Part shown: piece after piece, positions 1 through 64,000 of the stretch
How positions within the stretch are numbered: the first letter of the stretch is position 1
How the letters are laid out: each line of letters opens with the position of its first letter
Assembly (NCBI GenBank): GCA_000002435.2
Contig: CM018793.1
Source: Giardia intestinalis
Taxonomy: Eukaryota
Length of the DNA: 64,000 nucleotides
Direction: 5' to 3' (one strand)
Notes under the pieces: model-generated
Told to the model about the DNA's origin: nothing
Databases searched by the model: none
The model's input: the letters and a program-made list of their open reading frames with translations, nothing else
Program-made: the position numbers and the translations under genes

Positions 1-3000
1 NNNNNNNNNNNNNNNNNNNNNNNNNNNNNNNNNNNNNNNNNNNNNNNNNNNNNNNNNNNNNNNNNNNNNNNNNNNNNNNNNNNNNNNNNNNNNNNNNNNN
101 NNNNNNNNNNNNNNNNNNNNNNNNNNNNNNNNNNNNNNNNNNNNNNNNNNNNNNNNNNNNNNNNNNNNNNNNNNNNNNNNNNNNNNNNNNNNNNNNNNNN
201 NNNNNNNNNNNNNNNNNNNNNNNNNNNNNNNNNNNNNNNNNNNNNNNNNNNNNNNNNNNNNNNNNNNNNNNNNNNNNNNNNNNNNNNNNNNNNNNNNNNN
301 NNNNNNNNNNNNNNNNNNNNNNNNNNNNNNNNNNNNNNNNNNNNNNNNNNNNNNNNNNNNNNNNNNNNNNNNNNNNNNNNNNNNNNNNNNNNNNNNNNNN
401 NNNNNNNNNNNNNNNNNNNNNNNNNNNNNNNNNNNNNNNNNNNNNNNNNNNNNNNNNNNNNNNNNNNNNNNNNNNNNNNNNNNNNNNNNNNNNNNNNNNN
501 NNNNNNNNNNNNNNNNNNNNNNNNNNNNNNNNNNNNNNNNNNNNNNNNNNNNNNNNNNNNNNNNNNNNNNNNNNNNNNNNNNNNNNNNNNNNNNNNNNNN
601 NNNNNNNNNNNNNNNNNNNNNNNNNNNNNNNNNNNNNNNNNNNNNNNNNNNNNNNNNNNNNNNNNNNNNNNNNNNNNNNNNNNNNNNNNNNNNNNNNNNN
701 NNNNNNNNNNNNNNNNNNNNNNNNNNNNNNNNNNNNNNNNNNNNNNNNNNNNNNNNNNNNNNNNNNNNNNNNNNNNNNNNNNNNNNNNNNNNNNNNNNNN
801 NNNNNNNNNNNNNNNNNNNNNNNNNNNNNNNNNNNNNNNNNNNNNNNNNNNNNNNNNNNNNNNNNNNNNNNNNNNNNNNNNNNNNNNNNNNNNNNNNNNN
901 NNNNNNNNNNNNNNNNNNNNNNNNNNNNNNNNNNNNNNNNNNNNNNNNNNNNNNNNNNNNNNNNNNNNNNNNNNNNNNNNNNNNNNNNNNNNNNNNNNNN
1001 NNNNNNNNNNNNNNNNNNNNNNNNNNNNNNNNNNNNNNNNNNNNNNNNNNNNNNNNNNNNNNNNNNNNNNNNNNNNNNNNNNNNNNNNNNNNNNNNNNNN
1101 NNNNNNNNNNNNNNNNNNNNNNNNNNNNNNNNNNNNNNNNNNNNNNNNNNNNNNNNNNNNNNNNNNNNNNNNNNNNNNNNNNNNNNNNNNNNNNNNNNNN
1201 NNNNNNNNNNNNNNNNNNNNNNNNNNNNNNNNNNNNNNNNNNNNNNNNNNNNNNNNNNNNNNNNNNNNNNNNNNNNNNNNNNNNNNNNNNNNNNNNNNNN
1301 NNNNNNNNNNNNNNNNNNNNNNNNNNNNNNNNNNNNNNNNNNNNNNNNNNNNNNNNNNNNNNNNNNNNNNNNNNNNNNNNNNNNNNNNNNNNNNNNNNNN
1401 NNNNNNNNNNNNNNNNNNNNNNNNNNNNNNNNNNNNNNNNNNNNNNNNNNNNNNNNNNNNNNNNNNNNNNNNNNNNNNNNNNNNNNNNNNNNNNNNNNNN
1501 NNNNNNNNNNNNNNNNNNNNNNNNNNNNNNNNNNNNNNNNNNNNNNNNNNNNNNNNNNNNNNNNNNNNNNNNNNNNNNNNNNNNNNNNNNNNNNNNNNNN
1601 NNNNNNNNNNNNNNNNNNNNNNNNNNNNNNNNNNNNNNNNNNNNNNNNNNNNNNNNNNNNNNNNNNNNNNNNNNNNNNNNNNNNNNNNNNNNNNNNNNNN
1701 NNNNNNNNNNNNNNNNNNNNNNNNNNNNNNNNNNNNNNNNNNNNNNNNNNNNNNNNNNNNNNNNNNNNNNNNNNNNNNNNNNNNNNNNNNNNNNNNNNNN
1801 NNNNNNNNNNNNNNNNNNNNNNNNNNNNNNNNNNNNNNNNNNNNNNNNNNNNNNNNNNNNNNNNNNNNNNNNNNNNNNNNNNNNNNNNNNNNNNNNNNNN
1901 NNNNNNNNNNNNNNNNNNNNNNNNNNNNNNNNNNNNNNNNNNNNNNNNNNNNNNNNNNNNNNNNNNNNNNNNNNNNNNNNNNNNNNNNNNNNNNNNNNNN
2001 NNNNNNNNNNNNNNNNNNNNNNNNNNNNNNNNNNNNNNNNNNNNNNNNNNNNNNNNNNNNNNNNNNNNNNNNNNNNNNNNNNNNNNNNNNNNNNNNNNNN
2101 NNNNNNNNNNNNNNNNNNNNNNNNNNNNNNNNNNNNNNNNNNNNNNNNNNNNNNNNNNNNNNNNNNNNNNNNNNNNNNNNNNNNNNNNNNNNNNNNNNNN
2201 NNNNNNNNNNNNNNNNNNNNNNNNNNNNNNNNNNNNNNNNNNNNNNNNNNNNNNNNNNNNNNNNNNNNNNNNNNNNNNNNNNNNNNNNNNNNNNNNNNNN
2301 NNNNNNNNNNNNNNNNNNNNNNNNNNNNNNNNNNNNNNNNNNNNNNNNNNNNNNNNNNNNNNNNNNNNNNNNNNNNNNNNNNNNNNNNNNNNNNNNNNNN
2401 NNNNNNNNNNNNNNNNNNNNNNNNNNNNNNNNNNNNNNNNNNNNNNNNNNNNNNNNNNNNNNNNNNNNNNNNNNNNNNNNNNNNNNNNNNNNNNNNNNNN
2501 NNNNNNNNNNNNNNNNNNNNNNNNNNNNNNNNNNNNNNNNNNNNNNNNNNNNNNNNNNNNNNNNNNNNNNNNNNNNNNNNNNNNNNNNNNNNNNNNNNNN
2601 NNNNNNNNNNNNNNNNNNNNNNNNNNNNNNNNNNNNNNNNNNNNNNNNNNNNNNNNNNNNNNNNNNNNNNNNNNNNNNNNNNNNNNNNNNNNNNNNNNNN
2701 NNNNNNNNNNNNNNNNNNNNNNNNNNNNNNNNNNNNNNNNNNNNNNNNNNNNNNNNNNNNNNNNNNNNNNNNNNNNNNNNNNNNNNNNNNNNNNNNNNNN
2801 NNNNNNNNNNNNNNNNNNNNNNNNNNNNNNNNNNNNNNNNNNNNNNNNNNNNNNNNNNNNNNNNNNNNNNNNNNNNNNNNNNNNNNNNNNNNNNNNNNNN
2901 NNNNNNNNNNNNNNNNNNNNNNNNNNNNNNNNNNNNNNNNNNNNNNNNNNNNNNNNNNNNNNNNNNNNNNNNNNNNNNNNNNNNNNNNNNNNNNNNNNNN

Positions 3001-6000
3001 NNNNNNNNNNNNNNNNNNNNNNNNNNNNNNNNNNNNNNNNNNNNNNNNNNNNNNNNNNNNNNNNNNNNNNNNNNNNNNNNNNNNNNNNNNNNNNNNNNNN
3101 NNNNNNNNNNNNNNNNNNNNNNNNNNNNNNNNNNNNNNNNNNNNNNNNNNNNNNNNNNNNNNNNNNNNNNNNNNNNNNNNNNNNNNNNNNNNNNNNNNNN
3201 NNNNNNNNNNNNNNNNNNNNNNNNNNNNNNNNNNNNNNNNNNNNNNNNNNNNNNNNNNNNNNNNNNNNNNNNNNNNNNNNNNNNNNNNNNNNNNNNNNNN
3301 NNNNNNNNNNNNNNNNNNNNNNNNNNNNNNNNNNNNNNNNNNNNNNNNNNNNNNNNNNNNNNNNNNNNNNNNNNNNNNNNNNNNNNNNNNNNNNNNNNNN
3401 NNNNNNNNNNNNNNNNNNNNNNNNNNNNNNNNNNNNNNNNNNNNNNNNNNNNNNNNNNNNNNNNNNNNNNNNNNNNNNNNNNNNNNNNNNNNNNNNNNNN
3501 NNNNNNNNNNNNNNNNNNNNNNNNNNNNNNNNNNNNNNNNNNNNNNNNNNNNNNNNNNNNNNNNNNNNNNNNNNNNNNNNNNNNNNNNNNNNNNNNNNNN
3601 NNNNNNNNNNNNNNNNNNNNNNNNNNNNNNNNNNNNNNNNNNNNNNNNNNNNNNNNNNNNNNNNNNNNNNNNNNNNNNNNNNNNNNNNNNNNNNNNNNNN
3701 NNNNNNNNNNNNNNNNNNNNNNNNNNNNNNNNNNNNNNNNNNNNNNNNNNNNNNNNNNNNNNNNNNNNNNNNNNNNNNNNNNNNNNNNNNNNNNNNNNNN
3801 NNNNNNNNNNNNNNNNNNNNNNNNNNNNNNNNNNNNNNNNNNNNNNNNNNNNNNNNNNNNNNNNNNNNNNNNNNNNNNNNNNNNNNNNNNNNNNNNNNNN
3901 NNNNNNNNNNNNNNNNNNNNNNNNNNNNNNNNNNNNNNNNNNNNNNNNNNNNNNNNNNNNNNNNNNNNNNNNNNNNNNNNNNNNNNNNNNNNNNNNNNNN
4001 NNNNNNNNNNNNNNNNNNNNNNNNNNNNNNNNNNNNNNNNNNNNNNNNNNNNNNNNNNNNNNNNNNNNNNNNNNNNNNNNNNNNNNNNNNNNNNNNNNNN
4101 NNNNNNNNNNNNNNNNNNNNNNNNNNNNNNNNNNNNNNNNNNNNNNNNNNNNNNNNNNNNNNNNNNNNNNNNNNNNNNNNNNNNNNNNNNNNNNNNNNNN
4201 NNNNNNNNNNNNNNNNNNNNNNNNNNNNNNNNNNNNNNNNNNNNNNNNNNNNNNNNNNNNNNNNNNNNNNNNNNNNNNNNNNNNNNNNNNNNNNNNNNNN
4301 NNNNNNNNNNNNNNNNNNNNNNNNNNNNNNNNNNNNNNNNNNNNNNNNNNNNNNNNNNNNNNNNNNNNNNNNNNNNNNNNNNNNNNNNNNNNNNNNNNNN
4401 NNNNNNNNNNNNNNNNNNNNNNNNNNNNNNNNNNNNNNNNNNNNNNNNNNNNNNNNNNNNNNNNNNNNNNNNNNNNNNNNNNNNNNNNNNNNNNNNNNNN
4501 NNNNNNNNNNNNNNNNNNNNNNNNNNNNNNNNNNNNNNNNNNNNNNNNNNNNNNNNNNNNNNNNNNNNNNNNNNNNNNNNNNNNNNNNNNNNNNNNNNNN
4601 NNNNNNNNNNNNNNNNNNNNNNNNNNNNNNNNNNNNNNNNNNNNNNNNNNNNNNNNNNNNNNNNNNNNNNNNNNNNNNNNNNNNNNNNNNNNNNNNNNNN
4701 NNNNNNNNNNNNNNNNNNNNNNNNNNNNNNNNNNNNNNNNNNNNNNNNNNNNNNNNNNNNNNNNNNNNNNNNNNNNNNNNNNNNNNNNNNNNNNNNNNNN
4801 NNNNNNNNNNNNNNNNNNNNNNNNNNNNNNNNNNNNNNNNNNNNNNNNNNNNNNNNNNNNNNNNNNNNNNNNNNNNNNNNNNNNNNNNNNNNNNNNNNNN
4901 NNNNNNNNNNNNNNNNNNNNNNNNNNNNNNNNNNNNNNNNNNNNNNNNNNNNNNNNNNNNNNNNNNNNNNNNNNNNNNNNNNNNNNNNNNNNNNNNNNNN
5001 NNNNNNNNNNNNNNNNNNNNNNNNNNNNNNNNNNNNNNNNNNNNNNNNNNNNNNNNNNNNNNNNNNNNNNNNNNNNNNNNNNNNNNNNNNNNNNNNNNNN
5101 NNNNNNNNNNNNNNNNNNNNNNNNNNNNNNNNNNNNNNNNNNNNNNNNNNNNNNNNNNNNNNNNNNNNNNNNNNNNNNNNNNNNNNNNNNNNNNNNNNNN
5201 NNNNNNNNNNNNNNNNNNNNNNNNNNNNNNNNNNNNNNNNNNNNNNNNNNNNNNNNNNNNNNNNNNNNNNNNNNNNNNNNNNNNNNNNNNNNNNNNNNNN
5301 NNNNNNNNNNNNNNNNNNNNNNNNNNNNNNNNNNNNNNNNNNNNNNNNNNNNNNNNNNNNNNNNNNNNNNNNNNNNNNNNNNNNNNNNNNNNNNNNNNNN
5401 NNNNNNNNNNNNNNNNNNNNNNNNNNNNNNNNNNNNNNNNNNNNNNNNNNNNNNNNNNNNNNNNNNNNNNNNNNNNNNNNNNNNNNNNNNNNNNNNNNNN
5501 NNNNNNNNNNNNNNNNNNNNNNNNNNNNNNNNNNNNNNNNNNNNNNNNNNNNNNNNNNNNNNNNNNNNNNNNNNNNNNNNNNNNNNNNNNNNNNNNNNNN
5601 NNNNNNNNNNNNNNNNNNNNNNNNNNNNNNNNNNNNNNNNNNNNNNNNNNNNNNNNNNNNNNNNNNNNNNNNNNNNNNNNNNNNNNNNNNNNNNNNNNNN
5701 NNNNNNNNNNNNNNNNNNNNNNNNNNNNNNNNNNNNNNNNNNNNNNNNNNNNNNNNNNNNNNNNNNNNNNNNNNNNNNNNNNNNNNNNNNNNNNNNNNNN
5801 NNNNNNNNNNNNNNNNNNNNNNNNNNNNNNNNNNNNNNNNNNNNNNNNNNNNNNNNNNNNNNNNNNNNNNNNNNNNNNNNNNNNNNNNNNNNNNNNNNNN
5901 NNNNNNNNNNNNNNNNNNNNNNNNNNNNNNNNNNNNNNNNNNNNNNNNNNNNNNNNNNNNNNNNNNNNNNNNNNNNNNNNNNNNNNNNNNNNNNNNNNNN

Positions 6001-9000
6001 NNNNNNNNNNNNNNNNNNNNNNNNNNNNNNNNNNNNNNNNNNNNNNNNNNNNNNNNNNNNNNNNNNNNNNNNNNNNNNNNNNNNNNNNNNNNNNNNNNNN
6101 NNNNNNNNNNNNNNNNNNNNNNNNNNNNNNNNNNNNNNNNNNNNNNNNNNNNNNNNNNNNNNNNNNNNNNNNNNNNNNNNNNNNNNNNNNNNNNNNNNNN
6201 NNNNNNNNNNNNNNNNNNNNNNNNNNNNNNNNNNNNNNNNNNNNNNNNNNNNNNNNNNNNNNNNNNNNNNNNNNNNNNNNNNNNNNNNNNNNNNNNNNNN
6301 NNNNNNNNNNNNNNNNNNNNNNNNNNNNNNNNNNNNNNNNNNNNNNNNNNNNNNNNNNNNNNNNNNNNNNNNNNNNNNNNNNNNNNNNNNNNNNNNNNNN
6401 NNNNNNNNNNNNNNNNNNNNNNNNNNNNNNNNNNNNNNNNNNNNNNNNNNNNNNNNNNNNNNNNNNNNNNNNNNNNNNNNNNNNNNNNNNNNNNNNNNNN
6501 NNNNNNNNNNNNNNNNNNNNNNNNNNNNNNNNNNNNNNNNNNNNNNNNNNNNNNNNNNNNNNNNNNNNNNNNNNNNNNNNNNNNNNNNNNNNNNNNNNNN
6601 NNNNNNNNNNNNNNNNNNNNNNNNNNNNNNNNNNNNNNNNNNNNNNNNNNNNNNNNNNNNNNNNNNNNNNNNNNNNNNNNNNNNNNNNNNNNNNNNNNNN
6701 NNNNNNNNNNNNNNNNNNNNNNNNNNNNNNNNNNNNNNNNNNNNNNNNNNNNNNNNNNNNNNNNNNNNNNNNNNNNNNNNNNNNNNNNNNNNNNNNNNNN
6801 NNNNNNNNNNNNNNNNNNNNNNNNNNNNNNNNNNNNNNNNNNNNNNNNNNNNNNNNNNNNNNNNNNNNNNNNNNNNNNNNNNNNNNNNNNNNNNNNNNNN
6901 NNNNNNNNNNNNNNNNNNNNNNNNNNNNNNNNNNNNNNNNNNNNNNNNNNNNNNNNNNNNNNNNNNNNNNNNNNNNNNNNNNNNNNNNNNNNNNNNNNNN
7001 NNNNNNNNNNNNNNNNNNNNNNNNNNNNNNNNNNNNNNNNNNNNNNNNNNNNNNNNNNNNNNNNNNNNNNNNNNNNNNNNNNNNNNNNNNNNNNNNNNNN
7101 NNNNNNNNNNNNNNNNNNNNNNNNNNNNNNNNNNNNNNNNNNNNNNNNNNNNNNNNNNNNNNNNNNNNNNNNNNNNNNNNNNNNNNNNNNNNNNNNNNNN
7201 NNNNNNNNNNNNNNNNNNNNNNNNNNNNNNNNNNNNNNNNNNNNNNNNNNNNNNNNNNNNNNNNNNNNNNNNNNNNNNNNNNNNNNNNNNNNNNNNNNNN
7301 NNNNNNNNNNNNNNNNNNNNNNNNNNNNNNNNNNNNNNNNNNNNNNNNNNNNNNNNNNNNNNNNNNNNNNNNNNNNNNNNNNNNNNNNNNNNNNNNNNNN
7401 NNNNNNNNNNNNNNNNNNNNNNNNNNNNNNNNNNNNNNNNNNNNNNNNNNNNNNNNNNNNNNNNNNNNNNNNNNNNNNNNNNNNNNNNNNNNNNNNNNNN
7501 NNNNNNNNNNNNNNNNNNNNNNNNNNNNNNNNNNNNNNNNNNNNNNNNNNNNNNNNNNNNNNNNNNNNNNNNNNNNNNNNNNNNNNNNNNNNNNNNNNNN
7601 NNNNNNNNNNNNNNNNNNNNNNNNNNNNNNNNNNNNNNNNNNNNNNNNNNNNNNNNNNNNNNNNNNNNNNNNNNNNNNNNNNNNNNNNNNNNNNNNNNNN
7701 NNNNNNNNNNNNNNNNNNNNNNNNNNNNNNNNNNNNNNNNNNNNNNNNNNNNNNNNNNNNNNNNNNNNNNNNNNNNNNNNNNNNNNNNNNNNNNNNNNNN
7801 NNNNNNNNNNNNNNNNNNNNNNNNNNNNNNNNNNNNNNNNNNNNNNNNNNNNNNNNNNNNNNNNNNNNNNNNNNNNNNNNNNNNNNNNNNNNNNNNNNNN
7901 NNNNNNNNNNNNNNNNNNNNNNNNNNNNNNNNNNNNNNNNNNNNNNNNNNNNNNNNNNNNNNNNNNNNNNNNNNNNNNNNNNNNNNNNNNNNNNNNNNNN
8001 NNNNNNNNNNNNNNNNNNNNNNNNNNNNNNNNNNNNNNNNNNNNNNNNNNNNNNNNNNNNNNNNNNNNNNNNNNNNNNNNNNNNNNNNNNNNNNNNNNNN
8101 NNNNNNNNNNNNNNNNNNNNNNNNNNNNNNNNNNNNNNNNNNNNNNNNNNNNNNNNNNNNNNNNNNNNNNNNNNNNNNNNNNNNNNNNNNNNNNNNNNNN
8201 NNNNNNNNNNNNNNNNNNNNNNNNNNNNNNNNNNNNNNNNNNNNNNNNNNNNNNNNNNNNNNNNNNNNNNNNNNNNNNNNNNNNNNNNNNNNNNNNNNNN
8301 NNNNNNNNNNNNNNNNNNNNNNNNNNNNNNNNNNNNNNNNNNNNNNNNNNNNNNNNNNNNNNNNNNNNNNNNNNNNNNNNNNNNNNNNNNNNNNNNNNNN
8401 NNNNNNNNNNNNNNNNNNNNNNNNNNNNNNNNNNNNNNNNNNNNNNNNNNNNNNNNNNNNNNNNNNNNNNNNNNNNNNNNNNNNNNNNNNNNNNNNNNNN
8501 NNNNNNNNNNNNNNNNNNNNNNNNNNNNNNNNNNNNNNNNNNNNNNNNNNNNNNNNNNNNNNNNNNNNNNNNNNNNNNNNNNNNNNNNNNNNNNNNNNNN
8601 NNNNNNNNNNNNNNNNNNNNNNNNNNNNNNNNNNNNNNNNNNNNNNNNNNNNNNNNNNNNNNNNNNNNNNNNNNNNNNNNNNNNNNNNNNNNNNNNNNNN
8701 NNNNNNNNNNNNNNNNNNNNNNNNNNNNNNNNNNNNNNNNNNNNNNNNNNNNNNNNNNNNNNNNNNNNNNNNNNNNNNNNNNNNNNNNNNNNNNNNNNNN
8801 NNNNNNNNNNNNNNNNNNNNNNNNNNNNNNNNNNNNNNNNNNNNNNNNNNNNNNNNNNNNNNNNNNNNNNNNNNNNNNNNNNNNNNNNNNNNNNNNNNNN
8901 NNNNNNNNNNNNNNNNNNNNNNNNNNNNNNNNNNNNNNNNNNNNNNNNNNNNNNNNNNNNNNNNNNNNNNNNNNNNNNNNNNNNNNNNNNNNNNNNNNNN

Positions 9001-12000
9001 NNNNNNNNNNNNNNNNNNNNNNNNNNNNNNNNNNNNNNNNNNNNNNNNNNNNNNNNNNNNNNNNNNNNNNNNNNNNNNNNNNNNNNNNNNNNNNNNNNNN
9101 NNNNNNNNNNNNNNNNNNNNNNNNNNNNNNNNNNNNNNNNNNNNNNNNNNNNNNNNNNNNNNNNNNNNNNNNNNNNNNNNNNNNNNNNNNNNNNNNNNNN
9201 NNNNNNNNNNNNNNNNNNNNNNNNNNNNNNNNNNNNNNNNNNNNNNNNNNNNNNNNNNNNNNNNNNNNNNNNNNNNNNNNNNNNNNNNNNNNNNNNNNNN
9301 NNNNNNNNNNNNNNNNNNNNNNNNNNNNNNNNNNNNNNNNNNNNNNNNNNNNNNNNNNNNNNNNNNNNNNNNNNNNNNNNNNNNNNNNNNNNNNNNNNNN
9401 NNNNNNNNNNNNNNNNNNNNNNNNNNNNNNNNNNNNNNNNNNNNNNNNNNNNNNNNNNNNNNNNNNNNNNNNNNNNNNNNNNNNNNNNNNNNNNNNNNNN
9501 NNNNNNNNNNNNNNNNNNNNNNNNNNNNNNNNNNNNNNNNNNNNNNNNNNNNNNNNNNNNNNNNNNNNNNNNNNNNNNNNNNNNNNNNNNNNNNNNNNNN
9601 NNNNNNNNNNNNNNNNNNNNNNNNNNNNNNNNNNNNNNNNNNNNNNNNNNNNNNNNNNNNNNNNNNNNNNNNNNNNNNNNNNNNNNNNNNNNNNNNNNNN
9701 NNNNNNNNNNNNNNNNNNNNNNNNNNNNNNNNNNNNNNNNNNNNNNNNNNNNNNNNNNNNNNNNNNNNNNNNNNNNNNNNNNNNNNNNNNNNNNNNNNNN
9801 NNNNNNNNNNNNNNNNNNNNNNNNNNNNNNNNNNNNNNNNNNNNNNNNNNNNNNNNNNNNNNNNNNNNNNNNNNNNNNNNNNNNNNNNNNNNNNNNNNNN
9901 NNNNNNNNNNNNNNNNNNNNNNNNNNNNNNNNNNNNNNNNNNNNNNNNNNNNNNNNNNNNNNNNNNNNNNNNNNNNNNNNNNNNNNNNNNNNNNNNNNNN
10001 NNNNNNNNNNNNNNNNNNNNNNNNNNNNNNNNNNNNNNNNNNNNNNNNNNNNNNNNNNNNNNNNNNNNNNNNNNNNNNNNNNNNNNNNNNNNNNNNNNNN
10101 NNNNNNNNNNNNNNNNNNNNNNNNNNNNNNNNNNNNNNNNNNNNNNNNNNNNNNNNNNNNNNNNNNNNNNNNNNNNNNNNNNNNNNNNNNNNNNNNNNNN
10201 NNNNNNNNNNNNNNNNNNNNNNNNNNNNNNNNNNNNNNNNNNNNNNNNNNNNNNNNNNNNNNNNNNNNNNNNNNNNNNNNNNNNNNNNNNNNNNNNNNNN
10301 NNNNNNNNNNNNNNNNNNNNNNNNNNNNNNNNNNNNNNNNNNNNNNNNNNNNNNNNNNNNNNNNNNNNNNNNNNNNNNNNNNNNNNNNNNNNNNNNNNNN
10401 NNNNNNNNNNNNNNNNNNNNNNNNNNNNNNNNNNNNNNNNNNNNNNNNNNNNNNNNNNNNNNNNNNNNNNNNNNNNNNNNNNNNNNNNNNNNNNNNNNNN
10501 NNNNNNNNNNNNNNNNNNNNNNNNNNNNNNNNNNNNNNNNNNNNNNNNNNNNNNNNNNNNNNNNNNNNNNNNNNNNNNNNNNNNNNNNNNNNNNNNNNNN
10601 NNNNNNNNNNNNNNNNNNNNNNNNNNNNNNNNNNNNNNNNNNNNNNNNNNNNNNNNNNNNNNNNNNNNNNNNNNNNNNNNNNNNNNNNNNNNNNNNNNNN
10701 NNNNNNNNNNNNNNNNNNNNNNNNNNNNNNNNNNNNNNNNNNNNNNNNNNNNNNNNNNNNNNNNNNNNNNNNNNNNNNNNNNNNNNNNNNNNNNNNNNNN
10801 NNNNNNNNNNNNNNNNNNNNNNNNNNNNNNNNNNNNNNNNNNNNNNNNNNNNNNNNNNNNNNNNNNNNNNNNNNNNNNNNNNNNNNNNNNNNNNNNNNNN
10901 NNNNNNNNNNNNNNNNNNNNNNNNNNNNNNNNNNNNNNNNNNNNNNNNNNNNNNNNNNNNNNNNNNNNNNNNNNNNNNNNNNNNNNNNNNNNNNNNNNNN
11001 NNNNNNNNNNNNNNNNNNNNNNNNNNNNNNNNNNNNNNNNNNNNNNNNNNNNNNNNNNNNNNNNNNNNNNNNNNNNNNNNNNNNNNNNNNNNNNNNNNNN
11101 NNNNNNNNNNNNNNNNNNNNNNNNNNNNNNNNNNNNNNNNNNNNNNNNNNNNNNNNNNNNNNNNNNNNNNNNNNNNNNNNNNNNNNNNNNNNNNNNNNNN
11201 NNNNNNNNNNNNNNNNNNNNNNNNNNNNNNNNNNNNNNNNNNNNNNNNNNNNNNNNNNNNNNNNNNNNNNNNNNNNNNNNNNNNNNNNNNNNNNNNNNNN
11301 NNNNNNNNNNNNNNNNNNNNNNNNNNNNNNNNNNNNNNNNNNNNNNNNNNNNNNNNNNNNNNNNNNNNNNNNNNNNNNNNNNNNNNNNNNNNNNNNNNNN
11401 NNNNNNNNNNNNNNNNNNNNNNNNNNNNNNNNNNNNNNNNNNNNNNNNNNNNNNNNNNNNNNNNNNNNNNNNNNNNNNNNNNNNNNNNNNNNNNNNNNNN
11501 NNNNNNNNNNNNNNNNNNNNNNNNNNNNNNNNNNNNNNNNNNNNNNNNNNNNNNNNNNNNNNNNNNNNNNNNNNNNNNNNNNNNNNNNNNNNNNNNNNNN
11601 NNNNNNNNNNNNNNNNNNNNNNNNNNNNNNNNNNNNNNNNNNNNNNNNNNNNNNNNNNNNNNNNNNNNNNNNNNNNNNNNNNNNNNNNNNNNNNNNNNNN
11701 NNNNNNNNNNNNNNNNNNNNNNNNNNNNNNNNNNNNNNNNNNNNNNNNNNNNNNNNNNNNNNNNNNNNNNNNNNNNNNNNNNNNNNNNNNNNNNNNNNNN
11801 NNNNNNNNNNNNNNNNNNNNNNNNNNNNNNNNNNNNNNNNNNNNNNNNNNNNNNNNNNNNNNNNNNNNNNNNNNNNNNNNNNNNNNNNNNNNNNNNNNNN
11901 NNNNNNNNNNNNNNNNNNNNNNNNNNNNNNNNNNNNNNNNNNNNNNNNNNNNNNNNNNNNNNNNNNNNNNNNNNNNNNNNNNNNNNNNNNNNNNNNNNNN

Positions 12001-15000
12001 NNNNNNNNNNNNNNNNNNNNNNNNNNNNNNNNNNNNNNNNNNNNNNNNNNNNNNNNNNNNNNNNNNNNNNNNNNNNNNNNNNNNNNNNNNNNNNNNNNNN
12101 NNNNNNNNNNNNNNNNNNNNNNNNNNNNNNNNNNNNNNNNNNNNNNNNNNNNNNNNNNNNNNNNNNNNNNNNNNNNNNNNNNNNNNNNNNNNNNNNNNNN
12201 NNNNNNNNNNNNNNNNNNNNNNNNNNNNNNNNNNNNNNNNNNNNNNNNNNNNNNNNNNNNNNNNNNNNNNNNNNNNNNNNNNNNNNNNNNNNNNNNNNNN
12301 NNNNNNNNNNNNNNNNNNNNNNNNNNNNNNNNNNNNNNNNNNNNNNNNNNNNNNNNNNNNNNNNNNNNNNNNNNNNNNNNNNNNNNNNNNNNNNNNNNNN
12401 NNNNNNNNNNNNNNNNNNNNNNNNNNNNNNNNNNNNNNNNNNNNNNNNNNNNNNNNNNNNNNNNNNNNNNNNNNNNNNNNNNNNNNNNNNNNNNNNNNNN
12501 NNNNNNNNNNNNNNNNNNNNNNNNNNNNNNNNNNNNNNNNNNNNNNNNNNNNNNNNNNNNNNNNNNNNNNNNNNNNNNNNNNNNNNNNNNNNNNNNNNNN
12601 NNNNNNNNNNNNNNNNNNNNNNNNNNNNNNNNNNNNNNNNNNNNNNNNNNNNNNNNNNNNNNNNNNNNNNNNNNNNNNNNNNNNNNNNNNNNNNNNNNNN
12701 NNNNNNNNNNNNNNNNNNNNNNNNNNNNNNNNNNNNNNNNNNNNNNNNNNNNNNNNNNNNNNNNNNNNNNNNNNNNNNNNNNNNNNNNNNNNNNNNNNNN
12801 NNNNNNNNNNNNNNNNNNNNNNNNNNNNNNNNNNNNNNNNNNNNNNNNNNNNNNNNNNNNNNNNNNNNNNNNNNNNNNNNNNNNNNNNNNNNNNNNNNNN
12901 NNNNNNNNNNNNNNNNNNNNNNNNNNNNNNNNNNNNNNNNNNNNNNNNNNNNNNNNNNNNNNNNNNNNNNNNNNNNNNNNNNNNNNNNNNNNNNNNNNNN
13001 NNNNNNNNNNNNNNNNNNNNNNNNNNNNNNNNNNNNNNNNNNNNNNNNNNNNNNNNNNNNNNNNNNNNNNNNNNNNNNNNNNNNNNNNNNNNNNNNNNNN
13101 NNNNNNNNNNNNNNNNNNNNNNNNNNNNNNNNNNNNNNNNNNNNNNNNNNNNNNNNNNNNNNNNNNNNNNNNNNNNNNNNNNNNNNNNNNNNNNNNNNNN
13201 NNNNNNNNNNNNNNNNNNNNNNNNNNNNNNNNNNNNNNNNNNNNNNNNNNNNNNNNNNNNNNNNNNNNNNNNNNNNNNNNNNNNNNNNNNNNNNNNNNNN
13301 NNNNNNNNNNNNNNNNNNNNNNNNNNNNNNNNNNNNNNNNNNNNNNNNNNNNNNNNNNNNNNNNNNNNNNNNNNNNNNNNNNNNNNNNNNNNNNNNNNNN
13401 NNNNNNNNNNNNNNNNNNNNNNNNNNNNNNNNNNNNNNNNNNNNNNNNNNNNNNNNNNNNNNNNNNNNNNNNNNNNNNNNNNNNNNNNNNNNNNNNNNNN
13501 NNNNNNNNNNNNNNNNNNNNNNNNNNNNNNNNNNNNNNNNNNNNNNNNNNNNNNNNNNNNNNNNNNNNNNNNNNNNNNNNNNNNNNNNNNNNNNNNNNNN
13601 NNNNNNNNNNNNNNNNNNNNNNNNNNNNNNNNNNNNNNNNNNNNNNNNNNNNNNNNNNNNNNNNNNNNNNNNNNNNNNNNNNNNNNNNNNNNNNNNNNNN
13701 NNNNNNNNNNNNNNNNNNNNNNNNNNNNNNNNNNNNNNNNNNNNNNNNNNNNNNNNNNNNNNNNNNNNNNNNNNNNNNNNNNNNNNNNNNNNNNNNNNNN
13801 NNNNNNNNNNNNNNNNNNNNNNNNNNNNNNNNNNNNNNNNNNNNNNNNNNNNNNNNNNNNNNNNNNNNNNNNNNNNNNNNNNNNNNNNNNNNNNNNNNNN
13901 NNNNNNNNNNNNNNNNNNNNNNNNNNNNNNNNNNNNNNNNNNNNNNNNNNNNNNNNNNNNNNNNNNNNNNNNNNNNNNNNNNNNNNNNNNNNNNNNNNNN
14001 NNNNNNNNNNNNNNNNNNNNNNNNNNNNNNNNNNNNNNNNNNNNNNNNNNNNNNNNNNNNNNNNNNNNNNNNNNNNNNNNNNNNNNNNNNNNNNNNNNNN
14101 NNNNNNNNNNNNNNNNNNNNNNNNNNNNNNNNNNNNNNNNNNNNNNNNNNNNNNNNNNNNNNNNNNNNNNNNNNNNNNNNNNNNNNNNNNNNNNNNNNNN
14201 NNNNNNNNNNNNNNNNNNNNNNNNNNNNNNNNNNNNNNNNNNNNNNNNNNNNNNNNNNNNNNNNNNNNNNNNNNNNNNNNNNNNNNNNNNNNNNNNNNNN
14301 NNNNNNNNNNNNNNNNNNNNNNNNNNNNNNNNNNNNNNNNNNNNNNNNNNNNNNNNNNNNNNNNNNNNNNNNNNNNNNNNNNNNNNNNNNNNNNNNNNNN
14401 NNNNNNNNNNNNNNNNNNNNNNNNNNNNNNNNNNNNNNNNNNNNNNNNNNNNNNNNNNNNNNNNNNNNNNNNNNNNNNNNNNNNNNNNNNNNNNNNNNNN
14501 NNNNNNNNNNNNNNNNNNNNNNNNNNNNNNNNNNNNNNNNNNNNNNNNNNNNNNNNNNNNNNNNNNNNNNNNNNNNNNNNNNNNNNNNNNNNNNNNNNNN
14601 NNNNNNNNNNNNNNNNNNNNNNNNNNNNNNNNNNNNNNNNNNNNNNNNNNNNNNNNNNNNNNNNNNNNNNNNNNNNNNNNNNNNNNNNNNNNNNNNNNNN
14701 NNNNNNNNNNNNNNNNNNNNNNNNNNNNNNNNNNNNNNNNNNNNNNNNNNNNNNNNNNNNNNNNNNNNNNNNNNNNNNNNNNNNNNNNNNNNNNNNNNNN
14801 NNNNNNNNNNNNNNNNNNNNNNNNNNNNNNNNNNNNNNNNNNNNNNNNNNNNNNNNNNNNNNNNNNNNNNNNNNNNNNNNNNNNNNNNNNNNNNNNNNNN
14901 NNNNNNNNNNNNNNNNNNNNNNNNNNNNNNNNNNNNNNNNNNNNNNNNNNNNNNNNNNNNNNNNNNNNNNNNNNNNNNNNNNNNNNNNNNNNNNNNNNNN

Positions 15001-18000
15001 NNNNNNNNNNNNNNNNNNNNNNNNNNNNNNNNNNNNNNNNNNNNNNNNNNNNNNNNNNNNNNNNNNNNNNNNNNNNNNNNNNNNNNNNNNNNNNNNNNNN
15101 NNNNNNNNNNNNNNNNNNNNNNNNNNNNNNNNNNNNNNNNNNNNNNNNNNNNNNNNNNNNNNNNNNNNNNNNNNNNNNNNNNNNNNNNNNNNNNNNNNNN
15201 NNNNNNNNNNNNNNNNNNNNNNNNNNNNNNNNNNNNNNNNNNNNNNNNNNNNNNNNNNNNNNNNNNNNNNNNNNNNNNNNNNNNNNNNNNNNNNNNNNNN
15301 NNNNNNNNNNNNNNNNNNNNNNNNNNNNNNNNNNNNNNNNNNNNNNNNNNNNNNNNNNNNNNNNNNNNNNNNNNNNNNNNNNNNNNNNNNNNNNNNNNNN
15401 NNNNNNNNNNNNNNNNNNNNNNNNNNNNNNNNNNNNNNNNNNNNNNNNNNNNNNNNNNNNNNNNNNNNNNNNNNNNNNNNNNNNNNNNNNNNNNNNNNNN
15501 NNNNNNNNNNNNNNNNNNNNNNNNNNNNNNNNNNNNNNNNNNNNNNNNNNNNNNNNNNNNNNNNNNNNNNNNNNNNNNNNNNNNNNNNNNNNNNNNNNNN
15601 NNNNNNNNNNNNNNNNNNNNNNNNNNNNNNNNNNNNNNNNNNNNNNNNNNNNNNNNNNNNNNNNNNNNNNNNNNNNNNNNNNNNNNNNNNNNNNNNNNNN
15701 NNNNNNNNNNNNNNNNNNNNNNNNNNNNNNNNNNNNNNNNNNNNNNNNNNNNNNNNNNNNNNNNNNNNNNNNNNNNNNNNNNNNNNNNNNNNNNNNNNNN
15801 NNNNNNNNNNNNNNNNNNNNNNNNNNNNNNNNNNNNNNNNNNNNNNNNNNNNNNNNNNNNNNNNNNNNNNNNNNNNNNNNNNNNNNNNNNNNNNNNNNNN
15901 NNNNNNNNNNNNNNNNNNNNNNNNNNNNNNNNNNNNNNNNNNNNNNNNNNNNNNNNNNNNNNNNNNNNNNNNNNNNNNNNNNNNNNNNNNNNNNNNNNNN
16001 NNNNNNNNNNNNNNNNNNNNNNNNNNNNNNNNNNNNNNNNNNNNNNNNNNNNNNNNNNNNNNNNNNNNNNNNNNNNNNNNNNNNNNNNNNNNNNNNNNNN
16101 NNNNNNNNNNNNNNNNNNNNNNNNNNNNNNNNNNNNNNNNNNNNNNNNNNNNNNNNNNNNNNNNNNNNNNNNNNNNNNNNNNNNNNNNNNNNNNNNNNNN
16201 NNNNNNNNNNNNNNNNNNNNNNNNNNNNNNNNNNNNNNNNNNNNNNNNNNNNNNNNNNNNNNNNNNNNNNNNNNNNNNNNNNNNNNNNNNNNNNNNNNNN
16301 NNNNNNNNNNNNNNNNNNNNNNNNNNNNNNNNNNNNNNNNNNNNNNNNNNNNNNNNNNNNNNNNNNNNNNNNNNNNNNNNNNNNNNNNNNNNNNNNNNNN
16401 NNNNNNNNNNNNNNNNNNNNNNNNNNNNNNNNNNNNNNNNNNNNNNNNNNNNNNNNNNNNNNNNNNNNNNNNNNNNNNNNNNNNNNNNNNNNNNNNNNNN
16501 NNNNNNNNNNNNNNNNNNNNNNNNNNNNNNNNNNNNNNNNNNNNNNNNNNNNNNNNNNNNNNNNNNNNNNNNNNNNNNNNNNNNNNNNNNNNNNNNNNNN
16601 NNNNNNNNNNNNNNNNNNNNNNNNNNNNNNNNNNNNNNNNNNNNNNNNNNNNNNNNNNNNNNNNNNNNNNNNNNNNNNNNNNNNNNNNNNNNNNNNNNNN
16701 NNNNNNNNNNNNNNNNNNNNNNNNNNNNNNNNNNNNNNNNNNNNNNNNNNNNNNNNNNNNNNNNNNNNNNNNNNNNNNNNNNNNNNNNNNNNNNNNNNNN
16801 NNNNNNNNNNNNNNNNNNNNNNNNNNNNNNNNNNNNNNNNNNNNNNNNNNNNNNNNNNNNNNNNNNNNNNNNNNNNNNNNNNNNNNNNNNNNNNNNNNNN
16901 NNNNNNNNNNNNNNNNNNNNNNNNNNNNNNNNNNNNNNNNNNNNNNNNNNNNNNNNNNNNNNNNNNNNNNNNNNNNNNNNNNNNNNNNNNNNNNNNNNNN
17001 NNNNNNNNNNNNNNNNNNNNNNNNNNNNNNNNNNNNNNNNNNNNNNNNNNNNNNNNNNNNNNNNNNNNNNNNNNNNNNNNNNNNNNNNNNNNNNNNNNNN
17101 NNNNNNNNNNNNNNNNNNNNNNNNNNNNNNNNNNNNNNNNNNNNNNNNNNNNNNNNNNNNNNNNNNNNNNNNNNNNNNNNNNNNNNNNNNNNNNNNNNNN
17201 NNNNNNNNNNNNNNNNNNNNNNNNNNNNNNNNNNNNNNNNNNNNNNNNNNNNNNNNNNNNNNNNNNNNNNNNNNNNNNNNNNNNNNNNNNNNNNNNNNNN
17301 NNNNNNNNNNNNNNNNNNNNNNNNNNNNNNNNNNNNNNNNNNNNNNNNNNNNNNNNNNNNNNNNNNNNNNNNNNNNNNNNNNNNNNNNNNNNNNNNNNNN
17401 NNNNNNNNNNNNNNNNNNNNNNNNNNNNNNNNNNNNNNNNNNNNNNNNNNNNNNNNNNNNNNNNNNNNNNNNNNNNNNNNNNNNNNNNNNNNNNNNNNNN
17501 NNNNNNNNNNNNNNNNNNNNNNNNNNNNNNNNNNNNNNNNNNNNNNNNNNNNNNNNNNNNNNNNNNNNNNNNNNNNNNNNNNNNNNNNNNNNNNNNNNNN
17601 NNNNNNNNNNNNNNNNNNNNNNNNNNNNNNNNNNNNNNNNNNNNNNNNNNNNNNNNNNNNNNNNNNNNNNNNNNNNNNNNNNNNNNNNNNNNNNNNNNNN
17701 NNNNNNNNNNNNNNNNNNNNNNNNNNNNNNNNNNNNNNNNNNNNNNNNNNNNNNNNNNNNNNNNNNNNNNNNNNNNNNNNNNNNNNNNNNNNNNNNNNNN
17801 NNNNNNNNNNNNNNNNNNNNNNNNNNNNNNNNNNNNNNNNNNNNNNNNNNNNNNNNNNNNNNNNNNNNNNNNNNNNNNNNNNNNNNNNNNNNNNNNNNNN
17901 NNNNNNNNNNNNNNNNNNNNNNNNNNNNNNNNNNNNNNNNNNNNNNNNNNNNNNNNNNNNNNNNNNNNNNNNNNNNNNNNNNNNNNNNNNNNNNNNNNNN

Positions 18001-21000
18001 NNNNNNNNNNNNNNNNNNNNNNNNNNNNNNNNNNNNNNNNNNNNNNNNNNNNNNNNNNNNNNNNNNNNNNNNNNNNNNNNNNNNNNNNNNNNNNNNNNNN
18101 NNNNNNNNNNNNNNNNNNNNNNNNNNNNNNNNNNNNNNNNNNNNNNNNNNNNNNNNNNNNNNNNNNNNNNNNNNNNNNNNNNNNNNNNNNNNNNNNNNNN
18201 NNNNNNNNNNNNNNNNNNNNNNNNNNNNNNNNNNNNNNNNNNNNNNNNNNNNNNNNNNNNNNNNNNNNNNNNNNNNNNNNNNNNNNNNNNNNNNNNNNNN
18301 NNNNNNNNNNNNNNNNNNNNNNNNNNNNNNNNNNNNNNNNNNNNNNNNNNNNNNNNNNNNNNNNNNNNNNNNNNNNNNNNNNNNNNNNNNNNNNNNNNNN
18401 NNNNNNNNNNNNNNNNNNNNNNNNNNNNNNNNNNNNNNNNNNNNNNNNNNNNNNNNNNNNNNNNNNNNNNNNNNNNNNNNNNNNNNNNNNNNNNNNNNNN
18501 NNNNNNNNNNNNNNNNNNNNNNNNNNNNNNNNNNNNNNNNNNNNNNNNNNNNNNNNNNNNNNNNNNNNNNNNNNNNNNNNNNNNNNNNNNNNNNNNNNNN
18601 NNNNNNNNNNNNNNNNNNNNNNNNNNNNNNNNNNNNNNNNNNNNNNNNNNNNNNNNNNNNNNNNNNNNNNNNNNNNNNNNNNNNNNNNNNNNNNNNNNNN
18701 NNNNNNNNNNNNNNNNNNNNNNNNNNNNNNNNNNNNNNNNNNNNNNNNNNNNNNNNNNNNNNNNNNNNNNNNNNNNNNNNNNNNNNNNNNNNNNNNNNNN
18801 NNNNNNNNNNNNNNNNNNNNNNNNNNNNNNNNNNNNNNNNNNNNNNNNNNNNNNNNNNNNNNNNNNNNNNNNNNNNNNNNNNNNNNNNNNNNNNNNNNNN
18901 NNNNNNNNNNNNNNNNNNNNNNNNNNNNNNNNNNNNNNNNNNNNNNNNNNNNNNNNNNNNNNNNNNNNNNNNNNNNNNNNNNNNNNNNNNNNNNNNNNNN
19001 NNNNNNNNNNNNNNNNNNNNNNNNNNNNNNNNNNNNNNNNNNNNNNNNNNNNNNNNNNNNNNNNNNNNNNNNNNNNNNNNNNNNNNNNNNNNNNNNNNNN
19101 NNNNNNNNNNNNNNNNNNNNNNNNNNNNNNNNNNNNNNNNNNNNNNNNNNNNNNNNNNNNNNNNNNNNNNNNNNNNNNNNNNNNNNNNNNNNNNNNNNNN
19201 NNNNNNNNNNNNNNNNNNNNNNNNNNNNNNNNNNNNNNNNNNNNNNNNNNNNNNNNNNNNNNNNNNNNNNNNNNNNNNNNNNNNNNNNNNNNNNNNNNNN
19301 NNNNNNNNNNNNNNNNNNNNNNNNNNNNNNNNNNNNNNNNNNNNNNNNNNNNNNNNNNNNNNNNNNNNNNNNNNNNNNNNNNNNNNNNNNNNNNNNNNNN
19401 NNNNNNNNNNNNNNNNNNNNNNNNNNNNNNNNNNNNNNNNNNNNNNNNNNNNNNNNNNNNNNNNNNNNNNNNNNNNNNNNNNNNNNNNNNNNNNNNNNNN
19501 NNNNNNNNNNNNNNNNNNNNNNNNNNNNNNNNNNNNNNNNNNNNNNNNNNNNNNNNNNNNNNNNNNNNNNNNNNNNNNNNNNNNNNNNNNNNNNNNNNNN
19601 NNNNNNNNNNNNNNNNNNNNNNNNNNNNNNNNNNNNNNNNNNNNNNNNNNNNNNNNNNNNNNNNNNNNNNNNNNNNNNNNNNNNNNNNNNNNNNNNNNNN
19701 NNNNNNNNNNNNNNNNNNNNNNNNNNNNNNNNNNNNNNNNNNNNNNNNNNNNNNNNNNNNNNNNNNNNNNNNNNNNNNNNNNNNNNNNNNNNNNNNNNNN
19801 NNNNNNNNNNNNNNNNNNNNNNNNNNNNNNNNNNNNNNNNNNNNNNNNNNNNNNNNNNNNNNNNNNNNNNNNNNNNNNNNNNNNNNNNNNNNNNNNNNNN
19901 NNNNNNNNNNNNNNNNNNNNNNNNNNNNNNNNNNNNNNNNNNNNNNNNNNNNNNNNNNNNNNNNNNNNNNNNNNNNNNNNNNNNNNNNNNNNNNNNNNNN
20001 NNNNNNNNNNNNNNNNNNNNNNNNNNNNNNNNNNNNNNNNNNNNNNNNNNNNNNNNNNNNNNNNNNNNNNNNNNNNNNNNNNNNNNNNNNNNNNNNNNNN
20101 NNNNNNNNNNNNNNNNNNNNNNNNNNNNNNNNNNNNNNNNNNNNNNNNNNNNNNNNNNNNNNNNNNNNNNNNNNNNNNNNNNNNNNNNNNNNNNNNNNNN
20201 NNNNNNNNNNNNNNNNNNNNNNNNNNNNNNNNNNNNNNNNNNNNNNNNNNNNNNNNNNNNNNNNNNNNNNNNNNNNNNNNNNNNNNNNNNNNNNNNNNNN
20301 NNNNNNNNNNNNNNNNNNNNNNNNNNNNNNNNNNNNNNNNNNNNNNNNNNNNNNNNNNNNNNNNNNNNNNNNNNNNNNNNNNNNNNNNNNNNNNNNNNNN
20401 NNNNNNNNNNNNNNNNNNNNNNNNNNNNNNNNNNNNNNNNNNNNNNNNNNNNNNNNNNNNNNNNNNNNNNNNNNNNNNNNNNNNNNNNNNNNNNNNNNNN
20501 NNNNNNNNNNNNNNNNNNNNNNNNNNNNNNNNNNNNNNNNNNNNNNNNNNNNNNNNNNNNNNNNNNNNNNNNNNNNNNNNNNNNNNNNNNNNNNNNNNNN
20601 NNNNNNNNNNNNNNNNNNNNNNNNNNNNNNNNNNNNNNNNNNNNNNNNNNNNNNNNNNNNNNNNNNNNNNNNNNNNNNNNNNNNNNNNNNNNNNNNNNNN
20701 NNNNNNNNNNNNNNNNNNNNNNNNNNNNNNNNNNNNNNNNNNNNNNNNNNNNNNNNNNNNNNNNNNNNNNNNNNNNNNNNNNNNNNNNNNNNNNNNNNNN
20801 NNNNNNNNNNNNNNNNNNNNNNNNNNNNNNNNNNNNNNNNNNNNNNNNNNNNNNNNNNNNNNNNNNNNNNNNNNNNNNNNNNNNNNNNNNNNNNNNNNNN
20901 NNNNNNNNNNNNNNNNNNNNNNNNNNNNNNNNNNNNNNNNNNNNNNNNNNNNNNNNNNNNNNNNNNNNNNNNNNNNNNNNNNNNNNNNNNNNNNNNNNNN

Positions 21001-24000
21001 NNNNNNNNNNNNNNNNNNNNNNNNNNNNNNNNNNNNNNNNNNNNNNNNNNNNNNNNNNNNNNNNNNNNNNNNNNNNNNNNNNNNNNNNNNNNNNNNNNNN
21101 NNNNNNNNNNNNNNNNNNNNNNNNNNNNNNNNNNNNNNNNNNNNNNNNNNNNNNNNNNNNNNNNNNNNNNNNNNNNNNNNNNNNNNNNNNNNNNNNNNNN
21201 NNNNNNNNNNNNNNNNNNNNNNNNNNNNNNNNNNNNNNNNNNNNNNNNNNNNNNNNNNNNNNNNNNNNNNNNNNNNNNNNNNNNNNNNNNNNNNNNNNNN
21301 NNNNNNNNNNNNNNNNNNNNNNNNNNNNNNNNNNNNNNNNNNNNNNNNNNNNNNNNNNNNNNNNNNNNNNNNNNNNNNNNNNNNNNNNNNNNNNNNNNNN
21401 NNNNNNNNNNNNNNNNNNNNNNNNNNNNNNNNNNNNNNNNNNNNNNNNNNNNNNNNNNNNNNNNNNNNNNNNNNNNNNNNNNNNNNNNNNNNNNNNNNNN
21501 NNNNNNNNNNNNNNNNNNNNNNNNNNNNNNNNNNNNNNNNNNNNNNNNNNNNNNNNNNNNNNNNNNNNNNNNNNNNNNNNNNNNNNNNNNNNNNNNNNNN
21601 NNNNNNNNNNNNNNNNNNNNNNNNNNNNNNNNNNNNNNNNNNNNNNNNNNNNNNNNNNNNNNNNNNNNNNNNNNNNNNNNNNNNNNNNNNNNNNNNNNNN
21701 NNNNNNNNNNNNNNNNNNNNNNNNNNNNNNNNNNNNNNNNNNNNNNNNNNNNNNNNNNNNNNNNNNNNNNNNNNNNNNNNNNNNNNNNNNNNNNNNNNNN
21801 NNNNNNNNNNNNNNNNNNNNNNNNNNNNNNNNNNNNNNNNNNNNNNNNNNNNNNNNNNNNNNNNNNNNNNNNNNNNNNNNNNNNNNNNNNNNNNNNNNNN
21901 NNNNNNNNNNNNNNNNNNNNNNNNNNNNNNNNNNNNNNNNNNNNNNNNNNNNNNNNNNNNNNNNNNNNNNNNNNNNNNNNNNNNNNNNNNNNNNNNNNNN
22001 NNNNNNNNNNNNNNNNNNNNNNNNNNNNNNNNNNNNNNNNNNNNNNNNNNNNNNNNNNNNNNNNNNNNNNNNNNNNNNNNNNNNNNNNNNNNNNNNNNNN
22101 NNNNNNNNNNNNNNNNNNNNNNNNNNNNNNNNNNNNNNNNNNNNNNNNNNNNNNNNNNNNNNNNNNNNNNNNNNNNNNNNNNNNNNNNNNNNNNNNNNNN
22201 NNNNNNNNNNNNNNNNNNNNNNNNNNNNNNNNNNNNNNNNNNNNNNNNNNNNNNNNNNNNNNNNNNNNNNNNNNNNNNNNNNNNNNNNNNNNNNNNNNNN
22301 NNNNNNNNNNNNNNNNNNNNNNNNNNNNNNNNNNNNNNNNNNNNNNNNNNNNNNNNNNNNNNNNNNNNNNNNNNNNNNNNNNNNNNNNNNNNNNNNNNNN
22401 NNNNNNNNNNNNNNNNNNNNNNNNNNNNNNNNNNNNNNNNNNNNNNNNNNNNNNNNNNNNNNNNNNNNNNNNNNNNNNNNNNNNNNNNNNNNNNNNNNNN
22501 NNNNNNNNNNNNNNNNNNNNNNNNNNNNNNNNNNNNNNNNNNNNNNNNNNNNNNNNNNNNNNNNNNNNNNNNNNNNNNNNNNNNNNNNNNNNNNNNNNNN
22601 NNNNNNNNNNNNNNNNNNNNNNNNNNNNNNNNNNNNNNNNNNNNNNNNNNNNNNNNNNNNNNNNNNNNNNNNNNNNNNNNNNNNNNNNNNNNNNNNNNNN
22701 NNNNNNNNNNNNNNNNNNNNNNNNNNNNNNNNNNNNNNNNNNNNNNNNNNNNNNNNNNNNNNNNNNNNNNNNNNNNNNNNNNNNNNNNNNNNNNNNNNNN
22801 NNNNNNNNNNNNNNNNNNNNNNNNNNNNNNNNNNNNNNNNNNNNNNNNNNNNNNNNNNNNNNNNNNNNNNNNNNNNNNNNNNNNNNNNNNNNNNNNNNNN
22901 NNNNNNNNNNNNNNNNNNNNNNNNNNNNNNNNNNNNNNNNNNNNNNNNNNNNNNNNNNNNNNNNNNNNNNNNNNNNNNNNNNNNNNNNNNNNNNNNNNNN
23001 NNNNNNNNNNNNNNNNNNNNNNNNNNNNNNNNNNNNNNNNNNNNNNNNNNNNNNNNNNNNNNNNNNNNNNNNNNNNNNNNNNNNNNNNNNNNNNNNNNNN
23101 NNNNNNNNNNNNNNNNNNNNNNNNNNNNNNNNNNNNNNNNNNNNNNNNNNNNNNNNNNNNNNNNNNNNNNNNNNNNNNNNNNNNNNNNNNNNNNNNNNNN
23201 NNNNNNNNNNNNNNNNNNNNNNNNNNNNNNNNNNNNNNNNNNNNNNNNNNNNNNNNNNNNNNNNNNNNNNNNNNNNNNNNNNNNNNNNNNNNNNNNNNNN
23301 NNNNNNNNNNNNNNNNNNNNNNNNNNNNNNNNNNNNNNNNNNNNNNNNNNNNNNNNNNNNNNNNNNNNNNNNNNNNNNNNNNNNNNNNNNNNNNNNNNNN
23401 NNNNNNNNNNNNNNNNNNNNNNNNNNNNNNNNNNNNNNNNNNNNNNNNNNNNNNNNNNNNNNNNNNNNNNNNNNNNNNNNNNNNNNNNNNNNNNNNNNNN
23501 NNNNNNNNNNNNNNNNNNNNNNNNNNNNNNNNNNNNNNNNNNNNNNNNNNNNNNNNNNNNNNNNNNNNNNNNNNNNNNNNNNNNNNNNNNNNNNNNNNNN
23601 NNNNNNNNNNNNNNNNNNNNNNNNNNNNNNNNNNNNNNNNNNNNNNNNNNNNNNNNNNNNNNNNNNNNNNNNNNNNNNNNNNNNNNNNNNNNNNNNNNNN
23701 NNNNNNNNNNNNNNNNNNNNNNNNNNNNNNNNNNNNNNNNNNNNNNNNNNNNNNNNNNNNNNNNNNNNNNNNNNNNNNNNNNNNNNNNNNNNNNNNNNNN
23801 NNNNNNNNNNNNNNNNNNNNNNNNNNNNNNNNNNNNNNNNNNNNNNNNNNNNNNNNNNNNNNNNNNNNNNNNNNNNNNNNNNNNNNNNNNNNNNNNNNNN
23901 NNNNNNNNNNNNNNNNNNNNNNNNNNNNNNNNNNNNNNNNNNNNNNNNNNNNNNNNNNNNNNNNNNNNNNNNNNNNNNNNNNNNNNNNNNNNNNNNNNNN

Positions 24001-27000
24001 NNNNNNNNNNNNNNNNNNNNNNNNNNNNNNNNNNNNNNNNNNNNNNNNNNNNNNNNNNNNNNNNNNNNNNNNNNNNNNNNNNNNNNNNNNNNNNNNNNNN
24101 NNNNNNNNNNNNNNNNNNNNNNNNNNNNNNNNNNNNNNNNNNNNNNNNNNNNNNNNNNNNNNNNNNNNNNNNNNNNNNNNNNNNNNNNNNNNNNNNNNNN
24201 NNNNNNNNNNNNNNNNNNNNNNNNNNNNNNNNNNNNNNNNNNNNNNNNNNNNNNNNNNNNNNNNNNNNNNNNNNNNNNNNNNNNNNNNNNNNNNNNNNNN
24301 NNNNNNNNNNNNNNNNNNNNNNNNNNNNNNNNNNNNNNNNNNNNNNNNNNNNNNNNNNNNNNNNNNNNNNNNNNNNNNNNNNNNNNNNNNNNNNNNNNNN
24401 NNNNNNNNNNNNNNNNNNNNNNNNNNNNNNNNNNNNNNNNNNNNNNNNNNNNNNNNNNNNNNNNNNNNNNNNNNNNNNNNNNNNNNNNNNNNNNNNNNNN
24501 NNNNNNNNNNNNNNNNNNNNNNNNNNNNNNNNNNNNNNNNNNNNNNNNNNNNNNNNNNNNNNNNNNNNNNNNNNNNNNNNNNNNNNNNNNNNNNNNNNNN
24601 NNNNNNNNNNNNNNNNNNNNNNNNNNNNNNNNNNNNNNNNNNNNNNNNNNNNNNNNNNNNNNNNNNNNNNNNNNNNNNNNNNNNNNNNNNNNNNNNNNNN
24701 NNNNNNNNNNNNNNNNNNNNNNNNNNNNNNNNNNNNNNNNNNNNNNNNNNNNNNNNNNNNNNNNNNNNNNNNNNNNNNNNNNNNNNNNNNNNNNNNNNNN
24801 NNNNNNNNNNNNNNNNNNNNNNNNNNNNNNNNNNNNNNNNNNNNNNNNNNNNNNNNNNNNNNNNNNNNNNNNNNNNNNNNNNNNNNNNNNNNNNNNNNNN
24901 NNNNNNNNNNNNNNNNNNNNNNNNNNNNNNNNNNNNNNNNNNNNNNNNNNNNNNNNNNNNNNNNNNNNNNNNNNNNNNNNNNNNNNNNNNNNNNNNNNNN
25001 NNNNNNNNNNNNNNNNNNNNNNNNNNNNNNNNNNNNNNNNNNNNNNNNNNNNNNNNNNNNNNNNNNNNNNNNNNNNNNNNNNNNNNNNNNNNNNNNNNNN
25101 NNNNNNNNNNNNNNNNNNNNNNNNNNNNNNNNNNNNNNNNNNNNNNNNNNNNNNNNNNNNNNNNNNNNNNNNNNNNNNNNNNNNNNNNNNNNNNNNNNNN
25201 NNNNNNNNNNNNNNNNNNNNNNNNNNNNNNNNNNNNNNNNNNNNNNNNNNNNNNNNNNNNNNNNNNNNNNNNNNNNNNNNNNNNNNNNNNNNNNNNNNNN
25301 NNNNNNNNNNNNNNNNNNNNNNNNNNNNNNNNNNNNNNNNNNNNNNNNNNNNNNNNNNNNNNNNNNNNNNNNNNNNNNNNNNNNNNNNNNNNNNNNNNNN
25401 NNNNNNNNNNNNNNNNNNNNNNNNNNNNNNNNNNNNNNNNNNNNNNNNNNNNNNNNNNNNNNNNNNNNNNNNNNNNNNNNNNNNNNNNNNNNNNNNNNNN
25501 NNNNNNNNNNNNNNNNNNNNNNNNNNNNNNNNNNNNNNNNNNNNNNNNNNNNNNNNNNNNNNNNNNNNNNNNNNNNNNNNNNNNNNNNNNNNNNNNNNNN
25601 NNNNNNNNNNNNNNNNNNNNNNNNNNNNNNNNNNNNNNNNNNNNNNNNNNNNNNNNNNNNNNNNNNNNNNNNNNNNNNNNNNNNNNNNNNNNNNNNNNNN
25701 NNNNNNNNNNNNNNNNNNNNNNNNNNNNNNNNNNNNNNNNNNNNNNNNNNNNNNNNNNNNNNNNNNNNNNNNNNNNNNNNNNNNNNNNNNNNNNNNNNNN
25801 NNNNNNNNNNNNNNNNNNNNNNNNNNNNNNNNNNNNNNNNNNNNNNNNNNNNNNNNNNNNNNNNNNNNNNNNNNNNNNNNNNNNNNNNNNNNNNNNNNNN
25901 NNNNNNNNNNNNNNNNNNNNNNNNNNNNNNNNNNNNNNNNNNNNNNNNNNNNNNNNNNNNNNNNNNNNNNNNNNNNNNNNNNNNNNNNNNNNNNNNNNNN
26001 NNNNNNNNNNNNNNNNNNNNNNNNNNNNNNNNNNNNNNNNNNNNNNNNNNNNNNNNNNNNNNNNNNNNNNNNNNNNNNNNNNNNNNNNNNNNNNNNNNNN
26101 NNNNNNNNNNNNNNNNNNNNNNNNNNNNNNNNNNNNNNNNNNNNNNNNNNNNNNNNNNNNNNNNNNNNNNNNNNNNNNNNNNNNNNNNNNNNNNNNNNNN
26201 NNNNNNNNNNNNNNNNNNNNNNNNNNNNNNNNNNNNNNNNNNNNNNNNNNNNNNNNNNNNNNNNNNNNNNNNNNNNNNNNNNNNNNNNNNNNNNNNNNNN
26301 NNNNNNNNNNNNNNNNNNNNNNNNNNNNNNNNNNNNNNNNNNNNNNNNNNNNNNNNNNNNNNNNNNNNNNNNNNNNNNNNNNNNNNNNNNNNNNNNNNNN
26401 NNNNNNNNNNNNNNNNNNNNNNNNNNNNNNNNNNNNNNNNNNNNNNNNNNNNNNNNNNNNNNNNNNNNNNNNNNNNNNNNNNNNNNNNNNNNNNNNNNNN
26501 NNNNNNNNNNNNNNNNNNNNNNNNNNNNNNNNNNNNNNNNNNNNNNNNNNNNNNNNNNNNNNNNNNNNNNNNNNNNNNNNNNNNNNNNNNNNNNNNNNNN
26601 NNNNNNNNNNNNNNNNNNNNNNNNNNNNNNNNNNNNNNNNNNNNNNNNNNNNNNNNNNNNNNNNNNNNNNNNNNNNNNNNNNNNNNNNNNNNNNNNNNNN
26701 NNNNNNNNNNNNNNNNNNNNNNNNNNNNNNNNNNNNNNNNNNNNNNNNNNNNNNNNNNNNNNNNNNNNNNNNNNNNNNNNNNNNNNNNNNNNNNNNNNNN
26801 NNNNNNNNNNNNNNNNNNNNNNNNNNNNNNNNNNNNNNNNNNNNNNNNNNNNNNNNNNNNNNNNNNNNNNNNNNNNNNNNNNNNNNNNNNNNNNNNNNNN
26901 NNNNNNNNNNNNNNNNNNNNNNNNNNNNNNNNNNNNNNNNNNNNNNNNNNNNNNNNNNNNNNNNNNNNNNNNNNNNNNNNNNNNNNNNNNNNNNNNNNNN

Positions 27001-30000
27001 NNNNNNNNNNNNNNNNNNNNNNNNNNNNNNNNNNNNNNNNNNNNNNNNNNNNNNNNNNNNNNNNNNNNNNNNNNNNNNNNNNNNNNNNNNNNNNNNNNNN
27101 NNNNNNNNNNNNNNNNNNNNNNNNNNNNNNNNNNNNNNNNNNNNNNNNNNNNNNNNNNNNNNNNNNNNNNNNNNNNNNNNNNNNNNNNNNNNNNNNNNNN
27201 NNNNNNNNNNNNNNNNNNNNNNNNNNNNNNNNNNNNNNNNNNNNNNNNNNNNNNNNNNNNNNNNNNNNNNNNNNNNNNNNNNNNNNNNNNNNNNNNNNNN
27301 NNNNNNNNNNNNNNNNNNNNNNNNNNNNNNNNNNNNNNNNNNNNNNNNNNNNNNNNNNNNNNNNNNNNNNNNNNNNNNNNNNNNNNNNNNNNNNNNNNNN
27401 NNNNNNNNNNNNNNNNNNNNNNNNNNNNNNNNNNNNNNNNNNNNNNNNNNNNNNNNNNNNNNNNNNNNNNNNNNNNNNNNNNNNNNNNNNNNNNNNNNNN
27501 NNNNNNNNNNNNNNNNNNNNNNNNNNNNNNNNNNNNNNNNNNNNNNNNNNNNNNNNNNNNNNNNNNNNNNNNNNNNNNNNNNNNNNNNNNNNNNNNNNNN
27601 NNNNNNNNNNNNNNNNNNNNNNNNNNNNNNNNNNNNNNNNNNNNNNNNNNNNNNNNNNNNNNNNNNNNNNNNNNNNNNNNNNNNNNNNNNNNNNNNNNNN
27701 NNNNNNNNNNNNNNNNNNNNNNNNNNNNNNNNNNNNNNNNNNNNNNNNNNNNNNNNNNNNNNNNNNNNNNNNNNNNNNNNNNNNNNNNNNNNNNNNNNNN
27801 NNNNNNNNNNNNNNNNNNNNNNNNNNNNNNNNNNNNNNNNNNNNNNNNNNNNNNNNNNNNNNNNNNNNNNNNNNNNNNNNNNNNNNNNNNNNNNNNNNNN
27901 NNNNNNNNNNNNNNNNNNNNNNNNNNNNNNNNNNNNNNNNNNNNNNNNNNNNNNNNNNNNNNNNNNNNNNNNNNNNNNNNNNNNNNNNNNNNNNNNNNNN
28001 NNNNNNNNNNNNNNNNNNNNNNNNNNNNNNNNNNNNNNNNNNNNNNNNNNNNNNNNNNNNNNNNNNNNNNNNNNNNNNNNNNNNNNNNNNNNNNNNNNNN
28101 NNNNNNNNNNNNNNNNNNNNNNNNNNNNNNNNNNNNNNNNNNNNNNNNNNNNNNNNNNNNNNNNNNNNNNNNNNNNNNNNNNNNNNNNNNNNNNNNNNNN
28201 NNNNNNNNNNNNNNNNNNNNNNNNNNNNNNNNNNNNNNNNNNNNNNNNNNNNNNNNNNNNNNNNNNNNNNNNNNNNNNNNNNNNNNNNNNNNNNNNNNNN
28301 NNNNNNNNNNNNNNNNNNNNNNNNNNNNNNNNNNNNNNNNNNNNNNNNNNNNNNNNNNNNNNNNNNNNNNNNNNNNNNNNNNNNNNNNNNNNNNNNNNNN
28401 NNNNNNNNNNNNNNNNNNNNNNNNNNNNNNNNNNNNNNNNNNNNNNNNNNNNNNNNNNNNNNNNNNNNNNNNNNNNNNNNNNNNNNNNNNNNNNNNNNNN
28501 NNNNNNNNNNNNNNNNNNNNNNNNNNNNNNNNNNNNNNNNNNNNNNNNNNNNNNNNNNNNNNNNNNNNNNNNNNNNNNNNNNNNNNNNNNNNNNNNNNNN
28601 NNNNNNNNNNNNNNNNNNNNNNNNNNNNNNNNNNNNNNNNNNNNNNNNNNNNNNNNNNNNNNNNNNNNNNNNNNNNNNNNNNNNNNNNNNNNNNNNNNNN
28701 NNNNNNNNNNNNNNNNNNNNNNNNNNNNNNNNNNNNNNNNNNNNNNNNNNNNNNNNNNNNNNNNNNNNNNNNNNNNNNNNNNNNNNNNNNNNNNNNNNNN
28801 NNNNNNNNNNNNNNNNNNNNNNNNNNNNNNNNNNNNNNNNNNNNNNNNNNNNNNNNNNNNNNNNNNNNNNNNNNNNNNNNNNNNNNNNNNNNNNNNNNNN
28901 NNNNNNNNNNNNNNNNNNNNNNNNNNNNNNNNNNNNNNNNNNNNNNNNNNNNNNNNNNNNNNNNNNNNNNNNNNNNNNNNNNNNNNNNNNNNNNNNNNNN
29001 NNNNNNNNNNNNNNNNNNNNNNNNNNNNNNNNNNNNNNNNNNNNNNNNNNNNNNNNNNNNNNNNNNNNNNNNNNNNNNNNNNNNNNNNNNNNNNNNNNNN
29101 NNNNNNNNNNNNNNNNNNNNNNNNNNNNNNNNNNNNNNNNNNNNNNNNNNNNNNNNNNNNNNNNNNNNNNNNNNNNNNNNNNNNNNNNNNNNNNNNNNNN
29201 NNNNNNNNNNNNNNNNNNNNNNNNNNNNNNNNNNNNNNNNNNNNNNNNNNNNNNNNNNNNNNNNNNNNNNNNNNNNNNNNNNNNNNNNNNNNNNNNNNNN
29301 NNNNNNNNNNNNNNNNNNNNNNNNNNNNNNNNNNNNNNNNNNNNNNNNNNNNNNNNNNNNNNNNNNNNNNNNNNNNNNNNNNNNNNNNNNNNNNNNNNNN
29401 NNNNNNNNNNNNNNNNNNNNNNNNNNNNNNNNNNNNNNNNNNNNNNNNNNNNNNNNNNNNNNNNNNNNNNNNNNNNNNNNNNNNNNNNNNNNNNNNNNNN
29501 NNNNNNNNNNNNNNNNNNNNNNNNNNNNNNNNNNNNNNNNNNNNNNNNNNNNNNNNNNNNNNNNNNNNNNNNNNNNNNNNNNNNNNNNNNNNNNNNNNNN
29601 NNNNNNNNNNNNNNNNNNNNNNNNNNNNNNNNNNNNNNNNNNNNNNNNNNNNNNNNNNNNNNNNNNNNNNNNNNNNNNNNNNNNNNNNNNNNNNNNNNNN
29701 NNNNNNNNNNNNNNNNNNNNNNNNNNNNNNNNNNNNNNNNNNNNNNNNNNNNNNNNNNNNNNNNNNNNNNNNNNNNNNNNNNNNNNNNNNNNNNNNNNNN
29801 NNNNNNNNNNNNNNNNNNNNNNNNNNNNNNNNNNNNNNNNNNNNNNNNNNNNNNNNNNNNNNNNNNNNNNNNNNNNNNNNNNNNNNNNNNNNNNNNNNNN
29901 NNNNNNNNNNNNNNNNNNNNNNNNNNNNNNNNNNNNNNNNNNNNNNNNNNNNNNNNNNNNNNNNNNNNNNNNNNNNNNNNNNNNNNNNNNNNNNNNNNNN

Positions 30001-33000
30001 NNNNNNNNNNNNNNNNNNNNNNNNNNNNNNNNNNNNNNNNNNNNNNNNNNNNNNNNNNNNNNNNNNNNNNNNNNNNNNNNNNNNNNNNNNNNNNNNNNNN
30101 NNNNNNNNNNNNNNNNNNNNNNNNNNNNNNNNNNNNNNNNNNNNNNNNNNNNNNNNNNNNNNNNNNNNNNNNNNNNNNNNNNNNNNNNNNNNNNNNNNNN
30201 NNNNNNNNNNNNNNNNNNNNNNNNNNNNNNNNNNNNNNNNNNNNNNNNNNNNNNNNNNNNNNNNNNNNNNNNNNNNNNNNNNNNNNNNNNNNNNNNNNNN
30301 NNNNNNNNNNNNNNNNNNNNNNNNNNNNNNNNNNNNNNNNNNNNNNNNNNNNNNNNNNNNNNNNNNNNNNNNNNNNNNNNNNNNNNNNNNNNNNNNNNNN
30401 NNNNNNNNNNNNNNNNNNNNNNNNNNNNNNNNNNNNNNNNNNNNNNNNNNNNNNNNNNNNNNNNNNNNNNNNNNNNNNNNNNNNNNNNNNNNNNNNNNNN
30501 NNNNNNNNNNNNNNNNNNNNNNNNNNNNNNNNNNNNNNNNNNNNNNNNNNNNNNNNNNNNNNNNNNNNNNNNNNNNNNNNNNNNNNNNNNNNNNNNNNNN
30601 NNNNNNNNNNNNNNNNNNNNNNNNNNNNNNNNNNNNNNNNNNNNNNNNNNNNNNNNNNNNNNNNNNNNNNNNNNNNNNNNNNNNNNNNNNNNNNNNNNNN
30701 NNNNNNNNNNNNNNNNNNNNNNNNNNNNNNNNNNNNNNNNNNNNNNNNNNNNNNNNNNNNNNNNNNNNNNNNNNNNNNNNNNNNNNNNNNNNNNNNNNNN
30801 NNNNNNNNNNNNNNNNNNNNNNNNNNNNNNNNNNNNNNNNNNNNNNNNNNNNNNNNNNNNNNNNNNNNNNNNNNNNNNNNNNNNNNNNNNNNNNNNNNNN
30901 NNNNNNNNNNNNNNNNNNNNNNNNNNNNNNNNNNNNNNNNNNNNNNNNNNNNNNNNNNNNNNNNNNNNNNNNNNNNNNNNNNNNNNNNNNNNNNNNNNNN
31001 NNNNNNNNNNNNNNNNNNNNNNNNNNNNNNNNNNNNNNNNNNNNNNNNNNNNNNNNNNNNNNNNNNNNNNNNNNNNNNNNNNNNNNNNNNNNNNNNNNNN
31101 NNNNNNNNNNNNNNNNNNNNNNNNNNNNNNNNNNNNNNNNNNNNNNNNNNNNNNNNNNNNNNNNNNNNNNNNNNNNNNNNNNNNNNNNNNNNNNNNNNNN
31201 NNNNNNNNNNNNNNNNNNNNNNNNNNNNNNNNNNNNNNNNNNNNNNNNNNNNNNNNNNNNNNNNNNNNNNNNNNNNNNNNNNNNNNNNNNNNNNNNNNNN
31301 NNNNNNNNNNNNNNNNNNNNNNNNNNNNNNNNNNNNNNNNNNNNNNNNNNNNNNNNNNNNNNNNNNNNNNNNNNNNNNNNNNNNNNNNNNNNNNNNNNNN
31401 NNNNNNNNNNNNNNNNNNNNNNNNNNNNNNNNNNNNNNNNNNNNNNNNNNNNNNNNNNNNNNNNNNNNNNNNNNNNNNNNNNNNNNNNNNNNNNNNNNNN
31501 NNNNNNNNNNNNNNNNNNNNNNNNNNNNNNNNNNNNNNNNNNNNNNNNNNNNNNNNNNNNNNNNNNNNNNNNNNNNNNNNNNNNNNNNNNNNNNNNNNNN
31601 NNNNNNNNNNNNNNNNNNNNNNNNNNNNNNNNNNNNNNNNNNNNNNNNNNNNNNNNNNNNNNNNNNNNNNNNNNNNNNNNNNNNNNNNNNNNNNNNNNNN
31701 NNNNNNNNNNNNNNNNNNNNNNNNNNNNNNNNNNNNNNNNNNNNNNNNNNNNNNNNNNNNNNNNNNNNNNNNNNNNNNNNNNNNNNNNNNNNNNNNNNNN
31801 NNNNNNNNNNNNNNNNNNNNNNNNNNNNNNNNNNNNNNNNNNNNNNNNNNNNNNNNNNNNNNNNNNNNNNNNNNNNNNNNNNNNNNNNNNNNNNNNNNNN
31901 NNNNNNNNNNNNNNNNNNNNNNNNNNNNNNNNNNNNNNNNNNNNNNNNNNNNNNNNNNNNNNNNNNNNNNNNNNNNNNNNNNNNNNNNNNNNNNNNNNNN
32001 NNNNNNNNNNNNNNNNNNNNNNNNNNNNNNNNNNNNNNNNNNNNNNNNNNNNNNNNNNNNNNNNNNNNNNNNNNNNNNNNNNNNNNNNNNNNNNNNNNNN
32101 NNNNNNNNNNNNNNNNNNNNNNNNNNNNNNNNNNNNNNNNNNNNNNNNNNNNNNNNNNNNNNNNNNNNNNNNNNNNNNNNNNNNNNNNNNNNNNNNNNNN
32201 NNNNNNNNNNNNNNNNNNNNNNNNNNNNNNNNNNNNNNNNNNNNNNNNNNNNNNNNNNNNNNNNNNNNNNNNNNNNNNNNNNNNNNNNNNNNNNNNNNNN
32301 NNNNNNNNNNNNNNNNNNNNNNNNNNNNNNNNNNNNNNNNNNNNNNNNNNNNNNNNNNNNNNNNNNNNNNNNNNNNNNNNNNNNNNNNNNNNNNNNNNNN
32401 NNNNNNNNNNNNNNNNNNNNNNNNNNNNNNNNNNNNNNNNNNNNNNNNNNNNNNNNNNNNNNNNNNNNNNNNNNNNNNNNNNNNNNNNNNNNNNNNNNNN
32501 NNNNNNNNNNNNNNNNNNNNNNNNNNNNNNNNNNNNNNNNNNNNNNNNNNNNNNNNNNNNNNNNNNNNNNNNNNNNNNNNNNNNNNNNNNNNNNNNNNNN
32601 NNNNNNNNNNNNNNNNNNNNNNNNNNNNNNNNNNNNNNNNNNNNNNNNNNNNNNNNNNNNNNNNNNNNNNNNNNNNNNNNNNNNNNNNNNNNNNNNNNNN
32701 NNNNNNNNNNNNNNNNNNNNNNNNNNNNNNNNNNNNNNNNNNNNNNNNNNNNNNNNNNNNNNNNNNNNNNNNNNNNNNNNNNNNNNNNNNNNNNNNNNNN
32801 NNNNNNNNNNNNNNNNNNNNNNNNNNNNNNNNNNNNNNNNNNNNNNNNNNNNNNNNNNNNNNNNNNNNNNNNNNNNNNNNNNNNNNNNNNNNNNNNNNNN
32901 NNNNNNNNNNNNNNNNNNNNNNNNNNNNNNNNNNNNNNNNNNNNNNNNNNNNNNNNNNNNNNNNNNNNNNNNNNNNNNNNNNNNNNNNNNNNNNNNNNNN

Positions 33001-36000
33001 NNNNNNNNNNNNNNNNNNNNNNNNNNNNNNNNNNNNNNNNNNNNNNNNNNNNNNNNNNNNNNNNNNNNNNNNNNNNNNNNNNNNNNNNNNNNNNNNNNNN
33101 NNNNNNNNNNNNNNNNNNNNNNNNNNNNNNNNNNNNNNNNNNNNNNNNNNNNNNNNNNNNNNNNNNNNNNNNNNNNNNNNNNNNNNNNNNNNNNNNNNNN
33201 NNNNNNNNNNNNNNNNNNNNNNNNNNNNNNNNNNNNNNNNNNNNNNNNNNNNNNNNNNNNNNNNNNNNNNNNNNNNNNNNNNNNNNNNNNNNNNNNNNNN
33301 NNNNNNNNNNNNNNNNNNNNNNNNNNNNNNNNNNNNNNNNNNNNNNNNNNNNNNNNNNNNNNNNNNNNNNNNNNNNNNNNNNNNNNNNNNNNNNNNNNNN
33401 NNNNNNNNNNNNNNNNNNNNNNNNNNNNNNNNNNNNNNNNNNNNNNNNNNNNNNNNNNNNNNNNNNNNNNNNNNNNNNNNNNNNNNNNNNNNNNNNNNNN
33501 NNNNNNNNNNNNNNNNNNNNNNNNNNNNNNNNNNNNNNNNNNNNNNNNNNNNNNNNNNNNNNNNNNNNNNNNNNNNNNNNNNNNNNNNNNNNNNNNNNNN
33601 NNNNNNNNNNNNNNNNNNNNNNNNNNNNNNNNNNNNNNNNNNNNNNNNNNNNNNNNNNNNNNNNNNNNNNNNNNNNNNNNNNNNNNNNNNNNNNNNNNNN
33701 NNNNNNNNNNNNNNNNNNNNNNNNNNNNNNNNNNNNNNNNNNNNNNNNNNNNNNNNNNNNNNNNNNNNNNNNNNNNNNNNNNNNNNNNNNNNNNNNNNNN
33801 NNNNNNNNNNNNNNNNNNNNNNNNNNNNNNNNNNNNNNNNNNNNNNNNNNNNNNNNNNNNNNNNNNNNNNNNNNNNNNNNNNNNNNNNNNNNNNNNNNNN
33901 NNNNNNNNNNNNNNNNNNNNNNNNNNNNNNNNNNNNNNNNNNNNNNNNNNNNNNNNNNNNNNNNNNNNNNNNNNNNNNNNNNNNNNNNNNNNNNNNNNNN
34001 NNNNNNNNNNNNNNNNNNNNNNNNNNNNNNNNNNNNNNNNNNNNNNNNNNNNNNNNNNNNNNNNNNNNNNNNNNNNNNNNNNNNNNNNNNNNNNNNNNNN
34101 NNNNNNNNNNNNNNNNNNNNNNNNNNNNNNNNNNNNNNNNNNNNNNNNNNNNNNNNNNNNNNNNNNNNNNNNNNNNNNNNNNNNNNNNNNNNNNNNNNNN
34201 NNNNNNNNNNNNNNNNNNNNNNNNNNNNNNNNNNNNNNNNNNNNNNNNNNNNNNNNNNNNNNNNNNNNNNNNNNNNNNNNNNNNNNNNNNNNNNNNNNNN
34301 NNNNNNNNNNNNNNNNNNNNNNNNNNNNNNNNNNNNNNNNNNNNNNNNNNNNNNNNNNNNNNNNNNNNNNNNNNNNNNNNNNNNNNNNNNNNNNNNNNNN
34401 NNNNNNNNNNNNNNNNNNNNNNNNNNNNNNNNNNNNNNNNNNNNNNNNNNNNNNNNNNNNNNNNNNNNNNNNNNNNNNNNNNNNNNNNNNNNNNNNNNNN
34501 NNNNNNNNNNNNNNNNNNNNNNNNNNNNNNNNNNNNNNNNNNNNNNNNNNNNNNNNNNNNNNNNNNNNNNNNNNNNNNNNNNNNNNNNNNNNNNNNNNNN
34601 NNNNNNNNNNNNNNNNNNNNNNNNNNNNNNNNNNNNNNNNNNNNNNNNNNNNNNNNNNNNNNNNNNNNNNNNNNNNNNNNNNNNNNNNNNNNNNNNNNNN
34701 NNNNNNNNNNNNNNNNNNNNNNNNNNNNNNNNNNNNNNNNNNNNNNNNNNNNNNNNNNNNNNNNNNNNNNNNNNNNNNNNNNNNNNNNNNNNNNNNNNNN
34801 NNNNNNNNNNNNNNNNNNNNNNNNNNNNNNNNNNNNNNNNNNNNNNNNNNNNNNNNNNNNNNNNNNNNNNNNNNNNNNNNNNNNNNNNNNNNNNNNNNNN
34901 NNNNNNNNNNNNNNNNNNNNNNNNNNNNNNNNNNNNNNNNNNNNNNNNNNNNNNNNNNNNNNNNNNNNNNNNNNNNNNNNNNNNNNNNNNNNNNNNNNNN
35001 NNNNNNNNNNNNNNNNNNNNNNNNNNNNNNNNNNNNNNNNNNNNNNNNNNNNNNNNNNNNNNNNNNNNNNNNNNNNNNNNNNNNNNNNNNNNNNNNNNNN
35101 NNNNNNNNNNNNNNNNNNNNNNNNNNNNNNNNNNNNNNNNNNNNNNNNNNNNNNNNNNNNNNNNNNNNNNNNNNNNNNNNNNNNNNNNNNNNNNNNNNNN
35201 NNNNNNNNNNNNNNNNNNNNNNNNNNNNNNNNNNNNNNNNNNNNNNNNNNNNNNNNNNNNNNNNNNNNNNNNNNNNNNNNNNNNNNNNNNNNNNNNNNNN
35301 NNNNNNNNNNNNNNNNNNNNNNNNNNNNNNNNNNNNNNNNNNNNNNNNNNNNNNNNNNNNNNNNNNNNNNNNNNNNNNNNNNNNNNNNNNNNNNNNNNNN
35401 NNNNNNNNNNNNNNNNNNNNNNNNNNNNNNNNNNNNNNNNNNNNNNNNNNNNNNNNNNNNNNNNNNNNNNNNNNNNNNNNNNNNNNNNNNNNNNNNNNNN
35501 NNNNNNNNNNNNNNNNNNNNNNNNNNNNNNNNNNNNNNNNNNNNNNNNNNNNNNNNNNNNNNNNNNNNNNNNNNNNNNNNNNNNNNNNNNNNNNNNNNNN
35601 NNNNNNNNNNNNNNNNNNNNNNNNNNNNNNNNNNNNNNNNNNNNNNNNNNNNNNNNNNNNNNNNNNNNNNNNNNNNNNNNNNNNNNNNNNNNNNNNNNNN
35701 NNNNNNNNNNNNNNNNNNNNNNNNNNNNNNNNNNNNNNNNNNNNNNNNNNNNNNNNNNNNNNNNNNNNNNNNNNNNNNNNNNNNNNNNNNNNNNNNNNNN
35801 NNNNNNNNNNNNNNNNNNNNNNNNNNNNNNNNNNNNNNNNNNNNNNNNNNNNNNNNNNNNNNNNNNNNNNNNNNNNNNNNNNNNNNNNNNNNNNNNNNNN
35901 NNNNNNNNNNNNNNNNNNNNNNNNNNNNNNNNNNNNNNNNNNNNNNNNNNNNNNNNNNNNNNNNNNNNNNNNNNNNNNNNNNNNNNNNNNNNNNNNNNNN

Positions 36001-39000
36001 NNNNNNNNNNNNNNNNNNNNNNNNNNNNNNNNNNNNNNNNNNNNNNNNNNNNNNNNNNNNNNNNNNNNNNNNNNNNNNNNNNNNNNNNNNNNNNNNNNNN
36101 NNNNNNNNNNNNNNNNNNNNNNNNNNNNNNNNNNNNNNNNNNNNNNNNNNNNNNNNNNNNNNNNNNNNNNNNNNNNNNNNNNNNNNNNNNNNNNNNNNNN
36201 NNNNNNNNNNNNNNNNNNNNNNNNNNNNNNNNNNNNNNNNNNNNNNNNNNNNNNNNNNNNNNNNNNNNNNNNNNNNNNNNNNNNNNNNNNNNNNNNNNNN
36301 NNNNNNNNNNNNNNNNNNNNNNNNNNNNNNNNNNNNNNNNNNNNNNNNNNNNNNNNNNNNNNNNNNNNNNNNNNNNNNNNNNNNNNNNNNNNNNNNNNNN
36401 NNNNNNNNNNNNNNNNNNNNNNNNNNNNNNNNNNNNNNNNNNNNNNNNNNNNNNNNNNNNNNNNNNNNNNNNNNNNNNNNNNNNNNNNNNNNNNNNNNNN
36501 NNNNNNNNNNNNNNNNNNNNNNNNNNNNNNNNNNNNNNNNNNNNNNNNNNNNNNNNNNNNNNNNNNNNNNNNNNNNNNNNNNNNNNNNNNNNNNNNNNNN
36601 NNNNNNNNNNNNNNNNNNNNNNNNNNNNNNNNNNNNNNNNNNNNNNNNNNNNNNNNNNNNNNNNNNNNNNNNNNNNNNNNNNNNNNNNNNNNNNNNNNNN
36701 NNNNNNNNNNNNNNNNNNNNNNNNNNNNNNNNNNNNNNNNNNNNNNNNNNNNNNNNNNNNNNNNNNNNNNNNNNNNNNNNNNNNNNNNNNNNNNNNNNNN
36801 NNNNNNNNNNNNNNNNNNNNNNNNNNNNNNNNNNNNNNNNNNNNNNNNNNNNNNNNNNNNNNNNNNNNNNNNNNNNNNNNNNNNNNNNNNNNNNNNNNNN
36901 NNNNNNNNNNNNNNNNNNNNNNNNNNNNNNNNNNNNNNNNNNNNNNNNNNNNNNNNNNNNNNNNNNNNNNNNNNNNNNNNNNNNNNNNNNNNNNNNNNNN
37001 NNNNNNNNNNNNNNNNNNNNNNNNNNNNNNNNNNNNNNNNNNNNNNNNNNNNNNNNNNNNNNNNNNNNNNNNNNNNNNNNNNNNNNNNNNNNNNNNNNNN
37101 NNNNNNNNNNNNNNNNNNNNNNNNNNNNNNNNNNNNNNNNNNNNNNNNNNNNNNNNNNNNNNNNNNNNNNNNNNNNNNNNNNNNNNNNNNNNNNNNNNNN
37201 NNNNNNNNNNNNNNNNNNNNNNNNNNNNNNNNNNNNNNNNNNNNNNNNNNNNNNNNNNNNNNNNNNNNNNNNNNNNNNNNNNNNNNNNNNNNNNNNNNNN
37301 NNNNNNNNNNNNNNNNNNNNNNNNNNNNNNNNNNNNNNNNNNNNNNNNNNNNNNNNNNNNNNNNNNNNNNNNNNNNNNNNNNNNNNNNNNNNNNNNNNNN
37401 NNNNNNNNNNNNNNNNNNNNNNNNNNNNNNNNNNNNNNNNNNNNNNNNNNNNNNNNNNNNNNNNNNNNNNNNNNNNNNNNNNNNNNNNNNNNNNNNNNNN
37501 NNNNNNNNNNNNNNNNNNNNNNNNNNNNNNNNNNNNNNNNNNNNNNNNNNNNNNNNNNNNNNNNNNNNNNNNNNNNNNNNNNNNNNNNNNNNNNNNNNNN
37601 NNNNNNNNNNNNNNNNNNNNNNNNNNNNNNNNNNNNNNNNNNNNNNNNNNNNNNNNNNNNNNNNNNNNNNNNNNNNNNNNNNNNNNNNNNNNNNNNNNNN
37701 NNNNNNNNNNNNNNNNNNNNNNNNNNNNNNNNNNNNNNNNNNNNNNNNNNNNNNNNNNNNNNNNNNNNNNNNNNNNNNNNNNNNNNNNNNNNNNNNNNNN
37801 NNNNNNNNNNNNNNNNNNNNNNNNNNNNNNNNNNNNNNNNNNNNNNNNNNNNNNNNNNNNNNNNNNNNNNNNNNNNNNNNNNNNNNNNNNNNNNNNNNNN
37901 NNNNNNNNNNNNNNNNNNNNNNNNNNNNNNNNNNNNNNNNNNNNNNNNNNNNNNNNNNNNNNNNNNNNNNNNNNNNNNNNNNNNNNNNNNNNNNNNNNNN
38001 NNNNNNNNNNNNNNNNNNNNNNNNNNNNNNNNNNNNNNNNNNNNNNNNNNNNNNNNNNNNNNNNNNNNNNNNNNNNNNNNNNNNNNNNNNNNNNNNNNNN
38101 NNNNNNNNNNNNNNNNNNNNNNNNNNNNNNNNNNNNNNNNNNNNNNNNNNNNNNNNNNNNNNNNNNNNNNNNNNNNNNNNNNNNNNNNNNNNNNNNNNNN
38201 NNNNNNNNNNNNNNNNNNNNNNNNNNNNNNNNNNNNNNNNNNNNNNNNNNNNNNNNNNNNNNNNNNNNNNNNNNNNNNNNNNNNNNNNNNNNNNNNNNNN
38301 NNNNNNNNNNNNNNNNNNNNNNNNNNNNNNNNNNNNNNNNNNNNNNNNNNNNNNNNNNNNNNNNNNNNNNNNNNNNNNNNNNNNNNNNNNNNNNNNNNNN
38401 NNNNNNNNNNNNNNNNNNNNNNNNNNNNNNNNNNNNNNNNNNNNNNNNNNNNNNNNNNNNNNNNNNNNNNNNNNNNNNNNNNNNNNNNNNNNNNNNNNNN
38501 NNNNNNNNNNNNNNNNNNNNNNNNNNNNNNNNNNNNNNNNNNNNNNNNNNNNNNNNNNNNNNNNNNNNNNNNNNNNNNNNNNNNNNNNNNNNNNNNNNNN
38601 NNNNNNNNNNNNNNNNNNNNNNNNNNNNNNNNNNNNNNNNNNNNNNNNNNNNNNNNNNNNNNNNNNNNNNNNNNNNNNNNNNNNNNNNNNNNNNNNNNNN
38701 NNNNNNNNNNNNNNNNNNNNNNNNNNNNNNNNNNNNNNNNNNNNNNNNNNNNNNNNNNNNNNNNNNNNNNNNNNNNNNNNNNNNNNNNNNNNNNNNNNNN
38801 NNNNNNNNNNNNNNNNNNNNNNNNNNNNNNNNNNNNNNNNNNNNNNNNNNNNNNNNNNNNNNNNNNNNNNNNNNNNNNNNNNNNNNNNNNNNNNNNNNNN
38901 NNNNNNNNNNNNNNNNNNNNNNNNNNNNNNNNNNNNNNNNNNNNNNNNNNNNNNNNNNNNNNNNNNNNNNNNNNNNNNNNNNNNNNNNNNNNNNNNNNNN

Positions 39001-42000
39001 NNNNNNNNNNNNNNNNNNNNNNNNNNNNNNNNNNNNNNNNNNNNNNNNNNNNNNNNNNNNNNNNNNNNNNNNNNNNNNNNNNNNNNNNNNNNNNNNNNNN
39101 NNNNNNNNNNNNNNNNNNNNNNNNNNNNNNNNNNNNNNNNNNNNNNNNNNNNNNNNNNNNNNNNNNNNNNNNNNNNNNNNNNNNNNNNNNNNNNNNNNNN
39201 NNNNNNNNNNNNNNNNNNNNNNNNNNNNNNNNNNNNNNNNNNNNNNNNNNNNNNNNNNNNNNNNNNNNNNNNNNNNNNNNNNNNNNNNNNNNNNNNNNNN
39301 NNNNNNNNNNNNNNNNNNNNNNNNNNNNNNNNNNNNNNNNNNNNNNNNNNNNNNNNNNNNNNNNNNNNNNNNNNNNNNNNNNNNNNNNNNNNNNNNNNNN
39401 NNNNNNNNNNNNNNNNNNNNNNNNNNNNNNNNNNNNNNNNNNNNNNNNNNNNNNNNNNNNNNNNNNNNNNNNNNNNNNNNNNNNNNNNNNNNNNNNNNNN
39501 NNNNNNNNNNNNNNNNNNNNNNNNNNNNNNNNNNNNNNNNNNNNNNNNNNNNNNNNNNNNNNNNNNNNNNNNNNNNNNNNNNNNNNNNNNNNNNNNNNNN
39601 NNNNNNNNNNNNNNNNNNNNNNNNNNNNNNNNNNNNNNNNNNNNNNNNNNNNNNNNNNNNNNNNNNNNNNNNNNNNNNNNNNNNNNNNNNNNNNNNNNNN
39701 NNNNNNNNNNNNNNNNNNNNNNNNNNNNNNNNNNNNNNNNNNNNNNNNNNNNNNNNNNNNNNNNNNNNNNNNNNNNNNNNNNNNNNNNNNNNNNNNNNNN
39801 NNNNNNNNNNNNNNNNNNNNNNNNNNNNNNNNNNNNNNNNNNNNNNNNNNNNNNNNNNNNNNNNNNNNNNNNNNNNNNNNNNNNNNNNNNNNNNNNNNNN
39901 NNNNNNNNNNNNNNNNNNNNNNNNNNNNNNNNNNNNNNNNNNNNNNNNNNNNNNNNNNNNNNNNNNNNNNNNNNNNNNNNNNNNNNNNNNNNNNNNNNNN
40001 NNNNNNNNNNNNNNNNNNNNNNNNNNNNNNNNNNNNNNNNNNNNNNNNNNNNNNNNNNNNNNNNNNNNNNNNNNNNNNNNNNNNNNNNNNNNNNNNNNNN
40101 NNNNNNNNNNNNNNNNNNNNNNNNNNNNNNNNNNNNNNNNNNNNNNNNNNNNNNNNNNNNNNNNNNNNNNNNNNNNNNNNNNNNNNNNNNNNNNNNNNNN
40201 NNNNNNNNNNNNNNNNNNNNNNNNNNNNNNNNNNNNNNNNNNNNNNNNNNNNNNNNNNNNNNNNNNNNNNNNNNNNNNNNNNNNNNNNNNNNNNNNNNNN
40301 NNNNNNNNNNNNNNNNNNNNNNNNNNNNNNNNNNNNNNNNNNNNNNNNNNNNNNNNNNNNNNNNNNNNNNNNNNNNNNNNNNNNNNNNNNNNNNNNNNNN
40401 NNNNNNNNNNNNNNNNNNNNNNNNNNNNNNNNNNNNNNNNNNNNNNNNNNNNNNNNNNNNNNNNNNNNNNNNNNNNNNNNNNNNNNNNNNNNNNNNNNNN
40501 NNNNNNNNNNNNNNNNNNNNNNNNNNNNNNNNNNNNNNNNNNNNNNNNNNNNNNNNNNNNNNNNNNNNNNNNNNNNNNNNNNNNNNNNNNNNNNNNNNNN
40601 NNNNNNNNNNNNNNNNNNNNNNNNNNNNNNNNNNNNNNNNNNNNNNNNNNNNNNNNNNNNNNNNNNNNNNNNNNNNNNNNNNNNNNNNNNNNNNNNNNNN
40701 NNNNNNNNNNNNNNNNNNNNNNNNNNNNNNNNNNNNNNNNNNNNNNNNNNNNNNNNNNNNNNNNNNNNNNNNNNNNNNNNNNNNNNNNNNNNNNNNNNNN
40801 NNNNNNNNNNNNNNNNNNNNNNNNNNNNNNNNNNNNNNNNNNNNNNNNNNNNNNNNNNNNNNNNNNNNNNNNNNNNNNNNNNNNNNNNNNNNNNNNNNNN
40901 NNNNNNNNNNNNNNNNNNNNNNNNNNNNNNNNNNNNNNNNNNNNNNNNNNNNNNNNNNNNNNNNNNNNNNNNNNNNNNNNNNNNNNNNNNNNNNNNNNNN
41001 NNNNNNNNNNNNNNNNNNNNNNNNNNNNNNNNNNNNNNNNNNNNNNNNNNNNNNNNNNNNNNNNNNNNNNNNNNNNNNNNNNNNNNNNNNNNNNNNNNNN
41101 NNNNNNNNNNNNNNNNNNNNNNNNNNNNNNNNNNNNNNNNNNNNNNNNNNNNNNNNNNNNNNNNNNNNNNNNNNNNNNNNNNNNNNNNNNNNNNNNNNNN
41201 NNNNNNNNNNNNNNNNNNNNNNNNNNNNNNNNNNNNNNNNNNNNNNNNNNNNNNNNNNNNNNNNNNNNNNNNNNNNNNNNNNNNNNNNNNNNNNNNNNNN
41301 NNNNNNNNNNNNNNNNNNNNNNNNNNNNNNNNNNNNNNNNNNNNNNNNNNNNNNNNNNNNNNNNNNNNNNNNNNNNNNNNNNNNNNNNNNNNNNNNNNNN
41401 NNNNNNNNNNNNNNNNNNNNNNNNNNNNNNNNNNNNNNNNNNNNNNNNNNNNNNNNNNNNNNNNNNNNNNNNNNNNNNNNNNNNNNNNNNNNNNNNNNNN
41501 NNNNNNNNNNNNNNNNNNNNNNNNNNNNNNNNNNNNNNNNNNNNNNNNNNNNNNNNNNNNNNNNNNNNNNNNNNNNNNNNNNNNNNNNNNNNNNNNNNNN
41601 NNNNNNNNNNNNNNNNNNNNNNNNNNNNNNNNNNNNNNNNNNNNNNNNNNNNNNNNNNNNNNNNNNNNNNNNNNNNNNNNNNNNNNNNNNNNNNNNNNNN
41701 NNNNNNNNNNNNNNNNNNNNNNNNNNNNNNNNNNNNNNNNNNNNNNNNNNNNNNNNNNNNNNNNNNNNNNNNNNNNNNNNNNNNNNNNNNNNNNNNNNNN
41801 NNNNNNNNNNNNNNNNNNNNNNNNNNNNNNNNNNNNNNNNNNNNNNNNNNNNNNNNNNNNNNNNNNNNNNNNNNNNNNNNNNNNNNNNNNNNNNNNNNNN
41901 NNNNNNNNNNNNNNNNNNNNNNNNNNNNNNNNNNNNNNNNNNNNNNNNNNNNNNNNNNNNNNNNNNNNNNNNNNNNNNNNNNNNNNNNNNNNNNNNNNNN

Positions 42001-45000
42001 NNNNNNNNNNNNNNNNNNNNNNNNNNNNNNNNNNNNNNNNNNNNNNNNNNNNNNNNNNNNNNNNNNNNNNNNNNNNNNNNNNNNNNNNNNNNNNNNNNNN
42101 NNNNNNNNNNNNNNNNNNNNNNNNNNNNNNNNNNNNNNNNNNNNNNNNNNNNNNNNNNNNNNNNNNNNNNNNNNNNNNNNNNNNNNNNNNNNNNNNNNNN
42201 NNNNNNNNNNNNNNNNNNNNNNNNNNNNNNNNNNNNNNNNNNNNNNNNNNNNNNNNNNNNNNNNNNNNNNNNNNNNNNNNNNNNNNNNNNNNNNNNNNNN
42301 NNNNNNNNNNNNNNNNNNNNNNNNNNNNNNNNNNNNNNNNNNNNNNNNNNNNNNNNNNNNNNNNNNNNNNNNNNNNNNNNNNNNNNNNNNNNNNNNNNNN
42401 NNNNNNNNNNNNNNNNNNNNNNNNNNNNNNNNNNNNNNNNNNNNNNNNNNNNNNNNNNNNNNNNNNNNNNNNNNNNNNNNNNNNNNNNNNNNNNNNNNNN
42501 NNNNNNNNNNNNNNNNNNNNNNNNNNNNNNNNNNNNNNNNNNNNNNNNNNNNNNNNNNNNNNNNNNNNNNNNNNNNNNNNNNNNNNNNNNNNNNNNNNNN
42601 NNNNNNNNNNNNNNNNNNNNNNNNNNNNNNNNNNNNNNNNNNNNNNNNNNNNNNNNNNNNNNNNNNNNNNNNNNNNNNNNNNNNNNNNNNNNNNNNNNNN
42701 NNNNNNNNNNNNNNNNNNNNNNNNNNNNNNNNNNNNNNNNNNNNNNNNNNNNNNNNNNNNNNNNNNNNNNNNNNNNNNNNNNNNNNNNNNNNNNNNNNNN
42801 NNNNNNNNNNNNNNNNNNNNNNNNNNNNNNNNNNNNNNNNNNNNNNNNNNNNNNNNNNNNNNNNNNNNNNNNNNNNNNNNNNNNNNNNNNNNNNNNNNNN
42901 NNNNNNNNNNNNNNNNNNNNNNNNNNNNNNNNNNNNNNNNNNNNNNNNNNNNNNNNNNNNNNNNNNNNNNNNNNNNNNNNNNNNNNNNNNNNNNNNNNNN
43001 NNNNNNNNNNNNNNNNNNNNNNNNNNNNNNNNNNNNNNNNNNNNNNNNNNNNNNNNNNNNNNNNNNNNNNNNNNNNNNNNNNNNNNNNNNNNNNNNNNNN
43101 NNNNNNNNNNNNNNNNNNNNNNNNNNNNNNNNNNNNNNNNNNNNNNNNNNNNNNNNNNNNNNNNNNNNNNNNNNNNNNNNNNNNNNNNNNNNNNNNNNNN
43201 NNNNNNNNNNNNNNNNNNNNNNNNNNNNNNNNNNNNNNNNNNNNNNNNNNNNNNNNNNNNNNNNNNNNNNNNNNNNNNNNNNNNNNNNNNNNNNNNNNNN
43301 NNNNNNNNNNNNNNNNNNNNNNNNNNNNNNNNNNNNNNNNNNNNNNNNNNNNNNNNNNNNNNNNNNNNNNNNNNNNNNNNNNNNNNNNNNNNNNNNNNNN
43401 NNNNNNNNNNNNNNNNNNNNNNNNNNNNNNNNNNNNNNNNNNNNNNNNNNNNNNNNNNNNNNNNNNNNNNNNNNNNNNNNNNNNNNNNNNNNNNNNNNNN
43501 NNNNNNNNNNNNNNNNNNNNNNNNNNNNNNNNNNNNNNNNNNNNNNNNNNNNNNNNNNNNNNNNNNNNNNNNNNNNNNNNNNNNNNNNNNNNNNNNNNNN
43601 NNNNNNNNNNNNNNNNNNNNNNNNNNNNNNNNNNNNNNNNNNNNNNNNNNNNNNNNNNNNNNNNNNNNNNNNNNNNNNNNNNNNNNNNNNNNNNNNNNNN
43701 NNNNNNNNNNNNNNNNNNNNNNNNNNNNNNNNNNNNNNNNNNNNNNNNNNNNNNNNNNNNNNNNNNNNNNNNNNNNNNNNNNNNNNNNNNNNNNNNNNNN
43801 NNNNNNNNNNNNNNNNNNNNNNNNNNNNNNNNNNNNNNNNNNNNNNNNNNNNNNNNNNNNNNNNNNNNNNNNNNNNNNNNNNNNNNNNNNNNNNNNNNNN
43901 NNNNNNNNNNNNNNNNNNNNNNNNNNNNNNNNNNNNNNNNNNNNNNNNNNNNNNNNNNNNNNNNNNNNNNNNNNNNNNNNNNNNNNNNNNNNNNNNNNNN
44001 NNNNNNNNNNNNNNNNNNNNNNNNNNNNNNNNNNNNNNNNNNNNNNNNNNNNNNNNNNNNNNNNNNNNNNNNNNNNNNNNNNNNNNNNNNNNNNNNNNNN
44101 NNNNNNNNNNNNNNNNNNNNNNNNNNNNNNNNNNNNNNNNNNNNNNNNNNNNNNNNNNNNNNNNNNNNNNNNNNNNNNNNNNNNNNNNNNNNNNNNNNNN
44201 NNNNNNNNNNNNNNNNNNNNNNNNNNNNNNNNNNNNNNNNNNNNNNNNNNNNNNNNNNNNNNNNNNNNNNNNNNNNNNNNNNNNNNNNNNNNNNNNNNNN
44301 NNNNNNNNNNNNNNNNNNNNNNNNNNNNNNNNNNNNNNNNNNNNNNNNNNNNNNNNNNNNNNNNNNNNNNNNNNNNNNNNNNNNNNNNNNNNNNNNNNNN
44401 NNNNNNNNNNNNNNNNNNNNNNNNNNNNNNNNNNNNNNNNNNNNNNNNNNNNNNNNNNNNNNNNNNNNNNNNNNNNNNNNNNNNNNNNNNNNNNNNNNNN
44501 NNNNNNNNNNNNNNNNNNNNNNNNNNNNNNNNNNNNNNNNNNNNNNNNNNNNNNNNNNNNNNNNNNNNNNNNNNNNNNNNNNNNNNNNNNNNNNNNNNNN
44601 NNNNNNNNNNNNNNNNNNNNNNNNNNNNNNNNNNNNNNNNNNNNNNNNNNNNNNNNNNNNNNNNNNNNNNNNNNNNNNNNNNNNNNNNNNNNNNNNNNNN
44701 NNNNNNNNNNNNNNNNNNNNNNNNNNNNNNNNNNNNNNNNNNNNNNNNNNNNNNNNNNNNNNNNNNNNNNNNNNNNNNNNNNNNNNNNNNNNNNNNNNNN
44801 NNNNNNNNNNNNNNNNNNNNNNNNNNNNNNNNNNNNNNNNNNNNNNNNNNNNNNNNNNNNNNNNNNNNNNNNNNNNNNNNNNNNNNNNNNNNNNNNNNNN
44901 NNNNNNNNNNNNNNNNNNNNNNNNNNNNNNNNNNNNNNNNNNNNNNNNNNNNNNNNNNNNNNNNNNNNNNNNNNNNNNNNNNNNNNNNNNNNNNNNNNNN

Positions 45001-48000
45001 NNNNNNNNNNNNNNNNNNNNNNNNNNNNNNNNNNNNNNNNNNNNNNNNNNNNNNNNNNNNNNNNNNNNNNNNNNNNNNNNNNNNNNNNNNNNNNNNNNNN
45101 NNNNNNNNNNNNNNNNNNNNNNNNNNNNNNNNNNNNNNNNNNNNNNNNNNNNNNNNNNNNNNNNNNNNNNNNNNNNNNNNNNNNNNNNNNNNNNNNNNNN
45201 NNNNNNNNNNNNNNNNNNNNNNNNNNNNNNNNNNNNNNNNNNNNNNNNNNNNNNNNNNNNNNNNNNNNNNNNNNNNNNNNNNNNNNNNNNNNNNNNNNNN
45301 NNNNNNNNNNNNNNNNNNNNNNNNNNNNNNNNNNNNNNNNNNNNNNNNNNNNNNNNNNNNNNNNNNNNNNNNNNNNNNNNNNNNNNNNNNNNNNNNNNNN
45401 NNNNNNNNNNNNNNNNNNNNNNNNNNNNNNNNNNNNNNNNNNNNNNNNNNNNNNNNNNNNNNNNNNNNNNNNNNNNNNNNNNNNNNNNNNNNNNNNNNNN
45501 NNNNNNNNNNNNNNNNNNNNNNNNNNNNNNNNNNNNNNNNNNNNNNNNNNNNNNNNNNNNNNNNNNNNNNNNNNNNNNNNNNNNNNNNNNNNNNNNNNNN
45601 NNNNNNNNNNNNNNNNNNNNNNNNNNNNNNNNNNNNNNNNNNNNNNNNNNNNNNNNNNNNNNNNNNNNNNNNNNNNNNNNNNNNNNNNNNNNNNNNNNNN
45701 NNNNNNNNNNNNNNNNNNNNNNNNNNNNNNNNNNNNNNNNNNNNNNNNNNNNNNNNNNNNNNNNNNNNNNNNNNNNNNNNNNNNNNNNNNNNNNNNNNNN
45801 NNNNNNNNNNNNNNNNNNNNNNNNNNNNNNNNNNNNNNNNNNNNNNNNNNNNNNNNNNNNNNNNNNNNNNNNNNNNNNNNNNNNNNNNNNNNNNNNNNNN
45901 NNNNNNNNNNNNNNNNNNNNNNNNNNNNNNNNNNNNNNNNNNNNNNNNNNNNNNNNNNNNNNNNNNNNNNNNNNNNNNNNNNNNNNNNNNNNNNNNNNNN
46001 NNNNNNNNNNNNNNNNNNNNNNNNNNNNNNNNNNNNNNNNNNNNNNNNNNNNNNNNNNNNNNNNNNNNNNNNNNNNNNNNNNNNNNNNNNNNNNNNNNNN
46101 NNNNNNNNNNNNNNNNNNNNNNNNNNNNNNNNNNNNNNNNNNNNNNNNNNNNNNNNNNNNNNNNNNNNNNNNNNNNNNNNNNNNNNNNNNNNNNNNNNNN
46201 NNNNNNNNNNNNNNNNNNNNNNNNNNNNNNNNNNNNNNNNNNNNNNNNNNNNNNNNNNNNNNNNNNNNNNNNNNNNNNNNNNNNNNNNNNNNNNNNNNNN
46301 NNNNNNNNNNNNNNNNNNNNNNNNNNNNNNNNNNNNNNNNNNNNNNNNNNNNNNNNNNNNNNNNNNNNNNNNNNNNNNNNNNNNNNNNNNNNNNNNNNNN
46401 NNNNNNNNNNNNNNNNNNNNNNNNNNNNNNNNNNNNNNNNNNNNNNNNNNNNNNNNNNNNNNNNNNNNNNNNNNNNNNNNNNNNNNNNNNNNNNNNNNNN
46501 NNNNNNNNNNNNNNNNNNNNNNNNNNNNNNNNNNNNNNNNNNNNNNNNNNNNNNNNNNNNNNNNNNNNNNNNNNNNNNNNNNNNNNNNNNNNNNNNNNNN
46601 NNNNNNNNNNNNNNNNNNNNNNNNNNNNNNNNNNNNNNNNNNNNNNNNNNNNNNNNNNNNNNNNNNNNNNNNNNNNNNNNNNNNNNNNNNNNNNNNNNNN
46701 NNNNNNNNNNNNNNNNNNNNNNNNNNNNNNNNNNNNNNNNNNNNNNNNNNNNNNNNNNNNNNNNNNNNNNNNNNNNNNNNNNNNNNNNNNNNNNNNNNNN
46801 NNNNNNNNNNNNNNNNNNNNNNNNNNNNNNNNNNNNNNNNNNNNNNNNNNNNNNNNNNNNNNNNNNNNNNNNNNNNNNNNNNNNNNNNNNNNNNNNNNNN
46901 NNNNNNNNNNNNNNNNNNNNNNNNNNNNNNNNNNNNNNNNNNNNNNNNNNNNNNNNNNNNNNNNNNNNNNNNNNNNNNNNNNNNNNNNNNNNNNNNNNNN
47001 NNNNNNNNNNNNNNNNNNNNNNNNNNNNNNNNNNNNNNNNNNNNNNNNNNNNNNNNNNNNNNNNNNNNNNNNNNNNNNNNNNNNNNNNNNNNNNNNNNNN
47101 NNNNNNNNNNNNNNNNNNNNNNNNNNNNNNNNNNNNNNNNNNNNNNNNNNNNNNNNNNNNNNNNNNNNNNNNNNNNNNNNNNNNNNNNNNNNNNNNNNNN
47201 NNNNNNNNNNNNNNNNNNNNNNNNNNNNNNNNNNNNNNNNNNNNNNNNNNNNNNNNNNNNNNNNNNNNNNNNNNNNNNNNNNNNNNNNNNNNNNNNNNNN
47301 NNNNNNNNNNNNNNNNNNNNNNNNNNNNNNNNNNNNNNNNNNNNNNNNNNNNNNNNNNNNNNNNNNNNNNNNNNNNNNNNNNNNNNNNNNNNNNNNNNNN
47401 NNNNNNNNNNNNNNNNNNNNNNNNNNNNNNNNNNNNNNNNNNNNNNNNNNNNNNNNNNNNNNNNNNNNNNNNNNNNNNNNNNNNNNNNNNNNNNNNNNNN
47501 NNNNNNNNNNNNNNNNNNNNNNNNNNNNNNNNNNNNNNNNNNNNNNNNNNNNNNNNNNNNNNNNNNNNNNNNNNNNNNNNNNNNNNNNNNNNNNNNNNNN
47601 NNNNNNNNNNNNNNNNNNNNNNNNNNNNNNNNNNNNNNNNNNNNNNNNNNNNNNNNNNNNNNNNNNNNNNNNNNNNNNNNNNNNNNNNNNNNNNNNNNNN
47701 NNNNNNNNNNNNNNNNNNNNNNNNNNNNNNNNNNNNNNNNNNNNNNNNNNNNNNNNNNNNNNNNNNNNNNNNNNNNNNNNNNNNNNNNNNNNNNNNNNNN
47801 NNNNNNNNNNNNNNNNNNNNNNNNNNNNNNNNNNNNNNNNNNNNNNNNNNNNNNNNNNNNNNNNNNNNNNNNNNNNNNNNNNNNNNNNNNNNNNNNNNNN
47901 NNNNNNNNNNNNNNNNNNNNNNNNNNNNNNNNNNNNNNNNNNNNNNNNNNNNNNNNNNNNNNNNNNNNNNNNNNNNNNNNNNNNNNNNNNNNNNNNNNNN

Positions 48001-51000
48001 NNNNNNNNNNNNNNNNNNNNNNNNNNNNNNNNNNNNNNNNNNNNNNNNNNNNNNNNNNNNNNNNNNNNNNNNNNNNNNNNNNNNNNNNNNNNNNNNNNNN
48101 NNNNNNNNNNNNNNNNNNNNNNNNNNNNNNNNNNNNNNNNNNNNNNNNNNNNNNNNNNNNNNNNNNNNNNNNNNNNNNNNNNNNNNNNNNNNNNNNNNNN
48201 NNNNNNNNNNNNNNNNNNNNNNNNNNNNNNNNNNNNNNNNNNNNNNNNNNNNNNNNNNNNNNNNNNNNNNNNNNNNNNNNNNNNNNNNNNNNNNNNNNNN
48301 NNNNNNNNNNNNNNNNNNNNNNNNNNNNNNNNNNNNNNNNNNNNNNNNNNNNNNNNNNNNNNNNNNNNNNNNNNNNNNNNNNNNNNNNNNNNNNNNNNNN
48401 NNNNNNNNNNNNNNNNNNNNNNNNNNNNNNNNNNNNNNNNNNNNNNNNNNNNNNNNNNNNNNNNNNNNNNNNNNNNNNNNNNNNNNNNNNNNNNNNNNNN
48501 NNNNNNNNNNNNNNNNNNNNNNNNNNNNNNNNNNNNNNNNNNNNNNNNNNNNNNNNNNNNNNNNNNNNNNNNNNNNNNNNNNNNNNNNNNNNNNNNNNNN
48601 NNNNNNNNNNNNNNNNNNNNNNNNNNNNNNNNNNNNNNNNNNNNNNNNNNNNNNNNNNNNNNNNNNNNNNNNNNNNNNNNNNNNNNNNNNNNNNNNNNNN
48701 NNNNNNNNNNNNNNNNNNNNNNNNNNNNNNNNNNNNNNNNNNNNNNNNNNNNNNNNNNNNNNNNNNNNNNNNNNNNNNNNNNNNNNNNNNNNNNNNNNNN
48801 NNNNNNNNNNNNNNNNNNNNNNNNNNNNNNNNNNNNNNNNNNNNNNNNNNNNNNNNNNNNNNNNNNNNNNNNNNNNNNNNNNNNNNNNNNNNNNNNNNNN
48901 NNNNNNNNNNNNNNNNNNNNNNNNNNNNNNNNNNNNNNNNNNNNNNNNNNNNNNNNNNNNNNNNNNNNNNNNNNNNNNNNNNNNNNNNNNNNNNNNNNNN
49001 NNNNNNNNNNNNNNNNNNNNNNNNNNNNNNNNNNNNNNNNNNNNNNNNNNNNNNNNNNNNNNNNNNNNNNNNNNNNNNNNNNNNNNNNNNNNNNNNNNNN
49101 NNNNNNNNNNNNNNNNNNNNNNNNNNNNNNNNNNNNNNNNNNNNNNNNNNNNNNNNNNNNNNNNNNNNNNNNNNNNNNNNNNNNNNNNNNNNNNNNNNNN
49201 NNNNNNNNNNNNNNNNNNNNNNNNNNNNNNNNNNNNNNNNNNNNNNNNNNNNNNNNNNNNNNNNNNNNNNNNNNNNNNNNNNNNNNNNNNNNNNNNNNNN
49301 NNNNNNNNNNNNNNNNNNNNNNNNNNNNNNNNNNNNNNNNNNNNNNNNNNNNNNNNNNNNNNNNNNNNNNNNNNNNNNNNNNNNNNNNNNNNNNNNNNNN
49401 NNNNNNNNNNNNNNNNNNNNNNNNNNNNNNNNNNNNNNNNNNNNNNNNNNNNNNNNNNNNNNNNNNNNNNNNNNNNNNNNNNNNNNNNNNNNNNNNNNNN
49501 NNNNNNNNNNNNNNNNNNNNNNNNNNNNNNNNNNNNNNNNNNNNNNNNNNNNNNNNNNNNNNNNNNNNNNNNNNNNNNNNNNNNNNNNNNNNNNNNNNNN
49601 NNNNNNNNNNNNNNNNNNNNNNNNNNNNNNNNNNNNNNNNNNNNNNNNNNNNNNNNNNNNNNNNNNNNNNNNNNNNNNNNNNNNNNNNNNNNNNNNNNNN
49701 NNNNNNNNNNNNNNNNNNNNNNNNNNNNNNNNNNNNNNNNNNNNNNNNNNNNNNNNNNNNNNNNNNNNNNNNNNNNNNNNNNNNNNNNNNNNNNNNNNNN
49801 NNNNNNNNNNNNNNNNNNNNNNNNNNNNNNNNNNNNNNNNNNNNNNNNNNNNNNNNNNNNNNNNNNNNNNNNNNNNNNNNNNNNNNNNNNNNNNNNNNNN
49901 NNNNNNNNNNNNNNNNNNNNNNNNNNNNNNNNNNNNNNNNNNNNNNNNNNNNNNNNNNNNNNNNNNNNNNNNNNNNNNNNNNNNNNNNNNNNNNNNNNNN
50001 NNNNNNNNNNNNNNNNNNNNNNNNNNNNNNNNNNNNNNNNNNNNNNNNNNNNNNNNNNNNNNNNNNNNNNNNNNNNNNNNNNNNNNNNNNNNNNNNNNNN
50101 NNNNNNNNNNNNNNNNNNNNNNNNNNNNNNNNNNNNNNNNNNNNNNNNNNNNNNNNNNNNNNNNNNNNNNNNNNNNNNNNNNNNNNNNNNNNNNNNNNNN
50201 NNNNNNNNNNNNNNNNNNNNNNNNNNNNNNNNNNNNNNNNNNNNNNNNNNNNNNNNNNNNNNNNNNNNNNNNNNNNNNNNNNNNNNNNNNNNNNNNNNNN
50301 NNNNNNNNNNNNNNNNNNNNNNNNNNNNNNNNNNNNNNNNNNNNNNNNNNNNNNNNNNNNNNNNNNNNNNNNNNNNNNNNNNNNNNNNNNNNNNNNNNNN
50401 NNNNNNNNNNNNNNNNNNNNNNNNNNNNNNNNNNNNNNNNNNNNNNNNNNNNNNNNNNNNNNNNNNNNNNNNNNNNNNNNNNNNNNNNNNNNNNNNNNNN
50501 NNNNNNNNNNNNNNNNNNNNNNNNNNNNNNNNNNNNNNNNNNNNNNNNNNNNNNNNNNNNNNNNNNNNNNNNNNNNNNNNNNNNNNNNNNNNNNNNNNNN
50601 NNNNNNNNNNNNNNNNNNNNNNNNNNNNNNNNNNNNNNNNNNNNNNNNNNNNNNNNNNNNNNNNNNNNNNNNNNNNNNNNNNNNNNNNNNNNNNNNNNNN
50701 NNNNNNNNNNNNNNNNNNNNNNNNNNNNNNNNNNNNNNNNNNNNNNNNNNNNNNNNNNNNNNNNNNNNNNNNNNNNNNNNNNNNNNNNNNNNNNNNNNNN
50801 NNNNNNNNNNNNNNNNNNNNNNNNNNNNNNNNNNNNNNNNNNNNNNNNNNNNNNNNNNNNNNNNNNNNNNNNNNNNNNNNNNNNNNNNNNNNNNNNNNNN
50901 NNNNNNNNNNNNNNNNNNNNNNNNNNNNNNNNNNNNNNNNNNNNNNNNNNNNNNNNNNNNNNNNNNNNNNNNNNNNNNNNNNNNNNNNNNNNNNNNNNNN

Positions 51001-51832
51001 NNNNNNNNNNNNNNNNNNNNNNNNNNNNNNNNNNNNNNNNNNNNNNNNNNNNNNNNNNNNNNNNNNNNNNNNNNNNNNNNNNNNNNNNNNNNNNNNNNNN
51101 NNNNNNNNNNNNNNNNNNNNNNNNNNNNNNNNNNNNNNNNNNNNNNNNNNNNNNNNNNNNNNNNNNNNNNNNNNNNNNNNNNNNNNNNNNNNNNNNNNNN
51201 NNNNNNNNNNNNNNNNNNNNNNNNNNNNNNNNNNNNNNNNNNNNNNNNNNNNNNNNNNNNNNNNNNNNNNNNNNNNNNNNNNNNNNNNNNNNNNNNNNNN
51301 NNNNNNNNNNNNNNNNNNNNNNNNNNNNNNNNNNNNNNNNNNNNNNNNNNNNNNNNNNNNNNNNNNNNNNNNNNNNNNNNNNNNNNNNNNNNNNNNNNNN
51401 NNNNNNNNNNNNNNNNNNNNNNNNNNNNNNNNNNNNNNNNNNNNNNNNNNNNNNNNNNNNNNNNNNNNNNNNNNNNNNNNNNNNNNNNNNNNNNNNNNNN
51501 NNNNNNNNNNNNNNNNNNNNNNNNNNNNNNNNNNNNNNNNNNNNNNNNNNNNNNNNNNNNNNNNNNNNNNNNNNNNNNNNNNNNNNNNNNNNNNNNNNNN
51601 NNNNNNNNNNNNNNNNNNNNNNNNNNNNNNNNNNNNNNNNNNNNNNNNNNNNNNNNNNNNNNNNNNNNNNNNNNNNNNNNNNNNNNNNNNNNNNNNNNNN
51701 NNNNNNNNNNNNNNNNNNNNNNNNNNNNNNNNNNNNNNNNNNNNNNNNNNNNNNNNNNNNNNNNNNNNNNNNNNNNNNNNNNNNNNNNNNNNNNNNNNNN
51801 NNNNNNNNNNNNNNNNNNNNNNNNNNNNNNNN
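1..51832. other. Assembly gap or masked region (run of N)
   Basis: Every base from 1 to 51832 is 'n'. Real sequence begins at 51833 (ctgctggg...). Nothing can be called here. Confidence 0.99.
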
Positions 51833-53194
51833 CTGCTGGGGCTGTACATGAGCAGCCATTACCCCCAATATGCCTTAGCGGTACCTTGAGGATCTACTAG
51901 TGTGCCTAGGGGGTTACTACATGCCACACGACGCTGCTGAGCATTGGATGCCCCTGGTACCAGGAAGTACTTATTATTCTCATTAACAGCGGTACAGACA
52001 CCGTTGGCTGCTGTCTTGCACATGATTCCGGTGATTGACACTATACAACCACCCATTAATGAAGTATCCGTAGTACAGATGTACATAATGGTTATTCACA
52101 GTATTACTTTGACCCACTCACAACACACTCCATCATTGGTATCATATTTGTCTCTCCACAGTAGAACAGTAGTGCTTTGTGGTGCCCTGATCATCATTAT
52201 CATGGCATCACAAGCACCAGAGGTACCCCCCAGGCAGTATCATCCTCACATTTTGTACATGTAACAGGACTGGTACCCTCTGCTTGATAGTTCCTTACAG
52301 CAGTACACTTGAAAGTACTGGCCTCCATTTGCACTTAGCACCCCTCGATGCCCCCATTGTTTGTGTCACTACAGAGAGCACTTCTCCGGGTCTATGACCT
52401 CACAGGAAGAACCCTGCCTTAGGCAGGCATTTCCTCAGCAGTTTGTCTAGCATGTGGCACAGTTGCCCGTGACAGGGGGTGCATGTTACTGACCACTCCG
52501 TACTTTGTATCCCTCCAGGCATTCTTGCAATTGGTTGCACTTCTGCTCTTTAGCAAGCTTCAGCCGCAATGCCTTTGTTCTTTGGTTCTGAATCCGACGC
52601 TGCGGGATCACTGCACAAACGACACACGTTGTCTTCGGTCATAAAGAGACCGTTATCAGCTCCTTGACACCCGGCGTGTTCTTGTCACACGAGGTCGAGG
52701 TTCCATCAAGGTCGTCTCGGGTCTTACTGTATCACAAGCTGTGCACTTCGGCTTCTTGGTAGTCGAATCAACTTCACACTGGGTACATGCTGATCTATCG
52801 TGTTGCAGTCCCTACAAGTTCCGACTCTGGGTCAGCATAAGTGTTTCCAGTGCACTCATTACTATTCACGCATGCATTATCCTTCAGGAACGTATTTCCT
52901 TACAAGAGGTACACTGGGTCGCCGACGTCTCACAGGTCAGGCAAGAGTCCTTGCACTTCTCACATGCGCCGTAACTATTTGAAGTACCCTCTTGCATGCA
53001 GTACACGTGGCAGCCCTGTTACTGTCTGGCGCGTGCATGTGGCGCAGTCTCCACTCCTTAATCCATTCGCTCCTGTGGCATCATGACAGAGTATGCACTC
53101 CCCACCAGGGGTCACCTTGTCTGCCCATTCTGGAATATGTACTGACTTCTGTTTACAAGCAGTGCACAGTCCTCCCTCAGCCTTTGTGCATATC
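51833..53194 (-). pseudogene. Decayed VSP-family pseudogene (partial, runs into the N gap); many frameshifts and stops
   Basis: Reverse-complement translation gives recognisable VSP segments, for example ORF 51859..52086 (-) '...MGGCIVSITGIMCKTAANGVCTAVNENNKYFLVPGASNAQQRRVACSNPLGTLV', which aligns to 'YMGGCYKVDTVPGQHMCKTAANGVCTAVNANNRYFIVPGATNQNQSVLACSNSLGTLV' of the 618-aa unit. The frame is broken repeatedly. For example 52200-52290 reads 'acatgtacaaaatgtgaggatgatactgcctgggggg' against the intact 'tgcaccaagatctgtgaagatgatactgcctgtggagga'. The 5' end at 53150-53194 is identical to the unit junction at 55473-55511 (agtgagatatgcacaaaggctgagggaggactgtgcactgcttg). Confidence 0.7.
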
Positions 53195-53196
53195 TC

Positions 53197-53229
53197 ACTC
53201 CACTATCATACTATCACCCTCTATCACAC
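53197..53229 (-). repeat. Inter-unit short tandem repeat, GTGATAR-type (about 3 copies) in the VSP 3' UTR or spacer
   Basis: Plus strand reads 'cactccactatcatactatcaccctctatcacacc', which on the sense strand is GTGATAGAGGGTGATAGTATGATAGTGGAGTG. This is near-identical to 55505..55538. Confidence 0.6.
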
Positions 53230-53240
53230 CATTGTACAGC

Positions 53241-53247
53241 ATTCACT
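53241..53247 (-). terminator. Putative Giardia polyadenylation signal AGTGAAT (AGTRAAY) after the remnant stop
   Basis: Plus strand 'attcact' 53241-53247 is the reverse complement of AGTGAAT. It lies 8 nt 3' of the stop codon TGA (plus 'tca' 53255-53257). Confidence 0.55.
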
Positions 53248-53254
53248 ACCCAAG

Positions 53255-53350
53255 TCACGCCTTCCCCTGCACACGAACCACCAGCAGAGGAAGCCCACGA
53301 GGCCCCCACGACGAGCGACCACAGCCACGAGACCCCACGCGATGGAGACC
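53255..53350 (-). pseudogene. Remnant of a VSP 3' end (diverged, frameshifted TM helix + CRGKA + TGA)
   Basis: Reverse complement reads '...tgggggcctcgtgggcttcctctgctggtggttcgtgtgcaggggaaggcgtga'. Apart from a 1-nt deletion this matches the intact '...ggg ggc ctc gtg ggc ttc ctc tgc tgg tgg ttc gtg tgc agg ggg aag gcg tga' (GLVGFLCWWFVCRGKA*). Upstream of about 53350 the similarity to VSP stops. Confidence 0.65.
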
Positions 53351-54230
53351 CGCATTGGAGAGCCCGCCCCTGGTGTGGTACTTCATAGACACACAGGAGG
53401 TCCCACTGCTGTCTAGACTGTACTCCCCAATACGATACCACTTACCGCCTACACTTCAACGCTCATCTCGAACCACACAAGCATACTTGATTCGCTCCGA
53501 TCGCCCTAGCGACGAAGACGGACCTTCTAATCGTCGATACAACACCCTAACACACCTCGTTGTTACTTGACCTCAATACGTGTCACATACATACAGGTGA
53601 CAATGATCGCAGGCACAAGATGCATAGCCCGACCCCTGCACTTCAGAATGCATATGCGGGGTCCCCCGCCAAACATGACGGCGCCACTCCCACCACAGCT
53701 GCTGCAGAAACATATATAATCTCGATAGATAAGGGCTATCAAACCTGAGACGTCGGAGAGTCCGCAATCGGAAGAAAGAACGGAAGGCCTGACGCGTAAG
53801 AGTAGCAAATGCGCATCAATCCGTGAGAGAACCTTCGTGCGCGCCACGAGAAGCCCAGTAGAGCTCTTACAATAGCCAAACGCCTCACAGGAGATGACTA
53901 TTGAACCTGATAACATAATGAGCGATTAGTGAGCACACCACAGCGGGACCATATGACGAGCCAGAACCATGACACTCAGAAAATTCAAGCAAAGTTGTTT
54001 CCTTAGTAGATAGGTGCTACTATTGTTCGTCAACCTGCAGAGTTAACACTACAGCGGTCCAGATGGATACAGCAGCCAGTTTTGAGACAGTGACAAGTGT
54101 CGTGGATCTTTCATCCGAACTTCTAGATTATCCAATATGAATGTCACTGAGTCGTCAAACCCTAACGAATAAATAACCGAACATAACTCACCTACGGGAC
54201 CAGCAATAATGCAGTGTAAGCAAACGCGCA
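53351..54230. other. Non-VSP DNA of unknown origin (about 880 bp, lower GC) interrupting a VSP unit
   Basis: No CXXC-rich reading frame on either strand. Only short ORFs of 62-117 aa with no recognisable family. The base composition is clearly less GC-rich than the flanks. One side is the truncation point of the 378-aa VSP fragment (54231..54240) and the other is the TM/CRGKA remnant (53350). Confidence 0.5.
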
Positions 54231-55511
54231 TCATCCTCTCTTCTGCTGAGCAGCAGAGTCCCCGGGAATCTTGAAGTAGCGCCCGACCGGTGTGGTGCAG
54301 AACCCACTTGGAGCCGCAGAGCACATGAGGTTGCCAGGAGCCTTCGACACATCATAGCAACCACCCATATAGAGGAAGTAGTTGTTGGTGCACCGCGTAC
54401 ATACGCCATCGGCGCAGGTATTACCTGCAAGTGCATTGGTGCACTTCCCATTAATAGGGCCATAGCCGGCGCCAACACACTTTGAACAGTAAGAGAGCAT
54501 GCTGCCGTCGTTGCCGACCACGATGGCGTCGCAGGCCCCTGCTGTCCCTCCACATGCAGTCTCATCTTCACAGGTCTTTGTACATGTGAGGTCGCTAGGT
54601 TCTCCGCTGGGTCTGTAGTTGGGCTTACATTCAGTGCATTTGAGGGACCCCACGCCGCCTGTGCACTCGGCACAGCCTGGAATCCCACTTGTCTCGTCAT
54701 CACAGAGAACGCATGTCTTAGGCGGGCCATCCTTAAGGAAGTACCCCGGCATGCATCTTGTACATGTGTTGATTTGACCCGCTGTTCCGCACTCTGCGCA
54801 GTTTCCTGTGCAGGCCTCGCAGGCGTTTCCGTTGACTTTATACCCGTCGACACAAGCCTCGCAGGTGCCTTTTGCGGTGCACAGCTTGCAGTTCTGGACT
54901 CCGCCCTTACCATTGTCGCCGCACTGCACGCACTTCGAGGCGTCGTAGAAGTGCGTCTTGCCCACTTTGCACTCGGCCTCATCAACACAGGTCGTTGTCC
55001 CATCCAGCTCGTCTCTGACCGTCTTACTACCGCAGTCGGTGCACTTCGGCTTTCCCGTGGCGTCGTCGTATGCACACGCGGTGCATCCTTGTATCTCACT
55101 GCAGGCCTTACAGGTCCAGGTCTTCTTGTCCGCATAGTTACCATTGTCACATCCACCAGCATCTACACAAGTGTTACCATCCTTCAGGTACTTCCCCTCA
55201 ACGCAGGCGGTACACTGAGTCGGAGTATCAGCTGAGCAAGCAGAGCAGCCGTCTCCGCACTTCACACATGCACTGTCCTTCGTAACGAACCCTGCTTGAC
55301 ACTCTGTACACGTGGCCGGTCCGCTAGTGCCCGTGTGGGAGCATTCTGAGCATCCAGCGACTCCCATGACCCCGTTTCTATCTGTCGTATCAGAGCACAG
55401 TATGCACTCACTACCCTTCTCTGGTGTTGCAGCCGGGTTCTTGAACAGGCCGTTATCTGCCTTACAAGCAGTGCACAGTCCTCCCTCAGCCTTTGTGCAT
55501 ATCTCACTCCA
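54231..55511 (-). pseudogene. Truncated VSP unit with no start codon and no C-terminal TM/CRGKA; the ORF ends ...GDSAAQQKRG*
   Basis: The ORF track's 54231..55367 (-) 378 aa is CXXC-rich and contains 'NNYFLYMGGCYDV' (a GGCY motif). The frame stays open upstream to the in-frame TAG at 55512-55514 (...*WSEICTKAEGGLCTACKADNGLFKNPAATPEKGSECILCSD...). Its last 110 or so codons are nearly identical to codons of the complete gene at 61250-61584. The ORF then terminates after AAQQ, where the complete gene continues SVLACGNP.... Downstream DNA is unrelated. Confidence 0.75.
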
Positions 55512-55538
55512 CTATCATACTATCACCCTCTATCACAC
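55507..55538 (-). repeat. Inter-unit short tandem repeat, GTGATAR-type (about 3 copies)
   Basis: Plus strand reads 'cactccactatcatactatcaccctctatcacac'. It lies between the stop of the 618-codon unit (55563) and the TAG/TGG/AGT/GAG/ATA/TGC start of the next unit. Confidence 0.6.
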
Positions 55539-55548
55539 ATTGTACAGC

Positions 55549-55555
55549 ATTCACT
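55549..55555 (-). terminator. Putative polyadenylation signal AGTGAAT, 8 nt after the TGA of the 618-codon VSP unit
   Basis: Plus strand 'attcact' 55549-55555 and stop 'tca' 55563-55565. Sense strand reads ...AAG GCG TGA cttgggtAGTGAATgctgtaca. Confidence 0.6.
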
Positions 55556-55562
55556 ACCCAAG

Positions 55563-57419
55563 TCACGCCTTCCCCCTGCACACGAACCACCAGCAGAGGA
55601 AGCCCACGAGGCCCCCCACGACAGCGATGACAGCCACGGAGATCCCTGCTATGGCACCAGTACTGAGGCCGCTTCTGTTGCCCCCGCTGGGCTTGGTGGA
55701 CACGCACGCCTCACCCTCCAGCCTGTAGTCGTCCCCACACTGGCCGCACTTGTTCTCCTCGCTGCACCTGACGCACCCGTCGATATTGCAGGCGATGCAC
55801 TTCGTTCCGTCTGTGTTCGGCCTCTGGTCTTTACTGGTACAGGCCTCGCACTTATCGCCTGCTCCACAGTGCGAGCATCCGTCAACGGTACATGCGAAGC
55901 ACCCGCTCCCAGCCAGGTTGGGCTTGTTGTTGTTGGTACACGCTGTACACACAGCAGCAGTCATACCAGTCTCAGATGGAGCTGCTGGGGCCGTACATGC
56001 CGAACAGCCATCTACCCCCACATATGCCTTAGAGGTATCACCAGTGCCTACTAGTGTGCCAAGGGAGTTGCTACATGCCAATACAGACTGATTCTGATTG
56101 GTTGCCCCAGGGACTATGAAGTACCTATTGTTGGCATTAACAGCAGTACAGACACCGTTGGCTGCTGTCTTGCACATATGTTGTCCAGGTACTGTATCAA
56201 CCTTGTAACAACCTCCCATATACAAGAAGTAGTTGTTAGTGCATTGTGTACATACACCTTGATCACATTGATTATTTGCTTTAGCACTATTACACTTCCC
56301 ATCTATAGGATACGTATTAGCTTCTCCACAGTATGAGCAATAATGATGCTCTACACCCTTATCATCAATCACTATTGCATCGCAGGCACCAGAAGTTCCT
56401 CCACAGGCAGTATCATCTTCACAGATCTTGGTGCATGTGACAGAGCCAGTACTGCCCTCCTTGCGATAGTTAGGCTTACAGTCAGTGCACTTGAAAGCAC
56501 CGTTGTTAGAGCAGACACTGCAGCCTTCGCGACCCTTATCGTCTACGCTATCGCATGGGACGCACTTCTTCCCCTGTTGATCTGTAGTAGTTACTAAGAA
56601 GTATCCAGTCTTGCAGGTTTCACACTTATTTGGATCACCAGCAACAGAGCATGTGGCACAGTTATCACCACACTTGTCTGTACATGTACTAGTACCACTA
56701 TCAAAGAAGTATCCATCGAGACAGGCTGAGCAGGTTGGATTGTCACTTCCTGTTTTCGTACATGTCTTGCAGTTGGCCTTTCCTTCGTTACCAAGAGTTG
56801 AATCTGTCACATCACTACAAAGAGCACACGTTTTGTCCTCCTTCATAAATAAGGCCTCGTCAGCGCCCTCGCATCCTTCAAGCGTCTTCGCCACGCAGGT
56901 CGATGTCCCGTCGAGGGCCGTCCTGGGGGTCTTATTGGTCCCGCAGTTAGTGCACTTCGGCTTCCCCGTGGCCTTGTCGAAGGAGCATGCCGTGCACTCT
57001 GCGTGTATCGTACTACATGCCTTGCATGTTCCCGACTCCGGGTCAGCATAAGTGTTTCCATCGCATCCAGTATCTTGTACACATTGATTACTCTTCAGGT
57101 ACTTCCCCTCTGGGCACGATGTACAATGATTCTGACCACTTCCATCGCAGGTCAGACAAGCTTCATTACATTTGACACATGTCTGAGAGTTCTTGTAGTA
57201 TCCATCTTGGCACTCTGTACACGTGGCAGGTCCTGGACTACTGTCTGACTTGGTACACTGTGCGCAGTTAGCCACCCCTGTATATCCATCTGCCCCATTG
57301 ACATCATGACAGAGGATGCACTCACTACCAGGCTTCTGAGGTGTAACTGGGTTCTTGAACAGGCCGTTATCTGCTTTACAAGCAGTGCACACTCCTCCCT
57401 CAGCCTTTGTGCATATCAC
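55563..57419 (-). CDS. VSP-family ORF, 618 codons, intact frame with C-terminal TM + CRGKA but no ATG or signal peptide (startless cassette or young pseudogene)
   Basis: Protein ends '...NRSGLSTGAIAGISVAVIAVVGGLVGFLCWWFVCRGKA'. It has many CXXC motifs and a GGCY motif 'NNYFLYMGGCYKV'. The first codon reported as M is GTG (57417-57419 plus 'cac'). It is preceded in frame by AGT, TGG, TAG (stop at 57426-57428). Immediately 5' are the 3' UTR repeats and the stop of the upstream unit. No hydrophobic signal peptide. Confidence 0.6.
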   Translation of the reverse strand: MICTKAEGGVCTACKADNGLFKNPVTPQKPGSECILCHDVNGADGYTGVANCAQCTKSDSSPGPATCTECQDGYYKNSQTCVKCNEACLTCDGSGQNHCTSCPEGKYLKSNQCVQDTGCDGNTYADPESGTCKACSTIHAECTACSFDKATGKPKCTNCGTNKTPRTALDGTSTCVAKTLEGCEGADEALFMKEDKTCALCSDVTDSTLGNEGKANCKTCTKTGSDNPTCSACLDGYFFDSGTSTCTDKCGDNCATCSVAGDPNKCETCKTGYFLVTTTDQQGKKCVPCDSVDDKGREGCSVCSNNGAFKCTDCKPNYRKEGSTGSVTCTKICEDDTACGGTSGACDAIVIDDKGVEHHYCSYCGEANTYPIDGKCNSAKANNQCDQGVCTQCTNNYFLYMGGCYKVDTVPGQHMCKTAANGVCTAVNANNRYFIVPGATNQNQSVLACSNSLGTLVGTGDTSKAYVGVDGCSACTAPAAPSETGMTAAVCTACTNNNKPNLAGSGCFACTVDGCSHCGAGDKCEACTSKDQRPNTDGTKCIACNIDGCVRCSEENKCGQCGDDYRLEGEACVSTKPSGGNRSGLSTGAIAGISVAVIAVVGGLVGFLCWWFVCRGKA

Positions 57420-57420
57420 A

Positions 57421-57470
57421 CTCCACTATCACTATCACCCATTATCACCCACTATCACCTTCTATCACAC
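57421..57470 (-). repeat. Inter-unit short tandem repeat, GTGATAR-type (about 5 copies)
   Basis: Plus strand reads 'ctccactatcactatcacccattatcacccactatcaccttctatcacac' (units ccactatcac / tatcac / ccattatcac / ccactatcac / cttctatcac). Copy number differs from the other spacers. Confidence 0.65.
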
Positions 57471-57480
57471 ATTGTACAGC

Positions 57481-57487
57481 ATTCACT
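57481..57487 (-). terminator. Putative polyadenylation signal AGTGAAT after the TGA of the 1024-codon unit
   Basis: Plus strand 'attcact' 57481-57487 and stop 'tca' 57495-57497. Confidence 0.6.
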
Positions 57488-57494
57488 ACCTAAG

Positions 57495-64000: not shown

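What the first reader, a model, noticed from the sequence alone, without database searches (positions are those of the whole stretch)
53351..54230. About 880 bp of unrelated, lower-GC DNA has replaced the distal third of a VSP unit
The fragment 55511->54231 stops at ...AAQQ. An intact unit has about 200 more codons before the TM helix. A diverged TM/CRGKA/polyA/repeat remnant reappears at 53350->53197. Between them lies sequence with no VSP character, no long ORF, no obvious terminal repeats and no target-site duplication that I can see. It could be a fragment captured during double-strand-break repair, a degenerate mobile-element piece, or an unannotated non-coding RNA gene. It is the only non-VSP sequence inside the array.
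Basis: seen in the sequence. Interest (0 to 1): 0.5.

Follow-up and report, generated by a model that had tools for sequence, protein, structure and literature searches.

The report
Orphan DNA inside a broken Giardia VSP pseudogene
In a silent tandem array of surface-antigen (VSP) pseudogenes of Giardia intestinalis WB, one unit has lost about 440 bp and instead carries about 815 bp of featureless non-coding DNA; this looks like an ordinary recombination scar, or possibly an assembly error beside a scaffold gap, and not like a gene or a mobile element.

Summary
The non-VSP stretch is 53428-54242 (815 bp), not 53351-54230.

The window is chromosome 5 of the PacBio assembly of G. intestinalis WB. 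Window positions 1-51832 are a scaffold gap, so the feature lies 1.6-2.4 kb from a contig end.

VSP unit 4 (55511->54243) is annotated in GenBank as 'High cysteine protein' KAE8304682.1. It breaks off exactly after ...AAQQ. About 442 positions of a VSP 3' profile are missing. A frameshifted TM/CRGKA tail resumes at 53427->53255.

The 815 bp matched nothing I could search:
- no VSP, Pfam or Rfam similarity, no tRNA, and no Giardia ncRNA processing motif
- no protein homologue for its longest ORF
- no terminal repeats or target-site duplication, and no coding periodicity
- folding no more stable than shuffled sequence
- no match in 85 kb of Giardia DNA from other isolates, or in plasmids, E. coli or phages

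Its GC content (48%) matches bulk Giardia DNA.

The best reading is a non-functional breakpoint scar in a recombining pseudogene array (confidence 0.55). The main rival is a contig-end assembly artefact (0.25). I could not determine where the DNA came from, because no tool searches the Giardia genome or its retrotransposons. Interest is low.

The parts
1..51832 (.). Run of N. This is a scaffold gap in the WB PacBio assembly. The real sequence in the window starts at 51833, in the middle of a VSP unit.
   Evidence: One search shows a single N run covering 1-51832. The assembly paper PMC7000408 says contigs were stitched with Ns sized by the optical map and then gap-filled with PBJelly.
51833..53202 (-). 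Unit 5: an old, decayed VSP pseudogene, cut off by the gap. It has several frameshifts and in-frame stops, 50% GC, and only 40-70% amino-acid identity to any of 123 VSPs.
   Evidence: frames -1/-2/-3 alternate, with an in-frame stop at 52096-52098. GC content.
53203..53254 (-). Inter-unit spacer after the tail remnant. It holds the poly(A) signal AGTGAAT (reverse complement of 53241-53247) and the GTGATAG-type spacer repeat.
   Evidence: It aligns with the spacers at 55.5, 57.4 and 60.6 kb.
53255..53427 (-). Remnant of a VSP 3' end: stalk, TM helix, CRGKA and stop. It is split over at least three frames by single-base indels.
   Evidence: nhmmer profile positions 639-799, E 1.9e-26. tblastn hits in frames -3 and -1. 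In the roughly 190 nt conserved part of the cassette that spans this remnant, the spacer and the first bases of unit 5 (about 53153-53345), there are 4 single-base indels against 2 substitutions versus the 55.5 kb cassette.
53428..54242 (.). The finding itself: 815 bp of orphan, apparently non-coding DNA. GC is 48% and the + strand is A-rich (AT skew +0.21). I detected no relative anywhere I could search.
54243..55511 (-). Unit 4: a VSP pseudogene truncated after ...PGDSAAQQ. The ORF 54234-55367 (plus stop at 54231-54233) reads through into the orphan DNA (KRG*). It is annotated as 'High cysteine protein' KAE8304682.1 / XP_037902139.1.
   Evidence: exact match to P0121.
54243..54584 (-). A recently shared tract. 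These 342 nt differ at 3 positions from the first VSP (61245-61586). The identity stops exactly at the junction with the orphan DNA.
   Evidence: Upstream of 54584, unit 4 instead matches the old-assembly paralogue XP_001703944.1 (P0122).
55563..57419 (-). Unit 3: an open 618-codon VSP unit with no signal peptide and no Inr, ending in CRGKA.
57495..60569 (-). Unit 2: an open 1024-codon VSP unit with no signal peptide, ending in CRGKA.
60639..62885 (-). The first VSP of the array. It is complete, with signal peptide MFQLIPLFVASA..., the Inr TAATGTT (reverse complement of 62881-62887) and a CRGKA tail. It equals KAE8304683.1 / XP_001705078.1.
   Evidence: (P0001, 100% identity).

Best explanation
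**What it is.** The 815 bp (53428-54242) is real but functionless DNA. It marks a non-homologous breakpoint inside a transcriptionally silent linear array of VSP pseudogenes on chromosome 5 of G. intestinalis WB.

**How it arose.** An illegitimate recombination or break-repair event removed about 440 bp of unit 4, from just after ...AAQQ to just before the membrane-proximal stalk. That left 815 bp of non-VSP DNA of ordinary Giardia composition in their place. The DNA is either filler captured from elsewhere or a leftover of former inter-array DNA.

**Consequences.**
- Unit 4 now reads through three codons (KRG) to a stop.
- It has no TM anchor or CRGKA tail in frame, no signal peptide and no poly(A) signal nearby. 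It cannot make a VSP, yet it is annotated as a 'High cysteine protein'.

**Surrounding recombination.**
- The last 342 nt of unit 4 are 99% identical to the first VSP of the array, and that identity stops exactly at the junction.
- The upstream part of unit 4 matches another paralogue.
- The tail/spacer cassette on the far side is nearly identical to its neighbour cassette.
- The orphan DNA has no partner, so it is a heterology that such exchange cannot cross.

**Shown versus inferred.** Shown: the anatomy, the truncation relative to intact relatives, the mosaic structure and the absence of gene-like or element-like features. Inferred: the type of event, its timing and its lack of function.
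For: **Identity of the locus.**
- The first VSP is 100% identical to KAE8304683.1 and unit 4 is identical to KAE8304682.1, both on the 4,018,654-bp WB scaffold.
- The array matches the published 'linear arrays'. The first gene has Inr TAATGTT and a signal peptide. The downstream units lack both and are separated by about 70-bp spacers (PMC2996952; PMC7000408).

**Truncation.**
- The break is exact at 54243/54242.
- 442 profile positions are missing and 815 nt are unmatched.
- The P15 VSP (L002) carries the unit-4 body and the missing C-terminus contiguously.

**Mosaic structure.**

**No function-like features in the insert.**
- No Rfam hit or tRNA, no Pfam hit, and no hit for the longest ORF against 1.84 billion proteins.
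- Ten ORFs are absent from the 15-billion-protein collection.
- Folding z-scores are +2.0 and +1.7.
- The 3-base periodicity score is 1.9, against 4-16 for most coding segments tested (lowest values 1.7 and 2.7) and 1.1-1.8 for intergenic DNA.
- There is no poly(A) signal, Inr, C box or ncRNA motif, and no repeats or TSD.

**Signs that this contig end is real DNA.**
- GC of 48% and normal homopolymer content are typical of Giardia DNA.
- The neighbouring unit 5 is a genuinely old pseudogene. It has nonsense substitutions as well as frameshifts and its GC has drifted to 50%. The contig end is therefore not simply junk.

**Precedent.** C-terminally truncated pVSPs, and HCPs that are really VSP pseudogenes, are described for WB (bioRxiv 10.1101/2022.03.07.483299).
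Against: - **No source or second copy was found.** The Giardia genome itself could not be searched, so neither 'captured filler' nor 'ancestral leftover' is demonstrated.
- **Position next to a gap.** The junction lies 2.4 kb from a contig end that abuts a scaffold gap closed or extended with PBJelly.
- **Indel-rich differences.** In the conserved cassette just left of the insert there are 4 single-base indels against 2 substitutions, and 3 of the 4 change a single-base run length (two in G5-G6 runs, one G to GG). This pattern fits residual PacBio consensus error better than natural decay.
- **No independent assembly of the junction.** The old Sanger assembly's version of unit 4 (XP_001703836.1) degenerates about 200 nt before the junction.
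- **Abrupt loss of identity.** Near-perfect identity that stops dead at the junction is also what a chimeric join would produce.
- **Two unreliable negatives.** The two concatenated-ORF searches are not trustworthy, because a built-in positive control failed.
Confidence: 0.55

Rival explanations
1. **Assembly artefact.** The last 2.4 kb of the contig before the scaffold gap (51833-54242) would be a chimeric or poorly supported extension. It could come from a PBJelly overhang, a chimeric long read, or a consensus of mis-mapped paralogous reads. Under this reading, the junction between unit 4 and the 815 bp does not exist in the genome, and unit 4 really continues into a normal VSP 3' end.
For: - Window 1-51832 is N.
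- The assembly paper describes stitching with Ns, PBJelly gap closing, and frameshifts from PacBio homopolymer errors. Those errors were corrected only where at least 10 Illumina reads agreed.
- Everything to the right of 54243 is clean open reading frame. Everything to the left is unmatched or frameshifted.
- The conserved cassette left of the insert differs from its neighbour by 4 single-base indels and only 2 substitutions.
- 99% identity to the first VSP stops dead at the junction.
- No protein from any other assembly carries the junction or any ORF of the insert.
Against: - The assembly had about 200x PacBio coverage and Quiver polishing. BridgeMapper reported no misassemblies, and the scaffolds agree with the optical map.
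- Unit 5 carries nonsense substitutions and a drifted GC content, which consensus errors do not produce.
- The 815 bp has normal complexity, normal homopolymer content and Giardia-like GC.
- It is not vector, E. coli, phage or other prokaryotic contamination.
- Even under a chimera, the left junction (orphan DNA next to a VSP tail) would still need an explanation.
Confidence: 0.25
2. **Mobile-element relic.** The 815 bp would be a degenerate, non-coding piece of a mobile element. Candidates are the long untranslated part of the telomere-associated non-LTR elements GilM/GilT, the dead element GilD, or other subtelomeric repeat DNA. It would have been inserted or captured at a break in the array.
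For: - Retrotransposon relics and 'gene-free subtelomeric' sequence are reported next to VSP genes in WB.
- RT remnants lie between some VSP pairs, and GilM copies occupy unassembled parts of chromosome 5.
- The array runs into a gap 'at long repeats'.
- Non-coding parts of such elements would escape every protein-based test used here.
Against: - There are no inverted or direct terminal repeats, no target-site duplication, no poly(A) or A-rich tail, and no tandem repeats.
- There is no RT, endonuclease or any other Pfam signal in six frames at E<=10.
- The longest ORF has no homologue.
- About 440 bp of VSP is missing, so this is not a simple insertion.
- There is no match in 85 kb of VSP-neighbourhood DNA from isolates DH and P15 and an ENA assembly.
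Confidence: 0.1
3. **Functional RNA or regulatory DNA.** The stretch would hold an unannotated functional RNA gene, or a regulatory or boundary element of the array.
For: It is the only non-VSP DNA in the visible array, and homologous exchange stops at its edge. Rfam covers Giardia-specific RNAs poorly.
Against: - There is no Rfam match at E<=10 across the whole 12.2 kb, and no tRNA.
- Both strands fold less stably than shuffled controls, with z-scores of +2.0 and +1.7.
- The conserved Giardia ncRNA 3' processing motif TCCTTTACTCAA is absent from the insert, even allowing 3 mismatches.
- There is no C box, Inr or poly(A) signal.
- No related sequence was found in other Giardia loci, so there is no sign of conservation.
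Confidence: 0.03
4. **Reversed reading.** The 815 bp would be a fragment of an ordinary gene, or of its decayed pseudogene, that was there first, and the VSP pieces were inserted around it.
For: - About 81% of the Giardia genome is coding, so a random piece of Giardia DNA is likely to be genic.
- GC of 48% resembles ordinary Giardia genes.
- The minus-strand frame 2 is open for 69 + 38 + 120 codons with few stops.
Against: - There is no Pfam hit in any frame.
- The 120-codon ORF has no hit among 1.84 billion representative proteins, which include the Giardia proteomes.
- There is no 3-base periodicity.
- tblastx against 85 kb of Giardia DNA gives nothing significant.
- The broader six-frame protein search was also negative, but it is unreliable.
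Confidence: 0.05

Closest known systems
C-terminally truncated VSP pseudogenes and 'High cysteine proteins' of G. intestinalis WB (Xu et al. 2020, PMC7000408; Rodriguez-Walker et al. 2022 preprint, 10.1101/2022.03.07.483299)
   Same: - It is a Cys-rich VSP-like ORF with no signal peptide and no TM/CRGKA tail in frame, with a TM/CRGKA remnant found nearby in other frames.
- It sits in an array of pVSPs.
- This very ORF is annotated as an HCP. The preprint argues that most HCPs are VSP pseudogenes.
   Different: The cases described in the preprint are explained by point mutations, frameshifts or contig ends. Here the distal part is physically replaced by 815 bp of unrelated DNA, which those papers do not describe.
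Linear arrays of vsp genes/pseudogenes in G. intestinalis (Adam et al. 2010, PMC2996952) and telomere-adjacent pseudo-VSP arrays in G. muris (Xu et al. 2020, PMC7641422)
   Same: - The units are head-to-tail with about 60-70 bp spacers.
- Only the first gene has an Inr and a signal peptide.
- The members are mosaics consistent with recombination or gene conversion.
- The array sits in a hard-to-assemble region.
   Different: Published arrays are described as uninterrupted VSP units, and an internal non-VSP island is not mentioned. The CRGKA tail identifies this array as G. intestinalis and not G. muris, whose tail is GCRGK.
Filler-DNA insertions at double-strand-break repair junctions (captured chromosomal, organellar or retroelement DNA), known from yeast, plants and mammals. 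This comparison rests on my own knowledge and was not checked here.
   Same: There is a deletion plus an unrelated insertion at one site, with abrupt junctions, no terminal repeats and no target-site duplication.
   Different: No donor locus has been identified, and 815 bp is long for filler DNA.
VSG pseudogene arrays of Trypanosoma brucei. This is a functional analogy, drawn in PMC7641422.
   Same: Both are silent, arrayed, partly degenerate antigen-gene copies that serve as a reservoir for segmental gene conversion.
   Different: The protein family and the expression mechanism are unrelated. The finding here concerns a non-antigen insert and not a donor segment.

Membership tests
Functional VSP (applied to unit 4, 55511->54243) | Cys-rich CXXC ectodomain with Pfam PF03302 similarity | tested here: met
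   Its 378-aa ORF is identical to P0121. The last 114 codons of unit 4 (the 342-nt tract) are identical to the first VSP, P0001, which carries PF03302. The Cys fraction is 13%.
Functional VSP (applied to unit 4, 55511->54243) | N-terminal signal peptide and Inr (PyAATGTT) at the start codon | tested here: not met
   The unit begins ...WSEICTKAEGG directly after the previous unit's spacer. The first Met is internal (55367). No PyAATGTT is present, whereas the first VSP has TAATGTT at 62881-62887.
Functional VSP (applied to unit 4, 55511->54243) | C-terminal TM helix followed by CRGKA and a poly(A) signal AGTRAAY | tested here: not met
   The ORF ends ...AAQQKRG*. The TM/CRGKA remnant lies 815 bp downstream, frameshifted. 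No AGTRAAY occurs in the insert.
Linear pseudo-VSP array (Adam 2010; Xu 2020) | Three or more head-to-tail VSP units with short spacers. The first has an Inr and signal peptide, and the downstream members lack them. | tested here: met
   Five units lie on the minus strand, with spacers of about 50-75 bp that carry the AGTGAAT signal and a 10-nt repeat.
Non-LTR retrotransposon relic (GilM/GilT/GilD) | Reverse transcriptase or endonuclease coding remnants | tested here: not met
   hmmscan of all six frames against Pfam at E<=10 gave 0 families. The longest ORF has no homologue.
Non-LTR retrotransposon relic (GilM/GilT/GilD) | 3' poly(A) or A-rich tail, and a target-site duplication flanking a clean insertion | tested here: not met
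   There are no flanking direct repeats and no tandem or simple repeats. About 440 bp of target sequence is missing and not duplicated.
Non-LTR retrotransposon relic (GilM/GilT/GilD) | Nucleotide similarity to the reference elements, including their long untranslated regions | not testable with these tools
   No Giardia genome or repeat library is searchable. The describing paper is not held.
DNA transposon / MITE | Terminal inverted repeats and a target-site duplication | tested here: not met
   The best inverted pairs are 10-18 nt at 76-92% identity, all of them internal or unrelated to the borders.
Structured non-coding RNA gene | Match to a curated RNA family, or folding more stable than shuffled sequence. 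For Giardia ncRNAs, also the 3' processing motif TCCTTTACTCAA. | tested here: not met
   Rfam gave 0 matches at E<=10 and ARAGORN found 0 tRNAs. Folding z-scores are +2.03 and +1.69. The motif is absent from the insert.
Spliceosomal intron | A clean insertion into an otherwise continuous ORF, with a 5' GTATGT and a 3' branch/AG consensus | tested here: not met
   In the sense of the array, the insert starts AAGAGAGG... About 147 codons of the VSP are missing, so the exons would not join.

The most novel reading that the evidence does not exclude
The junction would be real and young. The flanking 342-nt tract is still 99% identical to the first VSP of the array. The 815 bp would be filler DNA copied from a still-existing donor elsewhere in the WB genome during repair of a break in the pseudo-VSP array. 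If so, it would be a natural and datable record of non-homologous (end-joining or template-switching) repair operating alongside gene conversion in Giardia's antigen-gene reservoir. It would also show that a heterology can terminate conversion tracts and permanently remove a unit from the repertoire.
Probability: 0.15. Interest if true: 0.4.

Novelty: new member of a known kind. Interest (0 to 1): 0.15.

Why it matters
The practical value is mainly for annotation and assembly quality.

- **Annotation.** The gene annotated as 'High cysteine protein' KAE8304682.1 is a truncated VSP pseudogene that reads three codons into unrelated DNA. This supports the view that HCPs are not a real protein class.
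- **Assembly.** The feature flags a contig end beside one of the four remaining gaps of the WB reference as worth re-checking with reads.
- **Biology, if the junction is real.** It would be a small, concrete example of how units of the silent VSP reservoir are destroyed by illegitimate recombination while neighbouring segments are kept fresh by homologous exchange. It would give one datable junction for studying break repair in Giardia. It would not change current understanding of antigenic variation.

Tried and rejected
**Attempts to reach the WB locus or its genome.**
1. I tried to fetch the same locus or other WB DNA by exact protein look-up. The WB scaffolds are not in the position index.
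2. I scanned for exact k-mers of the insert in JGI metagenomes (two scans) and in bacterial and archaeal genomes. There were no hits, as expected for a Giardia-specific sequence, so this is uninformative about Giardia itself.
3. I tried to read the GilM/GilT/GilD paper, and I searched the library for those elements. The paper is not held and the library has nothing usable.

**Protein searches that are not usable as negatives.**
4. Six-frame ORFs of the insert, concatenated with X spacers, gave no hit in the 5.8-billion-protein search. I reject this as a reliable negative. A later concatenated query contained a genuine VSP piece and also returned nothing, although local phmmer gives E 5.6e-22 to a database member. 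Candidate selection is evidently swamped by long artificial queries.
Only the longest ORF could be searched, and it was negative.

**Readings considered and dropped.**
6. I considered that the insert might be a very diverged VSP. I rejected this because blastn, blastx, tblastn with 123 VSPs and an nhmmer profile all find unit 5 and the tail remnant but nothing in 53428-54242.
7. I treated the DH locus L001 as a syntenic orthologue, then rejected it. Only the GC-rich 5' flank and the N-terminus are shared, and the WB orthologues of its flanking genes lie on another scaffold.
8. I considered vector, bacterial or phage contamination and rejected it.
9. I did not use the bacterial promoter/terminator scan, because it does not apply to Giardia.
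Full report
**Source of the window.** Only 51833-64000 is real sequence. Positions 1-51832 are a single run of N.
- The first VSP of the array (60639-62885, minus strand) is 100% identical over 748 aa to KAE8304683.1 / XP_001705078.1 of Giardia intestinalis WB, recorded on a 4,018,654-bp scaffold.
- The ORF 54234-55367 (minus strand) is identical to KAE8304682.1 / XP_037902139.1, 'High cysteine protein', on the same scaffold.
- The window is therefore chromosome 5 of the PacBio reference GCA_000002435.2.
- The assembly paper states that contigs without overlap were 'stitched with Ns' sized by the optical map. Gaps were then treated with PBJelly and the scaffolds polished with Quiver. [quoted passage not shown]
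- The authors also found frameshifts from PacBio homopolymer errors. They corrected these only where at least 10 Illumina reads agreed.
- The finding thus lies 1.6-2.4 kb from a contig end that abuts a scaffold gap.

**Anatomy.** All VSP units are on the minus strand, so the array reads from high to low coordinates.
- *First VSP (62885->60639).* It is complete, with the initiator TAATGTT, a signal peptide and a CRGKA tail.
- *Units 2 and 3 (60569->57495 and 57419->55563).* These are open frames of 1024 and 618 codons. Each begins ...ICTKA..GGVCTACKADNGLFKNP right after the preceding spacer, with no signal peptide.
- This is the 'linear array' organisation described for WB: the first gene has an Inr, the downstream members lack one, and spacers are about 60 bp (PMC2996952). 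The reference annotation calls the downstream members pseudo-VSPs.
- *Unit 4 (55511->54243).* It stops being VSP exactly after ...PGDSAAQQ. Its alignment to the first VSP ends at 54243.
- *VSP tail remnant (53427->53255).* It follows the unmatched stretch and is split over frames -3 and -1, with a further frameshift in CRGKA.
- *Spacer and unit 5.* A normal spacer with the AGTGAAT signal follows. Then comes unit 5 (53202->51833), a decayed pseudogene that runs into the gap.

**Checking the observation.** Three independent tests agree that the stretch between unit 4 and the tail remnant has no VSP character.
- In-window blastn (word size 7) and blastx find the flanks only.
- tblastn with 123 Giardia VSPs covers 51862-53422 and 54234 onward, and leaves 53423-54233 empty.
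- An nhmmer profile of the last 750 nt of five VSPs hits 54397-54243 (profile positions 42-196, E 1e-37) and 53427-53255 (positions 639-799, E 2e-26). Nothing lies between them, even with --max and E<=100.

So about 442 profile positions (roughly 147 codons) are missing, and 815 nt (53428-54242) stand in their place. GC is 48%, against 56% in unit 4 but 50% in unit 5.

**Unit 4 is a truncated mosaic.**
- Its last 342 nt (54243-54584) differ at only three positions from the first VSP (61245-61586). After that, divergence is heavy.
- Upstream of that point, its protein equals the old-assembly VSP XP_001703944.1 (P0122) with one difference. P0122 is an intact 598-aa paralogue with its own, different C-terminus. 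The crossover lies in the conserved TCTKTCEDETACGGT motif.
- A single-copy VSP of isolate P15 (P0053, locus L002) is collinear first with the unit-4 body (803 nt, 71%, no gaps). It then continues for 594 nt with the C-terminus of the first VSP.
- An intact gene with the unit-4 body and the now-missing tail therefore existed, and the WB state is derived.

**What the 815 bp is not.**
- *Not VSP.* See the three tests above.
- *Not a known RNA.* There are no Rfam matches at E<=10 in the whole 12.2 kb and no tRNA. Both strands fold less stably than dinucleotide shuffles, with z-scores of +2.0 and +1.7. The Giardia ncRNA 3' processing motif is absent. There is no C box, Inr or poly(A) signal.
- *Not recognisably coding.* The longest stop-free stretch is 120 codons. 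There is no Pfam family in six frames at E<=10. That ORF has no hit among 1.84 billion representative proteins in an exhaustive HMMER search. The 3-base periodicity score is 1.9, against 4-16 for most coding segments tested and 1.1-1.8 for intergenic DNA.
- *Not element-like.* There are no terminal inverted or direct repeats, no target-site duplication and no tandem repeats.
- *Not contamination.* There is no match in plasmids, E. coli genomes or phages at blastn sensitivity, and no exact k-mer match in prokaryotic genomes or JGI metagenomes.
- *Not found elsewhere in accessible Giardia DNA.* Loci L001-L004 give 85 kb around VSP genes of isolates DH and P15 and an ENA assembly. They produce no blastn or tblastx hit.

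**A caveat on two negatives.** The searches with concatenated ORFs cannot be trusted. The second contained a genuine VSP fragment that should have hit database members at E about 1e-22, and it returned nothing.

**Real scar or assembly artefact?**

*For an artefact:*
- The feature sits next to the gap.
- Clean frames lie to the right of 54243, and unmatched or frameshifted sequence lies to the left.
- Near-perfect identity stops dead at the junction.
- In the roughly 190-nt conserved tail/spacer cassette just left of the insert, the differences from the neighbouring cassette are four single-base indels against two substitutions. Three of the four indels change a single-base run length (two in G5-G6 runs, one G to GG). 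This pattern fits residual PacBio consensus error better than natural decay.
- No independent assembly shows the junction. The old-assembly version of unit 4 (XP_001703836.1) degenerates into frameshifts about 200 nt before it. None of ten ORFs from the region is in the 15-billion-protein collection.

*For a real feature:*
- The assembly had 200x coverage, polishing, a misassembly check and optical-map agreement.
- Unit 5 has in-frame nonsense substitutions, only 40-70% identity to any VSP, and GC drifted to the genome level. Those are marks of true age and not of indel errors.
- The insert has ordinary complexity, homopolymer content and Giardia-like GC.
- Truncated pVSPs, and HCPs that are really pseudogenes, are documented elsewhere in this genome.

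I weigh this at about 0.55 real scar against 0.25 artefact. The remainder is split among special origins: element relic 0.10, gene fragment 0.05 and functional RNA 0.03.

**Most likely mechanism.**
- *Shown:* the distal 440 bp of a pseudo-VSP is replaced by 815 bp of non-homologous DNA. Segments on both sides have recently exchanged sequence with paralogues, and the exchange on the right ends at the heterology.
- *Inferred:* an illegitimate recombination or break-repair event created the junction. It was either a deletion with captured filler, or two deletions that left a piece of former inter-array DNA. The unit was thereby permanently disabled, with no TM anchor, no CRGKA and no poly(A) signal. 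Homologous conversion has since kept the VSP-homologous parts fresh, up to the point where homology ends.
- The 99% identity of the adjacent tract suggests one of two things. Either the junction is young, in which case a donor copy should still be recognisable in the genome, or an older heterology bounded a recent conversion. Only a genome-wide BLASTN and read mapping can separate these.

**Comparison and novelty.** The setting is the known linear pseudo-VSP array, and the truncated ORF is already annotated as an HCP. What the papers I read do not describe is a non-VSP island replacing part of a unit inside an array. It fails every tested criterion for a retrotransposon, DNA transposon, intron or structured RNA. 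Comparison with GilM/GilT/GilD could not be made. I class it as a new member of a known kind (a degenerate VSP pseudogene) and rate its interest as low.

Noticed in passing
window 1-51832: The first 81% of the window is one run of N, which is a scaffold gap of the WB reference. The contig resumes in the middle of a VSP unit, so the pseudo-VSP array continues into unassembled sequence.
   Followed up: partly
window 54231-55367 (-): The GenBank gene 'High cysteine protein' KAE8304682.1 is simply the truncated VSP unit 4, read from an internal Met through three codons of unrelated DNA (KRG) to a stop. The name suggests a protein class, but this is a pseudogene fragment.
   Followed up: yes
window 54243-55511 vs 61245-61586, and protein P0122: Unit 4 is a two-part mosaic. 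Its body equals the old-assembly paralogue XP_001703944.1. Its last 342 nt equal the first VSP of the array (3 mismatches). The switch lies inside the conserved TCTKTCEDETACGGT motif.
   Followed up: yes
window 53150-53345 vs 55459-55650: The conserved tail/spacer cassette left of the insert is almost identical to the next cassette but carries four single-base indels (two in G5-G6 runs, one G to GG, one inserted C) against two substitutions. These may be residual PacBio consensus errors in a repeat where Illumina correction could not work.
   Followed up: partly
window 62886-63846; L001 9235-10172: The 65%-GC, ORF-poor 5' flank of the first VSP is 91% identical to the 5' flank of a different VSP in isolate DH. 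The neighbouring genes of that DH locus have their WB orthologues on another scaffold (2.76 Mb). This GC-rich flank therefore appears to travel with VSP genes.
   Followed up: partly
L002 9410-11488 (isolate P15, ACVC01000194.1): A single-copy P15 VSP lies between ordinary genes. It is collinear with the N-terminus of the WB first VSP, then the body of unit 4, then the C-terminus of the first VSP. This suggests that the WB array members arose by duplication and reshuffling of one ancestral gene.
   Followed up: partly
window 57430-57468 and 60573-60617: The inter-unit spacers contain a 10-nt tandem repeat (CACTATCACC on the + strand). Its copy number differs between spacers: about 4 copies at these two, and a shorter version at 53.2 and 55.5 kb.
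   Followed up: no
window 55563-60569 (-): Units 2 and 3 stay open for 1024 and 618 codons although they lack a start context and a signal peptide. Unit 5, next to the gap, is riddled with stops and frameshifts. The units of one array therefore differ greatly in how decayed they are.
   Followed up: no
tool behaviour: Long artificial queries made of ORFs joined by X runs returned nothing from the search for homologous proteins, even when they contained a fragment with known database relatives (local phmmer E 5.6e-22). Negatives from such queries should not be trusted.
   Followed up: yes

What the first reader, a model, noticed from the sequence alone, without database searches (positions are those of the whole stretch)
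54241..54575. Sharp-edged block of about 335 bp, about 99% identical between the truncated fragment and the complete gene (61250..61584): a gene-conversion tract
54241-54575 matches 61250-61584 with only about 2 mismatches (ccccgggaatc/ccccaggaatc and ccctccacatgc/cccccgcatgc). It encodes ...TCEDETACGGTAGACDAIVVGNDGSMLSYCSKCVGAGYGPINGKCTNALAGNTCADGVCTRCTNNYFLYMGGCYDVSKAPGNLMCSAAPSGFCTTPVGRYFKIPGDSAAQQ. Immediately 5' of the block the two copies are only loosely related (gtacatgtgaggtcgctagg against gtacacgtatagtcatcccc). Immediately 3' the fragment ends. The remaining VSP body is about 70-80% similar, so this is a mosaic tract. That is the signature of recent segmental gene conversion, and one end of the tract coincides with the truncation breakpoint at 54240.
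Basis: seen in the sequence. Interest (0 to 1): 0.6.

Follow-up and report, generated by a model that had tools for sequence, protein, structure and literature searches.

The report
Giardia surface-antigen genes swapped a segment
Two surface-antigen (VSP) genes 7 kb apart in a tandem array of the parasite Giardia share a 342-base stretch that is 99% identical, left by a recent copy-and-paste recombination of a kind already documented in this gene family, and the patchwork gene is most likely the complete one, not the broken fragment.

Summary
The block is real. Window 54243-54584 matches 61245-61586: 342 bp, 3 mismatches, all synonymous third-position transitions.

The sequence is Giardia intestinalis WB chromosome 5: a head-to-tail VSP array beside a 51.8-kb run of N. 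Outside the block the two genes are about 58% identical, not 70-80%. The right edge (54584/54585) is a true recombination breakpoint. It sits at the start of the family-wide conserved motif CTKTCEDxTACGG. The left edge is only where the fragment (VSP4) is truncated, so 342 bp is a minimum tract length.

A P15 (assemblage E) gene is 70-75% identical to the VSP4 body, the block and the rest of the 3' third of VSP1. It is only 54.5% identical to VSP1 upstream of the breakpoint, where VSP1 resembles its positional orthologue in isolate DH. So the complete head gene VSP1 is the chimera. It probably received about 950 bp from the VSP4 lineage.

Recombination among vsp genes and silent arrays as a possible reservoir are already published (Adam 2010; Xu 2020). 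This is a clean new example of a known process.

The parts
54243..54584 (-). Block copy A: the last 114 codons of the truncated array member VSP4 (CTKTCEDETACGG...KIPGDSAAQQ)
   Evidence: 342 bp, 99.1% identical to 61245-61586. Translation. It carries the derived state at all 3 mismatches relative to the P15 outgroup.
61245..61586 (-). Block copy B: codons 434-547 of the complete head-of-array gene VSP1
   Evidence: VSP1 has the P15 state at all 3 mismatch sites.
54546..54584 (-). Breakpoint zone in VSP4: the conserved motif CTKTCEDETACGG. High identity to VSP1 starts at its first codon (ACA|TGTACAAAG).
   Evidence: Nucleotide alignment of the motif in VSP1-4, DH and P15. The motif is conserved in all six genes.
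61548..61586 (-). The same motif in VSP1. Upstream of it VSP1 is DH-like (GGAGDDYTC against GGANDDYTC). From it onward VSP1 is VSP4/P15-like.
60639..61244 (-). The rest of the 3' third of VSP1, of the same (P15-like) lineage as the block. This is the probable continuation of the transferred segment, with no counterpart left in VSP4.
   Evidence: One BLASTN match, 60643-61596 to P15 locus L002 9484-8543, stops within 10 bp of the block's right edge. VSP1-P15 identity is 75.0% here, and P15 is the nearest neighbour in 300/300 bootstraps.
60639..62885 (-). VSP1: complete VSP (748 aa) with signal peptide, initiator TAATGTT, transmembrane domain and CRGKA tail. It is the first gene of the array.
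   Evidence: 100% identical to the WB VSP KAE8304683.1 / XP_001705078.1. Pfam PF03302, E = 3.4e-43.
54231..55511 (-). VSP4: open 426-codon VSP fragment. It has no start codon or signal peptide at its 5' end and no transmembrane domain or CRGKA at its 3' end (it ends ...AAQQKRG*).
   Evidence: The reference annotates it from an internal ATG as 'High cysteine protein', 378 aa (P0121).
53396..54242 (.). 847 bp of non-VSP sequence that replaces the 3' end of VSP4. Origin unknown.
   Evidence: No similarity to the rest of the window, or to the DH or P15 loci. No Pfam or Rfam match.
55563..57425 (-). VSP3: array member truncated at the 5' end, open to CRGKA
   Evidence: The old annotation called it from an internal Met (P0099).
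57495..60575 (-). VSP2: array member truncated at the 5' end, about 1026 codons, open to CRGKA
51833..53395 (-). Degenerate VSP remnants running into the N gap: psiVSP5 C-terminal end at about 53240-53395, and psiVSP6 at 53200-51833
   Evidence: 73-76% identical to VSP1-3, with about 6% single-base deletions.

Best explanation
The window is a head-to-tail ('linear') array of variant-specific surface protein genes on chromosome 5 of Giardia intestinalis WB. It holds one complete gene (VSP1), followed by members without a start codon or signal peptide (VSP2, VSP3, VSP4).

The 342-bp block is what remains visible of a recent, non-reciprocal homologous recombination (gene conversion in the broad sense) between the VSP4 lineage and VSP1. 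One end of the exchange lies at the first codon of the conserved motif CTKTCEDxTACGG. That motif gives short sequence homology between otherwise about 50%-identical genes.

VSP4, or an intact predecessor or sister copy, was the source. VSP1 was the recipient. VSP1's original 3' third was replaced from the motif down to, probably, the conserved transmembrane/CRGKA end (about 950 bp). The result is a new chimeric antigen: a DH-like N-terminal two thirds joined to a P15-like C-terminal third. VSP4 lost its 3' end at 54243, which cuts the visible identity to 342 bp.

Shown: the block, its significance, the breakpoint position, and the change of nearest relative across it. Inferred: the direction, the original length, the repair pathway, and the order of transfer and truncation.
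For: - Identity and significance of the block.
- Source organism and gene identities.
- Change of nearest relative across the breakpoint:
  - In the 600 nt 5' of the breakpoint, VSP4-P15 is 70.9% identical (nearest neighbours in 300/300 bootstraps). VSP1-P15 is 54.5% and VSP1-VSP4 is 53.1%.
  - In the block, VSP1-VSP4 is 99.1%, and both are 70-71% identical to P15.
  - 3' of the block, VSP1-P15 is 75.0% (nearest neighbours in 300/300 bootstraps).
- P15 and VSP4 share the same indels and the SGEP(S/G)DLTC sequence just 5' of the breakpoint. VSP1 and DH share Q(S/L)NGGA(G/N)DDYTC.
- The BLASTN match of VSP1 to the P15 gene stops at 61596. That of VSP4 to the P15 gene (54265-55031) runs through the breakpoint at 54584.
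- The flank upstream of VSP1 is syntenic with DH (91% over 946 bp), and the first ~660 bp of the gene are 84.6% identical to the DH gene. The 5' part of VSP1 is therefore native to this position.
- Both junctions are present in the independent 2007 Sanger assembly. XP_001705078.1 equals VSP1 over all 748 aa. XP_001703836.1 runs from the VSP4 body into the block.
- Literature: linear arrays whose downstream members lack the initiator, and GENECONV-significant recombination among WB vsp genes (PMC2996952). Pseudo-VSP arrays without start codons in this assembly (PMC7000408).
Against: - The polarity rests on one outgroup gene (P15 P0053). That gene is itself decaying: it has lost cysteines and has a broken 5' end.
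- The breakpoint motif may be a recurrent recombination hot spot, so an independent recombination at the same place in the P15 lineage cannot be excluded.
- P0146, a protein of the old WB annotation, shares the VSP4 body at about 99-100% and then diverges inside the same motif. It could be read as an unconverted sister copy of VSP4, which would favour VSP1-to-VSP4 transfer. It could also be a misassembly in the old draft.
- The ~950-bp length cannot be verified, because VSP4 lacks that part.
- The truncation junction at 54243 is seen in only one assembly. It lies 2.4 kb from an assembly gap, next to sequence of doubtful quality.
Confidence: 0.65

Rival explanations
1. A short (~335 bp) conversion tract was copied from the complete gene VSP1 into the fragment VSP4. 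VSP4 previously had a different sequence there, and one end coincides with the truncation.
For: - The block and its sharp right edge are real.
- P0146 from the 2007 annotation has the VSP4 body followed by a different 3' part. An unconverted sister copy would look like this.
Against: - The P15 gene is collinear with VSP4 across the breakpoint at uniform ~70% identity and shares its indels. VSP4 therefore already has the ancestral arrangement.
- This model needs about four events, including a chance restoration of the ancestral linkage. The alternative needs two.
- The P15-like lineage in VSP1 extends through its whole 3' third, with no discontinuity at 61245.
- A second tract end is not observable.
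Confidence: 0.12
2. VSP1 descends directly from the P15-like gene, and its 5' two thirds were overwritten by DH-like sequence. VSP4 is a partial tandem duplicate made before that. On this model the breakpoint is the end of a 5' conversion tract in VSP1.
For: It explains the same change of nearest relative. VSP1 is mosaic relative to DH in its 5' part too.
Against: - The upstream flank, the first ~660 bp of VSP1, and the ~50 codons just before the breakpoint all match the DH gene at the syntenic position. The DH-like part therefore looks native to this site.
- No donor near-identical to the 5' part of VSP1 was seen among 147 retrieved proteins; the best windows were 73-92%. Pseudo-VSPs are not in protein databases, however.
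Confidence: 0.12
3. Assembly artefact. The block or one of its junctions results from collapse or a chimeric join of repeats beside the gap.
For: - The array abuts 51,832 N.
- 51833-53400 has an excess of single-base deletions typical of poorly polished long-read sequence.
- Gaps in this assembly were extended with PBJelly (PMC7000408).
Against: - The two copies differ by three transitions, so they are distinct sequences.
- Both the VSP1 chimera and the VSP4 body-to-block junction are present in proteins predicted from the independent Sanger assembly.
- VSP4 keeps an open frame of 1281 bp.
- Only the truncation junction at 54243 lacks independent support.
Confidence: 0.04

Closest known systems
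Recombination among vsp genes in linear arrays of Giardia lamblia WB (Adam et al. 2010, BMC Genomics 11:424, PMC2996952)
   Same: - Same organism and gene family.
- Head-to-tail arrays with ~60-bp spacers, where only the first gene has the initiator and upstream region.
- Significant Sawyer/GENECONV fragments between vsp genes.
- That paper speculates that arrays are a reservoir for new vsp genes.
   Different: That work tested short conserved 3' segments in sub-clades. It gave no polarity and no breakpoint map for this pair. Here a specific pair, a breakpoint at nucleotide resolution, and an outgroup-based direction (array-member lineage into head gene) are given.
Pseudo-VSP arrays of Giardia muris exchanging sequence with intact VSPs (Xu et al. 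2020, Microb Genom, PMC7641422)
   Same: Arrays of VSP copies without a signal peptide, transcriptionally silent, inferred from phylogeny to exchange segments with complete VSPs by recombination or segmental gene conversion.
   Different: The G. muris arrays lie next to telomeres and the evidence is relaxed phylogenetic clustering. Here the array is on WB chromosome 5 beside an internal assembly gap, and the evidence is a single 99%-identical tract with a mapped breakpoint.
Silent-cassette systems: Borrelia vlsE/vls cassettes, Trypanosoma brucei mosaic VSGs, Anaplasma msp2, Neisseria pilE/pilS
   Same: An expression-competent gene lies next to, or draws on, promoterless copies truncated at the 5' end. 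Segments are copied non-reciprocally into the complete gene using short conserved homology blocks.
   Different: In those systems conversion into a single expression site is the switching mechanism and happens during infection. Giardia switches among many complete vsp genes epigenetically or post-transcriptionally. Here there is evidence for one evolutionary event only, not for programmed or frequent conversion.

Membership tests
Giardia variant-specific surface protein (Pfam PF03302) | Cysteine-rich CXXC ectodomain matching the VSP profile | tested here: met
   PF03302 hits: VSP1 E = 3.4e-43, VSP2 1.1e-83, VSP3 7e-39, VSP4 4.3e-20.
Giardia variant-specific surface protein (Pfam PF03302) | N-terminal signal peptide and start codon; C-terminal transmembrane domain and CRGKA tail | tested here: met
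   Met for VSP1 only (MFQLIPLFVASALMAAC...FICRGKA). VSP2 and VSP3 have the transmembrane domain and CRGKA but no start or signal peptide. VSP4 has neither end, so it is a gene fragment, not a functional VSP. The signal peptide was judged by eye and by identity to the annotated VSP, not with a predictor.
vsp linear array (Adam 2010) | Head-to-tail genes separated by ~60-bp spacers; only the first gene has the PyAatgTT initiator | tested here: met
   Spacers are about 50-70 bp, each with an AGTGAA signal after the stop. VSP1 has TAATGTT at its ATG. VSP2-4 begin WS(V/E)ICTKA with no in-frame ATG.
Gene-conversion tract between paralogues | A segment of much higher identity than the rest of the alignment, significant by a Sawyer-type permutation test | tested here: met
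   Longest identical run is 284 sites against a maximum of 41 in 20,000 permutations. Identity is 99.1% in the block against about 58% outside it.
Gene-conversion tract between paralogues | Phylogenetic incongruence between the segment and its flank | tested here: met
   The nearest neighbour of VSP1 changes from VSP3 (5' of the breakpoint; DH-like in the last ~50 codons) to VSP4 (block) to P15 (3' of the block), each in at least 299/300 bootstraps.
Gene-conversion tract between paralogues | Both ends of the tract lie within homologous sequence (a patch, as distinct from a single crossover or a duplication end) | tested here: not met
   Only the right end (54584/61586) lies in homologous sequence. 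The left end is the truncation of VSP4. The original second end cannot be observed in this window.
Gene-conversion tract between paralogues | Non-reciprocal: the donor is unchanged and the recipient altered | tested here: inconclusive
   VSP4 keeps the outgroup (P15) arrangement, as expected of an unchanged donor. A test for a reciprocal product was negative: the 3' part of P0146 is not DH/VSP1-like. The test rests on one outgroup.
Silent-cassette antigenic variation (vlsE / VSG-mosaic type) | Repeated, ongoing segmental conversion from silent cassettes into an expressed gene during infection | not testable with these tools
   This needs time-series or population sequencing of this locus. Only one historical event is visible here.

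The most novel reading that the evidence does not exclude
The start-less members of Giardia linear arrays are working donor cassettes, not junk. Segments are copied from them into the complete, initiator-bearing head gene, with conserved motifs such as CTKTCEDxTACGG and the transmembrane/CRGKA end serving as recombination anchors. On this reading G. intestinalis has a DNA-level layer of antigen diversification, like vlsE or mosaic VSGs, on top of its epigenetic switching. This locus would be a caught example of array-member-to-head-gene transfer.
Probability: 0.12. Interest if true: 0.7.

Novelty: new member of a known kind. Interest (0 to 1): 0.28.

Why it matters
Recombination is accepted as a source of VSP diversity in Giardia. 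Well-resolved individual events with a mapped breakpoint and an inferred direction are few.

This pair suggests that sequence from the lineage of a now silent, truncated array member was built into a complete, expressible antigen gene. The joint falls in a conserved motif. If that is general, the roughly 200 pseudo-VSPs of the WB genome are part of the effective antigen repertoire. That bears on vaccine design based on VSPs and on how fast repertoires diverge between isolates.

As a single historical event it does not change the current picture.

Tried and rejected
The offset was corrected to 7002.
- The look-up of encoding contigs had no record for VSP1 (P0001) or for the chromosome 3 VSP P0003. 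The DNA of P0003, and of any second WB copy, could therefore not be compared.
- Two exact-pattern scans of metagenome contigs found nothing: one for the truncation junction, one for an internal 35-mer of the block.
- The 847-bp non-VSP segment has no BLASTN or TBLASTX similarity to the window or to the DH or P15 loci. It has no meaningful Pfam hit; the only match is T2SSM_b at E = 0.047, below the family cut-off. It has no Rfam hit.
- Reciprocal crossover hypothesis (VSP1 and P0146 as the two products of one exchange): rejected, because the 3' part of P0146 is not DH/VSP1-lineage.
- Target-site duplication around the 847-bp segment: CTGCTG occurs at 53406 and 54243, but also at 53699. A hexamer that common is not evidence.
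- Conservation as the cause of the block: rejected, because the other VSPs are only 57-71% identical to it.
- A literature search for the protein accessions found no paper naming these genes.

Full report
**What the window is.** Positions 1-51832 are N; real sequence runs from 51833 to 64000. The complete ORF 60642-62885 (minus strand, 748 aa) is 100% identical to a VSP of Giardia intestinalis WB clone C6, on a 4,018,654-bp record (KAE8304683.1 / XP_001705078.1). By my reading that record is chromosome 5 of the PacBio reference. In that reference, unjoined contigs were stitched with N runs sized from optical maps (PMC7000408).

All genes lie on the minus strand and form a head-to-tail array:
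- **VSP1**, 62885 to 60639. Complete: TAATGTT initiator, signal peptide, transmembrane domain, CRGKA.
- **VSP2**, 60575 to 57495, and **VSP3**, 57425 to 55563. Both are open to CRGKA but begin WSVICTKA directly after a spacer of about 50-70 bp, with no in-frame start.
- **VSP4**, 55511 to 54243. It has the same kind of 5' end, an open frame of 426 codons, and no transmembrane domain or CRGKA.
- 847 bp of unrelated sequence, 53396-54242.
- Degenerate VSP remnants from 53395 down to the gap.

This is the 'linear array' organisation described by Adam et al. 2010 (PMC2996952). It also matches the pseudo-VSP arrays of Xu et al. 2020.

**The observation.** BLASTN gives one ungapped match, 54243-54584 against 61245-61586: 342 bp with 3 mismatches, 99.1%. 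The mismatches (54264, 54549, 54552) are all synonymous third-position transitions. That gives dS of about 0.039 and dN of 0.

In a codon alignment the two genes share 1260 sites with 386 differences. The longest difference-free run is 284 sites, against a maximum of 41 in 20,000 permutations.

The right edge is abrupt. Identity is 99.1% in the block and 47.8% in the adjacent ~370 aligned nt (150 alignment codons). The left edge is the end of VSP sequence in VSP4.

**Not an artefact.** The copies differ at three sites. VSP1 as a chimera is encoded identically in the 2007 Sanger assembly (XP_001705078.1). A second old-assembly protein, XP_001703836.1 (P0147), runs from the VSP4 body through CEDETACGGTAGA into a frame-shifted reading of the block. 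Both junctions at the right edge are therefore seen in two independent data sets. The truncation junction at 54243 is not independently confirmed.

**Where the breakpoint is.** On the coding strand:
- VSP4 reads ...GACCTCACA|TGTACAAAGACCTGTGAAGATGAGACTGCATGT...
- VSP1 reads ...GACTATACG|TGTACAAAGACCTGTGAAGATGAGACTGCATGC...

High identity begins at the first codon of CTKTCEDETACGG. Versions of this motif are present in VSP1-4, in the DH gene and in the P15 gene. The exchange therefore used one of the few stretches of nucleotide homology that these genes share.

**Which gene is the mosaic.** Two related loci could be fetched.

L001 is from isolate DH (assemblage AII). It holds P0002. Its upstream flank is 91% identical over 946 bp to window 62906-63846, and the start of the gene is 84.6% identical to VSP1 62260-62916. 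P0002 is therefore the positional orthologue of VSP1.

L002 is from isolate P15 (assemblage E) and holds P0053. Nucleotide identities from codon alignments:

| Region | VSP4-P15 | VSP1-P15 | VSP1-VSP4 |
|---|---|---|---|
| 600 nt 5' of the breakpoint | 70.9% | 54.5% | 53.1% |
| Block | 70.2% | 71.1% | 99.1% |
| 3' of the block | no VSP4 sequence | 75.0% | no VSP4 sequence |

- Nearest-neighbour bootstraps are 300/300 for VSP4-P15 on the 5' side and for VSP1-P15 on the 3' side.
- VSP4 and P15 share indels and the sequence SGEP(S/G)DLTC immediately 5' of the motif. VSP1 and DH share Q(S/L)NGGA(G/N)DDYTC.
- The BLASTN match of VSP1 to the P15 gene (60643-61596) stops within 10 bp of the block's edge. 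That of VSP4 (54265-55031) runs straight through it.

The P15 gene therefore has the arrangement 'VSP4 body + block + VSP1 3' end' at uniform divergence. VSP4 preserves the ancestral linkage, and VSP1 is the chimera. The 5' flank of VSP1, its 5' coding part, and the ~50 codons before the motif all match the gene at the same position in DH. The simplest history is that the 3' third of VSP1 was replaced by sequence of the VSP4 lineage.

P15-like identity in VSP1 continues without a step from 61586 to the stop codon. The transferred piece was therefore probably about 950 bp, ending in the conserved transmembrane/CRGKA region. Only 342 bp can be seen because VSP4 is cut at 54243. At all three mismatches VSP1 has the P15 state, so the three changes arose on the VSP4 side.

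**Complications.**
- The cluster of the annotated VSP4 protein also contains P0146 (XP_001703944.1, 598 aa, old annotation). It matches the VSP4 body at about 99-100% and diverges just after ACGGT, inside the same motif.
  - If P0146 is real, it is a second gene carrying half of the VSP4 lineage, and the motif is a recurrent breakpoint.
That history needs more events, including a chance restoration of the P15 arrangement.
  - It may equally be a chimeric contig of the 11x Sanger draft.
- A reciprocal-crossover model (VSP1 and P0146 as the two products) fails, because the 3' part of P0146 is not of the DH/VSP1 lineage.
- VSP4 is itself a patchwork. Residues 31-120 are about 97-98% identical to a complete VSP on the 1,973,847-bp record (P0003) and to VSP S7 (P0081). 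The P15 locus has no BLASTN similarity there.
- VSP1 is also mosaic relative to DH in its middle part.

**Mechanism.** This part is inferred. A break in or near VSP1 would have been repaired by copying from a paralogue 7 kb away in the same orientation, or from the equivalent copy on a sister or homologous chromosome. Invasion and resolution would have occurred in conserved blocks. The repair pathway cannot be told from sequence. A simple unequal crossover is unlikely, because VSP2 and VSP3 are still present between the partners, and the sequence downstream of VSP4 is not that downstream of VSP1.

**Comparison with what is known.**
- Adam et al. 2010 showed GENECONV-significant recombination among WB vsp genes. 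They noted that downstream array members lack the initiator, and speculated that arrays are a reservoir.
- Xu et al. 2020 inferred exchange between pseudo-VSP arrays and intact VSPs in G. muris, and cite the same for G. intestinalis.
- A 2022 preprint repeats the reservoir idea.

The present case is therefore a new, well-resolved instance of a known process. What is added is the nucleotide-level breakpoint in a conserved motif and the outgroup-based direction toward the complete head gene.

The arrangement resembles silent-cassette systems (vlsE, mosaic VSG). The resemblance is structural only. Nothing here shows ongoing or programmed conversion.

**Verdict.**
- Observation: confirmed.
- Interpretation: partly supported. 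The exchange is real, but a two-ended 335-bp patch is not shown, and the direction is probably opposite to the one implied.
- Novelty: new member of a known kind.
- Interest: about 0.28.

Noticed in passing
window 1-51832: The first 51,832 positions are N. Only 12,168 bp of the window are real sequence, and the VSP array runs straight into this assembly gap.
   Followed up: partly
window 51833-53400: The VSP remnants next to the gap carry about 6% single-base deletions relative to intact array members: 26-36 deletions per ~550 bp, against 5-11 in comparisons of intact members. Either they are old decayed pseudogenes, or this is poorly polished long-read sequence at a gap edge. The second possibility would also cast doubt on the nearby truncation junction at 54243.
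   Followed up: partly
window 53396-54242: 847 bp of non-VSP sequence lie between the truncated VSP4 and the C-terminal remnant psiVSP5. There is no similarity to anything reachable and no convincing ORF. Whether it is an insertion, a rearrangement joint or a chimeric read is unknown.
   Followed up: partly
window 53153-53336 vs 55462-55646: A second high-identity patch (about 187 bp, 95.7%). It spans a gene junction: the 3' end of one member, the spacer and the first ~50 bp of the next. Beyond it the two regions are only about 75% alike.
   Followed up: no
window about 55152-55421 (VSP4 residues 31-120): This part of VSP4 is about 97-98% identical at the protein level to a complete VSP on the 1,973,847-bp WB record (P0003) and to VSP S7 (P0081). 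It has no BLASTN similarity to the P15 locus. It is probably another recent exchange, this one between chromosomes. The DNA of P0003 could not be fetched.
   Followed up: partly
window spacers 60576-60638, 57426-57494, 55512-55562, about 53201-53239: Every spacer has AGTGAA just after the stop codon. This is followed by TACAATG(G)TGTGATAG, an initiator-like CAATG with an ATG that runs into a stop after a few codons. Then come a variable number of GTGATAG-like repeats before the start-less WS(V/E)ICTKA.
   Followed up: no
L001 10001-13963 (isolate DH, AHGT01000028.1): At the syntenic position DH has a single VSP followed by an acyltransferase gene, with no array. That VSP is VSP1-like at its 5' end and just before the motif, but VSP2-like (78%) in the body. 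This suggests an array contraction by recombination between members, or a collapse in the DH assembly.
   Followed up: partly
protein P0146 (XP_001703944.1, old WB annotation): A 598-aa VSP with the VSP4 body (one residue different) joined to an unrelated 3' part. The switch lies inside the same CEDETACGGT motif. It is not among the new-assembly proteins retrieved. It could sit in the gap, be annotated as a pseudo-VSP, or be a chimeric contig of the old draft.
   Followed up: partly
window 55563-57425 (VSP3) vs P0099 (XP_001705784.1): The old annotation of VSP3 differs from the window at two nearby residues (ACENPLG against ACSNSLG). This is either a difference between assemblies or a second near-identical copy.
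   Followed up: no
L002 7400-9488 (isolate P15, ACVC01000194.1): The P15 gene used as outgroup seems to be decaying. Several conserved cysteines are replaced (CETRVDGY, PGYTAC, SDYGSK), and the VSP-like 5' region at about 7410-7744 is not in frame with the annotated ORF.
   Followed up: partly

What the first reader, a model, noticed from the sequence alone, without database searches (positions are those of the whole stretch)
57420..57494. GTGATAR micro-repeat spacer with variable copy number gives junction microhomology with the gene body
Every inter-unit spacer is [TGA]-N7-AGTGAAT-N8-(GTGATAR-like decamer) x3-5 followed by GAGTG(A/T)GATATGCACAAAGG. The repeat motif (sense strand: gtgatagaaggtgatagtgggtgataatgggtgatagtgatagtggagtgtgatatgc) runs straight into the first codons of the next unit (AGT GAG ATA TGC). 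Those codons are the same sequence found internally in the complete gene at 62560-62575 (ggcagtgagatatgtacaaaggcc). The duplication breakpoint therefore sits in a GTGA(G)ATA microhomology shared by the 3' UTR repeat and the coding sequence, which suggests unequal crossing-over between the two. Copy number differs between spacers (3, 5, 4 and 3), as in minisatellites. The TGATAG cores also place stops in all three frames between units.
Basis: seen in the sequence. Interest (0 to 1): 0.6.

Follow-up and report, generated by a model that had tools for sequence, protein, structure and literature searches.

The report
Repeat-bearing junctions of a Giardia surface-antigen array
The flagged stretch is one of four near-identical short spacers joining 5'-truncated pseudogene copies in a known kind of Giardia surface-antigen (VSP) gene array. 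Its 10-base GTGATAR repeat is real and seems specific to such internal junctions, but the proposed microhomology origin is not supported beyond chance.

Summary
On the minus strand, 51833-62885 is a head-to-tail array from Giardia intestinalis WB. It holds one complete VSP gene (100% identical to an annotated WB VSP) and four start-less units.

Each of the four spacers contains, in order:
- the stop codon;
- the known extended VSP poly(A) signal;
- GCTRTACAAT;
- 2-4 in-register decamers NNGTGATARN, plus a partial copy in S2, S3 and S4;
- a unit beginning at ...S(E/V)ICTKA.

This kind of array and its start-less units are already published (Adam 2010; Xu 2020). I found no description of the decamer repeat.

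In my sample the repeat sits at all 11 internal junctions from 4 arrays. It is absent after all 6 stand-alone or array-terminal VSPs.

It joins three different points of the VSP body. The window's SEICT junction aligns as a 49-nt deletion derivative of a longer junction, with at most 1-2 nt of microhomology.

The repeat also lies downstream of the predicted cleavage site, so it is not really 3' UTR.

Best reading: a slippage-prone junction scar inside a conserved, converted homology block.

The parts
60639..62885 (-). Head gene of the array: a complete VSP of 748 aa with signal peptide and CRGKA tail. Its ATG sits inside the VSP initiator motif cTAATGTTc.
   Evidence: It is 100% identical over 748 aa to an annotated VSP of G. 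intestinalis WB on a 4,018,654-bp contig, Pfam PF03302.
62550..62573 (-). Internal site of the head gene, GGCAGTGAGATATGTACAAAGGCC (GSEICTKA). The downstream units begin at the equivalent point.
   Evidence: Its similarity to the repeat is not above chance.
60570..60638 (-). Spacer S1. Extended poly(A) signal CTCAGGTAGTGAAT at 60638-60625, GCTATACAAT, then four in-register decamers at 60614-60575, then GGAGT.
   Evidence: TRF period 10, score 59.
57495..60569 (-). Unit B: a start-less VSP pseudogene. The ORF is 1024 aa, opens at GTG and ends in CRGKA.
   Evidence: There is no identical protein in the database; the best hit is 81% to an old WB annotation.
57420..57494 (-). Spacer S2, the flagged interval. 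Poly(A) signal at 57494-57481, GCTGTACAAT, then four decamers plus a GATAGT hexamer at 57470-57425, then GGAGT.
   Evidence: TRF period 10, score 57. No RNA structure (z +1.56).
55563..57419 (-). Unit C: a start-less VSP pseudogene. The ORF is 618 aa and ends in CRGKA.
   Evidence: An old WB annotation (XP_001705784.1, 427 aa, P0099) begins with residues found inside this ORF (MKEDKTCALCSDV...), consistent with a call from an internal ATG.
55509..55562 (-). Spacer S3. Poly(A) signal at 55562-55549, then two decamers plus the 8-mer ATGATAGT at 55538-55511.
53255..55508 (-). Unit D: a start-less VSP pseudogene. It is interrupted by about 800 bp of non-VSP sequence (about 53430-54230) and has a degenerate CRGKA tail.
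   Evidence: It carries a 284-nt perfect match to the head gene.
53200..53254 (-). Spacer S4. It is the same as S3 apart from one extra G.
   Evidence: S3 and S4 are 100% identical over the aligned spacer.
51833..53199 (-). Unit E: a decayed VSP pseudogene with frameshifts and stops. It runs into the N gap.

Best explanation
The interval is one internal junction of a Giardia VSP 'linear array'. Such an array is an intact, initiator-bearing VSP gene followed head-to-tail by 5'-truncated VSP pseudogenes without start codons.

Each junction contains, in order:
(i) the stop codon and the VSP-specific extended poly(A) signal of the upstream unit;
(ii) about 10 nt of flank;
(iii) a short tract of decamers (NNGTGATARN) prone to slippage;
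(iv) the truncated 5' end of the next unit.

The decamer tract behaves as a scar that is inherited and keeps being remodelled. It is specific to array junctions and is not a general VSP 3' element. It gains and loses copies or part-copies. Deletions that start in it have removed different amounts of the downstream unit's 5' end.

The SEICT joint in this window is such a secondary product: a 49-nt deletion from the longer GLLFMGGCY-type joint. It is not the founding breakpoint.

The spacer probably has no function of its own. It lies inside a block of roughly 240 bp spanning the TM-CRGKA coding end, the poly(A) signal, the spacer and the first 60 nt of the next unit. That block is 63-100% identical between units (mostly 83-100%; the lower values all involve the decayed S4 context), while the sequence on either side is only 34-79% identical. 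The block is the likely substrate for unequal crossing-over and gene conversion, which resize the array and move sequence between pseudogene units and the intact head gene.

Shown here: the anatomy, the distribution, the deletion relationship, the conserved mosaic block, and a conversion tract.
Inferred: slippage as the mechanism, lack of function, and the role of the block as a recombination substrate.
For: Identity and anatomy:
- The head gene is 100% identical to a WB VSP and carries the initiator TAATGTT.
- The units end in CRGKA and lack an ATG and a signal peptide.
- Published descriptions match. Over half of WB vsp genes lie in linear arrays with mean 60-bp spacers, and downstream members lack an initiator or start codon (PMC2996952). 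[quoted passage not shown] The extended signal ACUUAGRUAGURAAYRY occurs in 323 VSPs and pseudo-VSPs.

Junction specificity:
- Decamers are present at 11 of 11 internal junctions: window x4, the L001/L007 array x3, L006 x3, and L010 from isolate DH x1.
- They are absent after 6 of 6 stand-alone or terminal VSPs, including the last unit of the DH array.

Remodelling:
- Copy number ranges from 1 to at least 6.
- There are three junction classes.
- Alignment A1 shows the window spacers equal the DH/L006a spacers minus 49 nt. S2 shares GATAGTGATAGTG with DH, and S3/S4 share GATAGTATGATAGTGG with L006a.
- The L001/L007 joint equals the S1 type minus 13 nt between GTGAT repeats.

Conserved mosaic block:
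- The junction block is 63-100% identical between units (mostly 83-100%), against 34-79% on either side. Variants are shared in a patchwork among S1-S4.
- Exact matches of 56-67 nt occur near unit ends.

Exchange with the head gene:
- A 284-nt perfect match, within 342 nt that are near-perfect, links gene A 61586-61245 and unit D 54584-54243. The surrounding sequence is 40-74% identical.

No sign of an RNA role:
- No RNA structure and no Rfam match.
Against: - The sample is small: 4 arrays and 6 non-array flanks, all the arrays of assemblage-A type. It was drawn through protein hits rather than a genome-wide scan.
- The direction 'long joint to short joint' is the parsimonious reading of an alignment, not a dated phylogeny.
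- The AT-indel variants shared between short and long joints (S2 with DH, S3/S4 with L006a) require either conversion between arrays or two independent deletions at the same site. Two independent deletions would argue for a real hotspot.
- Within in-register decamers the 6-nt core GTGATA is almost invariant (1 change in 132 sites). All variation falls at the 4 linker positions. My rough estimate is p about 0.02 after allowing for shared ancestry. That hints at constraint on the core, which a purely neutral scar does not predict.
- No population or long-read data could be examined, so slippage in real time is not shown.
Confidence: 0.65

Rival explanations
1. A GTGATAR repeat already present in the VSP 3' UTR paired with GTGAGATA inside the coding sequence. 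Recombination at that microhomology created the founding duplication, whose breakpoint is the SEICT joint.
For: - The coding site GGCAGTGAGATATG does resemble the repeat.
- S1 and S2 read GTGTGATATGC, and the L001/L007 joint reads GGGTGATATGC, so there the last repeat copy runs straight into the unit.
- The closest stand-alone relative of the head gene, isolate DH locus L002, has a single TGGTGATGG about 20 nt after its poly(A) signal. That is where the first decamer sits in the arrays.
Against: - The similarity is matched by 10.9% of windows in the gene.
- Homology to coding sequence extends upstream of GTGAGATA, which puts the breakpoint outside it.
- The same repeat is joined to two other coding positions.
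- The SEICT joint aligns as a 49-nt deletion of a longer joint.
- The repeat is absent from 6 of 6 non-junction VSP flanks.
- S3 and S4 keep the ancestral GAG, so the perfect GTGATA match in S1 and S2 is derived.
Confidence: 0.12
2. The decamer tract was seeded by VSP coding sequence rather than by 3' flank. In this model the original truncation point lay at the ...CG(K)CGDGYFLFMGGCY... codons, and a GGTGATGGG-like stretch (Gly-Asp-Gly) was amplified by slippage into (GGGTGATAGT)n.
For: - In the long joints, the residues just before LLFMGGCY read WCGGDS..., aligning with KCGDGY of full-length VSPs.
- In L006a and L010 the last repeat copy abuts GGGACTTCTCTTCATGGG, which aligns with GGGTACTTCCTCTTCATGGG of intact genes.
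Against: - The three intact assemblage-A genes examined encode Gly-Asp as GGCGAC, not GGTGAT.
- Old WB annotations starting MLYSDSDSAMWCGGDS imply GATAGT copies on both sides of the WCGG remnant. This rests on back-translation and is an inference.
- The first decamer always follows GCTRTACAAT directly, whatever the downstream joint.
Confidence: 0.12
3. The tract is a functional cis-element kept by selection. Three candidates: a GU-rich downstream element aiding 3'-end formation or termination between units; a translational barrier with stops in all frames; or a phased array of protein-binding sites, since TGATAR equals the WGATAR consensus and the copies are spaced one helical turn apart.
For: - The core GTGATA is nearly invariant while the linkers vary. 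Position 9 is always a purine in true spacer copies, which preserves both the TAR stop codon and WGATAR.
- The tract begins about where cleavage is predicted (by inference).
- All three frames are closed in every spacer.
- The spacer is as conserved as the adjacent coding end.
Against: - Intact stand-alone VSPs are the genes that are actually expressed, and they lack the tract (6 of 6).
- The downstream units are decaying pseudogenes, so a stop barrier has no obvious value once the upstream TGA has been read.
- Copy number and spacer length vary freely (1 to at least 6 copies).
- A literature search found no Giardia GATA-type factor.
- Conservation is equally well explained by gene conversion.
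Confidence: 0.08
4. The feature is an assembly artefact of a repetitive region next to a gap.
For: The array abuts a 51.8-kb run of N. The reference paper states that gaps lie at long repeats (PMC7000408).
Against: - The units are only about 70% identical in their bodies, so they cannot collapse onto one another.
- The same spacer architecture appears in independent assemblies built with other technologies: the DH contig AHGT01000001, two k141-named ENA assembly contigs and one ENA metagenome scaffold.
Confidence: 0.02

Closest known systems
Giardia lamblia vsp 'linear arrays' / pseudo-VSP arrays (Adam et al. 2010, PMC2996952; Xu et al. 2020, PMC7000408)
   Same: - Head-to-tail VSP units with spacers of about 60 bp.
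- The first member is complete and carries an initiator.
- Downstream members lack a start codon and signal peptide.
- All units keep the CRGKA tail and the poly(A) signal.
- The arrays sit at contig ends or gaps.
- They were proposed as recombination cassettes.
   Different: Nothing in kind: this locus is one of those arrays in the reference strain. I did not find these points in the papers read:
- the conserved decamer tract;
- its restriction to internal junctions;
- the nested truncation classes.
Extended VSP polyadenylation signal ACUUAGRUAGURAAYRY (bioRxiv 10.1101/2022.03.07.483299)
   Same: The TGA-N7-AGTGAAT part of every spacer is this signal: (A)CTYRGGTAGTGAATGC.
   Different: The decamer tract lies beyond the published motif. 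It is not present after stand-alone VSPs.
Telomere-adjacent pseudo-VSP arrays of Giardia muris that exchange sequence with intact VSPs (PMC7641422)
   Same: Both are tandem arrays of VSP copies lacking a signal peptide. Both show evidence of genetic exchange with intact genes. Here that evidence is the 284-nt perfect tract between gene A and unit D.
   Different: It is a different species with a different tail (CRGK). The spacer sequence was not compared, and no G. muris DNA was examined here.
Minisatellite-like short tandem repeats (period about 10) evolving by replication slippage
   Same: Head-to-tail 10-nt units whose copy number differs between paralogous copies. Part-copies and deletions occur between repeat cores.
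   Different: The tracts are very short (2-6 copies). The variation is documented between paralogous spacers, not between alleles or isolates. The one array seen in two samples (L001 and L007) had the same copy number in both.
Pseudogene donor arrays for antigenic variation by gene conversion (for example trypanosome VSG arrays with 70-bp repeats); recalled from general knowledge, not tested here
   Same: Silent, often truncated copies lie in tandem and are separated by a short conserved repeat-bearing boundary. Sequence moves from them into an expressible gene.
   Different: Published work attributes Giardia VSP switching to epigenetic or post-transcriptional control, not to DNA rearrangement (PMC2996952 abstract). 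No recombination role of the Giardia spacer has been shown.

Membership tests
Giardia VSP linear array (pseudo-VSP array) junction | Adjacent VSP units lie head-to-tail, separated by a short spacer (published range: overlapping to 241 bp, mean 60 bp). | tested here: met
   Five units lie on the minus strand. The spacers are 54-75 nt between stop codon and unit (PMC2996952).
Giardia VSP linear array (pseudo-VSP array) junction | The first member is complete, with signal peptide and initiator (TAATGTT or CAATGTT). Downstream members lack an initiator and a proper start codon. | tested here: met
   Gene A starts MFQLIPLF... within cTAATGTTc. Units B-E open directly after in-frame stops with no ATG, at S(E/V)ICTKA.
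Giardia VSP linear array (pseudo-VSP array) junction | Units carry the conserved TM-CRGKA 3' end and the extended VSP poly(A) signal. | tested here: met
   All units end in CRGKA, degenerate in unit D. CTYRGGTAGTGAAT follows each stop codon. The motif is as published.
Giardia VSP linear array (pseudo-VSP array) junction | The sequence comes from Giardia intestinalis. | tested here: met
   Gene A is 100% identical over 748 aa to a WB (ATCC 50803) VSP on a 4,018,654-bp contig.
Minisatellite / short tandem repeat | Head-to-tail copies of a unit of about 10 nt, detectable above chance. | tested here: met
   TRF reports period 10 with scores 57-62. GTGATAR occurs 15 times against 3.2 expected. Core spacing is exactly 10 nt.
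Minisatellite / short tandem repeat | Copy number is polymorphic between alleles or isolates at the same locus. | not testable with these tools
   No second copy of this locus could be retrieved: exact look-ups failed and unit B has no identical database entry. The only array seen in two samples (L001 and L007) had equal copy number.
Microhomology-mediated duplication or deletion joint | The two parental sequences share a short identical stretch exactly at the breakpoint, more than chance predicts. | tested here: inconclusive
- For the inferred 49-nt deletion, only 1-2 nt are shared.
- For the 13-nt difference between the S1 and L001 joints, a 5-nt GTGAT repeat flanks the deletion.
General VSP 3' UTR element | Present downstream of VSP genes irrespective of what follows, and included in the mature transcript. 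| tested here: not met
   The tract is absent after 6 of 6 stand-alone or terminal VSPs in DH, GS, P15 and ENA assemblies. It starts at or beyond the predicted cleavage site, by inference.
GATA-type factor binding-site array | WGATAR sites, plus a cognate GATA zinc-finger factor in the organism. | not tested
   The sequence consensus is met, as TGATAG or TGATAA in every copy. A literature search gave no Giardia GATA factor. No proteome search or binding assay was done.

The most novel reading that the evidence does not exclude
The phased, core-invariant GTGATA decamer tract is not a passive scar. In this reading it is the active boundary element of VSP pseudogene cassettes. It would be a hotspot for breaks, template switching or protein binding, which together with the flanking conserved block starts gene conversion between silent units and the expressible head gene. 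That would give Giardia a DNA-level route to new surface antigens alongside its epigenetic switching. Recurrent deletion at the same endpoints (S2 with DH, and S3/S4 with L006a, sharing the AT-indel variants) would then be the footprint of that hotspot.
Probability: 0.1. Interest if true: 0.65.

Novelty: new member of a known kind. Interest (0 to 1): 0.3.

Why it matters
VSP arrays make up a large share of the Giardia antigen repertoire, and their origin and use are unresolved. A sequence signature that marks internal array junctions would be useful in three ways:
- Arrays and their unit boundaries could be annotated automatically.
- Truncation classes could be ordered into a history of each array.
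- Conversion tracts such as the 284-nt one seen here could be tested for starting at the junction block.

That would make the long-standing 'pseudogene cassettes as a reservoir' idea directly testable. For this interval alone the result is modest: a known type of locus, with a small undescribed detail and a corrected origin story.

Tried and rejected
- **Exact-product look-ups of the head gene.** Both the window ORF and P0001 returned nothing. The same locus in other assemblies, and other WB arrays, could therefore not be fetched.
- **Metagenome scan.** A scan for GGTAGTGAATGCTRTACAATG found nothing.
- **Short-peptide search.** A 75-aa query (MLYSDSDS...) meant to collect ORFs that start inside spacers returned no candidates and cost one search.
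- **Search with unit B.** It found no identical or near-identical copy; the best hit was 81%. Copy-number polymorphism at this locus could not be assessed.
- **Assemblage B and E loci (L003, L004, L008, L009).** These turned out not to be linear arrays and served only as negative controls for the 3' flank.
- **In-frame spacers.** S1-S3 have lengths of 75, 81 and 63 nt, all multiples of three. This looked suggestive, but other arrays put the downstream unit in frame 1 or 2, so it is probably chance.
- **RNA element.** No structure (z +1.56) and no Rfam family.
- **Retroposed cDNA origin of units.** Rejected, because no poly(A) tract follows the signal.
- **Synteny with isolate DH (L002).** The upstream region matches at only 91% and the window has just 1.1 kb upstream, so orthology is undecided.
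- **Literature string search.** GTGATAG with Giardia returned only primer sequences.

Full report
**What the window contains**

Positions 1-51832 are N. Only 51833-64000 is real sequence. Everything relevant lies on the minus strand.

ORF listing and translation show cysteine-rich proteins ending in ...GFLCWWF(I/V)CRGKA. This is the signature of Giardia variant-specific surface proteins (VSPs).

The 748-aa product of 60639-62885 is 100% identical to an annotated VSP of G. intestinalis WB (ATCC 50803). That protein lies on a 4,018,654-bp contig and matches Pfam PF03302.

The WB reference paper says its four internal gaps were filled with N, sized from optical maps. [quoted passage not shown] The window is therefore the edge of one such gap in the reference genome.

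**Anatomy of the array**

Reading the minus strand from high to low coordinates:
- Gene A (62885-60639) is complete. It has a signal peptide, and its ATG lies inside the VSP initiator motif cTAATGTTc.
- Unit B (60569-57495) is a 1024-aa ORF.
- Unit C (57419-55563) is a 618-aa ORF.
- Unit D (55508-53255) is interrupted.
- Unit E (53199-51833) is decayed and runs into the gap.

None of units B-E has an ATG or a signal peptide. Each opens just after in-frame stops, at the residues S(E/V)ICTKA. Those residues lie at about position 105 of gene A, encoded by GGCAGTGAGATATGTACAAAGGCC at 62573-62550.

**Check of the observation**

The four spacers are S1 60570-60638, S2 57420-57494 (the flagged interval), S3 55509-55562 and S4 53200-53254. 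All follow one plan: TGA, CTYRGGT, AGTGAAT, GCTRTACAAT, in-register decamers NNGTGATARN, then GGAGTG(A/T)GATATGCACAAAGG.

- S1 has four decamers.
- S2 has four plus a GATAGT hexamer.
- S3 and S4 have two plus the 8-mer ATGATAGT.

Further support:
- TRF finds the period-10 arrays.
- GTGATAR occurs 15 times against 3.2 expected, and 13 of the 15 fall in the spacers.
- All three reading frames are closed in every spacer. This works because TGA and TAR of one core share a frame and the 10-nt period shifts the frame by one per copy.

The gap after AGTGAAT is 10 nt, and the copy numbers by coordinate are 3, 3, 5, 4.

**What is already known**

Adam et al. 2010 describe 'linear arrays' holding over half of WB vsp genes. 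Their features are spacers averaging 60 bp, a first member with an initiator, downstream members without an initiator or start codon, a tendency to end contigs, and a proposed role as recombination cassettes or discarded genes (PMC2996952).

The TGA-N7-AGTGAAT element is the published extended VSP poly(A) signal ACUUAGRUAGURAAYRY. It was found at 323 VSPs and pseudo-VSPs. Cleavage typically occurs 13-15 nt after the hexamer (bioRxiv 10.1101/2022.03.07.483299).

By that spacing, cleavage is predicted at or just before the first decamer. The repeat is therefore largely downstream of the transcript end and is not 3' UTR. This is an inference.

I found no description of the decamer tract. Section 15 of Adam 2010 does not mention it, and a string search returned only primers.

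**Distribution of the repeat elsewhere**

Through protein hits I fetched ten loci. The internal array junctions were:
- L001 and L007 (ENA assemblies): one array seen in two samples, with three junctions. Each reads GCTRTACAAT, three decamers, then GGGTGATATGCACAGCA.
- L006 (ENA): three junctions.
- L010 (isolate DH, assemblage A2, contig AHGT01000001): one junction.

Together with the window, that makes 11 internal junctions in 4 arrays. All carry the tract, with 1 to at least 6 copies.

The flanks after stand-alone or terminal VSPs were L002 (DH), L003 (P15), L004 (GS), L005 (ENA), L009 (assemblage-B type) and the last unit of the L010 array. All 6 lack the tract.

On this limited sample the tract marks internal junctions of assemblage-A arrays. 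It is not a feature of VSP 3' flanks in general.

**Where start-less units begin**

There are at least three classes:
1. S(E/V)ICT or VICT: the window, L001 and L007.
2. (V/M)GLLF(M/I)GGCYK...PGSEICT, 17 codons further upstream: L006a and L010. Old WB annotations that start inside the spacer also belong here (MLYSDSDSAMWCGGDSGGVGLLFMGGCY..., P0027, P0038, P0044, P0057). Reading MLY as ATGCTGTAC and DSDS as GATAGTGATAGT is my back-translation.
3. A 70-residue mini-unit beginning at CVGGCKSC near the C-terminus: L006b. It resembles vsp14 in Adam 2010.

**Relationship between the joints**

Alignment A1 places the window spacers against L010 and L006a with a single 49-column gap. The gap covers GTGGGACTTCTCTTCATGGGCGGGTGCTACAAGACAGAGAGTCAGCCCG.

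- On the left, S2 shares GGGTGATAGTGATAGTG with L010, and S3/S4 share GGGTGATAGTATGATAGTGG with L006a.
- On the right, G(G/C)AGTGA(G/C)ATATGC is common to all.

The simplest reading is that the SEICT joint is a deletion derivative of the longer joint.

The L001/L007 joint equals an S1-type joint minus 13 nt bounded by GTGAT direct repeats. This shows that repeat cores do mediate small deletions.

**Test of the microhomology claim**

I scored every 16-nt window of gene A against the spacer repeats by local alignment. The SEICT site scores 7. In total 10.9% of windows, spread over many separate sites, score at least as high.

VSP genes are rich in GTG, GAT and AGT words, so the resemblance is not evidence of mechanism.

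**Conservation and exchange**

Aligned junction contexts give these identities between units:
- 77-96% over the TM-CRGKA coding end;
- 89-100% over the stop codon, signal and GCTRTACAAT;
- 86-100% over the decamer zone;
- 63-97% over the first 60 nt of the next unit;
- 48-79% over the next 120 nt of the unit, and 56-68% beyond that;
- 34-62% upstream of the TM region.

BLAST of whole unit bodies gives 67-77%.

Variants are shared in a patchwork: S1 with S2, S3 with S4, S2 with S3/S4, and S1 with S3. Exact matches of 56-67 nt occur near unit ends. This is the pattern expected from gene conversion or unequal exchange centred on the junction block.

Separately, gene A 61550-61267 and unit D 54548-54265 are identical over 284 nt. 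The near-identical stretch is 342 nt long. The surrounding sequence is 40-74% identical. This is a recent transfer between the intact head gene and a pseudogene unit 7 kb away. It fits the cassette idea of Adam 2010 and the exchange reported for G. muris (PMC7641422).

**Function**

The sense strand of S2 folds no better than shuffled sequence (z +1.56). Rfam finds nothing in the 12 kb.

One feature is not explained by a purely neutral scar. In 22 in-register decamers the core GTGATA has 1 change in 132 sites, while positions 1, 2, 9 and 10 carry all the variation. Allowing for shared ancestry, with about 7 mutational events confined to 4 contiguous positions, my rough estimate is p about 0.02.

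Three explanations are possible:
- slippage favours intact cores;
- selection keeps the stop codons;
- the cores are a binding site, since TGATAR equals WGATAR at 10-bp phasing.

A literature search gave no Giardia GATA factor. I rate a dedicated function as unlikely, about 0.1.

**Verdict**

The feature is real and is ordinary in kind. It is an internal junction of a published type of VSP pseudogene array in the reference strain.

The mechanistic reading needs four corrections:
- the repeat is junction-specific rather than a VSP 3' UTR element;
- the SEICT start is one of several junction points;
- the SEICT start looks secondary;
- the microhomology is not above chance.

What may be new is the junction signature itself and the nested truncation series.

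Noticed in passing
window 1-51832: The first 51,832 bases are N. This is an assembly gap, which the WB reference paper says is sized from optical maps. The VSP array (unit E) runs straight into it, so the array is probably longer than what is seen here.
   Followed up: partly
window 61245-61586 (gene A) and 54243-54584 (unit D), minus strand: There is a 284-nt perfect match within a 342-nt near-perfect stretch between the intact head gene and a pseudogene unit 7 kb away. The surrounding sequence is 40-74% identical. It looks like a recent gene-conversion tract, and it ends where unit D is interrupted.
   Followed up: yes
window ~53430-54230, minus strand: About 800 bp of non-VSP, lower-GC sequence replaces the C-terminal third of unit D. 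It lies between ...AAQQKRG* and a degenerate TM-CRGKA tail. It has no similarity to the rest of the window or to any fetched locus, and its origin is unknown.
   Followed up: partly
L002 9235-12570 (isolate DH, AHGT01000028) versus window 63846-59032: A stand-alone DH VSP (P0002) is a mosaic. Its upstream region is 91% identical to that of gene A, its 5' part is 84% identical to gene A, and its body is closest (75%) to unit B. An acyltransferase gene follows 256 bp downstream, so there is no array. Its 3' flank has a single TGGTGATGG where the arrays carry the first decamer.
   Followed up: partly
L004 ~9970-10090, L008 ~2190-2260, L009 ~380-450: Assemblage-B-type VSP ORFs, many annotated as 'partial', start at VNDPAGVSIDSLCRP without a signal peptide. 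They sit directly after a conserved upstream sequence ...GGTGCCAACAGTGTGAGTGAACGATCC..., which contains a poly(A)-signal-like AGTGAAC. These are not linear-array junctions and carry no GTGATAR tract.
   Followed up: no
window S1-S3 (60566-60641, 57416-57497, 55502-55565): The distance from the stop codon to the unit's ATA codon is 75, 81 and 63 nt, all multiples of three. Gene A and units B-D therefore share one reading frame. Length differences between these spacers are 6, 12 and 18 nt rather than multiples of 10. In other arrays the downstream unit is in frame 1 or 2, so this is probably chance.
   Followed up: yes
window 60614-60575, 57470-57425 and the homologous tracts in L001, L006, L007, L010: Within in-register decamers the core GTGATA is almost invariant, and all variation sits at the four linker positions. 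TGATAR matches the WGATAR consensus, and the copies are spaced 10 bp apart.
   Followed up: partly
window 60619-60613, 57475-57469, 55543-55537 (minus strand CAATGTG): The conserved GCTRTACAATGTG after the poly(A) signal contains CAATGTG, one mismatch from the published VSP initiator CAATGTT. The short ORF from that ATG stops within a few codons. The motif is absent from two L006 spacers, which read TATAGTGTG instead.
   Followed up: no
L007 105-1634 and 2114-3643: Two successive units of this metagenome scaffold are 100% identical over 1530 nt. This is either a very recent tandem duplication or an assembler wrap-around of a repeat. I therefore counted its two spacers as one.
   Followed up: partly
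window 62001-64000: GC content rises to 62% over the 5' end and upstream region of the head gene, against about 50% in the pseudogene units. An ORF stays open for 63 codons upstream of the true ATG.
   Followed up: no
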